A stretch of 64,000 nt of DNA, taken from the NCBI GenBank assembly GCA_964291675.2, contig OZ219866.1, positions 2,976,001 to 3,040,000 of the forward strand, read 5' to 3'. This DNA is from Alphaproteobacteria bacterium (GTDB lineage: Bacteria > Pseudomonadota > Alphaproteobacteria > MPNO01). The position numbers and the translations under genes are program-made. The notes beneath the pieces were generated by a model. It saw nothing but the letters and a program-made list of their open reading frames with translations, did not search any database and was not told the DNA's origin. Positions 1 through 64,000 of the stretch are shown here, in pieces (within the stretch, counting starts at the first letter, position 1; every line of letters starts with the position of its first letter).

Positions 1-216
1 CATCGCTGGAAATTCCTCCTCGCCTGGACCCGGCCGGGCATTATCGGCGGTTGACAGGTCAGGACGCGCAACTAGGTTTGCGACGCCGCCGGTATATCGG
101 CTGGCGCGGACGGCGAATGCTCCGCCCGCGAGAGCGTCGGCATTTATATCATAACCGCGGCACCGGACTTCAAGGAGGCCGGCTTCGTTCGAGCGGGCCG
201 GCGCGGAAGACGAGCG

Positions 217-1329
217 ATGAACGCCACGGTCTATCTGGACTACAACGCGAGCGCGCCGGTATGGCCCGAAGCCGCCGAGGCGGCGGCCGAGGCGATGCGC
301 GCGGGCGCCAACGCCTCGTCCATCCACGCCCCGGGCCGGGCCGCGCGGGCGCGCGTCGAGCGGGCGCGCGAGTCGGTCGCCCGGCTGGTCGGCGCGGACC
401 CGGCCGGGATCGTCTTCACCGGCGGCGGCACCGAGGCCAACAACCAGGCGATCCGCTGTTCCGGCGCCCGGCGCGTTCTGGTCTCGGCGATCGAGCACGA
501 ATCGGCGCTGTCCGCCGACGAGGGTGCGGAACGGCTCCCGGTCACGGCGGACGGCGTCCTCGACCTCGAGGCGCTCGACCGCGCGCTGGCCGCCGATCCG
601 CGTCCCGCCCTGGTTGCCGTCATGCTGGCCAACAACGAGACCGGCGTCGTCCAGCCGGTCGCCGAGGCGGTCGCGGCGGCGCGGCGCCACGGCGCCCGCG
701 TCCATTGCGACGCGGTCCAGGCGGCGGGCAAGATCCCGGTCGATGTCGCGGCGCTGGGCGCGGACAGCTACGCCCTCTCCGCGCACAAGCTGGGCGGGCC
801 GCAGGGCGTCGGCGCGCTGGTGCTGCGCGATCCCGACGGCGCGGCGCCGCTGATCCATGGCGGCGGGCAGGAGCGCGGCCGGCGCGCCGGCACCGAGAAC
901 GTCGCCGGGATCGCGGGTTTCGGCCGCGCGGCGGAGATCGCGGCCGAGCGGCTGGACGACTTCGCCCGCCTGTCCGCGCTGCGCGACCGGATGGAGGCGG
1001 ATATCCGCGCGCTCGATCCCGCCGCCTGGATGCCGGGCGCCGCCGCGCCCAGGCTGCCCAACACCTCGATGGCGATCATGCCGGGCTGCGAGAGCGCGGC
1101 GCAGGTGATCGCCATGGACCTCGACGGCATCGCGGTCAGCGCCGGCTCCGCCTGCTCCTCCGGCAGGGTGCGCCCGCCTTACGTGCTCGCCGCGATGGGC
1201 GTGGACGGGGAAGCGGCGATGTGCGCGCTCCGCGTCAGCCTCGGCTGGCGCACCACCGCCCAAGAGGTCGACCGCTTCGTCGCCGCCTGGGCGCGGCTGC
1301 GCCGCCGCACCGCGCGCCGCGTCGCCTGA
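217..1329 (+). CDS. iscS: Cysteine desulfurase (IscS/NifS family)
   Basis: YLDYNAS, FTGGGTEANN, LANNETG, HCDAVQ, SAHKLGGP (PLP Lys), SAGSACSSG (catalytic Cys). Confidence 0.93.
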   Translation: MNATVYLDYNASAPVWPEAAEAAAEAMRAGANASSIHAPGRAARARVERARESVARLVGADPAGIVFTGGGTEANNQAIRCSGARRVLVSAIEHESALSADEGAERLPVTADGVLDLEALDRALAADPRPALVAVMLANNETGVVQPVAEAVAAARRHGARVHCDAVQAAGKIPVDVAALGADSYALSAHKLGGPQGVGALVLRDPDGAAPLIHGGGQERGRRAGTENVAGIAGFGRAAEIAAERLDDFARLSALRDRMEADIRALDPAAWMPGAAAPRLPNTSMAIMPGCESAAQVIAMDLDGIAVSAGSACSSGRVRPPYVLAAMGVDGEAAMCALRVSLGWRTTAQEVDRFVAAWARLRRRTARRVA

Positions 1330-1339
1330 GGGCCGGACG

Positions 1340-1672
1340 GTGCCGCGCATCGCGTTCATATCGGCGGATGGCGGGCGCCGCGAGATCGACGCCGAGGCCG
1401 GCCGCTCGGTGCTGGAGATCGCCTGGGCGCACGGTGTCGAGGTCGAAGGCGCCTGCGAGGGCTCGATGGCCTGCTCGACCTGCCATGTGATCCTGAGCGA
1501 GGCCGATTACGACCGGCTACCGCCCTCCAGCGACGACGAGGAGGACATGCTCGACCTCGCCTGGGGGGTGACGCCGGTATCCCGCCTCGGCTGCCAGATC
1601 GTCGTCACCGAGGCGCTCGACGGGATCGAGCTCACCCTGCCCGCCGAGACCGTCAACCACATGGACGACTGA
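1340..1672 (+). CDS. fdx: 2Fe-2S ferredoxin (ISC/adrenodoxin type)
   Basis: GACEGSMACSTCHV ... SRLGCQI motif; directly follows iscS. Confidence 0.93.
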   Translation: MPRIAFISADGGRREIDAEAGRSVLEIAWAHGVEVEGACEGSMACSTCHVILSEADYDRLPPSSDDEEDMLDLAWGVTPVSRLGCQIVVTEALDGIELTLPAETVNHMDD

Positions 1673-1681
1673 GCCGTACCC

Positions 1682-2821
1682 ATGATTTCGCTCGACATCG
1701 ACAAGCCGCGCGAAGCCACCCTCGTGGCGGTCGCCATGTCGGGCGGCGTCGACAGCGCGGTGACGGCGGCCCTGGTCGCCGAGGCGGGCTACCGGGCGGT
1801 CGGCGTCACGCTGCAGCTCTATGACGACGGCACGGCGGCGTCGCGCAAGGGGGCGTGCTGCGCCGGGCAGGACATCTACGACGCCAGGCGCGCCGCCGAC
1901 GCGATCGGCATCCCGCACTACGTGCTCGACTACCGGAGCCGGTTCCGCGAGAGCGTGATCGAGCCCTTCGCCGACTCCTATGTCGCCGGCGAGACGCCGG
2001 TTCCCTGCGTGACCTGCAACCGGACGGTCAAGTTCCGCGACCTGATGGCGCTGGCGCGCGACTTCGGCGCCGATGCGCTGGCCACCGGGCATTACGCGCG
2101 CCGCCTGGCCGGGCCGGACGGGCCGGAGCTGCACCGCGCCGTCGATGCCGACCGCGACCAGAGCTACTTCCTGTTCGCGACGACGCGCGACCAGCTCGCC
2201 TTTCTGCGCTTTCCCCTCGGCGGCATGAGGAAGCAGGCAGTGCGCCGGGAAGCCCGGCGTCTCGCCCTGCCGGTGGCGGCCAAGCCGGACAGCCAGGACA
2301 TCTGCTTCGTGCCCGCCGGCGGCTATGCCCGAACCGTCGAGCGCCTGCGCCCCGGCGCCGCCGAGCCGGGCGACATCGTCGACCTCCGGGGCCGGCGTCT
2401 CGGCAGTCATGACGGGACGATAAACTTCACCGTCGGGCAGCGCCGCGGGCTCGCCATAGGCGGCACCGGCGAGCCGCTCTACGTGGTCCGCACCGAGCCC
2501 GCGAGGCGGCGCGTCGTGGTCGGCCCGCGCGATGCGCTGGCCCGCAGCGAGATCCGCATCGGCGGGCTCAACTGGCTCGCCGGCGCCCGGCCGCCGCCCG
2601 GCCCCGTCGCCGTGCGGGCGAAGATTCGCTCGATGCGCCCGCCCGCCGCGGCGACCCTGCGCGCGGGCTCGGGCGACGAAGCCACGGTCGCGCTGGATTC
2701 GCCCGAGCACGGCATCGCGCCCGGCCAGGCCTGCGTTCTCTACGACGGCGAGCGGGTGCTCGGCGGCGGCTGGATCCGCCAGACGCCCTTGGTCCTTGAC
2801 ACCGTCCGGGGCCGGCCGTAA
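1682..2821 (+). CDS. mnmA: tRNA 2-thiouridine(34) synthase
   Basis: [52 protein letters not shown]. Confidence 0.96.
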
Positions 2822-2836
2822 AGCGTCCCCTCCGGT

Positions 2837-2912
2837 GGCGGAGTAGCTCAGTTGGTAGAGCAGCGGAATCATAATCCGTGGGTCGCTGGTTCGAGTCCGG
2901 CCTCCGCTACCA
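2837..2912 (+). tRNA. tRNA-Met (CAT), probably elongator
   Basis: GGCGGAG..TAGCTCAGTTGGTAGAGC, anticodon arm GCGGA-ATCATAA-TCCGT, T arm GGTTCGAGTCC, ends in encoded CCA. Confidence 0.95.
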
Positions 2913-2982
2913 CTTATTTCCTTGAAATGGTTTACATTTTCCGCAGCCGAGTCCCCTCCGGCTTTGGCCGGGTCGGCGCAAC

Positions 2983-3285
2983 TTGCTCGGCGGCGCTGTG
3001 GATTTCCTGAGCCCAGCCGTTCTCCTGAGCCTTTTCAAATGGCTTTGGGATCAGTTTCCAATGTGGAGAATCCGGCGCTACGCTCCAAGCGCCAAAAGGG
3101 TAAGGCTTGTTGTCGCCTTGACTCGTTCAGACTACGAGGCCATCCCTTCAGACTTGAAGGAAGGCATCATGTTCCTTCAGTTACCCGACCAGCCACCAGA
3201 TCAAGGCGACCGGCCCCCCGACCCAGACGGTCACGAGAAGAACGAGCTGGACGGCACCGAGCCATCCGGGACGAAGGGGGAATGA
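2983..3285 (+). CDS. Hypothetical protein or gene fragment (lower GC, next to tRNA)
   Basis: 100-aa ORF with atypical composition; start codon uncertain. Confidence 0.4.
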   Translation: MLGGAVDFLSPAVLLSLFKWLWDQFPMWRIRRYAPSAKRVRLVVALTRSDYEAIPSDLKEGIMFLQLPDQPPDQGDRPPDPDGHEKNELDGTEPSGTKGE

Positions 3286-3755
3286 CCTCTTCGCCTCTTC
3301 GTACATGAGTTCCATGGAATCAATATAGTCTTCGTCAAGATTCTGGTAAAGCCAGTACATCGCTGGGGCAGCGTTGATCGTCGGTCACAGCCCAAGTCAC
3401 CCGGAGACCGCCAATTGCGCGCTCTGGGCGTCCATGGTCCCCCGGTTCGTCGTCCCCGACCGCCGCGCCCGCCGTACCGACAGTGTCGTACTTCGCAAGC
3501 TCCGGGCTCCCCGGCGAGGCCGGGACCCGTTCCCGTCCGATAGCGGGCGTCGACACGCATTTAAGAGAGAGTATTTGACAAGATTATCCATCCATGATAG
3601 TATTTCTAAAGGAATGTATCAATGATCCTTCATAAATACTTGAAAAGTCCTGAATTCTGTCTTAGCGTTCCCGGCCTCTGGGCGAGCGGCCCCGGCCGGG
3701 AGGGTGCTTCCGGCGAACGGCTTGACAGCGACCCCAGCGGTTCGGGAGGCATCTC

Positions 3756-3809
3756 GAACTCCCCACCCCCCGCTTTAGATTAGCCCCTCCAGCGGGGGGT
3801 GGGGGTTCT
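3756..3809. repeat. Strong inverted repeat / hairpin
   Basis: CCCCACCCCCCGCT (3761-3774) pairs with AGCGGGGGGTGGGG (3791-3804). Confidence 0.7.
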
Positions 3810-3924
3810 GAGCCGGCGACCGGCGCCGGCATTCGCGAAGCCGCCATGCCGGGCTTGCCCGGCGCCCGGCGGATCGTCAGTGTAGCCCCCCGGCGATCAC
3901 GCAACCCCTCGCTTCCCGGCCATT

Positions 3925-4995
3925 ATGGACCTGCTGCTTTCCGAAGAGCAACGCATGCTGCGCGACAGCGCCCGCCGCTTCCTCGCCGATACCGGCGGGG
4001 CGGAGCGGGTGCGGCGCCTGCGCGGGACCGAGCACGGCTTCGACCGCGAGGTCCTGCGGGCGATGGCGCAACAGGGCTGGCTCGGCGTGCTGGTGTCGGC
4101 CGACCGGGGCGGGCTCGGGCTCGGCCTCACCGAGGCGGCGCTGCTGCTGGAACAGGCGGGCCGCGCGCTCGCCCCCGAGCCGGCCGGCGCGTCGATCGTG
4201 ACGGCCGCCGCGCTCGCCGGCTGCGAGGGAACCGAAGCGCTGCTGGCGCGCGTCGTCGCGGGCGAGACGCTGGTGGTTCCGGCGCTCGCCGCCGATGGCG
4301 GTGGCGTCCGCGCGCGGCCGGAGGCGGGCGAAGTCGTGCTGCTCGACGGGTCCTGCGCCGGCGTGATCGCGGCCGGCGCCGCGGACGGGCTGCTGGTCGG
4401 CGCCGCCGGCCCCGACGGTCCGCTGCTCTGCCATGTCGAGGCCGGCGCCCGGGGGCTCGGGATCGCGCCCCGGCGCACGGTCGACGGCGCGTCGTTCGGC
4501 GACGTCGTCTTCGAGGGCGTCGCCGCGCGACCGCTGGCGGCGCGGCAGAACCGGGGGTTCGGCCGGCCGGCGGCGCTGCGCGACGGCCTGCTGGTCGCGG
4601 CCTCGGCGGAGCTTCTCGGGGCGATGGACGCGGCGCTCGACATGACGCTCGACTATCTCCGCACCCGCGAGCAGTTCGGCCGCCCTCTCGGCGCCTTCCA
4701 GGCGCTGCAGCACCGCGCCGTCGACGACTTCACCCGCATCGTCGGCACGCGGTCGCTGCTGTTCCGCATCGCCGGCGGCGACGGCGACATCGCGCCGGCG
4801 ATGGCCGCCGCGCTCAAGGCGCATGCCGCCGACTCGGCGCTCCTCGTGACCAAGTCGGCGATCCAGATGCACGGCGCCATCGGGTTCACCGACGAGCACG
4901 ATTCCGGGCTCTACCTCAAGCGCGCGATGACGCTCGCCGCCTGGCTCGGCAACCCCGCCGCCCAGCGCGCCCGCTACGCCGAGGCGATGCTGTGA
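3925..4995 (+). CDS. Acyl-CoA dehydrogenase family protein
   Basis: LSEEQRMLRDSARRF N-terminus, REQFGRPLGAFQALQHR, AIQMHGAIGFTDEHD. Confidence 0.9.
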   Translation: MDLLLSEEQRMLRDSARRFLADTGGAERVRRLRGTEHGFDREVLRAMAQQGWLGVLVSADRGGLGLGLTEAALLLEQAGRALAPEPAGASIVTAAALAGCEGTEALLARVVAGETLVVPALAADGGGVRARPEAGEVVLLDGSCAGVIAAGAADGLLVGAAGPDGPLLCHVEAGARGLGIAPRRTVDGASFGDVVFEGVAARPLAARQNRGFGRPAALRDGLLVAASAELLGAMDAALDMTLDYLRTREQFGRPLGAFQALQHRAVDDFTRIVGTRSLLFRIAGGDGDIAPAMAAALKAHAADSALLVTKSAIQMHGAIGFTDEHDSGLYLKRAMTLAAWLGNPAAQRARYAEAML

Positions 4996-5062
4996 GGGAA
5001 TGGCTGCCTGGCGGCGAAATTTGCGCTTAAATGGCGCAGGCACCCTTGGGAGGGACCGCGCC

Positions 5063-5905
5063 ATGATGATCCAGACCGCCCCGCCGGGCGAGCCCCGCTT
5101 CCTGTGCTCGATGCGCGAGCACAACGCGCTCTGCGGGCAGTTCGTGCGCGCCTTCGGCAACGACGCCTTCGAGCGCTGCGAGCCGCATGACGAGATGGTC
5201 TATGTCGTCAGCCACCACGACTACGGCTGGGACGCGTTCGACGGCAACCCGGTGCTCGACGAGCGCTCCGGCCTGCCCTGCGGCATCGGCAACGCGCCGG
5301 TGCCGGGCGGCACCGACACCGGCCGGCGCTCGGCCGAGGTCAACGAGGCGCGCCACCTCTATTGCGGGCTGCTGTCGTCGATGCATTCCTGGGGGCTCTA
5401 TCACGGGCGCTACGGCTACTCGGAGTTCCGGGTGCGGCCGGGCGGGTCGACCTCGATCCCGGTCGGGCCGGCCGACCGCGCCGACGTCGACCGCATGCTG
5501 GACGGCGAGATCGCGCGCCAGGAGCGCATCAGGGAGGCGCTCGCCGCCGACCCGGAGACCGCGCCCTGGGTGGAGGAGGCGCACCTCGTGCAGAACTACA
5601 AGCAGCTCCAGTTCTTCGACACGCTCGCGCTCTATTTCAACCTGCGCCACGAGACCGACCGCGGCGTCGAGACCTTTGTTTGCGTGCCGCGGGACGCCGA
5701 GACCGACGCCGAGGTGACGGTGACGCCGAGGGGCGGCGGCGTCTACGCGCTCGATCCGTTCCCCTTCGCCGGCGACCGGCTGGTAGCGGTGTGCAGCGGG
5801 CGCCATCTCGCCGCCTATGGCGAGGGCGAGGCGCCGGCAGACCTCGCCGCCGCGCTCGCGCTCCTGCCCGCCGAGACCCAGACCTACACCCTCGTGAAGG
5901 GCTGA
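5063..5905 (+). CDS. DUF3891-like protein
   Basis: EHNALCGQFVRAFGN, HHDYGW, GLLSSMH, LQFFDTLALYF, LDPFPF pattern; start chosen after GGAGG RBS. Confidence 0.7.
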   Translation: MMIQTAPPGEPRFLCSMREHNALCGQFVRAFGNDAFERCEPHDEMVYVVSHHDYGWDAFDGNPVLDERSGLPCGIGNAPVPGGTDTGRRSAEVNEARHLYCGLLSSMHSWGLYHGRYGYSEFRVRPGGSTSIPVGPADRADVDRMLDGEIARQERIREALAADPETAPWVEEAHLVQNYKQLQFFDTLALYFNLRHETDRGVETFVCVPRDAETDAEVTVTPRGGGVYALDPFPFAGDRLVAVCSGRHLAAYGEGEAPADLAAALALLPAETQTYTLVKG

Positions 5906-5980
5906 ATGCACGCCGAGGTTGCAGCCCCGCCCGGCCCCGGCTAGGCTCGAACCAGCGCGCGATTGCGGAGACCGGCCGGG

Positions 5981-6424
5981 ATGGCCGCTGCGTTCGATAC
6001 CCTGACCGCCGCCCGCCGCATGGAAGACGCGGGGATGAAGCGCGAACAGGCGGAAGCCGTCGCCGAAGCCGTCCGCTCGGCCGCGGAATCCGACCGCGAA
6101 GAGTTGGCGACCAAGACGGATCTGGCAGGCGTCAAAGCCGACGTGGCGGCCGTCAGGTCGGAGCTCGCCGCGCTGAGGGCGGAGGTCAAGTCGGATCTCG
6201 ACGCGCTGAGGGCGGAGGTCAAGTCGGATCTCGACGCGCTGAGGGCGGAGTTCAAGTCGGAGCTCGACGCGCACAGGACGGAATTCAAGTCCGAACTCGA
6301 GACGGGTCTTGCGGGGCTCAGGGTGGAGCTGGTGGACCGGATCCAATCGACCGAACGGCGCATGTATGCCGCCGTCTTCGGCGTTGGCGGGCTGCTGTTC
6401 GCCGCGCTCAAGCTGGTTCCCTGA
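5981..6424 (+). CDS. DUF1640/CCDC90-like coiled-coil protein with C-terminal TM, copy 1
   Basis: FDTLTAARRMEDAGMKREQAEA..LATKTDL head; 33-bp (11-aa) repeats ALRAEVKSDLD; hydrophobic tail. Confidence 0.8.
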   Translation: MAAAFDTLTAARRMEDAGMKREQAEAVAEAVRSAAESDREELATKTDLAGVKADVAAVRSELAALRAEVKSDLDALRAEVKSDLDALRAEFKSELDAHRTEFKSELETGLAGLRVELVDRIQSTERRMYAAVFGVGGLLFAALKLVP

Positions 6425-6580
6425 CGCCGGAAGCAGGCGATCCCGCCGCCGCGTTCGCGGGCCCGCCGACCGACATTCGGACCCACACACTTGTGAACGT
6501 CCGATCCTCGGATGGCATTGCGGGTGCATCCGGTCACGGCTACGCTTGCCTCAGCGCGCCGCGTAGGGACATGGGTTGGA

Positions 6581-6892
6581 ATGGCCGCCGGTTTCGACAC
6601 CCTGACCGCCGCCCGCCGCATGGAAGAGGCGGGCATGAAGCGCGAGCAGGCGGAAGCCGTCGCCGAAGCCGTCCGCACCGCTGCGGAATCCGGCCGCGAG
6701 GAGCTGGCGACCAAGACTGACGTGGCAGCTGTCAAGACGGACCTGGCGGAACTCAAGGTAGAGCTCAAGGGGGACATCTCCGCGCTCAGGGTGGAGCTCG
6801 TGGACCGGATGCAGTCCGGCGAACGGCGCATGTATGCCGCCGTCTTCGGGGTTGGCGGGTTGCTGTTCGCCGCGCTCAAGCTGGTTCCCTGA
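6581..6892 (+). CDS. DUF1640/CCDC90-like protein, copy 2
   Basis: Close paralogue of copy 1 with a shorter stalk. Confidence 0.8.
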   Translation: MAAGFDTLTAARRMEEAGMKREQAEAVAEAVRTAAESGREELATKTDVAAVKTDLAELKVELKGDISALRVELVDRMQSGERRMYAAVFGVGGLLFAALKLVP

Positions 6893-7009
6893 CGCCGACC
6901 GGTACCCGGACCCACGCAGTTGTGAAGTCATGACCGTGCGACGGCGTTGCCGGTGCATCCGGTCGCGGCTAGGCTCGCCCCATCGTCGCGAGCGCGGAGA
7001 CCGGCCGGG

Positions 7010-7302
7010 ATGGCCGCAGCCTTCGATACCCTGACCGCGGCCCGCCGCATGGAACAGGCGGGGATGAAGCGCGAGCAGGCGGAAGCCGTCGCCGAAGCCG
7101 TTCGCTCGGCTGCCGAGTCCGGCCGCGAAGAGTTGGCGACCAAGATGGACATCGCAAGATGGACATCGCGGCTCTCAAGGTGGACATGGCGGCACTCAAG
7201 GCCGAGCTCCTGGACCGGATGCAATCCGGCGAACGGCGCATGTATGCCGCCGTCTTCGGGGTTGGCGGGCTGCTGTTCGCCGCGCTCAGGCTGGTTCCCT
7301 GA
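7010..7302 (+). pseudogene. DUF1640/CCDC90-like protein, copy 3, frameshifted
   Basis: 14-bp tandem duplication CAAGATGGACATCG (7141-7154/7155-7168) shifts the frame; removing one unit restores the C-terminus ...FAALRLVP*. Confidence 0.85.
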
Positions 7303-7392
7303 CGCCCGCGCGGGGCCGCGCCCGCCGCATGCACGCGCCGCGCCGGTCTGTTACTCTCGCGCGCAACTGCAATCCGAAAGGCCGGTCGCGCG

Positions 7393-8640
7393 ATGAAGGT
7401 GCTCTGGTTCCATCTGATGCCCTACACCGAGCTCCCCGACGACTTCAAGGAGCGCCACCCGGGTGTCTGGGTCGAGATCGACCCGGCGCTGTTCGATCCC
7501 GAACGCGCGCACCTGATGTACAACGACTTCATGGACGAGCTCGAATTCGCCGCCGAGCAGGGGTTCGACGGGATCTGCGTCAACGAGCACCACTCCAACG
7601 GCTACGGGCTGATGCCGTCGCCCAATTTGATCGCCGCCAGCCTGGCGCGGCGCACCGGCGACGCGGCGATCTGCGTGATGGGGAGCTCGGTCGCGCTCTA
7701 CGACCCGCCGATCCGGGTGGCCGAGGAGTTCGCGATGATCGACTGCATATCGGGCGGGCGGCTGATCGCCGGCTTCCCGGTCGGCACGCCGATGGACACC
7801 TGCTACGCCTACAGCCGCAACCCCGGGCTCTTGCGCCCGCGCTACTACGAGGCGATCGACCTGATCACCCGCGCCTGGCGCGAGGAGAAGCCGTTCCCCT
7901 ATAACGGCCGCTTCAACCGGCTGCGCTACGTCAACCCGTGGCCGCGCCCGGTCCAGAAGCCGCGCCCGCCGGTCTGGGTGCCGGGCTCGGGCTCGGTCGA
8001 GACCTGGCGGATGTGCTACGAGAACGACTTCGTCTACGCCTACCTCTCCTACTGGGGCTACAAGGCGGGGCTCGGCGTGATGAAGGGGTTCTGGGAGGAG
8101 ATGAAGGCGATGGGGGCCGAGCCCAACCCCTACCACGCCGGCTTCCTCCAGGCCGTCGGCGTCGCCGAGAGCCGCGCCGAGGCGGTCGACCTCTATGCCG
8201 GGCCGGCGAGCTATTTCTATGACCGCTGCCTCCATCTCGACCCCAAATTCGCCCGCCCGCCGGGCTATGTGTCGGAGGCGACGGTGCGCTCGCGCATCAC
8301 CTCGCAGGTCTCCCGGGCGGCCGACCAGGCGATCGCCGCGCGGCCCTTCCATTCCGAGGACGCCAACGTCCTGGAGCAGGGCCACGTCATCGTCGGCAGC
8401 CCCGACGAGGTCGCCGACCAGCTCCGCGAGGTGGCGGTCAACCTCAATGTCGGCCACCTGATGCTGCTGCTCCATTTCGGCGACATGTCGAAGGACCTGA
8501 CCAGGTACAACACAAGGCTGTTCGCCGAGCGGGTGCTGCCGCAGATCGCCGATTTGTTCGACGACGAATGGGAAGACAAGTGGTGGCCCAGCCCGATGCC
8601 GAGCCAGAGCCGCGCGGTGCCGGAGCCGGTCGCCGTATGA
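7393..8640 (+). CDS. LLM-class (luciferase-like) flavin-dependent oxidoreductase
   Basis: GFDGICVNEHHS, PIRVAEEFAMIDCISGGRLIAG, PRPVQKPRPPVW, VGSPDEV. Confidence 0.92.
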   Translation: MKVLWFHLMPYTELPDDFKERHPGVWVEIDPALFDPERAHLMYNDFMDELEFAAEQGFDGICVNEHHSNGYGLMPSPNLIAASLARRTGDAAICVMGSSVALYDPPIRVAEEFAMIDCISGGRLIAGFPVGTPMDTCYAYSRNPGLLRPRYYEAIDLITRAWREEKPFPYNGRFNRLRYVNPWPRPVQKPRPPVWVPGSGSVETWRMCYENDFVYAYLSYWGYKAGLGVMKGFWEEMKAMGAEPNPYHAGFLQAVGVAESRAEAVDLYAGPASYFYDRCLHLDPKFARPPGYVSEATVRSRITSQVSRAADQAIAARPFHSEDANVLEQGHVIVGSPDEVADQLREVAVNLNVGHLMLLLHFGDMSKDLTRYNTRLFAERVLPQIADLFDDEWEDKWWPSPMPSQSRAVPEPVAV

Positions 8641-9428
8641 CGAGCATCGCCCAACGCTCCGCCGCGGTTTCCGGCGGCGAGCTGCGGGTATGGGAGAAGG
8701 GCGCGGGGCCGGGCGTGTGCTTCTTCGCCGGCGTCGTCGGGCTGCCCCGCTGGCTGCCGGTGCTCGACCTTCTGGCCGGGGCGCATCGCGTCGTCGCCCC
8801 GTCGCTGCCCGGCGCGCCGGGCGGGCATTCGGCGGACCTCCTCGACGAGCATGTCGACTGGCTGCTGGCCGCGCGCGACGCCCACCTTGCGGCGGAGACC
8901 GACGGCGGCGCGCTGATCGGCGCCTCGACCGGCGGCGCGCTCGCCGCCGATGTCGCGGCGGTGTGGCCGGGGGCGGTGGCGAGGCTGGTGCTGATCGCCC
9001 CGTTCGGCGTGTTCGACGAGGCCGAGCCGATCGCCGACATCTTCGCCCAGCGCCCCGCCGACCGTTCGCCGCTGCTCAGCAACCGGCCGGACGAGCTCGA
9101 CGCCTATACCGCCGCCGCCGCCGGCGACGCGGACGAGACGCTCGAATGGGACCTCGCGATGCAGCGCGCCAACAACGCGGCGGCGCGCCTGCTGTGGCCG
9201 CTCGGCGATACCAGGCTGGCGACGCGTCTCGGGCGGATCGCCTGCCCGACGCTGCTGCTCCGGGGCGCCGACGACCGGGTGATGCCGCGCTCCTACGCCG
9301 CGCGCATGGCGGATGCGATCTCCGGCCCCACCACGATCCGCGAGATAGCGGGCGCCGGCCACATGGCCGAGTTCGACCGCCCCGACGCGGTGGCGGCGGC
9401 GATCGCGGAGTTCCTCGCCGCGGCCTGA
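8637..9428 (+). CDS. Alpha/beta-fold hydrolase
   Basis: GASTGG nucleophile elbow, PTLLLRGADD, AGHMAEF; ATGA overlap with the LLM gene. Confidence 0.88.
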   Translation: MTSIAQRSAAVSGGELRVWEKGAGPGVCFFAGVVGLPRWLPVLDLLAGAHRVVAPSLPGAPGGHSADLLDEHVDWLLAARDAHLAAETDGGALIGASTGGALAADVAAVWPGAVARLVLIAPFGVFDEAEPIADIFAQRPADRSPLLSNRPDELDAYTAAAAGDADETLEWDLAMQRANNAAARLLWPLGDTRLATRLGRIACPTLLLRGADDRVMPRSYAARMADAISGPTTIREIAGAGHMAEFDRPDAVAAAIAEFLAAA

Positions 9429-9450
9429 ACCGCCCCCGGGACCGCGCGGG

Positions 9451-10884
9451 TCAGCGCTTGCCGCCGAATCCCGCGCTCAAATCCGCGCGCAGCACGACAC
9501 CGCCCATGCCCTCATGGCCCGGACCGAAGAACGCGCCGGTCACCTCCCCTGCATCGCCGCCGGTCCGGATGAAGCCGTTGCCGCGCACCTCGATCGCGTA
9601 GCCCAGGCGGCCGTCGCGCCATGTCGTCCCGCTCCCCGCCGGTCCCGGCGCCGCGCCGGCGGGCCAGCGCTCCAGCGCGGAAAAATCCAGCGCGCCCGTC
9701 AGCGAGCCCAGATCCACGGCGAGGTCGGCCGCGCCGGCGACGGACTCCGCCCCCGGCGTGAGCCCCGCGAGGCGGCCGGACCAGCTTGCGCGGCCGGAGA
9801 GCGCCGCGTTGTCCCCGAGCGGCGACCCCGGCGCGGGCCCGGCCGCCCAGGGCTGCGCGAGCCCGTTGCGCAGCGCGGCGCCGAACGCCAACTCGCCGCC
9901 CGCGACGTCGATGGCGCCGCGGATATGCATCGAGACGTCCGACCAGGACCCGAGCGCCGCCGCGATACGGTCCGGCGGGGTCCCGGGCGGCAAGTGGCGA
10001 TAGACCGCGAGCAGCGCCTCGCGATCGAGGGGGTGGAGCACGTGCGGGGTCAACGCCTCGCTGCCGCCCGAAACCATCAGCGTTGCCGGGAACCGGTTCG
10101 GGTCCACATGGCCGCGACCGAGCAAATGGATCAGCTCGTGCGCGATCACGCCCAGCCTTTCCAGCCCCTCGGTTTGCGCCGGGTCGATCCAGACCCGGCC
10201 GGCGACGATATCGATCCGCCAGGGAGCTTCCGGGTCTCCCGTGGGCTCGAGCGCGTAGCGCGGCGCCGCGAGCCCGATATCCTCCCCGCCCGGCGGCGCC
10301 GCTCCGACAGGCCAATCCGCCTGCGGCGCGAACGCGACCAGGATTTCTCCCACCGCAGCCTCCATCGCCTCGCTGGGGACGAATTCGCCGCCGAACCGGA
10401 GCTGCCAGTCTTGCGGCAGGGCCGCGTTGATCGCCTGCACCACGCGGACCGTCTCGTCGAGCAGCGCCGGCGGCGTGCCTTCGGCGACGCGAACCGCCGG
10501 CGGCGCCGCCGCGAAGCGAAGGACGAGCCCGCCGGGGATGAACTGGTCGTCCGCGTCGGCCTCCTCGCCCGGGTCCAGATACCCAGCGGCGTCCGCCCGC
10601 AGATAGGCGACCAGCTCGGCCGCGCCGACGCCGTCGGCGATCGGTCCGTGCGAGACGCGGGCCTCGCCGTGACGGGCGACCCGCGGCAGCCCGTCGGCGG
10701 GCGCGGCGACGTCCGCCCCCACATGCACAAGACCGTCGAGCTTCACGGTCGGTGCCTGGCGCGCCTGGCCGGGCGTTTGCAGCGCGACGTTCGAAGGATC
10801 CCCGGCCGGCATCCGGGCGTCTTCGGCGCAGGCGGCCAGCATGGCCGCAACCCCCACGGCCAACCCGTTGCGCAAGAGCTTCAT
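9451..10884 (-). CDS. Lipoprotein with HExxH zinc-peptidase-like domain and C-terminal TbpB-like beta-barrel
   Basis: Signal peptide MKLLRNGLAVGVAAMLAAC (lipobox); IAHELIHLLGRGH; ends with VTGAFFGPGHEGMGGVV..LSAGFGGKR. Confidence 0.7.
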   Translation of the reverse strand: MKLLRNGLAVGVAAMLAACAEDARMPAGDPSNVALQTPGQARQAPTVKLDGLVHVGADVAAPADGLPRVARHGEARVSHGPIADGVGAAELVAYLRADAAGYLDPGEEADADDQFIPGGLVLRFAAAPPAVRVAEGTPPALLDETVRVVQAINAALPQDWQLRFGGEFVPSEAMEAAVGEILVAFAPQADWPVGAAPPGGEDIGLAAPRYALEPTGDPEAPWRIDIVAGRVWIDPAQTEGLERLGVIAHELIHLLGRGHVDPNRFPATLMVSGGSEALTPHVLHPLDREALLAVYRHLPPGTPPDRIAAALGSWSDVSMHIRGAIDVAGGELAFGAALRNGLAQPWAAGPAPGSPLGDNAALSGRASWSGRLAGLTPGAESVAGAADLAVDLGSLTGALDFSALERWPAGAAPGPAGSGTTWRDGRLGYAIEVRGNGFIRTGGDAGEVTGAFFGPGHEGMGGVVLRADLSAGFGGKR

Positions 10885-11219
10885 GGCGTTTCTCCGTCGA
10901 CCCCCGCCGCGCCCGCGGCCGGCACCCCATGGTATCGCCCGGACACGCCCCGCCAATAGAGCCCGAAGGCCGGGGCCGGAAGTGCCGTTTGCCCAAAAAT
11001 CCATGCCGCGGCGGCATCGACCGGGCGAGGGCCGTCCAACCGGCAGCCGCGCCGCGCGCATCGCCGAGGCGATCTCCGGTCCCGCGACGGTCCGGGAGAA
11101 GGAGCACGTCGGCCACATGGCCGGATTCGACCCTGACGATGAGACGGGCGATGCCATCGCGGAGTTCCTGACGGGAGGCGCAAGCCGGAGTTTGGCCTCG
11201 GCGTTCGGCCGGCCCGGTG

Positions 11220-11591
11220 CAAAGGAAGTCTTGATACGCCTTGAAGACGGAGACGCGCTGGTCCCGCTGTCGTGGCACCTTGAGGTTCGCAACGGTCTCC
11301 TCGTCGCGATGCGGCGGGGGCGGACCCTCGGAACGTCTCGGTGTGCTGTCCGACCTGCCCATCCGGACCGACAGGCATGCAAACCTCGAAACCGCCTTCG
11401 CCCTGGCCGAGAGGCATGCGTTGTCGTTCTACGGCGCGGTCTATCTCGAGCTTGCGTGCCGCCACGAGGCGCCGCTCGCGACGTTCGACAACGCGCTTGC
11501 CCGGGCCGCCGCCGACGAGGGTCTGATCCCGGTCGGCGACAGGGGCTGCGGCGAGGTGGGGTGGCTGCAACAGCACGAGGACTTCGACTGA
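11220..11591 (+). pseudogene. vapC: PIN-domain toxin (VapC), 5'-truncated and frameshifted
   Basis: ALVPLSWHLEVRNGLLVAMRRGR in one frame, then LAERHALSFYGAVYLELA..PLATFDNALARAA in another; no N-terminal D motif. Confidence 0.75.
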
Positions 11592-11592
11592 C

Positions 11593-11935
11593 TGGATCAC
11601 CCCCGGACTCGTTCCGGGGGCCGGGCATGACGAGGGTGGGTGTGGGTGTTGGCGCTCCCCCCATGTCATGGCCGGACTTGTTCCGGCCACCCATGCGGCA
11701 CCCTCGCGCGCATGGCGGCCCGCCGGGAGAGGCGGCGGCGCCAGTGGGTGCCCGGATCAAGTCCGGGCATGACGGGAGGGGGTGTGGGTGTTGGCGCTTC
11801 CCCACCCCGTCATGGCCGGACTTGATCCGGCCATCCACGCGGCCTCTCCCCCGCATGACGGTCCGACGGGACGGGTGGCGGCGTCCATGGATGCCCGGAA
11901 CACTCCCGGACTCGTTCCGGGGGCCGGGCGTGACG
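11593..11935. repeat. REP-like palindrome cluster, family 1 (CGTC type)
   Basis: Units CGTCATGGCCGGACTTGATCCGGCCATCCA / TGGATGCCCGGATCAAGTCCGGGCATGACG. Confidence 0.88.
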
Positions 11936-12037
11936 GAAGAAGTGTCGTTGGCGTCCCGCTCGTCAAGTAATGGTTATGAGCCGCTATCGAAGGACGGCCT
12001 GGACCGCGTCCGCGGTTCCATCTGAAACGGACAGGCC

Positions 12038-12820
12038 CTACTTCGCGTGCGACGGGCGCCAGCGGAAGGCGCGGTGCTCCAGCCTCGCGAACACGCCGTG
12101 TTCGAGGATCAGCATCAGGATCACGAACAGGATCACCCAGGCCAGCACCTGCTCCATGCTGAACTGCTCGAACCAGAAGAAGAACATGTAGCCGATGCCG
12201 AACTTGATGCCGAAGGTCTCGGCCAGCGCGACGATCTTCCAGGTCATGCCGAAGGAGAAGCGGAAGGCGGAGAAGATATAGGGCATGAGCTGCGGCAGAT
12301 AGACCTTGCGGATCAGCGCCCGGCGGTCGGCCTTGAACGACTTCGCCATGTCGATCAGCGACTTGTCCATCGCCTTGGCGCCCTCGAAGATGTTCACCGC
12401 CACGAAGGGCGTGACCACGCCGATCACCGCGACCAGGCTGCCGACCTCGTTGAAGCCGAACCACAGCACGGCGAGAAACACCATCAGGATGGTCGGCATG
12501 GTGAGCGCCAGCGGGATCAGCGCCAGCAGCGAGTGCTCGAAGACCTTGCGCAGCCCCATGGTGAGGCCGATGCCGATGCCGGCCAGCATGGCGGCGGCGA
12601 AGGTGACGAAGATCCGCGCGAGCGAGATTCCGATGTGAAAGAACGCGGTCTGCCCCTCGGGGCCGAGCGTCGCCAGGTTGGTGAGGATGGTGGCGCCGAT
12701 CAGCAGCGGGCCCGGCAGCACCGTCTCGTCGCCCATCAGCAGCGCGGTGATCCACCAGATGACGATCAGCGCGACGATGGAGCCCGCCCGCAGCCCGACC
12801 GCTTTCCACCTCGCGCTCAT
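12038..12820 (-). CDS. ABC transporter permease (NitT/TauT/SsuC type)
   Basis: Multiple TM segments, LIDMAKSF..LIRKVYLPQ EAA-like loop, WKIVALAE. Confidence 0.9.
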   Translation of the reverse strand: MSARWKAVGLRAGSIVALIVIWWITALLMGDETVLPGPLLIGATILTNLATLGPEGQTAFFHIGISLARIFVTFAAAMLAGIGIGLTMGLRKVFEHSLLALIPLALTMPTILMVFLAVLWFGFNEVGSLVAVIGVVTPFVAVNIFEGAKAMDKSLIDMAKSFKADRRALIRKVYLPQLMPYIFSAFRFSFGMTWKIVALAETFGIKFGIGYMFFFWFEQFSMEQVLAWVILFVILMLILEHGVFARLEHRAFRWRPSHAK

Positions 12821-12821
12821 G

Positions 12822-13650
<829 letters not shown>

Positions 13651-13661
<11 letters not shown>

Positions 13662-14424
13662 ATTTGTGCCTCCAGACGAATGTGCGCTTCTCCCACAGGC
13701 GGAAGATCAGCAGGTCGATCAGGGTCATGATGATCATGAAGCTGATGCCCCAGGCGAGCATCATGTCGACGCGGGTGTCCTCGAACCAGTAGATGAGCCG
13801 CTGGCCGACGCCGCTGGCGACGCCGAACGCCTCGCCGACCAGGACGATCTTCCACGACAGCGAGAGCGCGATCCTGAGCGCCGAGAACAGATAGGGCATG
13901 AGCTGCGGGATGATCACCTTGCGGATCACCAGCGAACGGTCCGCCCGGTAGACATGGGCCATGTCGATCAGCGCCTTCTCGACCGCCTTGGTGCCTTCCC
14001 ACACATTCATCGAGACGAAGGGGAAGACGATCAGCAGGACCGTCAGCAAGGGCGCGATCTCCGACAGGCCGAACCAGAGCACCGCGAGGAACGCCCAGCA
14101 GATCGCCGGGAAGGTCAGCAGCACCATGATCCAGCTGTCGAGGAACGCCTCCAGGTCGCGCCTGAGGCCCATCATCAGGCCGATCGCGGTGCCGATCAGC
14201 ATCGACAGCACCAGCCCCTGGAAGATCCGCGAGACCGTCTGCCAGACCACCAGATAGGTCTCGGCCTCGCCATAGACCTCGATCACCCGGTCGAGCAGCA
14301 CCAGCGGGCCCGGCAGGAAGACCGGCAGGAACAGGAGCGAGACCAGCTGCCAGAGGATCAAGGCGGCGACGACGGTCATCAGCCCGGGCAGGAAGCCGGG
14401 CCGGAACAGCTCCCATTCCCTCAT
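13651..14424 (-). CDS. ABC transporter permease (NitT/TauT/SsuC type)
   Basis: TM segments, [24 protein letters not shown]; start MREWELF after GGAGG. Confidence 0.9.
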
Positions 14425-14649
14425 GGCGCGCCTCCCGGGCCGGGGCGCGCTGCGCCGGGCCGCTCGGGCCGGCGTCGACGGGTTGCAGTCATGGGCGTCT
14501 CGCTGCCATGGGAACGCCGCAATATGGCACAGCGCGACCGGCGGGTGTAACCCCGCCGGTAGGCTCGCGAAATTGTGGGCGCGGTGTGGTCTTGAATGGC
14601 GCCAAGCGGCGGCCCATAGTCGGCGGGGCTCGACAGGGAGCGACAGGCG

Positions 14650-14910
14650 ATGGAACTGTCCCTGCGCGAGGCCAGGGCGCGGCTCTCCGAGCTCGTCGCC
14701 GCCGCGCGGGCGATCGTCACCCGGCACGGCGGCATCGACTTCGACAGGCTGGAGAAGACCCGCCGGCGCCTCGGGATCGAGGACGGGGACGGCTGGCCGG
14801 AGGCGTTCGACGATCCCGCCTTCAGCCGGCGCGTGCTCTGTCTCGACGACGAGTAGCCCGCCCGAAGATGCGCCTCAAGCTCAACGCCCGCCATCCCTCC
14901 GGCGCGCGCA
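14650..14910 (+). pseudogene. Degenerate copy of phd/vapC pair (internally deleted antitoxin plus toxin fragment)
   Basis: MELSLREARARLSELVAAARAIVTRHGGIDF is 15079 ORF with deletions; 14867-14910 matches the vapC segment GATGCGCCTCAAG..CCATCCCTCCGGCGCGCGCA. Confidence 0.8.
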
Positions 14911-15078
14911 GCTCCCAGCCCCTCATGGCGCGTCCCCCATGGCTCGGCGAACCCCGCACCATCGCACAGCGGGGCAGGCGATCCCCGACGGCGCTTTCGC
15001 GCAATTGTGATCACAACGTACGCTTGATTCGGAGCCTGCCGCAGCCGATAGTCCGACCACCGGATCGGGAGCGAGTCC

Positions 15079-15360
15079 ATGGAGCTTTCCTTGCGCGAGG
15101 CCAAGGCACGGCTTTCCGAACTCGTCAGCGCCGCGCGCAACGGCGAGCGGGTGGTCATCACCCGGCACGGCCGGCCGGCCGCCGAACTGGTGCGCTGCGA
15201 CCGGAGCGGCGGCATCGACTTCGACAAGCTGGAGGAAACCCGCCGGCGCCTCGGGATCGAGGACGCGCCGCCCGAAGAGGTTGCGGCGATGGAGGCCGCG
15301 TTCCACGATCCCGCGTTCAGCCGCCAGGCGCTCGGGCTGGAGGACGAAGAGGACGGCTGA
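15079..15360 (+). CDS. Phd/YefM-family antitoxin
   Basis: SLREAKARLSELVSAARNGERVVITRHGRPAAEL. Confidence 0.9.
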   Translation: MELSLREAKARLSELVSAARNGERVVITRHGRPAAELVRCDRSGGIDFDKLEETRRRLGIEDAPPEEVAAMEAAFHDPAFSRQALGLEDEEDG

Positions 15361-15363
15361 CCG

Positions 15364-15759
15364 GTGCGCGTCCTCCTCGACACGACCTATCTCTACCGGC
15401 TGATGGAGGCGCTGGGGACGCTGCCCGCGGCAGACCGGGAATTCCTCGCCGCGAACGAGGCCCGGCTCTATGTCAGCGCGGTGTCGATCTGGGAGATGCG
15501 CCTCAAGTTCAACGCCCGCCATCCCTCCGGCGCGCGCAAGAGCCCGTTCGACCCCAATGACGCGATCGCCGCGCTCGAAGGCCAGGAGGTGACCTTCCTG
15601 CCGCTCACCATGGCGCATGCCGCGGCGGCGCTGGAGACGCCGCTCGAACACCGCGACCCGTTCGACGAGTTGCTGCTTGTCCAGGCCCAGGTCGAGGGCC
15701 TCAGCCTGCTCACCGCCGACCGCCGCCTCGCCGCCCACCCGCTGGCGGTCACGGCGTAG
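15364..15759 (+). CDS. vapC: PIN-domain toxin
   Basis: VLLDT, SAVSIWE, HRDPFDELLLVQA, LLTAD. Confidence 0.9.
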   Translation: MRVLLDTTYLYRLMEALGTLPAADREFLAANEARLYVSAVSIWEMRLKFNARHPSGARKSPFDPNDAIAALEGQEVTFLPLTMAHAAAALETPLEHRDPFDELLLVQAQVEGLSLLTADRRLAAHPLAVTA

Positions 15760-15774
15760 GGCGGGCGACTGCAA

Positions 15775-15970
15775 ATGTCCGACCTGACGCGATCTTCCAT
15801 CCAGGCCGCCCGAACGACCGCCGAGGGCGAACGGCCCCGGATGCGGAGGCGAAACGACGATCTCCACGACTTTCTGGCCCGGGTAACGCCGGACAACCTT
15901 CATCCCGAGCAGGACACCGGCGAGCCCCGGGGCAACGAGGAATGGTAGCGGCCCAGGCGATCTTCCTAAA
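15775..15970 (+). pseudogene. mazE: MazE-like antitoxin remnant (57 aa, 15775-15948) plus possible first codons of MazF
   Basis: C-terminus LHDFLARVTPDNLHPEQDTGEPRGNEEW* is typical of MazE; overlapping ATG GTA start is cut off by a REP; AbrB N-domain absent. Confidence 0.65.
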
Positions 15971-15979
15971 CGTTCCCCC

Positions 15980-16215
15980 CTCCGTCATGGCCGGAATTGA
16001 TCCGGCCACCCATGCGCGGACTTGATCCGCGCAACCACTGGCGCCACCGGTACAACGCCCCGTCGGGAGGAGCGGCGGCGCCAGTGGATGCCCGGATCAA
16101 GTCCGGGCATGACGATGGGGGGAGGCATGGTGATGGGGCGGGAAACGCCGGGCGCGACGCGCGTCGAAGGCTAAACCGGACAGCAGTGGACTCGATCCGG
16201 CCATCCATGCAGCCC
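15980..16215. repeat. REP family 1 composite cluster
   Basis: Nested CGTC-type palindromes with the GGCGCCACCGGTACAACGCCCCGTCGG linker and an AAACCGGACAGCAGT module. Confidence 0.85.
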
Positions 16216-16334
16216 CTCTGCCCGCACGGCAGTGGACCGGGGAGCGCAGACCCGTCGAAGTCGGCTTGACAATCTGTTCTTACAACTTGTAAATATAGTC
16301 TCCGGGCCGCGCTGCGAAAAGACGGGGTTCCCGA

Positions 16335-16898
16335 ATGGCTGCACGGAGCGAACGCGGACCGGACAGCGGAGCGATCCATGCGGAGGTCCTCGCGGCTGCC
16401 CGACGTCTCTGCTCCCCGCCGGGCTGGAGCTTCAGGCTGATCGACGTGGTCCGCGACCTGCCCCATCTGAAGGAAGGCTCGGTCCGCACCCATATCGTCA
16501 GCCGGTGCTGCGTGAACGCGCCGGCCAACCATCCCCATCGCTGGCCGTATTTCCGCCGCGTGGGCCGGGGCCGCTACGAGCTCCTTCCGGCATTCCGCCC
16601 CTCCGAGATGGAGGAACCGCGCTCTCCCTTGGAGACCGCCGACGGGGATCGGCGGCACGCCCCGGCACCCGATTCGCGGTCCGCGATCCATGCGGTGATC
16701 TCCGAGAGCGAGGGGTGGTACGTGGCGGAATGCCTCGAAGTCGCCGTCGTCACCCAGGGCCGGTCGCTGGACGAGACCCTGGCGAACCTGCGCAGCGCGC
16801 TCGCGCTGCACCTCGACGACGAGGAGCTGGCGCGGGCCGGGCTGCAGCCGGCGCCGCGGCTCGTGGTCAACTACGAGACCGCCGCCGTCTCCCCCTGA
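16335..16898 (+). CDS. hicB: HicB-family antitoxin with extra N-terminal (winged-helix-like) domain
   Basis: C-half EGWYVAECLEVAVVTQGRSLDETLANLRSALALHL; N-half SVRTHIVSRCCVNAPANH..RRVGRGRYEL. Confidence 0.75.
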   Translation: MAARSERGPDSGAIHAEVLAAARRLCSPPGWSFRLIDVVRDLPHLKEGSVRTHIVSRCCVNAPANHPHRWPYFRRVGRGRYELLPAFRPSEMEEPRSPLETADGDRRHAPAPDSRSAIHAVISESEGWYVAECLEVAVVTQGRSLDETLANLRSALALHLDDEELARAGLQPAPRLVVNYETAAVSP

Positions 16899-17143
16899 TG
16901 CCCCGCCTGAAGCGGCTGACATCGCGGGCCGTCGTGCGGATTTTCCGGCGCTTCGGGTTCGAGGTCGTCTCGACCCGGGGCAGCCACGCGAAGCTCGTCC
17001 GCATGACCGCGTCCGGCGAACGGCAGGTTCTTACCGTGCCCATGCACACAGAGCTCGCTCCCGGCACACTGCGCGCGATCTACCGCCAAGCGTCCCGTTT
17101 CGTCGCTTCCGCGGAGCTGCGGCGCGCGTTCTATTCCGAGTGA
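16898..17143 (+). CDS. hicA: HicA-family mRNA interferase toxin
   Basis: FGFEVVSTRGSHAKL, LTVPMH, LAPGTLRAIYRQA; TGATG coupling. Confidence 0.9.
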   Translation: MPRLKRLTSRAVVRIFRRFGFEVVSTRGSHAKLVRMTASGERQVLTVPMHTELAPGTLRAIYRQASRFVASAELRRAFYSE

Positions 17144-17153
17144 GTCCCCGCCC

Positions 17154-17648
17154 TCACCGCGTCGGCGCGCGGCTGAACTCGTTGTTGGCGGCGACGAGCG
17201 CCGCGAGGCTTCGCATCAGCCGGGCGCGGTCGGGCTCGCTCAGCGGCGCCACCAGGCGCTCCTGGGCGCGCAGCATGGCGGCCTCCATCCGCGCGGTCAG
17301 CGCCGCGCCGTCCGGCGTCAGATAGGCGAGGCGCACGCGCCGGTCCTCATCCCCCCGGCGGCGTTCGATCAGCCCGCGCTGGGCGAGGCGTTGCAGCACG
17401 TCGGCGACATTGGTGCGGTCGATCCCGGCGTCCCGCGCCAGCGTGATCTGGTCCCGCCCGGGCGCGATCGCGAGCGCCGTCAGCACCGCGTACTGCACCG
17501 GCGTCACGTCGAACCCGCGGCACTCTTCGAGGAACAGCGCGACATGGATCTGGTGCAGCCGGCGGATCAAAAACCCCGGCCGGTCCCACAGCCGCGCCTC
17601 GATCTCGGCTTCCGGCGCCGCCTGGCCGTCCTCCCGGCCTCCGCTCAT
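17154..17648 (-). CDS. MarR-family transcriptional regulator
   Basis: PGFLIRRLHQ, VTPVQYAVL, IDRTNVADVLQRL, DRRVRLAYLT. Confidence 0.92.
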   Translation of the reverse strand: MSGGREDGQAAPEAEIEARLWDRPGFLIRRLHQIHVALFLEECRGFDVTPVQYAVLTALAIAPGRDQITLARDAGIDRTNVADVLQRLAQRGLIERRRGDEDRRVRLAYLTPDGAALTARMEAAMLRAQERLVAPLSEPDRARLMRSLAALVAANNEFSRAPTR

Positions 17649-18619
17649 CCCGCCGGACCGCCGAGCAGCAGCCCGTTATTGCCGCCCAGGATGCCGTCCC
17701 CCGCATCGCCGAGGGCGCGGATGCCGTCGACGAAGGCCCTGACGGCCGCGGGCTTGCGGATCTCCTGCGGGTAGTCGCTCGCGAACACGATGCGCTCGGC
17801 CGGAAGCTCGACCAGCGAGGTCGCGACCGAGCGCGCATCGCCGCAGAACCCGGCGGTGTCGAACACCATGCGCTCGGCGAGGTAATCGTCGAAGTCGCGC
17901 TCGGGATTGCGGCCGTGCCGGTCGTTGCCCGCCGTGCCCCAGAACGCGCGGTCCTGGTAGCTGCGGATGCGCCCCAGCACCGAGGCGATGCCGCCGCCGA
18001 GATGGGCCATCTGGACGGTGAGGTCCGGGTGGCGGTCGAACACGCCGCCATTGACCAGGCGGATCGTCGCCTGGATCAGCGAGAACTCGCGCCCGACCGC
18101 GCGGGCGAGGTCGTAGGCGTCGAACTGCCGCGCATGGGTGAGGCGGAGCGCCGGGTGGACGAAGACGTAGAGCCCGAGCCTGGACGCCTCGGCCCAGAAC
18201 GGGTCGAGCTCGGGCGCGTCGAGCCCGATGCCGTCGAACTCCGACGTGATGACCACGCCCGGGAAGCCGAGCTCGCCCGCGCAGCGCGCGAGCTCGCGCA
18301 TCGCCTCGGCTCCGCCCAGCGGGTGGGCGTGCGCGGTGCCGGCGAAGCGGCCGGGATAGGCGCGCTCCGCCGAGCTGGCGGCGTCGTTGCAGAGCCTCGA
18401 CTTCTCGATCCCGGCGCACATCCCCTCGGCGCAGGAGAGCATCGCGGTCCCGATGCCGGCCGCGTCCATCATCTCGACATGGGCGTCGAGGTCGACCAGC
18501 AGGTTGTGGAAGCTGTAGGACGGCACGCCGTTCTCGTCGTAGCGGGTGAACGGCGCGTCGCCTGCGCCGTCCGGCAGCAGCTCGCGCGGCAGGAAGTGGT
18601 GCTGGAAGTCGACGATCAT
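17645..18619 (-). CDS. Amidohydrolase-family protein (ACMSD/decarboxylase-like)
   Basis: IVDFQHH, LYVFVHP, MAHLGGG, FASDYP. Confidence 0.88.
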   Translation of the reverse strand: MIVDFQHHFLPRELLPDGAGDAPFTRYDENGVPSYSFHNLLVDLDAHVEMMDAAGIGTAMLSCAEGMCAGIEKSRLCNDAASSAERAYPGRFAGTAHAHPLGGAEAMRELARCAGELGFPGVVITSEFDGIGLDAPELDPFWAEASRLGLYVFVHPALRLTHARQFDAYDLARAVGREFSLIQATIRLVNGGVFDRHPDLTVQMAHLGGGIASVLGRIRSYQDRAFWGTAGNDRHGRNPERDFDDYLAERMVFDTAGFCGDARSVATSLVELPAERIVFASDYPQEIRKPAAVRAFVDGIRALGDAGDGILGGNNGLLLGGPAG

Positions 18620-19641
18620 TGCGGCACCGCCTCCAGCCCGACGATGCGCGCCGGGTTGAGCACCGAGACCCGGCGGATCTCGTCCTCGTCCAGCCCGAAC
18701 GCCGCCATGTAGCCGCGGATCAGGCGGATGCACTCGACCGAGTTGGGGAACAGCGGCTCGCCGGCATCCGACGACAGCGTGCAATGGGCCGGCCCCACTG
18801 CGCGGATCGCCTCGTACATCCGCGCCGGGTCGACGCCGAGCAGCGGCGACAGCTCGTCATAGGTGAAGTTGAGCGTAATCCCGGCGCCCGCCAGGCGCTT
18901 CATGTGCTCGATCTCGAGGTCGACGAAGGGGCTGAACGGGTGGTCGATCACCGCCTTCCCGAAGCCGAGCGCGGCGACCAGCTCGGCGAGGCGGTCGATC
19001 TCCCCATGGGTCGCGTGGCCGAAGAACAGCGCGATGCCGCGCTCGGCGCAGAGCCTCACGATATCCGCCACCTCGTCCTTCAGGCGTCCGTCCTCGCCCA
19101 GCAGGTAGTGGCCCTTCTCCAGCGCCTCCTCCCAGGGCAGCGGCTCGGAATGCGCCGCCGGGTCGGCGTCGGGGTCCCACCAGATCTCGCGCCCGCCCAC
19201 CTTGAAGTAGGTGTTGGCGTGGTTGAACACGGGCAGCCAGAGCGCGACCGCGCCCGAGGCGATCTGGTCCTCGCACCAGCGCCTGGTCGGCGCCGAGCCG
19301 TCGAACCCCATCAGCGCGCCGGCCCAGCACTCGACCGGCCGCACCCCCTCGGCGTCGGCCCATTCGGCGAGCGCGTCGCGGATGCGCCCCACCGCGTCGG
19401 CCGGGCGGGCGAAATCGGTGATGGTCTTGAACAGGATCCCCCGCATGCCCGAGCGCGAGGCGAATTTGGCGAGCGCCAGCGCGTCCTGCTGGCCGCCATG
19501 GGCGTGGCAGTGGATGTCGATCGCATCCGTCACGTTGGGCGCCTCGGGCGGGAAGAACACGCCCGGCGCATAGCCGCGCCGCGCCGGGTAGGAGGTGACG
19601 CAGCGCTCCTCGGTCGGGGTCGCGGGTGTGGTCCTCGCCAT
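18616..19641 (-). CDS. DUF6282-like metallohydrolase-fold protein
   Basis: AIDIHCH, FGHAT, IDHP, LSSDAG, NPARIVGL. Confidence 0.7.
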   Translation of the reverse strand: MARTTPATPTEERCVTSYPARRGYAPGVFFPPEAPNVTDAIDIHCHAHGGQQDALALAKFASRSGMRGILFKTITDFARPADAVGRIRDALAEWADAEGVRPVECWAGALMGFDGSAPTRRWCEDQIASGAVALWLPVFNHANTYFKVGGREIWWDPDADPAAHSEPLPWEEALEKGHYLLGEDGRLKDEVADIVRLCAERGIALFFGHATHGEIDRLAELVAALGFGKAVIDHPFSPFVDLEIEHMKRLAGAGITLNFTYDELSPLLGVDPARMYEAIRAVGPAHCTLSSDAGEPLFPNSVECIRLIRGYMAAFGLDEDEIRRVSVLNPARIVGLEAVPQ

Positions 19642-19848
19642 CGCCTGTCCTCGGATAGGGGTGCCGGGGGCAGACTACATCAGAAGGGCGGGCGTTGGGA
19701 TCAGAAGGGCGGGCGTTGGGCAGGCGGGGCGGTTGTCGCTTCGGGCGGGGCGGGAATGCGCTCTCCCCACCGTCCCCACCCGCGCCGGCCTTGAACCGAG
19801 CGTCCGGTTTTCTTACGTTTCTTTTATCGATTGGAAAAGGTTACGACC

Positions 19849-20061
19849 ATGTCAAGGACAGCAACCCTGTCGTCCAAGTTCCAGATCTCGATCCCGAAGG
19901 CGGTGCGAACGGCTCGGCAATGGGAAGCCGGGCAGGTCTTCGCCTTCATCCCCAAGGGAACCGGCGTCCTCCTCGTTCCGGTCCCGGATCGCGACGCGCT
20001 CGCCGGCATCGCCGATGGCGCCGCGACGGACGGCTACCGCGATCGCTCGGATCGGCGCTGA
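19849..20061 (+). CDS. AbrB/MazE-family antitoxin
   Basis: ATLSSKFQISIPKAVR..W.AGQ. Confidence 0.88.
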   Translation: MSRTATLSSKFQISIPKAVRTARQWEAGQVFAFIPKGTGVLLVPVPDRDALAGIADGAATDGYRDRSDRR

Positions 20062-20435
20062 TGCGCCTCGTCGACAGCTCGGCCTGGATCGAGTGGCTGA
20101 TCGGCTCGCCCGTGGGAGAGGCCGTTGCGGAGCGCCTTCCGGAACAGCCTGCCTGGCTGGTTCCGACCATCGTCCAGCTCGAGCTCGCGAAGTGGCTCAC
20201 CCGGGAGCGTGGCGAGGACGAGGCCGATCGGGCGATCGCCTTCACCCAGGTCTGCAGCGTCGCCCCCCTGGACACGGAGATCGCTCTCGCCGCCGCCGAG
20301 GCCTGCCGTACGCACGGCCTCGCAACCGCGGACGCCATCGTCTTCGCCACCGCCCGTGCGCATGAGGCCGACCTGCTGACCTGCGATCGCCACTTCGAAG
20401 GCCTCCCCGGCACGATCCTCATCCCCAAGACCTGA
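20061..20435 (+). CDS. vapC: PIN-domain toxin
   Basis: LVDSSAWIE, VPTIVQLE, LATADAIVFATA, LLTCD; TGATG coupling. Confidence 0.9.
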   Translation: MRLVDSSAWIEWLIGSPVGEAVAERLPEQPAWLVPTIVQLELAKWLTRERGEDEADRAIAFTQVCSVAPLDTEIALAAAEACRTHGLATADAIVFATARAHEADLLTCDRHFEGLPGTILIPKT

Positions 20436-20517
20436 GCCGGCGCCATTTTCCCCTCCGGGCGGCGCGTCGCTTCGGGCGGGGCGGAGAACGCCGGCGAGGC
20501 CCGCCCCGCCATCCCCG

Positions 20518-20733
20518 CCCCGTCATGGCCGGCCCCCGGATCGAGTCCGGGGGCGATCCGGCCATCCATGCCGCCTCGCGGCCCGCGAGGCGGTGGGTCG
20601 GGAGGGGCGGCGGCGCCAGTGGGTGCCCGGATCAGCCCCCTTCGTCATGGCCGGACTTGATCCGGCCATCCACGCGGCCTCTCCGCCCGCACGACGGTCC
20701 GACGAGAGGGGCGGCGGCGCCAGTGGGTGCCCG
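20518..20733. repeat. REP family 1 cluster (last unit interrupted by IS)
   Basis: CGTCATGGCCGG..GATCCGGCCATCCA units; final GTGGGTGCCCG continues at 22095. Confidence 0.85.
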
Positions 20734-20812
20734 ATGGAGTGGACGCCCCCTCCGACGGCATCTGTGTGCCAAAGTGGCGGTGTCATCAACCCACTTGGAG
20801 GAGGGAGCATCC

Positions 20813-21844
20813 ATGGCCGAGGTTAGCATGATCGGGATCGATCTTTCGAAGCGGAGTTTTCAGCTGCACGGGATGTGCGCGGACGGCTCGGTGGGTTTCC
20901 GCCGGACGCTGAGCCGCGGCAGGCTGCTCGCCTTTGTGGCGCGTCAGCCGCGCTGCGTGGTGGCGATGGAGGCGTGCGGGGGTGCGCATCACTGGGGTCG
21001 CGAGATCCTCGATCTGGGCCATGAGGTGCGGCTGGTGCCGCCGGTCTATGTGAAGCCCTTCGTGAAGCGCCAGAAGAACGATGCGGCGGATGCGGCGGCG
21101 ATCTGCGAGGCGGCGTCGCGGCCGACCATGAGCCTGGTTGCGGTGAAGACGGCCGAGCAGCAGAGCCGCGGCATGCTGTTCCGGGTGCGCGATCTCCTGG
21201 TGCGCCAGCGCACCCAGGCGCTCGACGCGCTGCGCGGCCATCTGGCGGAGTTCGGGCTGGTGGCGCCGAAGGGTCCGGCGAGTGTCGGCAAGCTCGCGGT
21301 GGCGCTGGAGGCTGCGCGGGCCGGTCTGCCGGACCGGGTGGGCGAGCTCGCCGGGGTGCTGCTGGAGCAGATCGCCGGGCTGGACGAACAGGTCGCCGAG
21401 CTCGACAAGGAGCTGCGCGCCGAGGCGCGGCGGGATGCGGATGCGCGCCGGCTGATGACCATACCGGGGGTCGGGCCGGTCACCGCGATGGCGATCCAGG
21501 CCTTCGCGCCGCCGCTCGACGGGTTCCGCCGCGGGCGCGACTTCTCGGCCTGGCTCGGGCTGGTGCCGCGCCAGCACACGACGGCCGGCAAGCCGCGGCT
21601 GGGCAGGATATCGAAGATGGGCCAGCGCGATCTCAGGCGGCTCTTGGTGCTCGGCGCCATGTCGGTGGTCCGCAGCGCCGGGCGCCACGACACGGTGCGC
21701 GACCCGTGGCTGGCCGGGATGCTGGCCACCAGGAAGCCGAAGAAGCTGATCGCCGTGGCGCTGGCCAACCGCACCGCGCGCATCGCCTGGGCGATGACCA
21801 CGAGACAGCAGAGCTACCGGGCGCCCGCGCCGAACACCGCCTGA
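20813..21844 (+). CDS. IS110/IS1111 recombinase (DEDD)
   Basis: GIDLSK, VAMEACG, KNDAADA, TIPGVGP, AWLGLVP, VALANR. Confidence 0.95.
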   Translation: MAEVSMIGIDLSKRSFQLHGMCADGSVGFRRTLSRGRLLAFVARQPRCVVAMEACGGAHHWGREILDLGHEVRLVPPVYVKPFVKRQKNDAADAAAICEAASRPTMSLVAVKTAEQQSRGMLFRVRDLLVRQRTQALDALRGHLAEFGLVAPKGPASVGKLAVALEAARAGLPDRVGELAGVLLEQIAGLDEQVAELDKELRAEARRDADARRLMTIPGVGPVTAMAIQAFAPPLDGFRRGRDFSAWLGLVPRQHTTAGKPRLGRISKMGQRDLRRLLVLGAMSVVRSAGRHDTVRDPWLAGMLATRKPKKLIAVALANRTARIAWAMTTRQQSYRAPAPNTA

Positions 21845-22075
21845 GCGCGGCGGATGCGGGCCGCCGTCGGCAGTGCGGGCGAGGTCTGAGGACGGGTAAG
21901 GACAAACGGTCGATGAGACGGGATCGGGAAAACCAGTTTGATCCGGCGCGCCGAAGAGCACGCGTGCCCGTATGCCATACAGGCCCGCGGCGCCGCATAG
22001 GCCGCAAGCAGAGGCCGCATAGACGACAGCACCTGACCGCACTGTCCGAACCGTTCGAAAAAAAACCTTGCACCG
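21845..22075 (+). ncRNA. Putative bridge/seek RNA of the IS1111 element
   Basis: Long 3' non-coding end containing TTGATCCGG, GTGCCCG and CATAGACG, which match target and donor; RNA ends unknown. Confidence 0.65.
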
Positions 22076-22094
22076 CCGGGGGCGTCCATAGACG

Positions 22095-22575
22095 GATCAA
22101 GTCCGGGCATGACGAGGGAGGGCCGGGGGCGACGGCGGCATGCGACGACGCGTCGCGCGTGTCGCGATCCGTGTCCCGATCCGGCGGATGGGCCGGAAAT
22201 TCGCGCGTACCGAGGCTTTGCGCCCGGTCCAGCTCATCCAAACCGGACAGCAGTGGCCTCGATCCGGGCATCCACTGGCGCCGCCGCTCCTCCCGACGGG
22301 GCGTTGTACCGGTGGCGCCAGTGGTTGCGCGGATCAAGTCCGCGCATGGGTGGCCGGATCAAGTCCGGCCATGACGGGGTGGGGGTGGCGGTGGAGGAGT
22401 ACGGGAGCCGGGGGCGGACCGCCCCACCCGTGGGTGCCCGGAACGAGGCCGGGGTGACAACGGAGGGGCAGGGACGGCAAGTGCGGGCGTGCGGCGATCC
22501 GTGTCCCGATCCGGCGGATGCGCCGATATCCCGCCCGGATCAAGGCTTTGCGCCCGGTCCAGCTCATATAAACCG
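22095..22575. repeat. REP family 1 cluster plus two copies of a ~80-95 bp non-REP module
   Basis: GCGATCCGTGTCCCGATCCGGCGGATG..GGCTTTGCGCCCGGTCCAGCTCAT..AAACCG at ~22164-22246 and ~22494-22575. Confidence 0.8.
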
Positions 22576-22659
22576 TCATGGTCTCGGCGGTGCTGAGCCA
22601 CCCCGTGGCATGAAACTCGGGGCGTTCGGCTGAGGGTTTGCCGATCGTCGCGCGGGTCT

Positions 22660-22870
22660 GCCGTGGCAGGATGGGAATGGTGGAGGCGGCGACGCGTGAG
22701 CGTTCCGTTTATCGGTGATGTGGTTCCCGAGATATAAACTGCTTCCGGCGGTCGGCTCCGCACCCCGTACTGTGCCCGGCCCGCGGCCGTGGACGCGCGG
22801 CAAATCGAACCGCACCCGCTCGACGGGTGCGTGTCCTTCCGACCGCTGTCCCCGCCTCCACCGTGGCGAT
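22660..22870 (+). ncRNA. Putative bridge RNA of the second IS110
   Basis: 5' non-coding end containing ATATAAAC (target-left), CGGCAAA (donor-left) and GACGG (donor-right, reverse complement); bracketed by GGTGGAGGCGG/CCGCCTCCACC stem. Confidence 0.6.
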
Positions 22871-22923
22871 GCCACGGCGCGATCCTACGCCGCCGTGGCG
22901 AGAGCGCAACGAGGAGGACAGCG

Positions 22924-24174
22924 ATGAAGACGGAAGGCTTGCACGTCGTGCGGCCGCGCGCGGCGGGTCTGGACGTGCACAAGATGGAGATCACCGCGAC
23001 GGTTCGCCTGTGCGAGGGCGAGGGCGAGCCGGTGGTGGAGACGCGCTGCTTCAGCTCGCTTCCGAGCGGTCTGGCGGAGATGGTCGCCTGGCTGACCGGT
23101 CGCCGCGTCGAGGCCGCTGTCATGGAAGGGACCGGGATCTACTGGCAGGCGCCCTTCGCGGCGGTGGAGGCGGCGGGGATCGAAGCGATCCTGGTGCACG
23201 CGCGTCAGGTCAAGCAGTTGAAGGGGCGCAAGACCGATGTCGCCGACAGCGTGTGGCTGGCCTGCGTGTGCCAGTTCGGGCTCTGCACGCCTTCCCATGT
23301 TCCCCCCGAGCCGTTCCGGGAGCTGCGCTCGCTGAGCCGCCAGCGGCGTACCCTGGTCAGGCAGCGCTCGACCGTGCGCAACCGGGTGCAGAAGATCGTC
23401 GACCGCGCCGGCCTGCGCATCGGCGGCATCCTCTCCGACGTCTTCGGCGTCAACGGCCGCAAGATCCTCGACGGGCTGGCGCAAGCCACGCCGCGCGCGG
23501 TCATCCTCGCCTCGCTCACCGGCCACGTCGCCAACAAGCTGGAGGGGCTCGGCGAGGCGCTCTCCCTGAGCCTGGGCGACAACGACCGCTTCATGCTCGG
23601 CGATCTGCTGGACGAGCATGACGCGCTCGAGGCGCGCATCGCGTCCTACGGCGAGAAGATCGACCGGCAGATGACGCCGTGGCAGGAACAGCTCCGCCTG
23701 CTGACCACCATCCCCGGCATCGACCGCATCGCCGCCTCGACCATCCTGATCGAGATCGGCCCGGATATCGAGGCGTTCGCCTCCAAGCAGCACTTCGCCG
23801 CCTGGGCCGGGCTCTGCCCCGGCAACAACGAAAGCGGCGGAAAGCGCCGCAACGCGCGCACCCGAAGGGGCTCCAAGACGCTGCGCGCCAGCCTCGTCGA
23901 ATGTGCCCACGGCGCGGCCCGAACCAAGGGGTGCCAGTTCGAGGCCCACCACCGCGCGCTCGCCGCCCGGCGCGGATACAAGCGCGCCATCGTGGCCGGC
24001 GCACACAAGATGCTGCGCATCGTTTATGTCGTGCTCAAGACCGGCAGGCCCTACTACGACCGCACCGCCGACTACGACGCGCTGATGGTCAAGCGCAACG
24101 CCCCGCGCTGGATCCGAATGCTCCGCCGCTACGGCTACATCCAACCCCGGCGCGCCGAACCCAAGGCCACCTGA
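22924..24174 (+). CDS. IS110 recombinase (DEDD)
   Basis: GLDVHK, VMEGTGIYW, KTDVADS, TIPGI, AGLCPGNNESGGK. Confidence 0.95.
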   Translation: MKTEGLHVVRPRAAGLDVHKMEITATVRLCEGEGEPVVETRCFSSLPSGLAEMVAWLTGRRVEAAVMEGTGIYWQAPFAAVEAAGIEAILVHARQVKQLKGRKTDVADSVWLACVCQFGLCTPSHVPPEPFRELRSLSRQRRTLVRQRSTVRNRVQKIVDRAGLRIGGILSDVFGVNGRKILDGLAQATPRAVILASLTGHVANKLEGLGEALSLSLGDNDRFMLGDLLDEHDALEARIASYGEKIDRQMTPWQEQLRLLTTIPGIDRIAASTILIEIGPDIEAFASKQHFAAWAGLCPGNNESGGKRRNARTRRGSKTLRASLVECAHGAARTKGCQFEAHHRALAARRGYKRAIVAGAHKMLRIVYVVLKTGRPYYDRTADYDALMVKRNAPRWIRMLRRYGYIQPRRAEPKAT

Positions 24175-24525
24175 CCGGCCCGCATAACGCCGGACCGCCG
24201 CGCGGGACCGCTTCGGGCCACATCGGGGAAGTCCACCGCTCGTCTCCGCCGCCCCCTTCCGGCGATCTCAGCCAACTCCCTCCCGGCGTTGGATGGGGCC
24301 CTCGCGCGCCCCCACCGAAACTGTTTCACGGCAAACCGGACAGCAGTGGACTCGATCCGGGCATCCATGCCGCCTCGCGGCCCGCGAGGCGGTGGGTCGG
24401 GAGCGCTGCCGGCGACCCCACGGCGGTTTCGTCGTCGCCGCGCGACGGCGTCTTATTAAACTTTTGCCCTGTAATCCTAATAGCGCCAAGCCTAGCTACG
24501 TTTCGTTTAATTGGGGCGCCCGTCC

Positions 24526-24770
24526 ATGTACCGGGGCGAGACCGGCCGATACGAAGCGACCGTCGTGGGCGGCGAGACGGTGCGGGCCTTCGTTCCGGCC
24601 GCCCTGCCCCCGGCGCCCCCGCTCGACTATCCTTCCCGGCGGCGTCGGCGGCAATGGAGATCCTCGAAAACTCGGGCATCGCGCGCGAGTTGACGGGCAA
24701 GAAGCGCAACCGCCGGTTCGGCTATGCCCGCTATGTCGCCATCCTCGGCGAGGGAACCGAACCGCTGTGA
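24526..24770 (+). pseudogene. Fic-family protein remnant (N- and C-termini joined, core deleted)
   Basis: N-terminus GRYEATVVGGETVRAFVPAALPP; C-terminus GIARELTGKKRNRRFGYARYVAILGEGTEPL* in another frame; no Fic HPFxxGNGR. Confidence 0.75.
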
Positions 24771-24792
24771 GCGGCCGGGCGCCTTTCGCCCC

Positions 24793-25116
24793 TCAGCACC
24801 CCAGCACCCGCACATGCCCTTCCGCGCCGTAGTCGAGCAGGAGGCGGTCGCGCGTGACCAGCGTATAGCCGAACGCCCGCGCGGTGGCGGCGAGGATGCG
24901 ATCCGCCGGGTCGGCGGGCGGCGAGCCGGGCAGGGCGCAGGAGGCGATCGGCACCGAGGGCGGCATCTCGGCCAGCGCCACCCCGGGCAGCGCGCAGAAG
25001 CGCTCGAACCATGCCCCGGGCGCGAGCGACAGGGCGATCCGGCCCTGTCGCTCCAGCATGGCGAGCTCCCACGCGGTCACCGGGGAGACGGCGAGCCCCG
25101 CGCCCGGCCCCGTCAT
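24793..25116 (-). pseudogene. vapC: PIN-domain toxin, N-terminally truncated, no antitoxin
   Basis: VSPVTAWELAML, DPADRILAATAR, LVTRD; lacks the LLDT start. Confidence 0.7.
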
Positions 25117-25120
25117 CCCC

Positions 25121-25345
25121 CTACCGCAGCACCGTCTCCAGCACCGCGCCGAGCAGGCCGAGGGCGACCGAAGCCATCATGCCGTAGGCGATCAGCATCA
25201 CCGGGCGGAAGCTCTCCTTGGTGACGAACTCCTCCAGCCGGTCGTGGATCGCCCTGGTGCGCTCGTCGAGCCGGGCGAGCAGCACCCGGTCCTCGCCGTT
25301 GAACGGCCGGGCGGATGCGGTGTAGCGCTCGTCGGTGCGGTCCAT
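25121..25345 (-). CDS. Small coiled-coil + TM protein (holin/XhlA-like)
   Basis: LLARLDERT..FVTKESFRPV then one TM; last gene of the virion operon. Confidence 0.55.
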   Translation of the reverse strand: MDRTDERYTASARPFNGEDRVLLARLDERTRAIHDRLEEFVTKESFRPVMLIAYGMMASVALGLLGAVLETVLR

Positions 25346-25348
25346 GGC

Positions 25349-25735
25349 TCAGCCCCGGCGCCGGCGATACGCGGCGAGCCGGCCGGCGCGCGCCGCCTCG
25401 ACGAAGCGCTCGATCGCCGCCAGGGCCGAGCGCGGCGGACCGCCCGCGGCGGCGGGCGGCGGGAGCGCCGGGAACGGCACCCGGGGCGGCGGGGAGGCGG
25501 GCATCGGCGGCGCCGGCCGGCCGGGCCGCGGCATCGCCGCGCCGCCCGCCGGCAGCCGCGGCGGCGCCGGCATCGGCGTCCGCCCCTTCACCGGCTCGGC
25601 TCCGGCGGTCAGGAAATCGGCGAGCAGGCGGAGCGCGACGGCCCGGTAGTCCGGGTCCCCGGGCGGGTGGGTCATGCGCGGCGTGCGGGCGGACGCGCTG
25701 CCGCGCCGGAAGGTGGATATCGGGTGCTTCTCCAT
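25349..25735 (-). CDS. Proline-rich hypothetical protein (possibly a decayed ejection protein)
   Basis: GGAG RBS + ATG; operon position; low complexity. Confidence 0.4.
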   Translation of the reverse strand: MEKHPISTFRRGSASARTPRMTHPPGDPDYRAVALRLLADFLTAGAEPVKGRTPMPAPPRLPAGGAAMPRPGRPAPPMPASPPPRVPFPALPPPAAAGGPPRSALAAIERFVEAARAGRLAAYRRRRG

Positions 25736-25755
25736 CTCGGTTCTCCGGTTCGGGT

Positions 25756-26865
25756 TCAGGCGGCCGCGTCGAGGCGCTCGGCCAGCGCGTCGACCCGGGC
25801 GGCGAGCCCCTTGACCGCCGACATGGTGGCGCCGATGGCGTCCATCGCGTCGATGGTCCGCCCGTCGCCGGCGAACGCGGCGGCGAAGTCCTCGGCGTAG
25901 GGGCCGATATGCGGCGTCGGGTCGCCGCGGTAGCGCCAGCGCTCGACGTCGAGGCCGCGCAGCCTGGCGAGGCTGTCCGCATGGTCCGCCGGGCGGTTGT
26001 CCGTCTTCACCGCCCGGCTGGAGGCGAACAGCGCCGCGGTGCCGAGCGCCTGGCCGAGCCCCTGGCGGAACTGGTTCCACTGCCCGAGCCGGGCGTTGTA
26101 GCGGTTGAGCCCGGCCCGCTGCGACAGCGCGTGGGCGCCGAGCACGTCGAGCGGCGCCGCCGGGGCGAAGCCGGGCAGGCCGACCGGCGCCACCTGCTGG
26201 CCGCCGAGCAGGGCGGCGAGCTCGTTGAACTGCTGCTGGCGCAGCGCCGCGCGCTCGGCGAAGCCCTGCCGGCGGGCGGCGGAGCGCCGGGCGAAGGCGC
26301 GGTCCGCCTCGGCCCCGCCCTCCGCCACCGCCGCCCAGGCCGCATCCTGGCGGGCGCGGTTGCCGGCATCGAGCAGGCGGTCGAACTCCGCGCCGCCGGC
26401 GCTGCCCTCGGCGATCGGCAGGCCGCGATTGGCGAGGCTCTGGCGCAGCCGGCGCTCCTGGCGCTCGATCTCCGGGTCGAGCAGGCCGAGCGCCCGCTGG
26501 TAGGAAGCCCGCTCGGCGCGGCCGCGCAGCGCCTCCAGCCCGGCGGCGTCGAACGCGGGCGGCAGGCCGGCGGTATCCAGCCCGCCGAATCGCAGCCCCC
26601 GCGCCCGGTCCAGCGCCTGGCCGGCGAGCGTCCGGCCGATCGCCTCCTGGCGGGCGCGGAAGTCCTGCTGGTAGGGCGTCTCGACCACCCGCGTCGCATG
26701 GCGCGACGCGCCGGGGTCGAAGACGAACTGCCCGTCATCGCCCACCGTTCCGTAGAGCAGATTGCCCTGCGGGGTGAACTGGCTGATCCGGTTGGCCGCG
26801 GCCTGGGCCTCGATCAGCTTCGCCGGGTCGGGTACGGGGGGCGGTTTGGGGGGTCGTTTTCCCAT
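25756..26865 (-). CDS. Phage ejection/DNA-pilot-like protein with C-terminal peptidase S74-like (intramolecular chaperone) domain
   Basis: MGKRPPKPPPVPDP..NRISQFTPQGNL.Y N-terminus; Q/A-rich helices; SSRAVK..VERWRY..HIGPYAEDF tail. Confidence 0.7.
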   Translation of the reverse strand: MGKRPPKPPPVPDPAKLIEAQAAANRISQFTPQGNLLYGTVGDDGQFVFDPGASRHATRVVETPYQQDFRARQEAIGRTLAGQALDRARGLRFGGLDTAGLPPAFDAAGLEALRGRAERASYQRALGLLDPEIERQERRLRQSLANRGLPIAEGSAGGAEFDRLLDAGNRARQDAAWAAVAEGGAEADRAFARRSAARRQGFAERAALRQQQFNELAALLGGQQVAPVGLPGFAPAAPLDVLGAHALSQRAGLNRYNARLGQWNQFRQGLGQALGTAALFASSRAVKTDNRPADHADSLARLRGLDVERWRYRGDPTPHIGPYAEDFAAAFAGDGRTIDAMDAIGATMSAVKGLAARVDALAERLDAAA

Positions 26866-27286
26866 GTCGGTCTCCTGTCCAGCGGCATTCGCGCCGCAGC
26901 ATCGAATAGATTGCGGCGTCCTCGCCGGTCGGCCAGGCTTCGCGGGCCATGCCCTCGTAGCGGAAGCCCAGCCGTTCGACGAAGCGCCTGGCGGTCCGGT
27001 TGCCGCGCCTGATCGTGGCCTGCACCCGGCGCGCGCCGAGCTGCTCGAACGGGTAGCGGAACGCGGCCTCGAGCACCCAGCGCCGGCACCAGCGCGGCGA
27101 GGTGCTCGCGATCGACATCTCCAGCGCGCCGGGCCGGTCGCGCCAGCCGCTATAGACGATGCCGGCGACCAGGCTTCCGTCCTCGACCACGCCGATCGCC
27201 GCGGCCGGGCCGAAATCCTCGATCCCCAGCCGGCGGCCGACCCAGCGGGCGATCTCCGCGTCGCTTCCCAGCGCGAGGCTCGGCAT
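26735..27286 (-). CDS. Phage-associated GNAT N-acetyltransferase
   Basis: AIGVVEDGSLVAGIVY, FRYPFEQLG, N..ARRFVERLGFRYEG, YSMLRRECRW; runs 130 bp into the next gene. Confidence 0.8.
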   Translation of the reverse strand: MPSLALGSDAEIARWVGRRLGIEDFGPAAAIGVVEDGSLVAGIVYSGWRDRPGALEMSIASTSPRWCRRWVLEAAFRYPFEQLGARRVQATIRRGNRTARRFVERLGFRYEGMAREAWPTGEDAAIYSMLRRECRWTGDRHGKTTPQTAPRTRPGEADRGPGRGQPDQPVHPAGQSALRNGGR

Positions 27287-27382
27287 GGCGTGTTTCCCGT
27301 GTTGGTTCGATTTTCGACGCGCGCCGCCCGCGCGGCCTCTCCGCTTGCGAGGCGGACGGCAGGGAGGCGCGCACTCCCCGCC

Positions 27383-27660
27383 CCGTCATGGCCGGACTTG
27401 ATCCGGCCACCCATGCGCGGACTTGATCCGCGCAACCACTGGCGCCACCGGTACAACGCCCCGTCGGAAGGAGCGGCGGCGGCAGTGGGTGGCCGGATCA
27501 AGTCCGGCCATGGGTGCCCGGATCAAGTCCGGGCATGACGAGGGCAGCATGACGAGGGGCGTGTTGGCGCTCCCCCACCACGTCATGGCCGGACTTGTTC
27601 CGGCCATCCAGGCGGCCTCTCCGCTTGCGAGGCGGCGGGTCGGAGGGCCGTATCGAAAAC
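27383..27660. repeat. REP family 1 composite cluster inside virion operon
   Basis: Same ~110-bp composite as 15983-16110. Confidence 0.85.
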
Positions 27661-27664
27661 CGGG

Positions 27665-28609
27665 CTACGTCTTGACGATCCAGTTCAGCACCACGGTCGG
27701 CTGCACGTTGTTGTGCGCCCGGCCGCTGCCCACGCGGCCGGTGTAGCCGCGGATGGCGTGGCTGTGCGATCCGCCCGATGCGGTGCTCTGCGTGCCGGAC
27801 GCGTTGTTGTTGCCCCAGCTCAGCCTGGAGTAGTTGCCGCTGGTGTGGAACGCGCCGGTGTTTATCGAGTGGTTGTGGCTGCCGGCGGACGCCGTGGCGA
27901 GGGTGCCCCGCGCGTGCGAATGCGACGGCATCTGGGACGAGCCGAGGGTATGCGTCTCCGCGCCGCCGGCCGCGCCGAGCGTGTCGCCGTCGACGCCGCC
28001 CGACTGGCCGGTCAGCCGGTTCGCCGCGCTGCCGCCCATGTCGTCCTTGCCGGCGACGGCGCGGCCGCGCAGATCGGGCAGGTTGAAGCTGGTCGAGCCG
28101 TCGCCCGCGCCGTGGGTCGTGCCGATCGCCGCGAACAGGGCGGGGTAATCGTCGCGCGACACCGCCTGGCCGTAGCACAGCAGCCAGCCGGCCGGCGCGG
28201 CGGCGCCGGCGAAGGGCGCCAGCATCCCGGCCGGCAGGGCCGACGGGGCCGACAGCCCGGCGACGGTGGCGCCGTCCTCGACGGCGAGCGAGGCGCCGCT
28301 CTCCAGCCTCAGCGTCGAGCCCGACAGAATTTCCAGCGCGTCCGCGCGGAAGCGGAAATCCACCGCGCCGGCGAGCTTCACGTCGATCCGGTCGTCCTCG
28401 GCGGCGGCGATCGAGGTGTCGCCGTCGCCGTCGAGCACCAGCTCGTGCCCGGCGAGCGAGACCCGGTCGGTGGCGAGCAGGAGCGCGCTCGGCGTGCCCT
28501 CGCCGTCCTCGACCGGGCGCGGCACGCCGTCGATCCCGCGGTTCGCGTTGGAGACCTGCAGCAGGTCCTTGTAGGTGTCCTTGGGCTTCTTGCCCGTCAA
28601 TGCGGTCAT
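27665..28609 (-). CDS. Tail fibre protein with tail-collar domain
   Basis: PAGMLAPFAG..APAGWLLCYGQAVSR..LFAAIGTTHGAGDGSTSFNLPDLRGR; HSH repeats; HNNVQPTVVLNWIVKT. Confidence 0.88.
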   Translation of the reverse strand: MTALTGKKPKDTYKDLLQVSNANRGIDGVPRPVEDGEGTPSALLLATDRVSLAGHELVLDGDGDTSIAAAEDDRIDVKLAGAVDFRFRADALEILSGSTLRLESGASLAVEDGATVAGLSAPSALPAGMLAPFAGAAAPAGWLLCYGQAVSRDDYPALFAAIGTTHGAGDGSTSFNLPDLRGRAVAGKDDMGGSAANRLTGQSGGVDGDTLGAAGGAETHTLGSSQMPSHSHARGTLATASAGSHNHSINTGAFHTSGNYSRLSWGNNNASGTQSTASGGSHSHAIRGYTGRVGSGRAHNNVQPTVVLNWIVKT

Positions 28610-30162
28610 CAGATCAGTCCTCGCCCGGTTTCGAGCTGAAAGGTCAGCGTTTCCCATTCGAGTTCGTCGCTGGTCTCGGAGGTGAGCCTCGCGCCCAGCG
28701 CGTAGCCGAGCCCGTCGGCGGCGCGCCATTCGGCGATCGTCGTCTGCTCGCCGCCCTGCCAGACCAGGTCGCCCCAGATCTCCCAGACCGTATCGGCGCC
28801 CTCCCAGCCGTCGCCCGCCGGGCCGAAGCCGGTGACCACGGCCGGCGCGCCGGCGCTGCGGAAATCGGCCAGCGCGGCGAGCCCGATCCGCGCCTCCGCC
28901 TTGCCGCGCAGCACCGGGCGCAGGCAGATGCAGCGCTTCATCAGGTCGCGCCGGCCGAAGGCGTTGAACGCGGTCTGCGCATCGCCGGCGATGGTCCTGC
29001 CCGCGTCGGTGGTGCCGCCGATCCGGTTGACCGTCCCCGAGGCGGCGCCGAAATGGGCGTTCTCGTCCCACACCGCCCAGGCATGGGCGTCGATCCCGGT
29101 CCAGCGCGCCCAGGCGCCGGTCCGCGTGTCCATCACGTATTGCTCGAACCGGCCGCCGCCGAGCGGGGCGTTGACGATGGCCCGCCCGGCCCGCGCATGC
29201 ACCACGACCTGCCAGCCGGCGTTGGGCCCGTGGCGCCGCACCGCCTCGACCAGGGTCGGGCGGATCTTGTCGGACACCACCCCGCTGGGGGTGAGCGAGC
29301 CCTCGCTGACCAGCCGGGCGATCGAGATCAGCCCTTCCGAGGTCAGCACCACCAGATCGGAGCCGCGCCGGGCCACGCCGCGCACGTCGACCGGGGCGCC
29401 GGCGCGGAACACGCCGACCAGGCGCCAGTCGGAGCCCGGGTCGTCGCCGCGATAGACCACGATGTCGCCGGACGACATGCAGAACACCGCGAGGTCCTCG
29501 CCGATGCCGCCGCCGCCCCAGACGTCTGACCCGCCCTCGACGTTCCACGAGCCCATGCAGACCAGGTTGCCGCCGAACTGGCCGACCCGGGACAGCGGGA
29601 AGCGCGCCAGGCTTCCGCCCAGCGCGTCGGTCTCCGAGTACCAGAAATCCTGGCTGTCGCGCTCGAAGAAATAGGTGCGCGAGCGGTGGGTCATGATGCC
29701 GAGCAGCCGTTGCGGCGCCAGCCCGTCGCCCGAGACCGTCATCGCCGCGACGGCGCGGCCGTCGAAGATCTGCGGCGCGTCGGTGCCGTTGACCAGACCC
29801 ATGCGGCCGTTGAAGCTGACGCCCTGCCAGCGGTTCTCCGCGAAACCGGTCGCCAGCCGGGCCGGCGCGCCGGAGATCTCGTAGATGCCGCCATCGGCCG
29901 CCGCGACGGTCTTGCGCACGCTGCCGGCGTGGAACGCGGCCAGGGTCTCGACCGGCCCCGAAGCGAAGCCCGACACCAGCGGCTGGAAGCCCTCGCGCAC
30001 CGCGAGCGCGGCGATCCCCGGGTTCCAGTTGTCCAGCCTCACCGCGTCGGTGGGCGGCATCAGGTTGAGCGAATCGCGGGTGTTCAGCCCGCCCACCGGG
30101 GCCGGCACGGTGACCGTCATGGTGGCGGCGCGGCGCCGCCTGGCGCGCCGTCGCCTCAGCAT
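28609..30162 (-). CDS. Tail nozzle / DNA stabilization protein (P22 gp10 / tubular B-like)
   Basis: PAPVGGLNTRDSL N-terminus, beta-propeller-like composition, operon position. Confidence 0.7.
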   Translation of the reverse strand: MLRRRRARRRRAATMTVTVPAPVGGLNTRDSLNLMPPTDAVRLDNWNPGIAALAVREGFQPLVSGFASGPVETLAAFHAGSVRKTVAAADGGIYEISGAPARLATGFAENRWQGVSFNGRMGLVNGTDAPQIFDGRAVAAMTVSGDGLAPQRLLGIMTHRSRTYFFERDSQDFWYSETDALGGSLARFPLSRVGQFGGNLVCMGSWNVEGGSDVWGGGGIGEDLAVFCMSSGDIVVYRGDDPGSDWRLVGVFRAGAPVDVRGVARRGSDLVVLTSEGLISIARLVSEGSLTPSGVVSDKIRPTLVEAVRRHGPNAGWQVVVHARAGRAIVNAPLGGGRFEQYVMDTRTGAWARWTGIDAHAWAVWDENAHFGAASGTVNRIGGTTDAGRTIAGDAQTAFNAFGRRDLMKRCICLRPVLRGKAEARIGLAALADFRSAGAPAVVTGFGPAGDGWEGADTVWEIWGDLVWQGGEQTTIAEWRAADGLGYALGARLTSETSDELEWETLTFQLETGRGLI

Positions 30163-30872
30163 CGGCCGGACCCCGGGAAGCCGCCATCCGGCAGGGCGGC
30201 GGCGAGCGCGGCGGGCGCGGCGCCGTCCAGCCGCAGCGTGGGCCGCCCGCCGTCGCGCGCGATCGCGCGGGCGAGCACCGAGAGGTACTCGTTGAGGTCG
30301 TCGTCATAGGCCAGCCCCACGGCCTTCTTGAAACGCCATTTCACCCCCATGGCGGCGATCTCCTCGGACAGGGCGAAGCGGTCGTCGTCGGCCTCCCAGC
30401 CGCGCCGCCTGGCGCCCGAGGCGGCGATCACGATGTCCGCCGTGACGTATTCGAAGGCAAGCTCGCCGCCCGCCCGGGCGGGCGCCGGGTAGAGGTGGAA
30501 GCCGCCGCCGTGGATGCGGAAGCAGCGACCCACGCCCCCGGCTCCGCCGCGCGCGGCCAGCAGCGCCTGCCATTGCGGGCCGGACAGCGGGCCGTCGAGC
30601 CGCCGCCCGGCGGTCCGGTCCCAGGCGGTGCCGTCGACGATATGGCCGAAATCCGCGGGCAGGCCGTCCGGCTGCGCGGTCGCGGCGGCGGCGGCGAAGA
30701 CGTGCTCGCGCACCAGCGCGGTCCACTCCGCGGCCCCGGACATCGAGAAGATCTCCTGGCGCGCGGCGGCGAGCAGGCGGATCGCGGCGGTCTCCGGGTT
30801 GCCGGTGACCGCGGCGGGCGGCGCCACCCCGGCCTCGGCGGCGGCTTCGCGGCAGATATCGAGCAGGCTCAT
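30156..30872 (-). CDS. Head-tail adaptor / tail tubular protein A-like
   Basis: MSLLDICREAA, LPADF, WDRT, GPLS..W..L, GVKWRFKKAVGLAY. Confidence 0.7.
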   Translation of the reverse strand: MSLLDICREAAAEAGVAPPAAVTGNPETAAIRLLAAARQEIFSMSGAAEWTALVREHVFAAAAATAQPDGLPADFGHIVDGTAWDRTAGRRLDGPLSGPQWQALLAARGGAGGVGRCFRIHGGGFHLYPAPARAGGELAFEYVTADIVIAASGARRRGWEADDDRFALSEEIAAMGVKWRFKKAVGLAYDDDLNEYLSVLARAIARDGGRPTLRLDGAAPAALAAALPDGGFPGSGRC

Positions 30873-31447
30873 CGGCGGCGCTCCCGCCTTCCCTGCCCGG
30901 CCTGGCGCAGCCGCGCGTTGTCGCCCTCCAGCCGCGCGACCTCGCGCTTGAGGCGGGCGATCTCGGCGCGCAGCGCCGTCTCGGTCTCGGTCTGCGGCTG
31001 CAGGAACTGGCGCGCGCGCTCGGCGAGGGCGGCGGCGGTCTCGCCGATCCGCTCGCGCAGCGCCTCGTCGGCGCCGGCCACCTGCTCGACGGTGAACACT
31101 TCCAGCGCCTTGAGCTCGGCCACCCCCGCCACGGTGAGATAGGGCCAGTGCTCGATCGGCGTGCCGGACGGGCGCTCGCGCCTGGCCTCGAAGGCGGCCC
31201 AGCGGCCGGGCCAGCGCGCGCGGTCGGCATCCGAGGCGCGGCGGTCGACGACGCTGTTGCGGTCGCCCGGCACCAGCACGCGGACATAGGCGATCTCGTC
31301 GAACACCGGCCGGCCGCGCTCCTCGCTGCGCGCCGGGTTCCGCACCGCGCGCATGTAGAAATGCGGGATGCAGTCGTCGCGCCCGCCATTCTGCTGCTCG
31401 GCGGCGAAATTCTCCCAGTAGCCGGAATCGTCGGGAACCGGTTGCAT
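30869..31447 (-). CDS. Conserved phage protein
   Basis: SEERGRPVF..YVRVLVPGD, GTPIEHWP, ELKALEVFTVEQ pattern seen in podophage head-tail regions. Confidence 0.7.
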   Translation of the reverse strand: MQPVPDDSGYWENFAAEQQNGGRDDCIPHFYMRAVRNPARSEERGRPVFDEIAYVRVLVPGDRNSVVDRRASDADRARWPGRWAAFEARRERPSGTPIEHWPYLTVAGVAELKALEVFTVEQVAGADEALRERIGETAAALAERARQFLQPQTETETALRAEIARLKREVARLEGDNARLRQAGQGRRERRR

Positions 31448-31484
31448 GGCTCGTCCTTTCTGGTTGGTGGGGGCCTGCCCCCTT

Positions 31485-31940
31485 CCGTCATGCCCGGCTC
31501 CCGGAACGAGTCCGGCGGCCGGGCATCTCGCTCCACCGGGCGCGGTGCCGGCGGCGCCCATGGGTGCCCGCTTCCCCCGCCCCCCTCCCCCCCGCCCCCT
31601 CGTCATGGCCGGACTTGATCCGGCCACCCATGCGCGGACTTGATCCGCGCAACCACTGGCGCCACCGGTACAACGCCCCGTCGGGAGGGGCGGCGGCGCC
31701 CTCCCTTCCGTCATGCCCGGCCCCCGGAACGAGTCCGGGGGCCGGGCATCTCCCTCCACCGGGCGCAGTGCCGGCGGCAGGCCCGGTGGATGGCCGGAAC
31801 GAGTCCGGCCATGACGATGGGGGCGGGCAGGGCGCGTCCTTCGATACGCCGCTTCGCGGCTACTCAGGATGAGGGAAAGTCTCTTGGTCCAACAAAAGAC
31901 CCTCATCCCGAGTAGGCCCCGCAGGGGCCGTATCGAGGGA
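31485..31940. repeat. REP family 1 cluster followed by REP family 2 pair
   Basis: Family 2: CTTCGATACG..CTACTCAGGATGAGGG ... CCCTCATCCCGAGTAG..CGTATCGAGG (31838-31940). Confidence 0.85.
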
Positions 31941-32417
31941 CTACCCCGCCCGCGGGTGGGCGACGATGGCCGGGCGGGCGGCGGCGGCGCTGCCGGCGGC
32001 GGCGGTGATGGCGATGCCGGCGACCCGGCTCTGGCCGGTCTTCGCGTCGTCGAGCTTGCCGGCCTCGGCGGTGGTGTAGAGCGCCGAGTCCCTGGCGCAG
32101 CGCGCGAGCACGTTGACCTTGAGCGCGGCGCCCTGGCCGGCGGTCGCGACCCAGCCGTACTCGCCCTCGGCGAAGGCGGCCTGGGCGACGGCGATGGCGT
32201 GGCCGGCATCGACCGCCGTCTTGGTGCCGGCGGAGGCGTCGAAATCCTCGTCGACGGTGACGTAGTCGTGGCGCGCGATCGCGCCGGCGGCCCGGACATA
32301 GATCCATTCGGTGCCGTCGGTGCCGGCGACCCGGGTGCCGGGGGCGTGCTCGGCGGCGGCGCCGGGCGAATCGATGCGCGCGCCGGCGAGCGGCGCGGTG
32401 GCGTGGTGGATGGACAT
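31941..32417 (-). CDS. Capsid decoration/cement-like protein
   Basis: PGTRVAGTDGTEWIYVRA, YGWV, LYTTAEAGKLDD; directly after the major capsid gene. Confidence 0.6.
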   Translation of the reverse strand: MSIHHATAPLAGARIDSPGAAAEHAPGTRVAGTDGTEWIYVRAAGAIARHDYVTVDEDFDASAGTKTAVDAGHAIAVAQAAFAEGEYGWVATAGQGAALKVNVLARCARDSALYTTAEAGKLDDAKTGQSRVAGIAITAAAGSAAAARPAIVAHPRAG

Positions 32418-32448
32418 GGCGGTTTCCTTCGGTCGGAGCGTTGGGCGG

Positions 32449-32563
32449 TCCTTCGATACGCGCCCTGCGGGCGCTACTCAGGATGAGGGGTGGGTGCTGG
32501 ACCCGAGAAGAACTCCCTCACCCTGAGTAGCCCCCGGACCGAGTCCGGGGGCGTATCGAAGGG
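32449..32563. repeat. REP family 2 pair
   Basis: TCCTTCGATACG..CTACTCAGGATGAGGG ... CCCTCACCCTGAGTAG..CGTATCGAAGG. Confidence 0.85.
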
Positions 32564-32571
32564 GCGCAGGG

Positions 32572-33537
32572 TCAGGCGTGGATCACGCCCTGGCGGGCGG
32601 CGTTCGACATCGTCAGGTTGCCCATGAAGATGATCGGGATCACGGTCGCGTCCTGGTTGACCGATTGCCGCTTCTCCAGGGGCTCCATGTTGGCGTCCTT
32701 GTGCGGGCGCCAGAACAGGTAGTCGGTGTTCAGCATGTACATGTGCGATTCGGGGCACTTGTCGTCGTACATCACCGGGGCCGACCCGCCGGGGCCGTAA
32801 TACTGGATCGAGCGGAACCCGGCGCCCGCGTCCTCCTCGGACGAGATGCGCTGGATCGCCTGCAGCGACTGCCAGTAGTGGTTGAAGTAGACCGTGTCGG
32901 CGACGATCAGGCTCGGCGCGTCGGCGCCGCGCAGGCATTTGAGCCAGAGCGCGTTCATCGCCTTCTGCACGGTGTCGGCGCCCGGCGTCACGCCGGCCTC
33001 GGAGAAGTCGTAGACCTGGTTGCGCCAGAACGAGAACGCGGCGCGGTCGATGCCGCCGACGGTGCCGGTGGACGGGTCGTCGGCGACCAGCGCGCGCAGC
33101 CCGCCGATCTGCTTGCCCGACGCGCCGGTGCCGTCGGAGTACACCCCGATCGACAGGTTGTTCATCATCGTCTTCTCGGCGTTCTTGATGCGCCGGTCGA
33201 CCAGGCGGAGGGACTGCTCCTTGCCGGCGTTCTTGCGCTCCTCGGCGCCGGAGACCGAGACCACGACGGCGGCCTGCTTCCACTCGTACTCGGCGGAGTC
33301 GAAGACGTCCGAGGGCGAGATGTCGAGCACCTCGTAGCCGGAATAGTACTTGAAGGTCTGGTTCTCGGCGTATTCCAGCTCCTCCACCAGGGTCCGCCCG
33401 CCATCGGCGGGGTCGACCTGGCCCTCCTTGTTGAGGTAGCGCAGCACCGCGTTGTGGTTGAGGATGTTGTCGGCGAGCTGGCCGCGGCGGTTGCGCAGCG
33501 TGGTGGTGACCAGGTCGCCCAGATTGGCGTTTGCCAT
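32572..33537 (-). CDS. Major capsid protein
   Basis: LVTTTLRNR..LADNILNHNA, GGRTLVEELEY, YSGYE, GGIDRAAFSFWRNQ, GNLTMSN..RQGV. Confidence 0.88.
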   Translation of the reverse strand: MANANLGDLVTTTLRNRRGQLADNILNHNAVLRYLNKEGQVDPADGGRTLVEELEYAENQTFKYYSGYEVLDISPSDVFDSAEYEWKQAAVVVSVSGAEERKNAGKEQSLRLVDRRIKNAEKTMMNNLSIGVYSDGTGASGKQIGGLRALVADDPSTGTVGGIDRAAFSFWRNQVYDFSEAGVTPGADTVQKAMNALWLKCLRGADAPSLIVADTVYFNHYWQSLQAIQRISSEEDAGAGFRSIQYYGPGGSAPVMYDDKCPESHMYMLNTDYLFWRPHKDANMEPLEKRQSVNQDATVIPIIFMGNLTMSNAARQGVIHA

Positions 33538-33562
33538 GTTTCGGTTCCTTGCTTGTCCGTGG

Positions 33563-34537
33563 TTACGCGCCGACCATCCGGTCCCAGACGCGCTCGAGCT
33601 CCTCGCGATGCGACCGGGCGGGCGGCAGCGCGGAGCCCGCCGGTTCGGCGCCGCCCAGAGCGGCCCGTCCGGCGTTCCTCGCCTTCGCAACCTCGGCCTT
33701 GCGGGCGCTCTCGCGGCGTTCCGCCAGCTCGGCATCGCGCGCCTGGAGCGCCTTCTGCCTGGTGGCGGGATCGGCCCAGACGGCCTGTTCGTATGCGTCC
33801 TCGAAGCTCGTCGCGGCACCGGCCCGGATCAGCGCCGAGAGCCTGGGCCGGACCGCGTCGAAATGCGGGAAGCGCGGCCTGCCGTCGGAATCGGCGGCGC
33901 GCGCCCGGGCGTCGAGCTCGGCCTCCATCGCGGCCAGCAGGCGGAGCTCGTGCTGCTCGGCGGCGTAGCGCTCCAGCGTGTCCAGCATCTCGTCCGGGCG
34001 CGCCGGCGCGCCGGGCGGGGCGGCGCCGGCGTCGGGCGGAGCGTCGCCGGCGTCGGGCGCGAGACCGTAGGACTCGGCGAACAGCGCGAGCGCCGCCCCG
34101 GGGTCCTGCTCGATCAGCGCATGCGCCTCCAGCAGCCGCGCCACCGCCTCGCCGTCGGAGATCCCCTGCGCGCGCATCGACTCGCGCCACGGCGCGAGCG
34201 CCGCATCGACCGCCTCCAGCCCGGCGAGCGCCTTCTCGCGCTCGGCGAGCGTCTGCGAGCGTTCGGAATGCGCCGTCTCCAGCTCGCGGTGCAGGTCGAG
34301 CGCATACTCGCGCGCGTCTTCGGGCAGCGCCTGGAAGCGCTCGCGCCACGCCGCCGGCCAGTGCCCGGGCGGGGGCTCGGCGTCGGCGTCGTCGGCAGGC
34401 TCGGCGGGCTCGGCGGGCTCGGCCGGCTCCTCCGCGCCGGGCTCCGTCTCCTCCCCGGCGGGCTCGCTGTCCTCGGCCGCGAGGCTGTCCCACGCCGCCT
34501 CCAGATCCTCGCGCAGGCTGTTGGTTTCGTCGGTCAT
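33563..34537 (-). CDS. Scaffolding-like protein
   Basis: Acidic N-terminus, PPGHW, SLREDL/SHREEL terminal motifs, LEDAYEQAVW-like; directly before capsid. Confidence 0.72.
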   Translation of the reverse strand: MTDETNSLREDLEAAWDSLAAEDSEPAGEETEPGAEEPAEPAEPAEPADDADAEPPPGHWPAAWRERFQALPEDAREYALDLHRELETAHSERSQTLAEREKALAGLEAVDAALAPWRESMRAQGISDGEAVARLLEAHALIEQDPGAALALFAESYGLAPDAGDAPPDAGAAPPGAPARPDEMLDTLERYAAEQHELRLLAAMEAELDARARAADSDGRPRFPHFDAVRPRLSALIRAGAATSFEDAYEQAVWADPATRQKALQARDAELAERRESARKAEVAKARNAGRAALGGAEPAGSALPPARSHREELERVWDRMVGA

Positions 34538-34708
34538 GGTTCCTCCGAAGGGGTTGGATTCGTGGATGGGTGGGCTCGCCACGCGCCCTTGCCGCCACCC
34601 CGGATCGAGTCCGGGGCGACAGGAGAAGCCCGCTTCGGCCGGGCGCCTAGCGAAAATAAGCGGCCTCGAAACGGGCCGCCATCGAAGTCGATTATCGGGC
34701 GTTGCGCC

Positions 34709-35176
34709 TCAGGCGGCGAGCCTGTACCCGGGCGGTCCGCTCCCGTCGATGACGATATCCGGGCGGCTGCCGCCCGGAACGCATCTGGCGGCGATCTGCT
34801 CGATCGAGCCGCGCTCGCCGAGATCCAGCTTCTCGACCGCCAGCAGCCGGACGACGATCTCGGACGCGGCCTGGATCGGCGTTCGGTTCTTCTCCCATCG
34901 GGCAACCGACTGGGCGTCGCGATGGACGTGCCTTGCGAGCTCCGCCTGGGTGAAGCCCATCATCGTCCGCAGGAACCTGAGCTCCTGCCCGGACATCGCC
35001 GATTCGCGCTCCACGATGCCCCGAGCGATGGTCTTGTGCAGCTCGTTGACCGCCGGGATGTACAGCACTTCTTCACCGCTGTCGTCGACCCGCACGCCGA
35101 TTCCCTCGATGAATACGTTGTCCAGTCCGCATTCGGTGTAGCGGTATCTGGTGCGCTCCCCGGAAGCAGCCTTCAT
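34709..35176 (-). CDS. HigA/MqsA-like HTH antitoxin
   Basis: YRYTECGLDNVFIEG, SGQELRFLRTMMGFTQAELA, VARWE. Confidence 0.8.
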   Translation of the reverse strand: MKAASGERTRYRYTECGLDNVFIEGIGVRVDDSGEEVLYIPAVNELHKTIARGIVERESAMSGQELRFLRTMMGFTQAELARHVHRDAQSVARWEKNRTPIQAASEIVVRLLAVEKLDLGERGSIEQIAARCVPGGSRPDIVIDGSGPPGYRLAA

Positions 35177-35191
35177 GCCTTGCAGCCTTCT

Positions 35192-35539
35192 TCAACCGCG
35201 TTGTATCGGTTCGTCAGCCCACATTGCCGTCACAATCGTCGCTTCCCTCTTCTCTGTCGACGGGACTACGACAACTCTCAACGTGCGTCTCCCGGAGTTC
35301 GGTGTCTTGCACTCCATCTTGTACCTGAAATAGCCCGGCCGGGCCGACGGCTCCCCTTTTTCATAAACAAATCCACGTTTCAGGACATAAAGTACGTCAT
35401 CCAATATCAGGTCACGCTGCTTTATCTGCTCAATCGCATGTTTGCTCATGAAGACTCCGAAATCGTCGCGTAGGGCCATTTCCCTGATCGAGTCCGTGGC
35501 CCGGGCCGCGGATAGCGGTTCTTCGCCGGGCTTCGTCAC
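35192..35539 (-). CDS. DUF4258/HigB-like putative RNase toxin
   Basis: SKHAIEQIKQRDLILDDVLYVLKRG, TIVTAMW. Confidence 0.78.
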   Translation of the reverse strand: MTKPGEEPLSAARATDSIREMALRDDFGVFMSKHAIEQIKQRDLILDDVLYVLKRGFVYEKGEPSARPGYFRYKMECKTPNSGRRTLRVVVVPSTEKREATIVTAMWADEPIQRG

Positions 35540-35699
35540 GCCGACACCACTCCGCCCGCACCTATCACGGTGATAGGTACAGCGGATCGCGGCGGATCGT
35601 CAAGACCTATCGGCGCGGGCACCGGCGATGTCGAGATCGCTTTCGGCCTCGTCGGTCATGCTTGCTCCGAAGGGGTTGGATTCGTGGATGGGTGGGCTC

Positions 35700-35808
35700 G
35701 TCCTTCGATACGCCCGCCTGCGGCGGTCTACTCAGGATGAGGTGTCTTGTTGGAGGGCGCTCAACCCCGCCCTCATCCTGAGTAGCGGCGAAGCCGCGTA
35801 TCGAAGGA
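35700..35808. repeat. REP family 2 pair
   Basis: TCCTTCGATACG..CTACTCAGGATGAGG ... CCTCATCCTGAGTAG..CGTATCGAAGGA. Confidence 0.85.
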
Positions 35809-35815
35809 CGCACCC

Positions 35816-36229
35816 CTATTTCGTCCTGCCGCCCATCTTCTCGAACGTCCTGAGCCCGCCGAGGCCGAGCAGGCTCAGCAGCACCGTCAGCAGGTGCTCG
35901 AGCTGGAGCGCCGCCGGGACCGGGGTGCCGGGCGCCCAGACCGAGAACCCCCAGACCAGCAGATCGCGCAGGATGAAGTTCCAGGCGAGCGCGGCGCCGC
36001 AGATCCAGCCGATGAAGGGCCGCCAGCCGGCGACGAACACAGAGCGGTGCTGCGCCTCAATGCGGTTGACCTCGATCTGGGCCAGCGCCGGGCGCTGCGC
36101 GAGGCGGGCGAGCAGGGCCTCCTTGCCGAGCCGTTCGTCGTCGCTGGTGAACAGATCGTCGATCACCCGGCCGATCGCCGCGACCGGCTCGGCCGCGCCG
36201 CGGCCGAACAGCATGTCGAGCAGGGGCAT
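35816..36229 (-). CDS. Holin of 3 TMs (GTA-holin family)
   Basis: DDLFTSDDER, NRIEAQHRSVFVAGWRPFIGWICG, LLGLGGLRTFEK. Confidence 0.88.
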   Translation of the reverse strand: MPLLDMLFGRGAAEPVAAIGRVIDDLFTSDDERLGKEALLARLAQRPALAQIEVNRIEAQHRSVFVAGWRPFIGWICGAALAWNFILRDLLVWGFSVWAPGTPVPAALQLEHLLTVLLSLLGLGGLRTFEKMGGRTK

Positions 36230-36242
36230 CAGCCGCGCCCCG

Positions 36243-36435
36243 TCCCTCGATACGGCCCTTCGGGCCTACTCGGGATGAGGGCGGGGTTGGGGCGGCCGGC
36301 ATCCTTTCTCATCCATTCTCTCCTCATCCTTCGGGGGCTACTCAGGATGAGGGTGGGGTTGGGGCGGCCGGCATCCTTTCTCATCCATTCTCTCCTCATC
36401 CTGAGTAGCCCGCCGCAGGCGGGCGTATCGAAGGA
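36243..36435. repeat. REP family 2 pair with internal 72-bp-period tandem duplication
   Basis: 36266-36330 is repeated at 36338-36402. Confidence 0.85.
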
Positions 36436-36647
36436 CCGACCGCGTCGTTGCCGATCTCGACCATGCCGTTGGCCCGCAGATGCTCGTCCCAGTCGCGGCG
36501 CGAGCGGTAGCGGCGGCCGTCGGCGGGGCTGGCGATGCCGTGCTCGAAGGGGGCGTCGCGGTTGACGAGCTGCGGCCCGGCGGCCGGGCGGGGCGGCGCC
36601 AGCGGGACCCAGCGGGCCTGCGCCTTGCTCCAGGCGTAGCGGGTCAT
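36396..36647 (-). CDS. Small conserved phage protein after portal
   Basis: SPADGRRYRSRRDWDEHLRANGMVEIGND; stop codon supplied by the REP. Confidence 0.7.
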   Translation of the reverse strand: MTRYAWSKAQARWVPLAPPRPAAGPQLVNRDAPFEHGIASPADGRRYRSRRDWDEHLRANGMVEIGNDAVGPSIRPPAAGYSG

Positions 36648-38425
36648 CGCGGCCTGCCCTCGGCCGGGCCCGGCGGCGGCGCGGCGGCGGCCGCCTCGGC
36701 CTGGCGGATCAGCGCGTCCGAGGTGCGCCCGATCACCTCCTCCAGCCGGCGGCCGGGCTTGAAGCTGCGCGCGGCGGTGCGGAACATTTCGAGGAACATC
36801 GGCGCAGATTGCGGCGCCGCCCCGATCAAGGGCGCGATGCCGGTAAAGAAGCCGGTCGCGGCGGTCAGGAACTCGACCGCGTTGCGCCGCTCGGCCTCGG
36901 CGTCGGGCTGGACCGTCGATTCGGTCTCGATGTCGATGCGGAAGCCGCGCAGCCGCTCGTCGCGCAGCAGCGCAGCGACCGCCGGCGGCACCGGCCGCCC
37001 GGTCATCCGGGCCAGCGTCTCGGGGCGGAAATGCTCGGCGATCACCTCCGCCTTGAGGCGCAGCGCGTCGCGCACGAAGCGCTGCATCGGGCGCTGGCGG
37101 GGCTGCATCCGCATGGTGCCGAAGGAGCCCTTGAGGCGCTGCGCGGTGGCGGTCTCGGAGGCCTGGGTGGAGCCGCGCACGATGTCCGACAGGCCGGTGA
37201 TCTCGAAGATCTCGGCCTTGAGCTGCGCCATGTGGCCGTTGAGCGAGACGATCACCTGGGCGATGCGCTCGATCGGCAGCCACTCGATGGCCGCCGCCAG
37301 CCCGCCCTTGTCGCGGAACTGGTCCCAGTCCTTGACCGGGATCATCTCGTTCTCGCCGGCCTCGGTGAGCAGCCGCTCGATCTCGCCCAGCACCCCGGCA
37401 TAGACGCCGCGCGCCCTGAGCGCGGCGATCAGATGCCGCTTGCGGTCGGCGAGCTCGTCGAGCTCCAGCGCCTGGTCCTGGTAGAGGGTGAATTCCGGGA
37501 TCGGCACCCGCGAGTCCGACGTCCTGACCGCATAGATCGGCTCCGGCACCGGGAAGAAGCCGGCGAGCCCGAGCGGGTCGGGGGTCTCCTCGACGACGCG
37601 GTCGAAGCCGTCGGCGATGACGATGCGCCTGCGCCCCGGCTTGTCCCAGATCTCCCACAGGACGGCGCGCCTCGCGCCTTCCGGCGCGACCTCCGGCGCG
37701 GCGCCCGCGCGGTCGCGCCCGTCATAGGCGCGCACCGCGCCCTCCAGCGGGATGTCGCGGCCGATCGCGCCGAAGCGCTCGACCAGCTCGCCGCGCGCGA
37801 GCGCGTGGCGGAAGGCGATCCAGCCCACCTCGTCCCAGCAGCGCGCGGGCTGCTCGCGGTAGTCCTTCCAGAACACGTGGCGGCAGCGGACCCGCTCGTC
37901 GGCCACCTCCTCGACCCAGGCGTCCTCGCCGTCGAACCCGTCGGGCTCGACCGGCCGGCCGTCGAGCAGGAAGACCGGCGCGCCATCGGGGCCTTCGGCG
38001 CGCTCCAGGGCGCGCCTCGCGATCACCGGCTCGTAGACGATGCGCGCGACGCCGCGCCCGGGCAGCAGCATGTCGTCGCGCACCGCCTCCATCGCCCGGT
38101 CGAAGCCGTCGTCGTCGAGCAGGTAGGAGAGCGCGCGCTCCAGCACCAGCGCGGCCTCGCGCCCGACCGGGTCGTCGTCGAGATAGCGCCGGCGCACGTC
38201 CGGCGCCGGGGTCTGCGAGTAGATCACCGGCTTCAGGATCTCGGTATTGGCCCACAGGATGTTGACCTGGCGGCGGGCGGACTGGCGCTTCTCGGCGCGG
38301 TAGCGCTCGACCACCTTGTCGGCGCGCTGCATCCAGTCGCGCCCGGCCCGCCCCGCCCGGTCGAGCTCGGCCCGCCAGTGGCGCACCGTCCCGTCCGGCC
38401 CGGGAGTTTCGGTCTCGGTCTTCAT
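36644..38425 (-). CDS. Portal protein
   Basis: NILWANTE.LKP..Y..TP.PDVRRR, LLPGRG, LWEIWDK, GFFPVPEP, IFEITGLSDIVRG, ETATAQ, FRIDIETEST. Confidence 0.88.
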   Translation of the reverse strand: MKTETETPGPDGTVRHWRAELDRAGRAGRDWMQRADKVVERYRAEKRQSARRQVNILWANTEILKPVIYSQTPAPDVRRRYLDDDPVGREAALVLERALSYLLDDDGFDRAMEAVRDDMLLPGRGVARIVYEPVIARRALERAEGPDGAPVFLLDGRPVEPDGFDGEDAWVEEVADERVRCRHVFWKDYREQPARCWDEVGWIAFRHALARGELVERFGAIGRDIPLEGAVRAYDGRDRAGAAPEVAPEGARRAVLWEIWDKPGRRRIVIADGFDRVVEETPDPLGLAGFFPVPEPIYAVRTSDSRVPIPEFTLYQDQALELDELADRKRHLIAALRARGVYAGVLGEIERLLTEAGENEMIPVKDWDQFRDKGGLAAAIEWLPIERIAQVIVSLNGHMAQLKAEIFEITGLSDIVRGSTQASETATAQRLKGSFGTMRMQPRQRPMQRFVRDALRLKAEVIAEHFRPETLARMTGRPVPPAVAALLRDERLRGFRIDIETESTVQPDAEAERRNAVEFLTAATGFFTGIAPLIGAAPQSAPMFLEMFRTAARSFKPGRRLEEVIGRTSDALIRQAEAAAAAPPPGPAEGRPR

Positions 38426-38479
38426 GGCTTTCCTTTCGGCTCGCATGGCGGTCCTTCGATACGTGCCCTGCCGCCCCCA

Positions 38480-38590
38480 CCCGTCATGCCCGGACTTGAT
38501 CCGGGCACCCACTGGCGCCGCCGCCTCTCCCTGCAACCCCCTTGCGCGCGGCGGCCGCATGGGTGCCCGGATCAAGTCCGGGCATGACGG
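38480..38590. repeat. REP family 1 pair
   Basis: CGTCATGCCCGGACTTGATCCGGGCACCCA ... TGGGTGCCCGGATCAAGTCCGGGCATGACG. Confidence 0.88.
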
Positions 38591-38616
38591 AGGGAGCGGG
38601 GCGGCGCGCCCCGCGG

Positions 38617-39933
38617 TCAGATCAGCCCGTGCCCGGCGCGGCGGCGCTCGGCGAGGTGGCGGCGCCATTGGCCCTCGAAGCTGTCCGCGCGCGGCGCCGG
38701 CGGGGCGAAGCGGTCGCCGATCCCCATCGCCAGGTAGCGGAACGCGTCCGCGCCGTGGCTGAAGCGGTCGTGCACCGGCCGGTCGCCGAGCCCGCCGGTG
38801 GCGGGGTCGATTTCCGCCCGGTAGCGGCGCAGGCACTCGATGCCGGCCTCGGCGCGCTCGGCGTCGAACCAGCAGCGCGGCAGGATCGCGCGCACCGCGT
38901 TGATGCCGTCCTCGATGCGGTGGCGCGGCACGATGGCGAACCGGATGCCGAGCCGCCGCGCCTGCTCCTCGCGCGTCCGCCCGGTGCCGAGCTCGCGGGC
39001 CAGCGCGTCGGGCGGCGCGTAGTGGCGGCCATAGACATAGCCGCGCTCGGCGGCGCGTTCCTGCAGCAGCCCGGCATAGTGGTCGAGCCCCTCCCCCTCC
39101 GCCTCGTAGTAGTCGAGCAGGTGGATCTCGGGCCCGGCGAGCTGGGCGAACCAGATCGCCGTCGGGTCGCCGATGCCGAGATCCCAGGCGGTGTCGACCG
39201 GCAGCGCCGGGTCGTGCGGCACCGCGCGGATACGCCCCGAGCGCCGGGCGTCGGCCATCGCCCGGCCGTAATAGGCGCCCTTGACCGCCGCCTCGAAGGA
39301 GCACTCGAACTCCTGGGCGTACTCCTCGCGCGTCATGTCGCGGCGCGCGGCGGCGAGCTCCTGCGCCGGCAGCACGCCACTCGCCGATGCCGGGAACAGC
39401 GCCGCGTACCAGGTCGCATCGGCGCGGGCCGCGCGGTACATGCGCCAGAACGCGTCATGCCCCTTGGGCGTGCCGATGAAGATCGCCCAGCCCTCGCGGT
39501 CGGCGAGCGCCGGGCGGATCACCTCGCCCCACATGTCGGGGTTCATCTGCGCGTACTCGTCGAGCACCGCGCCGTCGAGATAGATGCCGCGCAGCGAATC
39601 CGGGTTGTCGGCGCCGTAGAGCTGGATGCGCGCGCCGTTGGGGAGGTCGACCCGGAGCTCGGTCTCGCTCACCTTGCGGCCCGGCACCGCGGACGTGTAG
39701 TGCTTGAGATAGTCCCACGCGACCCGCTTGGCCTGGCGGTAATAGGGCGCGATATAGGCAAACCGCGGGCGCGGGCGCCGCGCGCGGATGGCGTGGTCGA
39801 TCAGCTCGTTGACGCAGAGCACCGTCTTGCCGAAGCGGCGGTGGCAGACCAGCACGCTGAACCGGGCGAGGCTGCGGTGGATGTCGGCCTGCAGCGGGCG
39901 CGACCGGTAGCCGGTGCTAATTTTCTCGGTCAC
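38617..39933 (-). CDS. terL: Terminase large subunit
   Basis: CHRRFGKT (Walker A), LRGIYLDGAVLDEYA (Walker B), IGTPKG, AWDLGIGD, SHGADAFRY. Confidence 0.95.
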   Translation of the reverse strand: MTEKISTGYRSRPLQADIHRSLARFSVLVCHRRFGKTVLCVNELIDHAIRARRPRPRFAYIAPYYRQAKRVAWDYLKHYTSAVPGRKVSETELRVDLPNGARIQLYGADNPDSLRGIYLDGAVLDEYAQMNPDMWGEVIRPALADREGWAIFIGTPKGHDAFWRMYRAARADATWYAALFPASASGVLPAQELAAARRDMTREEYAQEFECSFEAAVKGAYYGRAMADARRSGRIRAVPHDPALPVDTAWDLGIGDPTAIWFAQLAGPEIHLLDYYEAEGEGLDHYAGLLQERAAERGYVYGRHYAPPDALARELGTGRTREEQARRLGIRFAIVPRHRIEDGINAVRAILPRCWFDAERAEAGIECLRRYRAEIDPATGGLGDRPVHDRFSHGADAFRYLAMGIGDRFAPPAPRADSFEGQWRRHLAERRRAGHGLI

Positions 39934-40246
39934 GTTCGATCCCCGTATCGACGATCTCGGCCAGCCGGTCGGCGGCGATGCCCCCGTCCCCGCCCTGGCC
40001 CAGGATCAGCCGGCCCAGCAGGCCGGCCATGGTGGCGTTGCGCTCGGCGAGCGCGAATTGCGAGCGCCGGATGCGCACCCGCCCGCACAGCGCGCCGTCG
40101 GCCCAGGCGCGCCGAAGCGCCGGGTCGGCGAGCGCGCGGGCGAACGCATCCGCCGGCACGCCGAGCCAGGCGGCCGCCTCGGCCTCGGTGCAGCCGATCG
40201 CCGCCAGCTCGGCGAGCGCGTCGGCGTCGATGCTCGAACCCGTCAA
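39917..40246 (-). CDS. Terminase small subunit-like protein
   Basis: HTH-like LAAIGCTEAEAAAWLGV, RIRRSQFALA..NATM..LLGRLILGQ; TTG start after GAGGA; overlaps terL. Confidence 0.7.
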   Translation of the reverse strand: MTGSSIDADALAELAAIGCTEAEAAAWLGVPADAFARALADPALRRAWADGALCGRVRIRRSQFALAERNATMAGLLGRLILGQGGDGGIAADRLAEIVDTGIERDREN

Positions 40247-40280
40247 GATCGCGTCCTCGTTCGGTTGTCGGGATGTCGGG

Positions 40281-40425
40281 CCACGAAAAAGGGCGCCGGT
40301 CTCTCCGGCGCCCCATTTCGCGACTGTGGCAAATCTACCCCAAAACGCGTCCCATGTCAAGCGAAAAATACGTTATAGGGAAATTTTTTCGGAACCCCTT
40401 GGAATCCCGGGGGTTTCTTGCCGGT
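40281..40425 (-). promoter_or_regulatory. Promoter + intrinsic terminator unit R1
   Basis: -35 TTGACA (40360-40355), 17 bp, -10 TAGATT (40337-40332), then GGGCGCCGG-AGAGA-CCGGCGCCC-TTTTT. Confidence 0.88.
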
Positions 40426-40469
40426 GCCAATTCGGGCGGCGGAGCGGGCGGTTGTCCCTCGATACGCCC

Positions 40470-40756
40470 CGTCATGCCCGGACTCGTTGCACCGCTGCCC
40501 GGTTCAGCCTTCGATGCGGGCCGAACCCGGCCCTCTTCGCCCCGCCCCTCGACGCCCGGATCGAGTCCGGACATGACGGGAGGCGGAGTGATGGCGATGG
40601 GGCGGGCCGCGCCCGGCTCTCCCTGCTCCTCCTCCGCCACCACCCCGTCATGGCCGGACTCGATCCGGCCATCCACACGGCCTCTCCGCCCGCATGACGG
40701 TCCGACGGGAGGGTGGCAGCGCTCATGGATGCCCGGATCGAGTCCGGGCATGACGG
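40470..40756. repeat. REP family 1 cluster between R1 and R2
   Basis: Two CGTC-type pairs. Confidence 0.82.
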
Positions 40757-40784
40757 GGGAGGAGGCCGGTTGCCCCCCGTCTCC

Positions 40785-40928
40785 GCCACGAAAAAGGGCG
40801 CCGGTCTCTCCGGCGCCCCATTTCGCGACTGTGGCAAATCTACCCCAAAACGCGTCCCGTGTCAAGAAAAAATACGTTAAAGGGAAAATTTTTGCCAAAC
40901 CCCCTGGAATCCCGGGGGTTTCTTGCCG
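40785..40928 (-). promoter_or_regulatory. Promoter + terminator unit R2
   Basis: TTGACA 40865-40860, 17 bp, TAGATT 40842-40837, same hairpin and T tract. Confidence 0.88.
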
Positions 40929-41012
40929 CCTCCGAAGCGCCACCGGACCGACGCCGGAGCAGCGAACGGCGATTACCCGGGAGGCGTCCGGAAGCGGTGG
41001 CGGAACCGTGAT

Positions 41013-41663
41013 CTACGAAAACAGGCGTTCTAGTTCTTCGAGCACCTGCAAGTGTCGTTTCGTCGTCAATGGCGCTGAACAGAAATAGCGTTCAGCCTCC
41101 ACGGACGTCCCCTCGCGACGTTCAATGATGAATTTCGGGATTGCCTCGGATTTTGATGCGAATTCAATTGTGAGCGCGCTGAACGCTGCTGCACTCACGT
41201 CCCGGTGTTCGTTCACGCCGGATAAAATGACATTTGCAATCTTGTCGTACTTGGCGAGCATATTCGCTGCCGGTTTCTCGAATTCGACAACGACCTCGCT
41301 CGAGTAGAGCGACTTCTTATGGATCCGCCTGCATCCGTAATGCTGGACCAGCCAGTCTATCAGGTCCGCGAAAAATGCTTCCGCATGCCCTGTCTCGTAT
41401 GCTCGAACGACTACTCCGTCATTGTGGATAGACAAGCGGTGGATCGTGGCTTCTCCCAACTCTGTCTGGAAGAACCCCAACTCGTACACAAGCCCGTTTC
41501 TTTCCAGTTCGGTGTGGGACGACAGCCTGGGCAAGGTGCCGAAATTGTATCGTTGGCCGATGGCAATGAGAATTTGGCGTTCATTTAGCCCGTCCATGGG
41601 GGTGAACGACTCAAGAGGGAAAAGCGATACCAAGGTTCCGGACGAGAAAGCTATGATTTTCAC
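41013..41663 (-). CDS. Hypothetical protein (cargo, lower GC)
   Basis: 216-aa globular-looking ORF, GTGA overlap with the upstream HTH gene. Confidence 0.7.
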   Translation of the reverse strand: MKIIAFSSGTLVSLFPLESFTPMDGLNERQILIAIGQRYNFGTLPRLSSHTELERNGLVYELGFFQTELGEATIHRLSIHNDGVVVRAYETGHAEAFFADLIDWLVQHYGCRRIHKKSLYSSEVVVEFEKPAANMLAKYDKIANVILSGVNEHRDVSAAAFSALTIEFASKSEAIPKFIIERREGTSVEAERYFCSAPLTTKRHLQVLEELERLFS

Positions 41664-42166
41664 GGAGCTGACCTTGCGATACTCGGCAACCTTGCCGCAT
41701 CGGCCTGCGACGGTTTAGGCGGTATTTCCGCCAACGCACTGTTGGGCCGAATCCGCCGATCCCTCACTCCTTCTTCGTGCTTCACCGCTCTTGAGCGCTG
41801 CGCGGGGGCGAGGGATCGGACCAGATCCTCAGATCGGTAATTCCTCGCGGCGCGCTGCAAGTACGGCTCGGATCGAGGCCGCAACTCCTCGCGACAGATA
41901 CCGACCAGCAGCTCGCTGACGGTATCCAGCGTCCAGTTGCCCGGCGATCCGAGCAGCCTGGTGACGCGAGCCGGCTCGAGCCCGAGGCGCCGCGCGAGCT
42001 TTGCCTTGGTCAACCCGTCCCGTTCGGCCGCCTCGTGGAACCGCCGCAGAACGTAGTCGTAGAAGCTGTTCCTCACCCGCTCGTTGAGATAGCCGAGCGC
42101 GTAGTCCGAGAGCGGCTCGTCGCCCGCGATCTCAGATTTCACTGGAATTTGTCGAAACGTAGTCAC
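41660..42166 (-). CDS. XRE-family HTH protein (antitoxin-like)
   Basis: GLTKAKLARRLGLEPARVTRLLGSPGNWTLDTVSELL. Confidence 0.8.
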   Translation of the reverse strand: MTTFRQIPVKSEIAGDEPLSDYALGYLNERVRNSFYDYVLRRFHEAAERDGLTKAKLARRLGLEPARVTRLLGSPGNWTLDTVSELLVGICREELRPRSEPYLQRAARNYRSEDLVRSLAPAQRSRAVKHEEGVRDRRIRPNSALAEIPPKPSQADAARLPSIARSAP

Positions 42167-42674
42167 GGCAGCTTCCTCCTGTCAGCGGCACCGCGCCGGG
42201 AAGGGCGGCATTCCAGCGCTCGTTCGTCTCGATGAGGGCCAGCTCGTACTCCAGCGAATCCCGCTTGCCGAGCGGCCTCCGGCCGCCGAACCGAACCGAC
42301 CTGGGCTCCCACGAGAGGGCAACGAACGTGTCGGCGCAGGGAAACCTTCCAAACACGCGCAAGCCGGGGTTCGGGTCGCGGCTCCTGATTTCCCAGGTTC
42401 CGTCCGCGGGCGGATCCATGAGCGCCAGGAATGCGCTTCCGTGCTCGAACGGCGTCATGCTCAGCGTCACGTGCTCGCCTTTGACAAACGATTCCAGGTC
42501 TCCCTGAAGCCGGCCGACCCGCCGCCCCCAAGCCTCGACCCGCTCGGAAATGTCATCGGCGAGCCGAGGATGGAGAAGCACGGAACGGACCGCCTCGTCA
42601 CTGTCGAACTCCGGCACGAATGCGCGAAGGCGACCCGTTACGATCGCAGCCTCGATACTCTCTGCTATTGACAT
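42132..42674 (-). CDS. RelE/Gp49-like toxin candidate
   Basis: GTWEIRS..PGLRVFGRF..DTFVAL; upstream of HTH gene. Confidence 0.6.
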   Translation of the reverse strand: MSIAESIEAAIVTGRLRAFVPEFDSDEAVRSVLLHPRLADDISERVEAWGRRVGRLQGDLESFVKGEHVTLSMTPFEHGSAFLALMDPPADGTWEIRSRDPNPGLRVFGRFPCADTFVALSWEPRSVRFGGRRPLGKRDSLEYELALIETNERWNAALPGAVPLTGGSCRDYVSTNSSEI

Positions 42675-42784
42675 TTAAGTCAACTGGATCGCGCTTGGCC
42701 TGGACCGCCGAACAAGGTAGCACGATGGATGAGCGGACGCCGAAGCCCGCCTCGTCCGCCCGGGCCCCCCCGTTCCCCCGCCAG

Positions 42785-42928
42785 CAAAAAGGGCGCCGGT
42801 CCCTCCGGCGCCCCATTTGTCGACTGTGACAAACCTACCCCAAAACGCGTCCCATGTCAAGCGAAAAATGCGTTAAAGGGAAATTTTTTGCGTAACCCCC
42901 TGGAATTCCGGGGGTTTCTTGCCGGTGC
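42785..42928 (-). promoter_or_regulatory. Promoter + terminator unit R3
   Basis: TTGACA 42860-42855, 17 bp, TAGGTT 42837-42832, hairpin GGGCGCCGG-AGGGA-CCGGCGCCC-TTTTT. Confidence 0.86.
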
Positions 42929-43058
42929 CGACTCGGGCTGCGGGGCGGGCGACTGTCCCTCGATACGCCCCCATCGGCATTTCGACCAAGCGGAGCGAGC
43001 CCCGGCACTGACAAATCCGGCGACAGGGCAGGAAGATATCCACAGATCGAACGGCAAG

Positions 43059-43304
43059 CTAGCCAAACAGCTTGATGAGCGTGATTGCGAGCCCGATCCC
43101 GATAACGGAGGCGGCAACGACGCCGCCGAGCACCCATGCCTTGGTCGCCATGGTGTTTTCGATACCCCTGATCCGTTCGTCAATCCGGGCTAGCTGGATT
43201 TCCAATGCCCGCAAGCGAGCGTCGATGCCATCTCCGTTCGACCCGCCGGCATGCACCAAGGATGCCGATGGAGTCGCCGTGGGATGTGGACGGACCGACG
43301 CCAT
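43059..43304 (-). CDS. Small coiled-coil + C-terminal TM protein (cargo)
   Basis: IDARLRALE..LARIDERIRGIE..MATKAW then TM; TGATG coupling. Confidence 0.7.
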   Translation of the reverse strand: MASVRPHPTATPSASLVHAGGSNGDGIDARLRALEIQLARIDERIRGIENTMATKAWVLGGVVAASVIGIGLAITLIKLFG

Positions 43305-43570
43305 CACGCCCTGACCTTGGAGAGCCATTCCCAAAGGTCGTTTCGATTGAATCCGAAATAGGCAGAGATCTCGAGAACGATACCGAGACGACTGTCGGCG
43401 TCCGTGGCAACCCCGACGGTCCTGGCCACGTCCGATGTCAGGACGATCCCTTCGGGTGCGACGAATGCCACCCTCTCGTCCAGAATGAAGTGCCTGCCGG
43501 GCCAGTTCTGCTTTATCGCTTCCCATGCGCCGGCGTCCGGCTGATTGAGATAGACGGCGAAGGTACTCAT
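43304..43570 (-). CDS. Small hypothetical protein (cargo)
   Basis: 88 aa MSTFAVYL..YFGFNRNDLWEWL; alpha/beta pattern. Confidence 0.7.
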   Translation of the reverse strand: MSTFAVYLNQPDAGAWEAIKQNWPGRHFILDERVAFVAPEGIVLTSDVARTVGVATDADSRLGIVLEISAYFGFNRNDLWEWLSKVRA

Positions 43571-43710
43571 CCGGCGACCCTTTCCCGTCGGCGCGTAAAC
43601 CCTAGATAGGGGCCGTTTCGCGGTCAACAACCCTGGCTGGCACCGGAGGTCGAAGCCGCCTCGATGTGTACGGTGCGCGGTGCGCGCCTTCGTCTCCGCT
43701 CCCCGCCCGG

Positions 43711-43851
43711 CAAAAAGGGCGCCGGTCTCTCCGGCGCCCCATTTGTCGACTGTGACAAATCTACCCCAAAACGCGTCCCATGTCAAGCAAAAAATGCGTT
43801 AAAGGGAAATTTTTTGCGGAACCCCCTGGAATCCCGGGCGTTTCTTGCCGG
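43711..43851 (-). promoter_or_regulatory. Promoter + terminator unit R4
   Basis: TTGACA 43786-43781, 17 bp, TAGATT 43763-43758, same hairpin. Confidence 0.88.
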
Positions 43852-43924
43852 CTGCGATTGGGGACGTTCCGTCGCTATCCAGGGTGAGGGCTCTATCGAG
43901 CGGCGGCCCGATCGAGGAGGGGGC

Positions 43925-44395
43925 CTACGCGCTCGTCCGGACTTGGGGGCGAGGCGGGTCCGGGAGGGCGATGGATACCGACCCCGTCATCCCGTTGTAG
44001 AGCATCGTCACATGGCGCAGGAGCGCGCGGCCGATGAGTGCGCCGTGCGGCTGCCCGCCCGCATGGAGGTGCACGCCCGCGAACCTGCCGGAGACGGCCA
44101 GGTCCAGGATGGGGATGAATATCTGGGCCAGATGGACATTGACCTCTCCGGCCCCGTGCACCCCGGATACTTGCACACGATCGATGGCCGGCAAGCCGAC
44201 CGCCGCCGCGATGGAAGAGTCTATGCAGCTTTCCCCTGCCCCCGTATCGACCAGAGCACGGTGCTCGGCCTGCGGCAGGTTCGGGTTCCCGCCGGCACGG
44301 TAGTCGGGATCGAAGCCGATCCGCACCCGGAGCGTGGGGCCGAACCTGACCAGGGCATAGGGTTGCCCTGCGAACCCGCACTCAGCTTGCGGCAT
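43925..44395 (-). CDS. Retropepsin-like (clan AA) aspartyl protease (cargo)
   Basis: ALVDTGA catalytic motif, ALIGRALL. Confidence 0.85.
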   Translation of the reverse strand: MPQAECGFAGQPYALVRFGPTLRVRIGFDPDYRAGGNPNLPQAEHRALVDTGAGESCIDSSIAAAVGLPAIDRVQVSGVHGAGEVNVHLAQIFIPILDLAVSGRFAGVHLHAGGQPHGALIGRALLRHVTMLYNGMTGSVSIALPDPPRPQVRTSA

Positions 44396-44651
44396 CCACC
44401 GCAACCGGGTTGTAGAGCGCCGAGGCGGGTAGCGTGATCGGCGGAGCGCCGATCTCCCTGATCAAGTACGGCCCTGCCCCGAACCGCTCGACCGCCTGCG
44501 CGGCGGCGTCCTCGAACGTGTCGTAGAGGCCCGCCAGCTCCCCGCCATGCACGATCGCCCACTTGCCCAGGTGATCCGTCTCGAGCGCGTTGCGCATGCC
44601 TTCATAGGCAGCGATCTCCCTGGTCAGCGCAGGTGCCTCCGCATCCGCCAT
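44382..44651 (-). CDS. DUF5678-like small protein (cargo, partner of the protease)
   Basis: EIAAYE..L..DHLGKWAIVHGGELAGLYDTFEDA..A..RFG.GPYLIREIG. Confidence 0.72.
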   Translation of the reverse strand: MADAEAPALTREIAAYEGMRNALETDHLGKWAIVHGGELAGLYDTFEDAAAQAVERFGAGPYLIREIGAPPITLPASALYNPVAVDAAS

Positions 44652-44763
44652 ACGAGCCCTCCTTCCGGGACTGCGGGGAAGACCGCAACCCCTTGGCACG
44701 GGAAAACAATAGGATATCGCGGGGCACAAGCATATCCCGCCGTGAAGCCGACCGGGCACCCGC

Positions 44764-44850
44764 CCACGAAAAAAGGCGCCGGTCCCTCCGGCGCCCCATT
44801 TCTCGACTATGAAAAATATAGTCGAAAACGCGTCCCGTGTCAAGCAAAAA
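44764..44850 (-). promoter_or_regulatory. Promoter + terminator unit R5 (short, abuts regulator stop codon)
   Basis: TTGACA 44843-44838, 17 bp, TATATT 44820-44815, hairpin GGCGCCGG-AGGGA-CCGGCGCC-TTTTTT. Confidence 0.86.
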
Positions 44851-45438
44851 TTATCCGAAGTCGTCGTTCTCCTGCTCCTCCTCGTCCGTCCGCTCTGCCG
44901 GGTCCATGCGCACGGCCGAGGAATTGCGGGTCTCGGGGTACGGCGCGTCGACCCAGCCGGCAAGCTCGGCGTAGCGGTGCAGCGCGGCCCGGACGTGCTC
45001 GACCGCCGAGCCGTGGCGCATGCGGTACCAGCCCTCGACCTGGCGCAGCCCGTGATTGTCGATCACCACGTCGAGGATGAGCTGGAGCCGCGTGGTGCGC
45101 ACCGCGCCGGCGGCGACGGTGACCGCCATCTCGCGCGCCCAGGGCCGGTAGCGCAGCCGCCAGGCCAGCTCCTCCGCCGGGGTGAGCCGGTCGATGGGGT
45201 CGGTGAACATGGCGCGGCGCCGGCGCTGGGCGATGGGCGCGGCCGGGCGCGCGGCGGGGAACAACCCGCGGCCGAACGCCTCCCAGACCCGGCGGATCTC
45301 GAGCGCCGCGCGGAGCTGGCCGGCGCAGAGCCGGCCGTCGCGCCCCAGCCGGGCGACGATGTCGCGGCGCAGCTTGCGCAGCGTCTCGGGGGTCGGCCCG
45401 GCATCCCGGGGTGCGGCGGCTTCGGTTTCGGGTTCCAT
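44851..45438 (-). CDS. DUF6456-like protein, candidate Q/GafZ-type antiterminator
   Basis: IVARLGRDGRL..GQLRAA; C-terminal sigma4-like LILDVVIDNHGLRQVE..R.G.A..VRAALHRYA; lies right before a promoter-terminator. Confidence 0.6.
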   Translation of the reverse strand: MEPETEAAAPRDAGPTPETLRKLRRDIVARLGRDGRLCAGQLRAALEIRRVWEAFGRGLFPAARPAAPIAQRRRRAMFTDPIDRLTPAEELAWRLRYRPWAREMAVTVAAGAVRTTRLQLILDVVIDNHGLRQVEGWYRMRHGSAVEHVRAALHRYAELAGWVDAPYPETRNSSAVRMDPAERTDEEEQENDDFG

Positions 45439-45460
45439 GCTGTGCTCCTTCTGCGAATTG

Positions 45461-45907
45461 TCAGCCGGCGCGGCGGCGGGCCGGCGGGCGGACGCTCGGC
45501 CCGGCCGCGAAGGCGCCCGGCAGCGGGTCGATCCCGGGATAGCGGATGCGGGTGCCGGCCGCCCGGGCGGCGCGGATCAGGTCGGGGATCGACGCCGGCG
45601 CGCCGTCGAGCGCGTAGCCGGCGACGGTCGCGGTGACCCTCCCGCCGAGCGTCTCCAGCGCCCGGCGCAGCGGCGGCGAGGGCAGCGGCGGCGCCTCGCC
45701 CTCGCCGTCGTCCTCCGGCCAGGCCATATCCGGCGCCGGCGCCGGCGGGGCGGCGCAGCGCCATTCGTCCAGCGCCGCTTCGAGCGCCGCGGCGGGGCGC
45801 GCGAAGGTCCATTCGAGGAAGCCGAGCTCGATGCCGCTCGCCGCCAGCAGGAGGAGACGCCGGCGCTCCCCCGGGGAGAACGGAAGGCGCTTGCGATCTT
45901 CTTCCAT
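45461..45907 (-). CDS. Hypothetical protein, possible DNA-binding co-regulator
   Basis: AGGAG RBS; N-terminal FSPGERRRLLLLAASG helix pattern; first gene of the divergent operon. Confidence 0.55.
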   Translation of the reverse strand: MEEDRKRLPFSPGERRRLLLLAASGIELGFLEWTFARPAAALEAALDEWRCAAPPAPAPDMAWPEDDGEGEAPPLPSPPLRRALETLGGRVTATVAGYALDGAPASIPDLIRAARAAGTRIRYPGIDPLPGAFAAGPSVRPPARRRAG

Positions 45908-46008
45908 ATGCGCTATCTCCTTCTCATATCTGACGCCTGTAGTTTGCATGAAAAGAAAACTCTGTCAAGTAGCAATACGCCGAAGGATGCAATTTCTGGG
46001 TGAGGACC
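45908..46008. promoter_or_regulatory. Divergent promoter/operator region
   Basis: AT-rich; minus-strand TTGACA (45968-45963); inverted TTGCAT (45944-45949) / ATGCAA (45987-45992). Confidence 0.55.
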
Positions 46009-46641
46009 ATGGCCGAAAGACCTGACGGAATCGCGATCTCCAACCGTATCCGGCAATGGCGCAAGCGGCGCGGGCTGACGCTCCAGGTGCTGGCCGGGCG
46101 GCTCGGCACCTCGGCCGGCCATCTGCACAAATGGGAGACCGGCAAGGTGTCGATCACGCTCGACCGGCTGGGCGAGGTGGCCACCGCGCTGGAGTGCAAC
46201 GTGCTCGACCTGGTCGAGGGGCTGGCCAACGTGCCGGTGGTCGGCCGGGTCGGCGCGGGCTCCGAGGTGCATGCCGTCGACGACCACGCGATGGGCCAGG
46301 GAACCCGCCAAGTGCGCTGCCCCAACGGGCTCGACGCCCAGCAGACGGTGGCGGTCGAGGTGGTCGGCGATTCGATGCTGCCGATCGAGGAGGGCTGGCT
46401 GCTGTTCTACACCCGCGACTACCAGGGGGTGCCGACGGAATGCCTCGGCAAGCTGTGCGTGGTGCAGCTCGCCGAGGACGGGCCGCGCTACGTCAAGCGG
46501 CTCAAGCCGGGGCGGCAGAACGGGCTGTTCAACCTGTACAGCACCAACGCCCGCGAGATGGAGGACATGGCGCTCGCCTGGGCCGCGCCGGTGCTGGACG
46601 CGCGCCCGCCCGTGCCCGGCGAGAGCGGCGCCCGGGGCTGA
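46009..46641 (+). CDS. CI/LexA-like repressor (XRE HTH + S24 peptidase)
   Basis: NRIRQWRKRRGLTL..LA..LGTS..WETG; VGRVGAG cleavage site, GDSM Ser, YVKR Lys. Confidence 0.92.
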   Translation: MAERPDGIAISNRIRQWRKRRGLTLQVLAGRLGTSAGHLHKWETGKVSITLDRLGEVATALECNVLDLVEGLANVPVVGRVGAGSEVHAVDDHAMGQGTRQVRCPNGLDAQQTVAVEVVGDSMLPIEEGWLLFYTRDYQGVPTECLGKLCVVQLAEDGPRYVKRLKPGRQNGLFNLYSTNAREMEDMALAWAAPVLDARPPVPGESGARG

Positions 46642-46747
46642 AAGGAATTCCCGGAAAGCGTAAATCGGGCATCGCGGGATTTATTCGATAGGGGAATTCG
46701 CCCCGCCGCGACGGCCGCGCGGGCCGGGCGAATCGGCTCGCCCCCGC

Positions 46748-47030
46748 CCGTCATGCCCGGACTTGATCCGGGCACCAACAGGTGCCGCCGGCACAACGCC
46801 CCGTCGGTTGAGGCGGCGGCACCAGTGGGTGGCCGGATCGAGTCCGGCCATGGGTGCCCGGATCACCCCCGGACTTGATCCGGGGGCCGGGCATGGCGAT
46901 GGGGGAGCCGGGGCGGTGGAACAAGACGACGCGGCGGGCGCGCCGCGATCCCTGCCCCGATCCAGACCGGACAGCAGTCGAACCGGCCCGGCCATGACGT
47001 GGCGGGGCAGGGCGCGTATCGAGAGACGCC
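46748..47030. repeat. REP family 1 cluster
   Basis: Nested CGTC-type units with an ACCGGACAGCAGT module. Confidence 0.82.
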
Positions 47031-47137
47031 TCGCCGCGACGGTTCCATGCGGCGCGCATATGCTCTAAGACGAAGCGCCGGAACCGCGCGGCACGGCGCG
47101 GCCGGGCGAGGGCACGGTTTCCGCGAGGGGGAGGGAC

Positions 47138-48418
47138 ATGAGCGAACTCTGGCAGCTCACCGCGGCCGAGGCGGGCCGGCGCATCGCCGCCGGCGAGATT
47201 CTTTCGGAGGCGCTGGTCCGGTCCTGCCTGGAGCGGATCGAGGACCGCGACGCCGACATCGAGGCCTGGGCCCATCTCGATCCCGACTACGCCATGGCCC
47301 AGGCGCGGGCGGCCGATTCCCAGGCGCCCAGGGGCCCGCTGCACGGCGTGCCGTTCGCGGTGAAGGACGTGATCGACTCGGGCGAGCTGCCGACCGAGTA
47401 CGGCGCGCCGGCGATCCATGGCGGCCACCGGCCGCAGCGCGACGCGGCCTGCGTGGCGGCGATGCGCCGGGGCGGCGCGGTGCTGCTGGGCAAGACCGTC
47501 TCCACCGAGTTCGCCACCTTCCAGCCCGGCAAGACCCGCAACCCGCACAACGCGGGCCACACCCCGGGCGGCTCGTCGAGCGGCTCGGCCGCCGCGGTCG
47601 GCGCCTCGATGGTGCCGATCGCCTTCGGCAACCAGACCGCCGGGTCGCTGATCCGCCCGGCCGCGTTCTGCGGCGTGGCCGGGCTCAAGCCGACCCACGG
47701 CACGGTGGACCTCGCCGGCATTCTCGCGCTCGAGCCGGTCTTCGACACGCTGGGCTACATGGCCCGGTCGGTCGACGATCTGGGGCTGTTCTACGACATC
47801 GTGCGCGGCGCCGAGCCCGCGGTCCCGGCGGACGGGCTCGGCCGCGCGCCGAAAATCGGGCTGTGCCGCACCCATCACTGGAGCAGGGCCGAGGACGAGA
47901 CCCGCGAGGCGGTCGAGCGCGCGGCGGCGAGATTCGCCGATCTCGGCGCCGAAGTCGCCGATCTCGACCTGCCGGACGCGTTCGCCGCGATCCCCGACAG
48001 CCACCGGGTGCTCCTCAACGCCGGGCTGACCCAGAGCCTCGCCCGGCAATACGCCGATCACCGCGACCGGCTGAGCGAGCGGCTGCGCGGCATGATCGAG
48101 GAGGGGCTGGGCTATGACGAGGCGACGGTCGAGGCCGCCCGCACCCATGCCAGGGCGTGCCGCGCGCAGGCCGACGAGGCGTTCGGCGGGTGCGACGCGC
48201 TGCTCACCCCGAGCGCGCCCGGCGAGGCGCCGGAGGGGCTCGGCATGACCGGCGATCCGATCTTCCAGACCACCTGGACGCTCTTGCATCTGCCCTGCGT
48301 GACGCTGCCCTTCGCGACCGGGCCGCGCGGGCTCCCGGTCGGCGTGCAGCTGATCGGCAGGCGCGGCGCGGATGCCGCCCTGCTCGCCGCCGCCAAGTGG
48401 TTCCACCGGCGGGTGTGA
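47138..48418 (+). CDS. Amidase signature family enzyme
   Basis: GPLHGVPFAVKD, TPGGSSSGSAAAV, GNQTAGSLIRPA. Confidence 0.93.
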   Translation: MSELWQLTAAEAGRRIAAGEILSEALVRSCLERIEDRDADIEAWAHLDPDYAMAQARAADSQAPRGPLHGVPFAVKDVIDSGELPTEYGAPAIHGGHRPQRDAACVAAMRRGGAVLLGKTVSTEFATFQPGKTRNPHNAGHTPGGSSSGSAAAVGASMVPIAFGNQTAGSLIRPAAFCGVAGLKPTHGTVDLAGILALEPVFDTLGYMARSVDDLGLFYDIVRGAEPAVPADGLGRAPKIGLCRTHHWSRAEDETREAVERAAARFADLGAEVADLDLPDAFAAIPDSHRVLLNAGLTQSLARQYADHRDRLSERLRGMIEEGLGYDEATVEAARTHARACRAQADEAFGGCDALLTPSAPGEAPEGLGMTGDPIFQTTWTLLHLPCVTLPFATGPRGLPVGVQLIGRRGADAALLAAAKWFHRRV

Positions 48419-49221
48419 GCGAGCCGCCAGGCCCCGCCGCCGGCCGCATTGCGCGCATCGCCGCGCCGCTCGCGATCGGCATCGCCGTGCTCGCCCTCTG
48501 GGAGGGCGCGGTCCGCGTCCACGAGGTCGCGCACTATGTCCTGCCCGGGCCGCTGCTGATCCTGGAGACCCTGGCGAAGGACTGGCAGACCCTGCTGGTC
48601 TCGCTCGCGCACACCATGAAGACGGCGCTCGGCGCGTTCCTGCTGGCGGCGGCGGGCGGGCTCGGCATCGCCATCCTGTTCGCCCGCTCGCGCTGGCTGG
48701 AGGCGAGCCTGTTCCCCTACGCGGTGATCGTCCAGGTGACGCCGGTGGTCTCGATCGCCCCGCTGATCATCATCTGGGTCAAGGACATCGAGATCGCGCT
48801 CTTGATCTGCGCCTGGATCGTCGCCTTCTTCCCGGTCGTCGCCAACACCACGCTCGGGCTGAAGAGCGCCGACCACAATCTGCGCGACCTGTTCGAGCTC
48901 TACGGCGCGAGCCCGCGCCAGATCCTGTGGCGGCTCCGCCTGCCGAGCGCGCTGCCCTACTACCTGTCCTCGCTCAGGATCGCCGGCGGGCTCGCGCTGA
49001 TCGGCGCGGTGGTGGCGGAGTTCGTCGCCGGCACCGGCGGCGCCGCCTCGGGGCTCGCCTGGCGCATCCTCGAATCGGGCTACCGGCTCAACATCCCGCG
49101 CATGTTCGCCGCGCTGCTGCTGATCTCGCTCGCCGGCATCGCCGTGTTCGCCGCGCTCGGCTGGCTGCAGCACGCCCTGCTGCGCCGCTGGCACGAGAGC
49201 GCGGTGGCCAGGGAGGGGTAG
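48415..49221 (+). CDS. ABC transporter permease (NitT/TauT type)
   Basis: LFPYAVIVQVTPVVSIAPL, LRLPSALP, ALIGAVVAEF; GTGA overlap. Confidence 0.9.
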   Translation: MSEPPGPAAGRIARIAAPLAIGIAVLALWEGAVRVHEVAHYVLPGPLLILETLAKDWQTLLVSLAHTMKTALGAFLLAAAGGLGIAILFARSRWLEASLFPYAVIVQVTPVVSIAPLIIIWVKDIEIALLICAWIVAFFPVVANTTLGLKSADHNLRDLFELYGASPRQILWRLRLPSALPYYLSSLRIAGGLALIGAVVAEFVAGTGGAASGLAWRILESGYRLNIPRMFAALLLISLAGIAVFAALGWLQHALLRRWHESAVAREG

Positions 49222-49320
49222 GGGGTCCGCATGGCCCAGCAACCGTCCATGCACTAACATCCGGAGCGAACCGCTCAGGGGTGCCGGTCGCAGCGACACC
49301 CGCGTGACGGAAACAGCGAA

Positions 49321-50559
49321 ATGAACGCGATGACGATGACCGGCGAGGCGCCACCGCGGATCGAACGCCTCAAGGTGCAGAACTTTCGTGCCCTGCGGGA
49401 CGTCGAGCTGACGCGGATCACGCCGCTTACCGTGCTGCTGGGCCCCAACGGCAGCGGCAAGACGACGGTGTTCGACGTCTTCGCCTTTCTCGCCGAATGC
49501 TTCGAGAGCGGGCTGCGCCGAGCTTGGGAAAAGCGCGGCAGGGCGCGCGAGCTGAAATCGCGCGGCGCGGACGGACCTGTCCTGATCGAGATCGCCTATC
49601 GCGAACGGCCGAAGACACCCCTGATCACCTATCGCCTCGAAGTGGACGAGACCAACGGCAGACCCGTCGTGGCCCAGGAATGGCTTCGGTGGAAGCGGGG
49701 GAGCCATGGAGCACCGTTCAGGTTTCTCGACTACGCCGACGGAGTGGGGCGGGTCATCCCGGGTGAACTGCCCGACGCGCGGGATGAGGGGATGGAGGTC
49801 CCCCTGAGTTCACCGGACACGCTCGCGGTCAACGCGCTCGGCCAGCTCGCGGAGAACCCCCGTGTGGTCGCGCTCCGGGACATCATCATGGGATGGCACA
49901 TGTCCTGTCTCTCGTTCGAGGACGCGCGGGGACAGCCGGAGGCGGGGCCACAGGAGCGCCTGAGCAAGACCGGGGACAACCTCGCCAACGTGATCCAGTA
50001 TCTGTCCGAAGAGCATCCCGAACGCTTGGAGTCGATCTTCGGCAGGCTCCGCGAACGGGTCCCCAGGATCGAGAACGTCACCGTCGACCTGACGAGGGAC
50101 GGCAGGCTGTTACTCCGAGTCAAGGACGCCCCGTTCGCCGAGCCCGTCATGGCCCGCTCCGTGTCCGAAGGCACGCTCAAAATGCTCGCCTACCTGACGC
50201 TGCTGCACGACCCGGTTCCGCCGCCCTTCATCGGCATCGAGGAGCCCGAGAACTTCCTGCATCCCCGCGTGCTCCACGGGTTCGCCGAGGAGTGCCGGGA
50301 AGCGGCCCGGGCGACCCAGATCCTCGTCACCACCCATTCGCCGTTCTTCCTCGACACGCTGCGACCGCGCGAAGTGCGCGTGCTTTGGCGCGACGAGTCC
50401 GGCTACACGCGATGTCACGCCTTGGACGGAAACGACAAGGTCAAGGCGTTCATGGAGGCCGGCGCCCAGCTTGGCGATCTCTGGATGGAAGGGCATTTCG
50501 GTGTCGGAGACCCGCTGACCGGGGGCGGAATGCCGGCGCGGGGCAGTGTCGGAACCTGA
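49321..50559 (+). CDS. AAA_21-type (ABC-like) ATPase
   Basis: [39 protein letters not shown]. Confidence 0.9.
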
Positions 50560-50560
50560 C

Positions 50561-51178
50561 ATGCCCGCCTGCCATTTCGAGTTCCACGTGGAAGAAGTCT
50601 CCATGGAGGCGTTTCTCAGGACCTGGCTGCCCGGTTTCCTGCCGGCGGGCTGCACCTTCGGAACCTACCCCTACCCGGGCAAGGGCGCGCTGTTGCGCAG
50701 GATCGGGGATCGCCTCAGGGGCTACGCGGCATGGATGCCGGCGGAGTACCGCATCGTGGTGGTCGTGGATCGCGACGCAGACGACTGCATGGAGCTCAAG
50801 TCCACGCTCGATCAATTCTGCGAGAGCGCCGGGCTCCGTTCGAGACGAGCCGCGGGCGGCGCCGGCTGGCAAGTCGTGACGAGGATCGCCATCGAAGAGC
50901 TTGAAGCCTGGTATTTCGGCGACTGGACGGCGGTGCGCGCGGCGTATCCGCGCGTATCGGCGAATATTCCCGGTCGCGCCGCCTACCGGGACCCGGATGC
51001 GATCCGCGGCGGCACTTGGGAGGCGTTCGAACGAGTCCTGCGGAAGCACGGCTATTTCAGGCAGGGATTGGCCAAGGTACAGGCCGCCACCGACATCGGT
51101 CGAAATATCGACCCCGCGCGCAACCGGTCCCGCAGCTTCGCGGTATTCCGCGATGCGATCGCCGAGGCCGCCGCGTAA
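50561..51178 (+). CDS. DUF4276-family (TOPRIM-like) protein
   Basis: HVEE.SMEAFL, VVVDRDADD, IEELEAWYFGD, NRSRSF. Confidence 0.82.
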   Translation: MPACHFEFHVEEVSMEAFLRTWLPGFLPAGCTFGTYPYPGKGALLRRIGDRLRGYAAWMPAEYRIVVVVDRDADDCMELKSTLDQFCESAGLRSRRAAGGAGWQVVTRIAIEELEAWYFGDWTAVRAAYPRVSANIPGRAAYRDPDAIRGGTWEAFERVLRKHGYFRQGLAKVQAATDIGRNIDPARNRSRSFAVFRDAIAEAAA

Positions 51179-51226
51179 AGGTTTTCGGGACCGTCGCCGC
51201 TTTCGCCTCCGCCCTCGGCGTAAGGG

Positions 51227-52417
51227 TCAGCACGCCGCCGCGGCGCCCTGGCTCATCAGGCCGCGATAGATCTCGTCGTCGCCGATCACGCCGACCAGGC
51301 GGCCGTCCTCGACCATCAGCACCGGGCGGCCGGTGCGGTGGCGCAGCTCGATCGCCGCCCGCATCCGCAGATCCGGCGCCGCGGCGCAGATCGTGCCGGC
51401 GTCGAGCGCGGCCGGGTCCGTGTCCGGCGTGTGGTGGCGGATCGCGGCGGGGGCGGGCTCGATGCTGGCCTCGACCGGCTCGCCCGCCTCGTTCAGGCTC
51501 AGCCGGTTGAGCCCCGACCAGTCGAGCAGCAGCTTGCCGCCGCCGCGCCTGATCTCGGCCACCGGCGTCATCAGCGAGCCGCAGCGCAGCACGTTGAGCG
51601 CGTCCATGTGGGCGATGAACTCGGCGACATAGGCGTTGGCCGGCTTGAGGACGATCTCTTCCGGCTCGCCGAACTGGACGATGCGGCCGGCCTCCATGAT
51701 GGCGATGTGGCGGCCGAGCTTGAGCGCCTCGTTGAGGTCGTGGCTGACGAACAGGATGGTCTTGCCGAGCCGGCGTTGCAGGTCGAGCAGCTCGTCCTGC
51801 AAATGCTCGCGGATCAGCGGGTCCAGCGCCGAGAACGGCTCGTCCATCAGCAGGATGTCGGAATCGGTGGCGAGCGCGCGGGCGAGCCCCACGCGCTGCT
51901 GCATGCCGCCGGAAAGCTCGTGGACGAACCGGTCGGCCCAGCGGTCGAGATCGACCAGCTTCAGCTTCTCCGCCACCAGGGCGTCGCGCTCGGCCCGTCC
52001 GGTGCCGCGCAGCTCCAGGCCGAAGCTCACATTCTCGTGCACCGTGCGCCAGGGCAACAGGGCGAATTGCTGGAACACCATGGCGATGTGCTGCATGCGC
52101 ATGCGCCTGAGCGTGGCGGCATCGCAGAGGGTCATGTCCAGCATCTCGCCGCCGTCGCGCACCAGGACCCGTCCGCGGGTGACCGGGCACAGCCCGTTGA
52201 CCGCGCGCAGCAGCGTCGACTTGCCGGAGCCCGACAGGCCCATCAGCACGCAGATCTCGCCCGGGCGGACGGCGAGCGACGCCCCGGCGACGCCGACCAC
52301 CGCGCCGGTCGCGTCGTGGATCTCCTGGCGCCCGGCGCCGCCATCCAGCATCGCGAGCGCGGCCCCGGCGTCGCCGCCGAACAGGATGTCCACGTCGTTG
52401 AGCTCGATCGCGCGAAT
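51227..52417 (-). CDS. choV: Choline/betaine ABC transporter ATP-binding protein
   Basis: [34 protein letters not shown]-like tail; start either ATT 52417 or GTG 52393. Confidence 0.88.
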   Translation of the reverse strand: MRAIELNDVDILFGGDAGAALAMLDGGAGRQEIHDATGAVVGVAGASLAVRPGEICVLMGLSGSGKSTLLRAVNGLCPVTRGRVLVRDGGEMLDMTLCDAATLRRMRMQHIAMVFQQFALLPWRTVHENVSFGLELRGTGRAERDALVAEKLKLVDLDRWADRFVHELSGGMQQRVGLARALATDSDILLMDEPFSALDPLIREHLQDELLDLQRRLGKTILFVSHDLNEALKLGRHIAIMEAGRIVQFGEPEEIVLKPANAYVAEFIAHMDALNVLRCGSLMTPVAEIRRGGGKLLLDWSGLNRLSLNEAGEPVEASIEPAPAAIRHHTPDTDPAALDAGTICAAAPDLRMRAAIELRHRTGRPVLMVEDGRLVGVIGDDEIYRGLMSQGAAAAC

Positions 52418-52420
52418 CGA

Positions 52421-53269
52421 TCAGCTCCGCCGGTTGTCGCCGCCGCGCTGCTTGCAGATGCGGTCGAGCAGGATGGCGACGATGACGATGGCGAGCCCGG
52501 CCTCGAACCCCTTGGCGATGTTGACCGTATTGAGCGCGCGCAGCACCGGGACGCCGAGCCCCGGCGCGCCCACCATCGCCGCGATCACCACCATGGAGAG
52601 GCTGAGCATGATGCACTGGGTCACGCCCGCCATGATGGTCGGCATGGCGTGCGGCAGCTCGACCTTCCACAGGAGCTGGCCGCGCGTCGCGCCGAACGCC
52701 TCGCCGGCCTCCACCAGCGGCCGCGGCACGCTGGAGATGCCGAGATGGGTGAGCCGGATCGGCGCCGGGATGGCGAAGATCACCGTCGAGATCAGCCCCG
52801 GCACCACGCCGAGGCCGAACATGATCATGGTCGGGATCAAATAGACGAAGGTCGGGATGGTCTGCATCAGGTCGAGCACCGGCCGGATGGCGTTGTACAG
52901 CCAGGGCCGGTGCGCCGCCGCGATGCCGACCGGCACGCCGGCGGCGATGCAGATCACGGTCGAGAACAGGATCAGGGTGAGCGTCTGGACCGTGTTCTCC
53001 CAGTAGCCCAGATTGATCACCAGCAGCAGCGTCAGCACCACCGCCGCCACCAGCTTCCACGAGCGGTGCAGAAAGAAGGCGAGCGCCGCGAGCAGCGCCA
53101 CCAGCACCAGCGCGGGCAGCGCCAGCGCGAGCCCGGTGACGCCCTCGATGACGAATTTCAGGATCTCGGACAGGTAGTCGAAGAACCAGGCCCCGTGGTC
53201 CAGCAGGACGTCCACGAAGGACTCGATCCACCTGCCGAGCGGGATCTTCTCGTCCGTCAGCCAGTCCAA
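52421..53269 (-). CDS. choW: Choline ABC transporter permease
   Basis: RPVLDLMQTIPTFVYLIP, EAGEAFG, MLSLSMVVIA. Confidence 0.9.
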   Translation of the reverse strand: MDWLTDEKIPLGRWIESFVDVLLDHGAWFFDYLSEILKFVIEGVTGLALALPALVLVALLAALAFFLHRSWKLVAAVVLTLLLVINLGYWENTVQTLTLILFSTVICIAAGVPVGIAAAHRPWLYNAIRPVLDLMQTIPTFVYLIPTMIMFGLGVVPGLISTVIFAIPAPIRLTHLGISSVPRPLVEAGEAFGATRGQLLWKVELPHAMPTIMAGVTQCIMLSLSMVVIAAMVGAPGLGVPVLRALNTVNIAKGFEAGLAIVIVAILLDRICKQRGGDNRRS

Positions 53270-53324
53270 GACCTACCCCGCGGCGTTGCCCGCCCTCCCT
53301 GGCGGCGGTCCCGGGGCGAGGCGG

Positions 53325-54278
53325 CTACAGCCCCAGCGCCTTGTCGACCGCGGCCATGGAGTCGCCCCCGCCCATCGTCGTCACCCCGGCGAGCCAGGTC
53401 TTCAGGATGGCCGGGTTCTGCTTGAGCCACGCCGCCGCCGCCTTCTGCGGCTCCTGCTTGTCCTCCAGGATCGCGGTCATGATCTCGTTCTCCATCGCCA
53501 GGGTGAATTGCAGGTTCTTCAGCAGCCTGCCGACATTCGGGCACTGCCCGGCATAGCCCTTGCGGATGTTGGTGTAGACCTCGGCGCCGCCGAAATTCGG
53601 TCCGAACACGTCGTCGCCGCCGGCGAGATAGGTCATCTCGAACCTGGCGTTCATCGGATGCGGCTCCCAGCCCAGGAACACGATCCACTGCTTCTTGCGG
53701 TTGGCGCGCACCACCTGGGCCAGCATGCCCTGCTCGCTCGATTCGACCAGCTTGAAGCCCTTCAGGCCGAACGCGTTCTTGGCGATCATGTCCTGGATCA
53801 GGCGGTTGCCGTCGTTGCCGGGCTCGATGCCGTAGATCTTGCCTTCGAGCCGGTCGCGGTACTTGGCGATGTCGCCGAAGCTCTTGATGCCGCCGTCGGC
53901 CGCCAGCTTGTTGACCGCGAGCGTGTATTTCGCCCCGGTCAGGTTCTTCGCCACCGTCTCGACCGACCCGTCGTCGCGGTAGGGCTTGATGTCGGCCTCC
54001 ATGGTCGGCATCCAGTTGCCGAGGAAGACGTCGATATCGCCGTTCTTGAGGCTGCGATAGGTGACCGGCACCGACAGCACCTTCGCGGTGGGATCGTAGC
54101 CGAGCGCCTTGAGCACCACCGAGGTTGCCGCGGTGGTCGCGGTGATGTCGGTCCAGCCGACATCGGAGAAGCGGACCGACTTGCACGAATCGGGATCGGC
54201 CGCCGATCCGGCGGACGAAAACAGCACGGCAAAAGCCGCGCCGATGGCCGCTATGCGCAGGCATTTTGTCATTGACAT
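53325..54278 (-). CDS. choX: Choline ABC transporter substrate-binding protein
   Basis: VRFSDVGWTDITATT, FLGNWMP, YGIEPGNDGN, FLGWEPHPMN. Confidence 0.93.
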   Translation of the reverse strand: MSMTKCLRIAAIGAAFAVLFSSAGSAADPDSCKSVRFSDVGWTDITATTAATSVVLKALGYDPTAKVLSVPVTYRSLKNGDIDVFLGNWMPTMEADIKPYRDDGSVETVAKNLTGAKYTLAVNKLAADGGIKSFGDIAKYRDRLEGKIYGIEPGNDGNRLIQDMIAKNAFGLKGFKLVESSEQGMLAQVVRANRKKQWIVFLGWEPHPMNARFEMTYLAGGDDVFGPNFGGAEVYTNIRKGYAGQCPNVGRLLKNLQFTLAMENEIMTAILEDKQEPQKAAAAWLKQNPAILKTWLAGVTTMGGGDSMAAVDKALGL

Positions 54279-54385
54279 GTCCTCCCCTTGGCTACCCCAT
54301 GCGCGTCCCGACCGGAAAGCCCGGGCCGGATACCGCTGGAATGGCGGGTATATTGCCACAACGGTCGCAGTGGCGGGACACCCGG

Positions 54386-56044
54386 ATGAACGCAAACCAG
54401 GCTTTCGATTACGTCGTGGTCGGCGCGGGATCGGCCGGCTGCGTGCTGGCCAACCGGCTGACCGAGGACGGCGCCTCGACCGTGCTGCTGATCGAGGCCG
54501 GCGGCAGCGACCGCAGCGTGTTCCTGCAGATGCCGTCCGCGCTGGCGATCGCGATGACCCACCGGCGCTACGGCTGGCATTACTGGTCCGAGCCCGAGCC
54601 CGGCCTGGGCGGGCGGCGCCTGCATTGCCCGCGCGGCCGGGTGCTCGGCGGCTCGTCCTCGGTCAACGGCATGGCCTATGTGCGGGGCAACGCGCTCGAC
54701 TACGACTCCTGGGCCGAGGGCGGCGCGACCGGCTGGTCCTATGCCGAGGTGCTGCCCTATTTCCGCAAGGCCGAGACTTGCGCCGCCGGCGGCGATGCCT
54801 ATCGCGGCGATTCGGGCCCGCTGCATACCAGCCGCGGGGCCATGGCGAACCCGCTCTACGAGGCCTTCATCGAGGCCGGGACCGAGGCGGGCTACGCGCG
54901 TACCGACGACATGAACGGCTACCGGCAGGAGGGTCTGGGGCCGATGGACATGACGGTGCACCGCGGCCGGCGCTGGAGCACGGCGAACGCCTATCTCAAG
55001 CCGGCGGCGGCCCGAGCCAACCTCGCCGTCGAGTCGGGCGCGCTGGCCACCCGTATCCTGCTCGACGGAAGGCGCGCCCGCGGCGTCGAGTACCGCAAGG
55101 GCGGCGCGCTGCTGAGCGTCGAAGCGCGGCGCGAGGTGGTGCTGTCGGGCGGGCCGATCAACGCGCCGCAGCTCCTGATGCTGTCGGGAATCGGCCCGGC
55201 GGGGCATCTGCGCGAGCACGGCATCGAGGCGGTGCACGACCTGCCCGGCGTCGGCGGCAATTTGCAGGACCATCTGGAGCTCTACGTCCAGCGGGCCTGC
55301 ACCAGGCCGATCACGCTCTACGCCGCGACCGGGCTGGTGCAAAGGGCGCTGATCGGGCTGCGCTGGATGGCGTTCAGGACCGGCCTCGGCGCGACCAACC
55401 ATTTCGAATCCGGCGGCTTCATCCGCTCGCGCCCGGGCATCCGCTGGCCCGACATCCAGTATCACTTCCTGCCGCTCGCGGCGTCCTACGACATGCAGAA
55501 CCGGATTCGCCGCCACGGCTTCCAGGCGCATGTCGGCCCGATGCGCTCCCGCTCGCGCGGCACAATCCGCCTGGCCTCCGCCGACCCCGCTTCGCCGCCC
55601 GAGATCCGCTTCAACTACATGAGCCATCCCGACGACTGGGCCGACATGCGGGCCTGTGTCCGCCTGACCCGGGAGATCTTCGCCCAGCCCGCCTTCGACC
55701 CCTATCGCGGCGCCGAGCTGGCGCCCGGCGAGGCGGTGCGGAGCGACGCGGAGATCGACGCCTTCGTGCGCGAGACGGTGCAGAGCGCGTACCACCCCAC
55801 TGGCACCTGCAAGATGGGGACCGACGCCATGGCGGTGGTCGATCCGGCCTGCCGGGTGCATGGCGTCGACGCACTCCGCGTGGTCGACAGCTCGGTCATG
55901 CCGACGATCACCACCGGCAACCTCAACGCGCCGACCATCATGATCGCCGAGAAGGCGGCCGATGCGATCCGCGGGCGCCAGCCCCTGCCGGCGTCGGACG
56001 CGCCGGCCTATGCCGCCCCCGGCTGGCAGCGCACCCAGCGCTGA
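54386..56044 (+). CDS. betA: Choline dehydrogenase
   Basis: VVGAGSAG, PRGRVLGGSSSVNGM, TNHFESGGF, AYHPTGTCKMG, GNLNAPTIM; divergent from choXWV. Confidence 0.93.
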   Translation: MNANQAFDYVVVGAGSAGCVLANRLTEDGASTVLLIEAGGSDRSVFLQMPSALAIAMTHRRYGWHYWSEPEPGLGGRRLHCPRGRVLGGSSSVNGMAYVRGNALDYDSWAEGGATGWSYAEVLPYFRKAETCAAGGDAYRGDSGPLHTSRGAMANPLYEAFIEAGTEAGYARTDDMNGYRQEGLGPMDMTVHRGRRWSTANAYLKPAAARANLAVESGALATRILLDGRRARGVEYRKGGALLSVEARREVVLSGGPINAPQLLMLSGIGPAGHLREHGIEAVHDLPGVGGNLQDHLELYVQRACTRPITLYAATGLVQRALIGLRWMAFRTGLGATNHFESGGFIRSRPGIRWPDIQYHFLPLAASYDMQNRIRRHGFQAHVGPMRSRSRGTIRLASADPASPPEIRFNYMSHPDDWADMRACVRLTREIFAQPAFDPYRGAELAPGEAVRSDAEIDAFVRETVQSAYHPTGTCKMGTDAMAVVDPACRVHGVDALRVVDSSVMPTITTGNLNAPTIMIAEKAADAIRGRQPLPASDAPAYAAPGWQRTQR

Positions 56045-56062
56045 GCCGGGTCGCCGCCGGCG

Positions 56063-56407
56063 TCACCCCGCCCCGGTCGCCGCCGGCAGGTCGCCGAGGC
56101 GCGCGCGGACCTCGCCACGGAATTCCGAGAACTCGCGGGCGAGGCCCTGGTGATCCTTCGCGAGATCGTCGACCTTCTCTTCCAGCCGAACGAACTTGTC
56201 CTCCAGCCGGTCGAACCGGTCCTCCAGCCGTTCGAATCTGTCCTCAAGCCGTTCGAACCTGCCCTCCAGCCGGCCGAACCTGTCCTCAAGCTGGGCGAAA
56301 TTGTCCTGAAGCCGGCCGTACAGGCGCAACAGGAACATGGCGAAGGTACCGCCCGACGCCAGCAGCGTCGCCCCGACGCCGAGCACGGTGACGATCTCGG
56401 CGCTCAC
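56063..56407 (-). CDS. Small TM + heptad coiled-coil protein, 114 aa
   Basis: GTG start overlapping upstream TGA; RLEDRF-type 21-bp repeats. Confidence 0.78.
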   Translation of the reverse strand: MSAEIVTVLGVGATLLASGGTFAMFLLRLYGRLQDNFAQLEDRFGRLEGRFERLEDRFERLEDRFDRLEDKFVRLEEKVDDLAKDHQGLAREFSEFRGEVRARLGDLPAATGAG

Positions 56408-56685
56408 CGGGCCGCGCTTTCCGCGGGAAGGTCGCCGAGGCGCGCGCGGACCTCGCCACGGAATTCCGAGAACTCGCGGGCGAGGGCCTGGTGGTCCCTG
56501 GCGAGTTCGTCGACCTTCTCTTCCAGCCGAACGAACCTGTCCTCCAGCCGTTCGAACCGGTCCTCCAGCCGGGCGAAATTGTCCTGAAGCCGGCCGTACA
56601 GGCGCAACAGGAACATGGCGAAGGTCCCGCCCGTCGCCAGCAGCGTCGCCCCGACGCCGAGCACGGTGACGATCTCGGCGCTCAC
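56404..56685 (-). CDS. Small TM + heptad coiled-coil protein, 93 aa
   Basis: Tandem paralogue; GTGA coupling. Confidence 0.78.
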   Translation of the reverse strand: MSAEIVTVLGVGATLLATGGTFAMFLLRLYGRLQDNFARLEDRFERLEDRFVRLEEKVDELARDHQALAREFSEFRGEVRARLGDLPAESAAR

Positions 56686-56921
56686 CGGGCCGCGCTTTCC
56701 GCGGGAAGGTCGCCGAGGCGCGCGCGGACCTCGCCACGGAATTCCGAGAACTCGCGGGCGAGTGCCTGGTGATCCTTCGCGAGATCGTCGACCTTCCCTT
56801 CCAGCCGGTCGAACCTGTCCTCCAGCCGGCCGTACAGGCGGAACAGGAACAGGGCGCAGGTCCCGCCCGACGCGAGCAGCGTCGCCCCGACGCCGAGCAT
56901 GGTGACGATTTCGTTGCTCAT
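56682..56921 (-). CDS. Small TM + heptad coiled-coil protein, 79 aa
   Basis: MSNEIVTMLGVGATLL..; first gene of the tandem array. Confidence 0.78.
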   Translation of the reverse strand: MSNEIVTMLGVGATLLASGGTCALFLFRLYGRLEDRFDRLEGKVDDLAKDHQALAREFSEFRGEVRARLGDLPAESAAR

Positions 56922-57047
56922 GCTCCCAATATAGTAGCACGTGTCGAGTGCTTCACTACCAAAGAGAGAGTTGCGGCGAGCCGCTCGCCTATCGCCCCGG
57001 CGCGGGGAGCGGCCTAGAATATGCCCGCCGCAACGGGAGGACGCGAC

Positions 57048-57494
57048 ATGGCCGGCAGCATCGACGTCGCGCAGGTCGACCATATCGGCATCCGGGTCTC
57101 CGACGCCGGGCGCGCGCTCGCCTTCTACCGCGCGCTCGGCTTCGAGCTCGAACGCGAGGTCGAGTTCGACGCGGTGATCATCATCCGCAATGCGCAGGGG
57201 GTGGAGATCAACCTGGTGGTCAACGCCAATGACGACCATGGCGGGCGCAACGTGCTGATGGACGTGGACGGCACCAAATACGCCGGCATCACCCATGTCG
57301 CGCTACGCGTCGCCTCGGTCGCGGATACCGTCGCGGCGCTCAACGAGAACGGCATCGAGATCCGCCAGGGCCCGGTCAGGTTCGGCGAGGACGGCAACGT
57401 GTCGGTGTTCGTGCGCGACCCCGACCTCAACGTGATCGAGCTGCGCGGCCGCGACGAGGACCTCGACGGCGTCGAGCATTACGCGCCGGGTTGA
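57048..57494 (+). CDS. VOC/glyoxalase-family protein
   Basis: [32 protein letters not shown]. Confidence 0.9.
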
Positions 57495-57548
57495 GCGCCG
57501 GCGGCCGGCACCCGGGCATTCGTTTGCAGTCCCGAAGCGGCGACGGGC

Positions 57549-57794
57549 TCACTTCGCGGCTGGGAGCTCCCCGCGGATGAAGCCCTGCAACAGCCCCTCG
57601 AGCCGGGCCATGCGTTCGCGGAGTTCGGATATCTCGCCGGCCAGGCTCCGGTGGTCGGCCGCCAGGCTCCGGATGTCATCCGCGAGACGGTCGATCTTCT
57701 CGTCCAGGCGGCGTTCCATGCCGGCGCTGGTACGCCAGTTGAACAAGGCCAGCGCGATCCCGACGCCCAGCATGGTGAGGATTTCGTCGCTCAT
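57549..57794 (-). CDS. Small TM + coiled-coil protein
   Basis: MSDEILTMLGVGIAL..LRERMARLEGLLQG. Confidence 0.75.
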   Translation of the reverse strand: MSDEILTMLGVGIALALFNWRTSAGMERRLDEKIDRLADDIRSLAADHRSLAGEISELRERMARLEGLLQGFIRGELPAAK

Positions 57795-57988
57795 CGCGCA
57801 CCGGTCCCCGCGGGCATTTCGCCGAGGCGCCCGCGGATTTCGCCGCGAAGCTCCGAAAGCTCCCGGGCCAGGGACCGATGATCCTTGGCCAGGGCGTCGA
57901 TCTTGCGGTCGAGCCGGTCGGTTACCCGCCAGATGAACAGGCCCAGCGCGACCCCGACGCCCAGCATGGTGAGGATCTCGTCGCTCAT
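57791..57988 (-). CDS. Small TM + coiled-coil protein
   Basis: MSDEILTMLGVGVAL..LAKDHRSLARELSELRGEIRGRL; homologous to the 56063-56921 array. Confidence 0.75.
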   Translation of the reverse strand: MSDEILTMLGVGVALGLFIWRVTDRLDRKIDALAKDHRSLARELSELRGEIRGRLGEMPAGTGAR

Positions 57989-58130
57989 GTGCCCAATATA
58001 GTTGAATCGATCGGGTCTTTCACGACCTATCGTCGGTGATCTGCGACGCCGGGCAGGGATCGCCCCGCGCCTTGTGAGCCCCCGCCCCATTCGCTAGCGT
58101 GCCGCCGGCAACCACCGGCGAAGGCGAGAC

Positions 58131-59489
58131 ATGGCCCAGGACCTCCCCTCCTTTCTCGAACGCGTGCGCGCGGAACGGCCCGACGAGCTCGTGACCGTCG
58201 CCCGCGAGATGGACCCCGGCCACGAGGTGACCGCCGCGGTGGTCAAGATCGAGAAGGAGGCGAAGCGCCGCCCGGTTCTCCTGTTCGAGAACGTCAAGGG
58301 CAGCGCCTTCCCGGTGCTCACCAACCTCCATGCCAGCCGCTCGCGCCTCGCCATGGCGATGGGCGCGCCGCCGCGCGAGATGCTGAAGAAATACCTCGAG
58401 GCGATGGACGAGCCGGTCGCGCCGCGCGAGATCAATACCGGGCCGTGCAAGGACGTGGTGCTGAAGGGCGCCGACATCGACCTGGCGCTGTTGCCCCAGC
58501 TCGAACACCACCAGGGCGACGGCGGGGCCTATATCACCGCGGCGATCTCGTTCGCCAGGGACCCCGACGGCGAGATGTGGAACTGCGCCTATAACCGGCT
58601 GATGATCACCGGCCGGGACACCACCTCGATCCACCTGACGCTCGGCAAGCATCTCTGGGAGTACTACCAGGTCGCCGAGTCGCGCGGCGAGGCGCTGCCG
58701 GTCGCCTTCGCCATCGGCGTCCACCCGGCGATCGCGCTCGGCTGCCTCGCCATCGGCTCGATCGACGAGGACGAGCGCGGAATTATGGGCGGGCTCCTGG
58801 GCGAGCCGCTGGAGCTGGTGCGCTGCGAGACCTCCGACGTGCTGGTGCCGGCCCAGGCGGAGATGATCCTGGAGGCCGAGATCCTGCCGCGCGCGCGCAT
58901 CGCCGAGGGGCCGTTCGGCGAGTTCACCGGCTACAGCCTCGGCGCGCGCGACCGCGAGGTGGTGCAGGTCAACGCGCTCACCCACCGCGAGGGCGCGATG
59001 TTCCACGACATCACCGTCGGCCATCTCGACCACATGCTGCTGTCGACCGTCCCGATGGAGGCCAATCTCTACCGCGCCGTGCGGGCGATGATCCCCTCGG
59101 TCAGGGCGGTGCGGGTGCCGAGCCCGTTCACCTGCTTCGTCTCCATCGAGCAGCGCCTCGAAGGCCAGGCCAAGAACGCGATCTTCGCCGTGCTCGGCGC
59201 CGACCTCTACATGAAGCGGGTCGTGGTGGTGGACCACGACATCGACGTGTTCTCCGACCGCGAGGTGAACTGGGCGATCGCCACGCGCTGCCAGCCCGAC
59301 CGCGACATCATGGTGGTCTCGGGCGCGCGCGGCTCCGATCTCGACCCCTCGACCGCGGGCAAAGACGGGTTCACCGCCAAGTGGGGGGTCGACGCGACGG
59401 CCAAGCCCAGCCTCGACGCCTTCACCCCGCGGCACAGCTTCCCCGACGCCGTCTGGGACGGCATCGACGTGGAGGCGCTGCTGCGCTAG
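58131..59489 (+). CDS. UbiD-family decarboxylase
   Basis: LLFENV, DGGAYIT, YNRLM, EGPFGEFTGY, VVVDHDIDVF, KWGVDAT. Confidence 0.92.
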   Translation: MAQDLPSFLERVRAERPDELVTVAREMDPGHEVTAAVVKIEKEAKRRPVLLFENVKGSAFPVLTNLHASRSRLAMAMGAPPREMLKKYLEAMDEPVAPREINTGPCKDVVLKGADIDLALLPQLEHHQGDGGAYITAAISFARDPDGEMWNCAYNRLMITGRDTTSIHLTLGKHLWEYYQVAESRGEALPVAFAIGVHPAIALGCLAIGSIDEDERGIMGGLLGEPLELVRCETSDVLVPAQAEMILEAEILPRARIAEGPFGEFTGYSLGARDREVVQVNALTHREGAMFHDITVGHLDHMLLSTVPMEANLYRAVRAMIPSVRAVRVPSPFTCFVSIEQRLEGQAKNAIFAVLGADLYMKRVVVVDHDIDVFSDREVNWAIATRCQPDRDIMVVSGARGSDLDPSTAGKDGFTAKWGVDATAKPSLDAFTPRHSFPDAVWDGIDVEALLR

Positions 59490-59494
59490 CCGCG

Positions 59495-60901
59495 ATGGCC
59501 GTCCATCTCGCGCAATCGCTGGAAGAGCAGGCCCGGCGGCGTCCCGGCAAGCGGGTTCTCGACTCGGGCGGGACGGCCTTAGCGTGGCGCGAGGTCGAGG
59601 GCAGGGCGGGGGCGCTCGCGGCCGCGCTCGCGGGCGCGGGCATCGGGCGCGGCAGCCGGGTTGCGCTCGGCCTCGACGACCCGGCCGAGCTCGTCGTCGC
59701 GCTGTTCGGCGCGCTCAAGACGGGCGCCACCGCGCTGCCGCTCAACCCGCTTCTCACCGCCGGCGAGCGCGCCCGCATCCTCGCCGATTTCGCGCCCGAC
59801 CGGACGGTCGAGGCGCCGGCCCCGGGCGAGGCCGACTTCCCCGCCGTCTCGACCGAACCCGGCGATATCGCGATCGTGCTCTACACCTCGGGCAGCACCG
59901 GCGACCCCAAGGGGGTGCTGCTGTCCCAGGCGGCGGTCGCCTGGGCGCTGGAATCCTGGCGCGGTCCGGTGATGGACTTGCGGGAGGACGACGTCTCGCT
60001 GTCGGCGCTGCCGCTCGCCCATTCGCTCGGCATCTTCGGCTCGGTGCTGGCGCCGCTGCTGTCGGGCGGCTCGGTCGCCTTCCTCGCGCGCTTCGATCCC
60101 GGGGACGCGCTCGCCGCCATCGCGCGCCACCGGGTGAGCGTGTTCCCGGGCGTCGCCACCATGTTCCGGCGCATCCTCGACAGCCCGGCGCTCGCCGGCA
60201 GCGATCTCGCCAGCCTGCGCTACGCGCTGTCGGGCGCGGCGCCCTGCCCGTGGGAGCTCGCGAGACACTGGCGCGAGAAGACCGGGGTGCGCATCGTCCG
60301 CGGCTACGGCATGACCGAGCTGTTCCGGCCGATCTCCTACCGCGCGGCGGAGCCCGCCGACCTGCCCGACGCGATCGGGCGCGCCGTGCCGGGGGTCGCG
60401 CTGCGCGTGGTCGACGAGTCCGGGCGGGCGCTCGCGGCGGGCGAGACCGGCGAGCTCTGGATCGCGAGCCCGGCGCGGATGTCCGGCTATCTCGGCCGGC
60501 CGGACGACACCGAAGAGGCGTTCGAGGGCGCCTGGTTCAGGACCGGCGACCTCGCGACGCTCTCCCCCGACGGCCATGTGCGCATCGTCGGCCGCCGCAA
60601 GGACATGATCCTGCGCGGCGGCTATACCGTGGCGCCCGGCGAGGTGGAGGCGGTGCTGCTGTCGCATCCGGCGGTCGCCGAGGCGGCGGTGATCGGCGTG
60701 CCCGACGACGATCTCGGCGAGGACATCGCGGCCTTCGTCAGCCTCAATCGGCCCGACGCCGCGGCGGCCGAGGACATCGTCGCGTTCTGCCGCGACCGCA
60801 TGGCGGGCTACAAGTACCCGCGCCATGTCCGCATCGAGCCCGCCCTGCCCAGGGGCCCGGCCGGCAAGATCCTCAAGGCGCGGCTGCGGTTTCAGGCTTG
60901 A
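59495..60901 (+). CDS. AMP-dependent acyl-CoA ligase
   Basis: YTSGSTGDPKG, GYGMTE, FRTGD, GRRKDMI, GKILK. Confidence 0.92.
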   Translation: MAVHLAQSLEEQARRRPGKRVLDSGGTALAWREVEGRAGALAAALAGAGIGRGSRVALGLDDPAELVVALFGALKTGATALPLNPLLTAGERARILADFAPDRTVEAPAPGEADFPAVSTEPGDIAIVLYTSGSTGDPKGVLLSQAAVAWALESWRGPVMDLREDDVSLSALPLAHSLGIFGSVLAPLLSGGSVAFLARFDPGDALAAIARHRVSVFPGVATMFRRILDSPALAGSDLASLRYALSGAAPCPWELARHWREKTGVRIVRGYGMTELFRPISYRAAEPADLPDAIGRAVPGVALRVVDESGRALAAGETGELWIASPARMSGYLGRPDDTEEAFEGAWFRTGDLATLSPDGHVRIVGRRKDMILRGGYTVAPGEVEAVLLSHPAVAEAAVIGVPDDDLGEDIAAFVSLNRPDAAAAEDIVAFCRDRMAGYKYPRHVRIEPALPRGPAGKILKARLRFQA

Positions 60902-60964
60902 TGGCGCGCTGCGCGGCCCCTATGTGAAGAGCCGGAATACCATCCGTCCGACGGACACGACGCC

Positions 60965-61918
60965 ATGAACGCGCTGCGCACAGCCATGCTGATGGCCGCC
61001 ATGGCCGGCGTGCTCGGGGTGTGCGGCTTCCTCGTCGGCGGCGAGGCCATGATGCTGTTCGCGCTCCTGATCGCGGGCGCCGGCAATCTGTTCGCCTTCT
61101 GGAACGCCGACAAGATCGTGCTCAGGATGCACAACGCGCGCGAGGTCGACCGGCGCGGCTCGCCCGAGCTTTTCGGCACGGTCGAGGAGCTGGCGCGGCG
61201 CGCCGGGCTGCCGATGCCGAAGGTCTATGTCATCGACACCGCGCAGCCCAACGCCTTCGCCACCGGGCGCAACCCCGACAACGCCGCCGTCGCCGCGACG
61301 ACGGGCCTGTTGCGCATGCTGAGCCGCGACGAGCTCGCCGGGGTGATGGCGCACGAGCTCGCCCATGTGAGGAACCGCGACACGCTCACCATGACGATCA
61401 CCGCGACCATCGCGGGCGCCGTCTCGGCGCTCGCCGGCATCGCCATGTTCTCCGGCATGTTCGGCGGCAGCCGCAACAGCCCGCTCGGCGGCATCGGCGT
61501 GCTGCTGGTGATGATCCTCGGCCCGGTCGCGGCGGCGCTGGTGCAGATGGCGATCTCCCGCACCCGCGAGTATTCCGCCGACCGGGCCGGGGGCGAGATC
61601 TGCGGCAACCCGCTATGGCTCGCCTCGGCGCTGGAAAAGCTGCAAGCCGGCGCCGCGCGCACCGACTACGAGGCGGCGGAACGCAACCCGGCGACGGCGC
61701 ACATGTTCATCGTCAACCCGCTGCACGCCAACAGGATGGACGGGCTGTTCACCACCCACCCGCGGACCGCGAACCGGGTGGCGGCGCTGGTCGAGCAGGC
61801 CGGGGCGATGGGCATCGGCGGCGGCCGGGCGGCGCCGCGACCGGCCGCCGGATCGCCGAGGCGCAAGGCAAGCGGGTCGCGCATCCCGGTCACCCGCAAA
61901 CCCGGCCCCTGGCAATAG
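60965..61918 (+). CDS. htpX: Zinc metalloprotease HtpX
   Basis: [36 protein letters not shown]. Confidence 0.95.
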
Positions 61919-61957
61919 GGCGAATAGGATTTCGACGCCGCCGCCGCGGTGCGGCGT

Positions 61958-62480
61958 CCCCCGATACGCCCCCTGCGCCCCCACCACGTCATGGCCGGCC
62001 CCCGGAACGAGTCCGGGGGTGATCCGGCCACCCATGCAGCCGTTCCGCGCGCATGTCGGCCGGCGGGAGGAGCGGCGGCGCCAGTGGGTGCCCGCCCCTC
62101 CCGTCATGGCCGGACTTGTTCCGGCCATCCACTCCTCCCACCGCGCCCGGCCCATGGATGGCCGGAACACCCCTGGACTCGTTCCGGGGGCCCGGCATGA
62201 CGGGAGGGGGTGCTGGCGCTTCCCCCGCCCACCCCGTCATGGCCGGACTTGATCCGGCCACCCATGCGCGGACTTGATCCGCGCAACCTCTGGCGCCACC
62301 GGTACAACGCCCCGTCGGGAGGGGCGGCGGCGGCAGTGGGTGCCCGGATCACAGTCCGGGGCTCGATCCGGCCACCCATGCGGCACCTCCGCGCGTATGG
62401 CGGCCGGCCGGGACGGGCGGCGGCGCCCATGGGTGCCCGGATCGTCCCCGGACTCGTTCCGGGGGCCGGGCATGACGGGT
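61958..62480. repeat. REP family 1 composite cluster
   Basis: Several nested CGTC-type units incl. the GGCGCCACCGGTACAACGCCCCGTCGG composite. Confidence 0.88.
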
Positions 62481-62502
62481 TGAGGAAAGGGACGCGCCGC
62501 TT

Positions 62503-63171
62503 CTATTCGGCGGCGTCGCGGTCGCCTTCCGGCCGGTTCGCCGCGCTGCGCTGGATGAACTCGTCGACATTCATGACATGCGCCGTTGACACGCCGAGGA
62601 TGCCGAGCGACACCCGGTGCACCTCCGCGGCGGGGATCGCGCCGAAGCCGATATCGGGATAATCGAACGTGCCCGTGGCGTCGGAGATGAACGCGACCTT
62701 GTAGCCGTTGAACATCGCGTCCCGGGCGGTGGCGTGGCAGCAGTTCTCGGTGGTCACGCCGGTCACCGCGACGGTCTCGATCTTCTCCGTGCGCAGGATC
62801 ATGTCGAGATCGGTGCCCATGAACCCGCTATAGCGGTGCTTCTTGATCACCGGCTCGTTCTCCGCCGGGGCGATCTCGTCGTAGATCTCGATGCCGGGCT
62901 CGCCGTCGACCAGCCCGGCGCGGCTCGCGATGGGCGGCCAGATCTCGCCGTAGAGCCCCATATCCGAGCCGTCGCGCCGGTGTACGTGGGTGGTGTAGAT
63001 CACCCGCATGCCGGTCTTGCGGGCGTGCTCCAGGAGGCGCTTGAGACCGGGCAGGATGTCGCGCCCCATCGGGGTCTCCAGCGCCCCGTCCGGCGCGACG
63101 AAGTCGTTCTGCATGTCCACCACGATGACGGCGGTGCGCTTGGGGTCGATATAGTCGAGAACCAGAGGCAT
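62503..63171 (-). CDS. Isochorismatase-family cysteine hydrolase
   Basis: VIVVDMQNDF, IKKHRYSGF, GVTTENCC, ISDAT. Confidence 0.92.
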   Translation of the reverse strand: MPLVLDYIDPKRTAVIVVDMQNDFVAPDGALETPMGRDILPGLKRLLEHARKTGMRVIYTTHVHRRDGSDMGLYGEIWPPIASRAGLVDGEPGIEIYDEIAPAENEPVIKKHRYSGFMGTDLDMILRTEKIETVAVTGVTTENCCHATARDAMFNGYKVAFISDATGTFDYPDIGFGAIPAAEVHRVSLGILGVSTAHVMNVDEFIQRSAANRPEGDRDAAE

Positions 63172-63345
63172 CGGTGTGTCCTCCCTTCGGGTCCGGCCGG
63201 GCCGGATCGCGGGTCGCCCGGCCGGATGTCGCCCGGGTCGCCCGCGCTTCGAAATGAATTCTGACTCCACGATCCGCAGGAAATCAACGAATTGGACGAT
63301 CCACGCGTGCCGGCCCGCCCGCTCGCCGATCCCGCGCCGCGCGGA

Positions 63346-64000
63346 TCAGCCCCCCAGCGCGATCCGGTGGCTGTCGAGCAGGCCGGGCGCGCGGGACGGG
63401 TCGCCGCGGCCCCAGCCGCATTCGGTGGCGATGCCGAAATCGCCCACCGCGCGCGAAGCCGCCGCGATGCGGCGCCGGTCGCCGTCGCGGTCGTCGTGGT
63501 GGATCAGCCCGAGATAGAGCTCGCACGCCTCGGGCAGGCGAAGCCCGGCGAGCGGCGCGTAATAGGCCGCGTCGTCCCGGTGCTTCGGCGCCGGGACGTG
63601 GAGGAACTGCAATGACCGCCCGAGCCGGCCGAGCACGCCGTGGGCGATCTCGACCGCGTTGGCGAGATCTTCGGGCATCACCACGTGCTCGTCGTTGGGC
63701 GTGCCGTAGCACAGGTGGTAGCCGAGCTCGGCCGGCTCCGGCACCGCGTCGCCGAGCCTCGCCAGCATGCCGCAGATGTCCGCCTTGTAGGTCTCCGGCC
63801 GGTTGGGGAAATAGTTTTCCCAGGCCAGCACCTCCTGGCACACGTCCCACTGAATCGCGAGGTCGCCGTGCGGGATGGCGGCGCAGATCTTCGCGAGGTC
63901 GGACTTGAAGGCGCGTTCGTAGGCGGCGAAGAAATCGGGCCGGGAGCCGGGCGCGACGAACCAGTAGCCGACCGCCATCGGCGTCGGCAGGCAGACCTGG
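63346..64000 (-). CDS. MetE/UROD-like TIM-barrel protein (5' end outside window)
   Basis: LAIQWD, LGYHLCYG, FLHVP, LYLGLIH, GIATECGWGR. Confidence 0.75.
   Translation of the reverse strand, partial: QVCLPTPMAVGYWFVAPGSRPDFFAAYERAFKSDLAKICAAIPHGDLAIQWDVCQEVLAWENYFPNRPETYKADICGMLARLGDAVPEPAELGYHLCYGTPNDEHVVMPEDLANAVEIAHGVLGRLGRSLQFLHVPAPKHRDDAAYYAPLAGLRLPEACELYLGLIHHDDRDGDRRRIAAASRAVGDFGIATECGWGRGDPSRAPGLLDSHRIALGG

Follow-up and report, generated by a model that had tools for sequence, protein, structure and literature searches.

Related late-promoter and repeat systems

Antitermination of the Q type is processive, and in Stx phages stx occupies a moron hot spot just behind the late terminator. 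As outlined in the available text of a preprint on BaGTA (bioRxiv 10.1101/2024.11.20.624540) and of Tran & Le 2024 (PMC11150451), the circuit is composed of an upstream regulator, a spacer element, a NANNNT sequence, and a terminator. In the Caulobacter GTA, according to the latter account, a two-gene regulator, GafYZ, is encoded beside a repressor; GafZ binds an element between −35 and −10 and bypasses a terminator consisting of three 150-bp direct repeats (PMC11150451). BaGTA employs BrrG, described as a Q21-like processive antiterminator whose gene lies at one locus while the promoter, NANNNT element, and terminator on which it acts lie at a different one (bioRxiv 10.1101/2024.11.20.624540). 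A different kind of repeat is the PeSL of T4-type phages, in which a repeated sigma-70 promoter and stem-loop, AT-rich in its upstream part, lies on either side of variable ORFan genes that are shuffled as modules by homologous recombination (PMC2839356; PMC4122927, as far as these texts are accessible).

The locus described here lies in the window, the whole 64-kb stretch of DNA analysed, where five promoter–terminator units (R1–R5) follow a putative regulator gene, reg195, and precede the terminase genes (Table 1). Like the lambda Q switch, it places the regulator gene immediately 5′ of a promoter that looks strong and constitutive, with a conserved element in the −35/−10 spacer, a NANNNT hexamer just past the −10, and late packaging genes next; the short terminated leader RNA predicted for the units resembles lambda 6S RNA, and what lies just behind the terminator is a moron hot spot, as in Stx phages. 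In contrast to lambda Q, reg195 matches no Q family model, the leader is only ~40 nt long, and the operon contains five copies of the module, with about 15 more elsewhere, a multiplication not described for Q systems in the literature searched. With GafYZ, the locus shares a two-gene regulator near a repressor, a spacer element, a remote DUF6456 match (reg195), and a prophage-derived, vertically inherited cluster. However, in the accessible account of Caulobacter, GafZ acts on one target only, the repeats serve solely as terminators, and the GafZ-binding element (ZBE) is palindromic whereas the element here is asymmetric (PMC11150451); moreover, reg195 misses the Pfam cut-off for DUF6456, and orf162 bears no seen likeness to GafY, the search having given no usable lead. 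As in BaGTA, regulator and late operon lie apart in two congeneric genomes (G003 and G011), where the structural operon is still headed by a unit directly before terS; unlike here, BaGTA as described has a long leader (864 bp from promoter to first bgtA-K gene) and one target operon. The units, like PeSLs, come with shuffled cassettes, whose order and content here differ between species. PeSLs, however, act as early promoters in lytic phages and mostly have the stem-loop within or upstream of the promoter, and the accessible portions of the reports mention neither a dedicated regulator nor a spacer element. The locus also resembles an integron array in its row of cassettes that share one orientation, can be exchanged, and are separated by a repeated element; in contrast to integrons, there is no integrase, the repeat is not an attC-type site, and every cassette carries a promoter and terminator of its own in place of a single Pc.

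Table 1. Positions of the units and neighbouring features in the window
Feature	Position	Strand	Details
Late operon start	36644-40246	−	terS 39917-40246; terL 38617-39933; portal 36644-38404
R1, long unit	40283-40437	−	directly 5′ of terS; −35 40360-40355; −10 40337-40332; hairpin 40314-40290; T5
R2–R1 interval	40438-40787	−	four REP arms, no gene
R2, long unit	40788-40942	−	−35 40865-40860; −10 TAGATT 40842-40837; hairpin 40819-40795; T5
Cassette 3	41013-42674	−	c180 42132-42674; HTH protein 41660-42166; c216 41013-41663; GC 57–64%
R3, long unit	42783-42937	−	−35 42860-42855; −10 TAGGTT 42837-42832; hairpin 42814-42790; T5
Cassette 2	43059-43570	−	88-aa protein 43304-43570; 81-aa protein with C-terminal hydrophobic helix 43059-43304
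R4, long unit	43709-43863	−	−35 43786-43781; −10 TAGATT 43763-43758; hairpin ~43740-43716; T5; upstream part with A-run, hairpin, A/T-rich segment
Cassette 1	43925-44651	−	c89 44382-44651; clan-AA aspartyl protease 43925-44404
R5, short unit	44766-44850	−	−35 TTGACA 44843-44838; spacer with GGGACGCG; −10 TATATT 44820-44815; −10-like CATAGT; hairpin 44797-44773; T6
reg195, putative late regulator (Q/GafZ-like)	44851-45438	−	single copy, genus-conserved; large family outside Pfam coverage
orf162	45461-45907	−	148 aa from likely start 45907; conserved partner gene 5′ of reg195
CI/LexA-type repressor	46000-46641	+	HTH_3 + Peptidase_S24; divergent from orf162–reg195

Anatomy and conservation of the unit

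The sequence TTGACAYGGGACGCGTTTT occurs five times in the window against 0.00 expected (100 shuffles), and alignment resolves five in-register direct repeats on the minus strand (40270-40437, 40775-40942, 42770-42937, 43696-43863, and 44753-44920). Each harbors a near-consensus sigma-70 promoter (−35 6/6, −10 4–5/6, 17-nt spacer) with A-tracts upstream, an invariant GGGACGCG just 3′ of the −35, a conserved −10-like CAnAGT (the NANNNT hexamer, 3 nt past the −10), then a short leader and, behind it, a strong intrinsic terminator. Together with the regulator gene directly upstream, the element between −35 and −10, the hexamer, and the terminator constitute the four parts of a Q circuit. A consensus promoter scan of the window returned six sites (0.9 ± 1.0 expected), four of them R1, R2, R4, and R5; R3 was not called because its TAGGTT fails the rule of the scan. 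Hairpins followed by a T-run were found in R1, R2, R3, and R5, R4 falling just short with TTTTTGCC. In each of the five units, the leader forms a 9–10-bp GC stem (ΔG −23.8 to −27.5 kcal/mol, z about −4, 0/200 shuffles as good). Pairwise identity amounts to 84–96% over the 83-nt core and, for R1–R4, 85–93% over ~155 nt; the long units bear an additional terminator-like hairpin on the opposite strand. An earlier note on this DNA had recognised the five-copy minus-strand repeat and the constant motif in the −35/−10 spacer, both confirmed here, and had assigned a promoter and a terminator to each copy, which holds at the level of sequence. Its dimensions require correction: the long units measure ~155 rather than ~140 nt, the −10 is separated from the stem by 17 instead of ~18 nt, and R5, ~85 nt in size as proposed, has its −35 beginning 8 nt past the regulator stop codon.

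Expressed as mean majority frequency across 48 units from 12 genomes, conservation peaks in the GGGACGCG spacer (0.97), the best-conserved part of the unit. Values of 0.88 and 0.89 were obtained for the −35 and −10, 0.92–0.96 for the stems, and 0.85 for the leader, with 0.72 between −10 and hexamer, 0.66 in the loop, and 0.69 in the flanks. The terminator stems show 96.9% pairing, with no compensatory changes within the genus. Orthologues of R1 precede terS in eight species and hardly vary, whereas neither the flanks nor even the terS N-terminus can be aligned.

The regulator locus and its distant relatives

A single copy of reg195 (195 aa) is present in this genome, and the gene is found in 10 of 11 congeners; CI, orf162, and reg195 occupy the same chromosomal flank in all seven genus loci examined. 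The protein matches no Pfam, PHROG, NCBIfam, or PADLOC model, and no homologue was detected in 50,697 phage records. Its earlier designation as DUF6456-like is backed by a remote profile–profile match of the family (probability 70%, E 3.9e-5, 110 columns) and by a language-model lead to DUF6456 clusters, but not by Pfam detection: the DUF6456 HMM does not match reg195 even at E 10, and one of 45 distant family members has a match, below threshold.

Relatives down to 28% identity are positioned before phage structural genes. In six of ten distant loci, a TTGAC-NN-GGGA-type promoter and a hairpin follow the regulator: three of six genome loci (L096, L097, and L099; 47–55% identity) and three of four viral contigs (L128–L130; 28–42%). 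The motif takes the form TTGAC-NN(N)-GGGA(C/G), with L099 diverged to GAC and a T-rich spacer; a CAnAnT-type hexamer and a GC hairpin come next in all six loci, with a T-run in all except L096. No recognisable unit follows the regulator in L094, L095, L098, and L131. In all four viral contigs, the regulator is preceded by a replication or primosomal gene and followed by terminase genes, and in the two distant genome loci that were scanned for this, L096 and L099, non-homologous structural modules lie 3′ of it. The earlier view of reg195 as a Q/GafZ-type partner of the unit is thus plausible. Since the motif occurs only once or twice in distant genomes, and in two of the four searched, the module is ancestral and its amplification specific to this genus.

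Dispersed copies of the unit

Amplification of the unit took two forms: an array of one to five copies between regulator and terS and, in this genome, about 15 copies on the rest of the chromosome. The earlier note had described the array and missed that the repeat family is genome- and genus-wide: 15 additional copies are scattered over this genome, many of them at positions conserved across species, and 11 congeneric genomes contain from 3 to more than 20 units each. The unit is therefore not special to the array. Dispersed units head all six Madara/PDC-S11-like nuclease paralogues along with other genes. A co-oriented gene lies behind 38 of 60 units, nearly always within ~110 nt, which leaves no space for another promoter. 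The dispersed copies, often before defence-type genes, suggest that one phage-type regulator could co-activate many genes.

Proposed mechanism and alternatives

The repeats, their conservation pattern, the deep linkage of regulator and module, the variability of the array, and the dispersed copies along with the genes behind them are features of the sequence itself; promoter activity, termination, reg195 binding, and antitermination are predicted functions. With somewhat better than even probability, the unit represents an amplified, antitermination-gated late promoter of the lambda Q-pR′-tR′ or GafZ kind. Each repeat would be a copy of the late promoter–leader–terminator module of a prophage-derived cluster passed on vertically within this genus. 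Host sigma-70 RNA polymerase would initiate at the near-consensus promoter and halt ~40 nt on at the strong intrinsic terminator, so that genes behind a unit would be kept low. Upon loss of the CI/LexA-type repressor, the orf162–reg195 operon would be expressed. Next, reg195 would recognise the invariant GGGAC(G)CG that lies immediately 3′ of the −35 and join polymerase paused at CAnAGT, rendering it terminator-resistant. The terminase/head/tail operon and anything else behind a unit would then be transcribed. In the array, exchangeable moron cassettes would lie between units, and homologous recombination from unit to unit would be the simplest way of moving them. Reloading of the antiterminator at each copy, as suggested earlier, is speculative given the processivity of Q-type modification; under such a mechanism an operon has no obvious need for several loading sites, which counts against the proposal. 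So do the negative family and phage-record searches with reg195, the four distant loci lacking a recognisable unit, the zero count of compensatory stem changes, and those dispersed units that lead into metabolic genes or into no co-oriented gene.

It is unlikely, though worth weighing, that the units are autonomous PeSL-type regulatory cassettes, a strong constitutive promoter plus attenuator giving low, insulated expression and spread or shuffled by homologous recombination, with reg195 at most activating its own downstream promoter or unrelated to the other copies. Composite sigma-70 promoter and stem-loop repeats beside variable ORFs are described in the available account of Arbiol et al. 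2010, and units bracket variable low-GC cargo here. Dispersed units precede unrelated host genes, some of them ordinary metabolic ones (such as UbiD, Rieske, and CO-dehydrogenase FAD subunit), and one congener (G009) retains at least ten units, yet neither reg195 nor terL was found in this 270-contig MAG, whose flanking contig stops at the cluster border. However, unlike in most PeSL classes as reported, the terminator lies past the start site and thus stops the unit's own transcript. Furthermore, the spacer element, needless for a constitutive promoter, is conserved above the −35 and −10 and follows the regulator gene even in relatives of 28% identity.

An improbable alternative is that the spacer serves as an initiation-control site, either a repressor operator or a target of reg195 as a sigma-like activator, the hairpin being a fixed 5′ attenuator or mRNA-end stabiliser. 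The element does sit inside the promoter, and GafA, the DUF6456 prototype, has been read as a sigma-like factor binding near −10/−35 in the source available. Against this, the near-consensus promoter with its upstream A-tracts makes an activator seem unnecessary, the element is asymmetric, and the sole inverted repeat seen between CI and orf162 (TTGCAT...ATGCAA) is absent from the units; the terminator right after the start is retained in distant relatives. The chances are poorer still that the units are genes for a multi-copy ~40-nt small RNA acting in trans. They are self-contained promoter–RNA–terminator entities, no co-oriented gene follows 4 of the 15 dispersed copies, and the opposite-strand hairpin of long units would be expected for an insulated gene; but Rfam yields no match up to E 1, just ~11–15 nt at the 5′ end are single-stranded, the leader and the segment between −10 and hexamer are less conserved than the spacer, and most units lead straight into a co-oriented gene.

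Plasticity and cargo of the array

That collapsed or chimeric repeats created the array in assembly is hardly credible: in run X1 the short-read contigs are interrupted at each unit and cannot confirm cassette order, but three cargo pieces (2004, 902, and 1202 nt) show no differences to the window at a depth of 21.8–22.9, equal to the flanks, arrays of two to three units occupy the same place in six other genomes, and homologous cassettes stand at other positions in G001, G004, and G010. Across species, the interval between regulator and terS holds one to five units, and both cargo and cassette order vary, as does the arrangement on a metagenome contig; the array is therefore plastic, in agreement with the earlier note. 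The note was also right that no recombinase is adjacent. Its term integron-like is not supported, since there is neither a recombinase nor an attC-like site, each cassette has its own promoter, and two-gene cargo modules, among them that of cassette 1, occur elsewhere in congeners with no unit within ~1.2 kb. Homologous recombination of the PeSL type fits the array better.

As noted before, all cargo is co-oriented. The aspartyl protease was verified (Pfam Asp_protease_2, E 2.1e-5) and the HTH assignment received weak support (PHROG, 8.7e-7), whereas the DUF5678-like and RelE-like labels found no match even at E up to 10; profile searches gave no family for the cassette 2 proteins. One RNA library contains parts of the stretch as short contigs, from which starts, ends, and strand are not readable. 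The R2–R1 interval, correctly described as consisting of REPs only, has very high depth in read data, and a 30-nt REP probe has 215 matches in the genome.

Architecture and conservation of the repeated unit

Repeat finding and alignment both bear out the existence of five co-oriented copies (R1–R5) of a promoter–terminator unit on the minus strand, between terS and the gene for reg195, a 195-aa putative late regulator. The window contains a 19-nt core, TTGACAYGGGACGCGTTTT, in five places, whereas 100 shuffles contain none, and a consensus scan returned six promoter-like sites versus 0.9 expected. The same scan recovered the hairpin and T-run of four units, its rules being narrowly missed by the -10 of R3 (TAGGTT) and by the T-run of R4. 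About 155 nt are common to R1–R4 at 85–93% identity. R5 is, as had been described, a short unit abutting the stop codon of the regulator gene: it consists of the 85-nt core only, its -35 starting 8 nt past that stop. In all five units, the leader is predicted to form a 9–10 bp GC stem between an A-tract and a U-tract (T5-6), with a folding energy of -23.8 to -27.5 kcal/mol and a z-score of about -4. None of the Rfam covariance models matched the units at an E-value of 1 or below.

Conservation was scored for a set of 48 distinct units drawn from 12 genomes. The spacer element GGGACGCG is the most conserved segment (0.97) and lies above both hexamers (-10, 0.89; -35, 0.88), in agreement with its constancy noted in the five copies; the stems reach 0.92–0.96, and variation is tolerated in the loop of the hairpin (0.66) and in the flanks (0.69). 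GGGAC(G)CG, invariant between -35 and -10, is a candidate regulator-binding element. Three nucleotides past the -10 lies a hexamer of the NANNNT type, CAnAGT, recognized by its sequence only, in which the A is invariant and the T at least 90% conserved over the same 48 units; CA.A.T is likewise at least 90% conserved in a deep alignment of 10. Pairing within the terminator stem is kept in 96.9% of cells with zero compensatory changes inside the genus, so that the stem is neither backed nor contradicted by covariation. The unit preceding terS is near-invariant in eight species, in which neither its flanks nor, indeed, the beginning of terS can be aligned. Concerted evolution of the units within genomes was considered and rejected: identity is 0.788 within and 0.766 between genomes, so the units appear old and constrained rather than recently homogenized. 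Also discarded was the idea that a hairpin upstream of the long-form units acts as a general reverse terminator, since this hairpin is stable in four units of the G000 array and a handful of further units (z -2.3 to -5.0), whereas the long forms from other species mostly do not form a stable one (mean z -1.35 in 24 of them). Contigs of a metatranscriptome (X2) cover three stretches of the array (see table); start, end, and strand are not readable from them, and DNA carry-over is possible.

Coordinates of the features discussed (window positions unless a contig is named)
Feature	Position	Strand	Remark
Head-tail-lysis cluster (minus strand) plus repressor	24800-46641		
reg195	44851-45438	-	putative late regulator
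CI/LexA-type repressor gene	46000-46641	+	divergent
c89-type small protein + clan-AA aspartyl protease	43925-44651		two-gene module
Metatranscriptome contigs (X2)	41587-41813, 42741-42864, 44400-44751		
REP palindromes	40438-40787, 36320-36425, 38400-38600, 46750-46850		core CCCGTCATGCCCGGACTCGATCCGGGCATC
tRNA-Gly(GCC) call	31960-32046	+	ARAGORN, 87 nt; probably false
Transposase genes	20525-21844, 22789-24174	+	phrog_2199
Madara-like paralogues	C2:1932609, 671607, 2352471, 2585649, 3355030; C1:543581		L005, L015, L011, L014, L006, L010

The regulator family and its cis-module

The regulator is encoded by a single-copy gene in this genome (G000) and is found in 10 of the 11 congeneric genomes (G001–G011). 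It has no match in Pfam (E up to 10), including the antiterminator Q family models, nor in PHROGs, NCBIfam, or PADLOC, and no homologue among 50,697 phage records. It belongs to a large family, for which one search returned 78 clusters and an exhaustive one, with E-values up to 0.001, 1100 cluster representatives; if the reading of the unit set out below holds, these constitute, together with their cis-module, a large phage late regulator family outside the family libraries scanned. Homologues of GafA are annotated as DUF6456 (PMC9638019). DUF6456 covers the C-terminal part of GafA, and GafZ. The corresponding Pfam model (PF20057) detects the control genome, Caulobacter, and leaves reg195 unmatched even with E-values up to 10; one of 45 family members gives a sub-threshold match. 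A language-model (Atlas) search of reg195 led to DUF6456, and hhalign of the reg195 family against ten DUF6456 domains yields a probability of 70.4% (E 3.9e-5, 110 columns). A remote relationship to DUF6456, short of membership at the curated threshold, is suggested by these profiles. A sequence search of the PDB with the family profile returned chance-level matches only (best E 0.14). The partner gene upstream, orf162, was tried as a GafY analogue and set aside, as it has no family match and no Atlas lead above 0.84; the predicted complex of its product with reg195 (scores 0.04, 0.73, 0.01) carries no weight either way.

A stronger case than that from protein similarity comes from the genomic context at distant loci. 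Ten such loci were compared, six from genomes and four from viral contigs, and a similar module lies behind the regulator gene in six of them: L096 and L097 (55% identity to reg195), L099 (47%), and the viral contigs L128–L130 (28–42%). In this module, TTGAC is separated by 2–3 nt from GGGA(C/G), behind which come a -10, a hexamer of the CAnAnT type, and a GC hairpin; the spacer of L099 is diverged and GAC-T-rich, and five of the six modules, all but that of L096, have a T-run after the hairpin. No such unit follows the regulator at L094, L095, L098, and L131. The structural genes behind the module are non-homologous to those of G000 in L096 and L099, the two distant genome loci scanned for this. 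In all four viral contigs, the order is a replication or primosomal gene, the regulator, and the terminase. Genome-wide, the motif occurs once in one of four distant genomes and twice in another, and is absent from the remaining two; the second copy (L101) shares this anatomy. From the single and double copies in distant genomes, the module is ancestral to the regulator family, and it is the amplification that is specific to the genus. Both the large regulator family and its conserved cis-module are newly recognized.

In L128–L130 and L101, both arms of the hairpin (GCGCC..CGG / CCG..GGCGC) and the nucleotides behind the T-run (C[G/A]TG[G/C]) resemble those of G000, a likeness that extends even to one viral contig of 48% GC. 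This hints that the hairpin may be recognized by its sequence itself, beyond its shape.

A putative antitermination-gated late promoter

Circuits of the Q type are described as having four components: a regulator, a promoter with a binding site, a -10-like NANNNT element, and a terminator (bioRxiv 10.1101/2024.11.20.624540). In G000, the gene for reg195 lies directly upstream of the late promoter, and in the viral contigs the regulator sits at the boundary between replication and packaging genes; a NANNNT hexamer is found just past the -10, and a predicted terminator separates promoter and late genes. Because all four components can be recognized by sequence, the unit is read as an antitermination-gated late promoter, an assignment that we consider, on balance, probable. 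Promoter strength, termination, reg195 binding, and antitermination are parts of a scheme that we infer as follows. The polymerase would start constitutively at the near-consensus promoter and the transcript would terminate after about 40 nt; once the CI-type repressor is lost, the paused complex would take up reg195 at GGGAC(G)CG, and the polymerase would be carried past the hairpin by it. In function, the unit would work like lambda pR′–tR′ with Q and like PgtaT with GafZ. In Caulobacter, GafZ is described as binding an element between -35 and -10, the polymerase then bypassing a terminator built of three 150-bp direct repeats (PMC11150451). Since Q-type modification is processive, several loading sites in one operon are hard to account for; each copy may provide independent, insulated late expression of its own cassette, with some leak in the lysogen. 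If true, the proposed scheme would link the control of gene transfer agents of the GafZ type to ordinary temperate phages, and the unit would represent a compact, portable expression part that is off until antiterminated.

The host cluster

The order of transcription is the divergent CI gene, orf162, reg195, the array, terS, terL, portal, holin, and major head protein, followed by tail and lysis genes; no integrase or replication gene is found among the cluster proteins scanned. This gene order is repeated in congeners at 70–90% protein identity. The CI repressor is 85–95% identical and better conserved than the structural proteins, terL is found in nine of the 11 congeners, and the DNA beyond the repressor gene is one common host locus in all seven genus loci examined. 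The cluster looks vertically inherited and prophage-derived, and, as far as its genes tell, may be a gene transfer agent or a domesticated prophage. In some species, it is decaying or rearranged. G010 has lost the stretch from terS to the head gene at the cluster locus, terL not being found genome-wide. In G003 and G011, the late operon lies apart from the regulators, the unit still standing directly before terS. G009, a MAG of 270 contigs in which the flanking contig ends at the cluster border, carries at least ten units, and neither reg195 nor terL was found in it.

Several minor features accompany the cluster. A family of REP palindromes with about 215 matches in the genome explains sub-threshold, miRNA-like Rfam matches and a very high read depth in the bins concerned. 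The tRNA called by ARAGORN lies within a coding region, antisense to structural genes. Two transposase genes of one family lie by the distal cluster end.

Cargo and plasticity of the array

All cargo is co-oriented, as had been stated, and has a GC content of 57–67% versus about 72–75% alongside. Of the names proposed for it, the aspartyl protease and, weakly, the HTH protein were confirmed, and the remaining ones were not; the interval between R2 and R1 does hold REPs only, four REP arms being found there. The comparison with relatives suggested in the earlier note revealed differences in both number and identity of the cargo, with one to five units between reg195 and terS and changes in order and content.

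Units between reg195 and terS in genomes of the genus
Genome	Units	Remark
G000	5	three cargo cassettes + one REP-only interval
G001	2	c180-HTH-c216 cassette
G002	2	
G004	3	IS elements fill one interval; c89-protease cassette last instead of first
G005	2	
G006	3	
G008	3	318 and 529 nt apart; no recognised cargo
G010	1	
G011	1	then MNT-HEPN pair

In a contig of a close relative (sequencing run X3), the upstream part of R1 is fused to the protease cassette. The cargo modules also occur independently of the units: the c89-protease pair is present elsewhere in G008, and a homologous c180-HTH pair elsewhere in G005, in both cases without a unit within about 1.2 kb. The contigs of short-read run X1 break at each unit, so that the order of the cassettes cannot be confirmed from this run; its cargo pieces match the window exactly, at a depth equal to that of the flanks. 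Three IS copies are inserted inside the array of G004. The small protein and the clan-AA aspartyl protease recur as a two-gene module at differing loci in five congeners (L137–L141; 30–77% identity), which suggests a mobile pair.

Integron cassettes are promoterless and end in attC sites, one Pc serving them all. Here, every interval has a promoter and a terminator of its own at its head, nothing attC-like is apparent, and, as had been noted, there is no adjacent recombinase among the proteins scanned in or beside the array, from portal to the CI gene. The integron-like character ascribed to the array is therefore abandoned, and the putative antitermination-gated promoter and the plastic array are retained from the same interpretation. 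By analogy, the simplest mechanism of cassette shuffling would be homologous recombination between the 155-nt units, as proposed for the PeSL (promoter plus stem-loop) cassettes of T4-type phages (PMC2839356; PMC4122927). The likeness lies in a repeated composite of sigma-70 promoter and stem-loop beside variable genes that are shuffled between relatives. The array evolves like PeSL cassettes and is not an integron; if true, it would constitute a natural case, outside T4-type phages, of cassettes shuffled between promoter–terminator units.

Dispersed units in the genus

The five copies are real and yet the repeat is not private to the array: a profile built from them detects 20 copies in the 4.8-Mb genome, of which 15 are outside the array and distributed over both contigs. 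Two of the dispersed copies are without a terminator and one is without a -35. A 90-nt unit query finds the unit in every one of the 11 congeneric genomes, the number of matches listed ranging from 3 to at least 23; outside the genus, it gives a single weak match each in two of 29 genomes of other genera (L048, L049), with no reg195 homologue within 1.5 kb. Several dispersed copies occupy sites that are orthologous between species (e.g., L043, L056, L064, L055, L060, L052), and at least one site is filled in two species and empty in G000. At one occupied/empty pair (C1:822.1k versus L054/L057), neither target-site duplications nor terminal inverted repeats were found. The open-access literature searched yielded no description of such a unit system or of amplified Q-type loading sites. 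New are the multiplication of the module, with one to five copies in the operon and between 3 and over 20 in each genome of the genus, and the conservation of units at orthologous host sites. If the antitermination reading is true, a Q-type loading site is kept across the genus in about 20 copies per genome, turning a late switch into a chromosome-wide regulon.

Over all genomes, 38 of 60 units are followed, nearly always within about 110 nt, by a co-oriented ORF of high GC3. The largest downstream group (12 units) encodes a protein of about 250 aa, usually with a C-terminal HTH_3, whose N-terminal half matches PADLOC PDC-S11 in five of five cases tested (E 1e-31 to 1e-60). PDC-S11 is reported to protect against T-even phages and has been named Madara (bioRxiv 10.64898/2026.09.05.749240). 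G000 has six PDC-S11-like paralogues featuring a NucS-like PD-(D/E)xK nuclease domain and mostly a C-terminal HTH_3. A unit lies 37–89 nt upstream of all six, one of them being frameshifted; this association with every Madara-like paralogue is likewise new. An Amidase_2 gene behind a unit is conserved in two species. Further genes behind units encode PIN and HTH proteins and the metabolic proteins UbiD, SelA, and aldehyde dehydrogenase, and four of the 15 dispersed units of G000 face a convergent gene or nothing. This mixture fits a spreading promoter module that was sometimes co-opted.

A bolder proposal, which we regard as unlikely, is that host defence and toxin-type genes behind the units form a tripwire: expression would remain off as long as the cell holds no Q/GafZ-like antiterminator of this widespread phage family, and its arrival, from the resident element or an infecting relative, would fire them all together. 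The set would include the six Madara-like nuclease-HTH paralogues, the amidase, and, in congeners, the MNT-HEPN and PIN genes. On this proposal, the task of running a host regulon would explain why the regulator trio is kept even where its structural genes lie elsewhere (G003, G011) or are partly lost (G010).

A scan of JGI metagenomes with a 25-nt motif returned only two loci; in one of these the unit lies ahead of terS-terL-portal, and in the other ahead of a PDC-S11-like gene.
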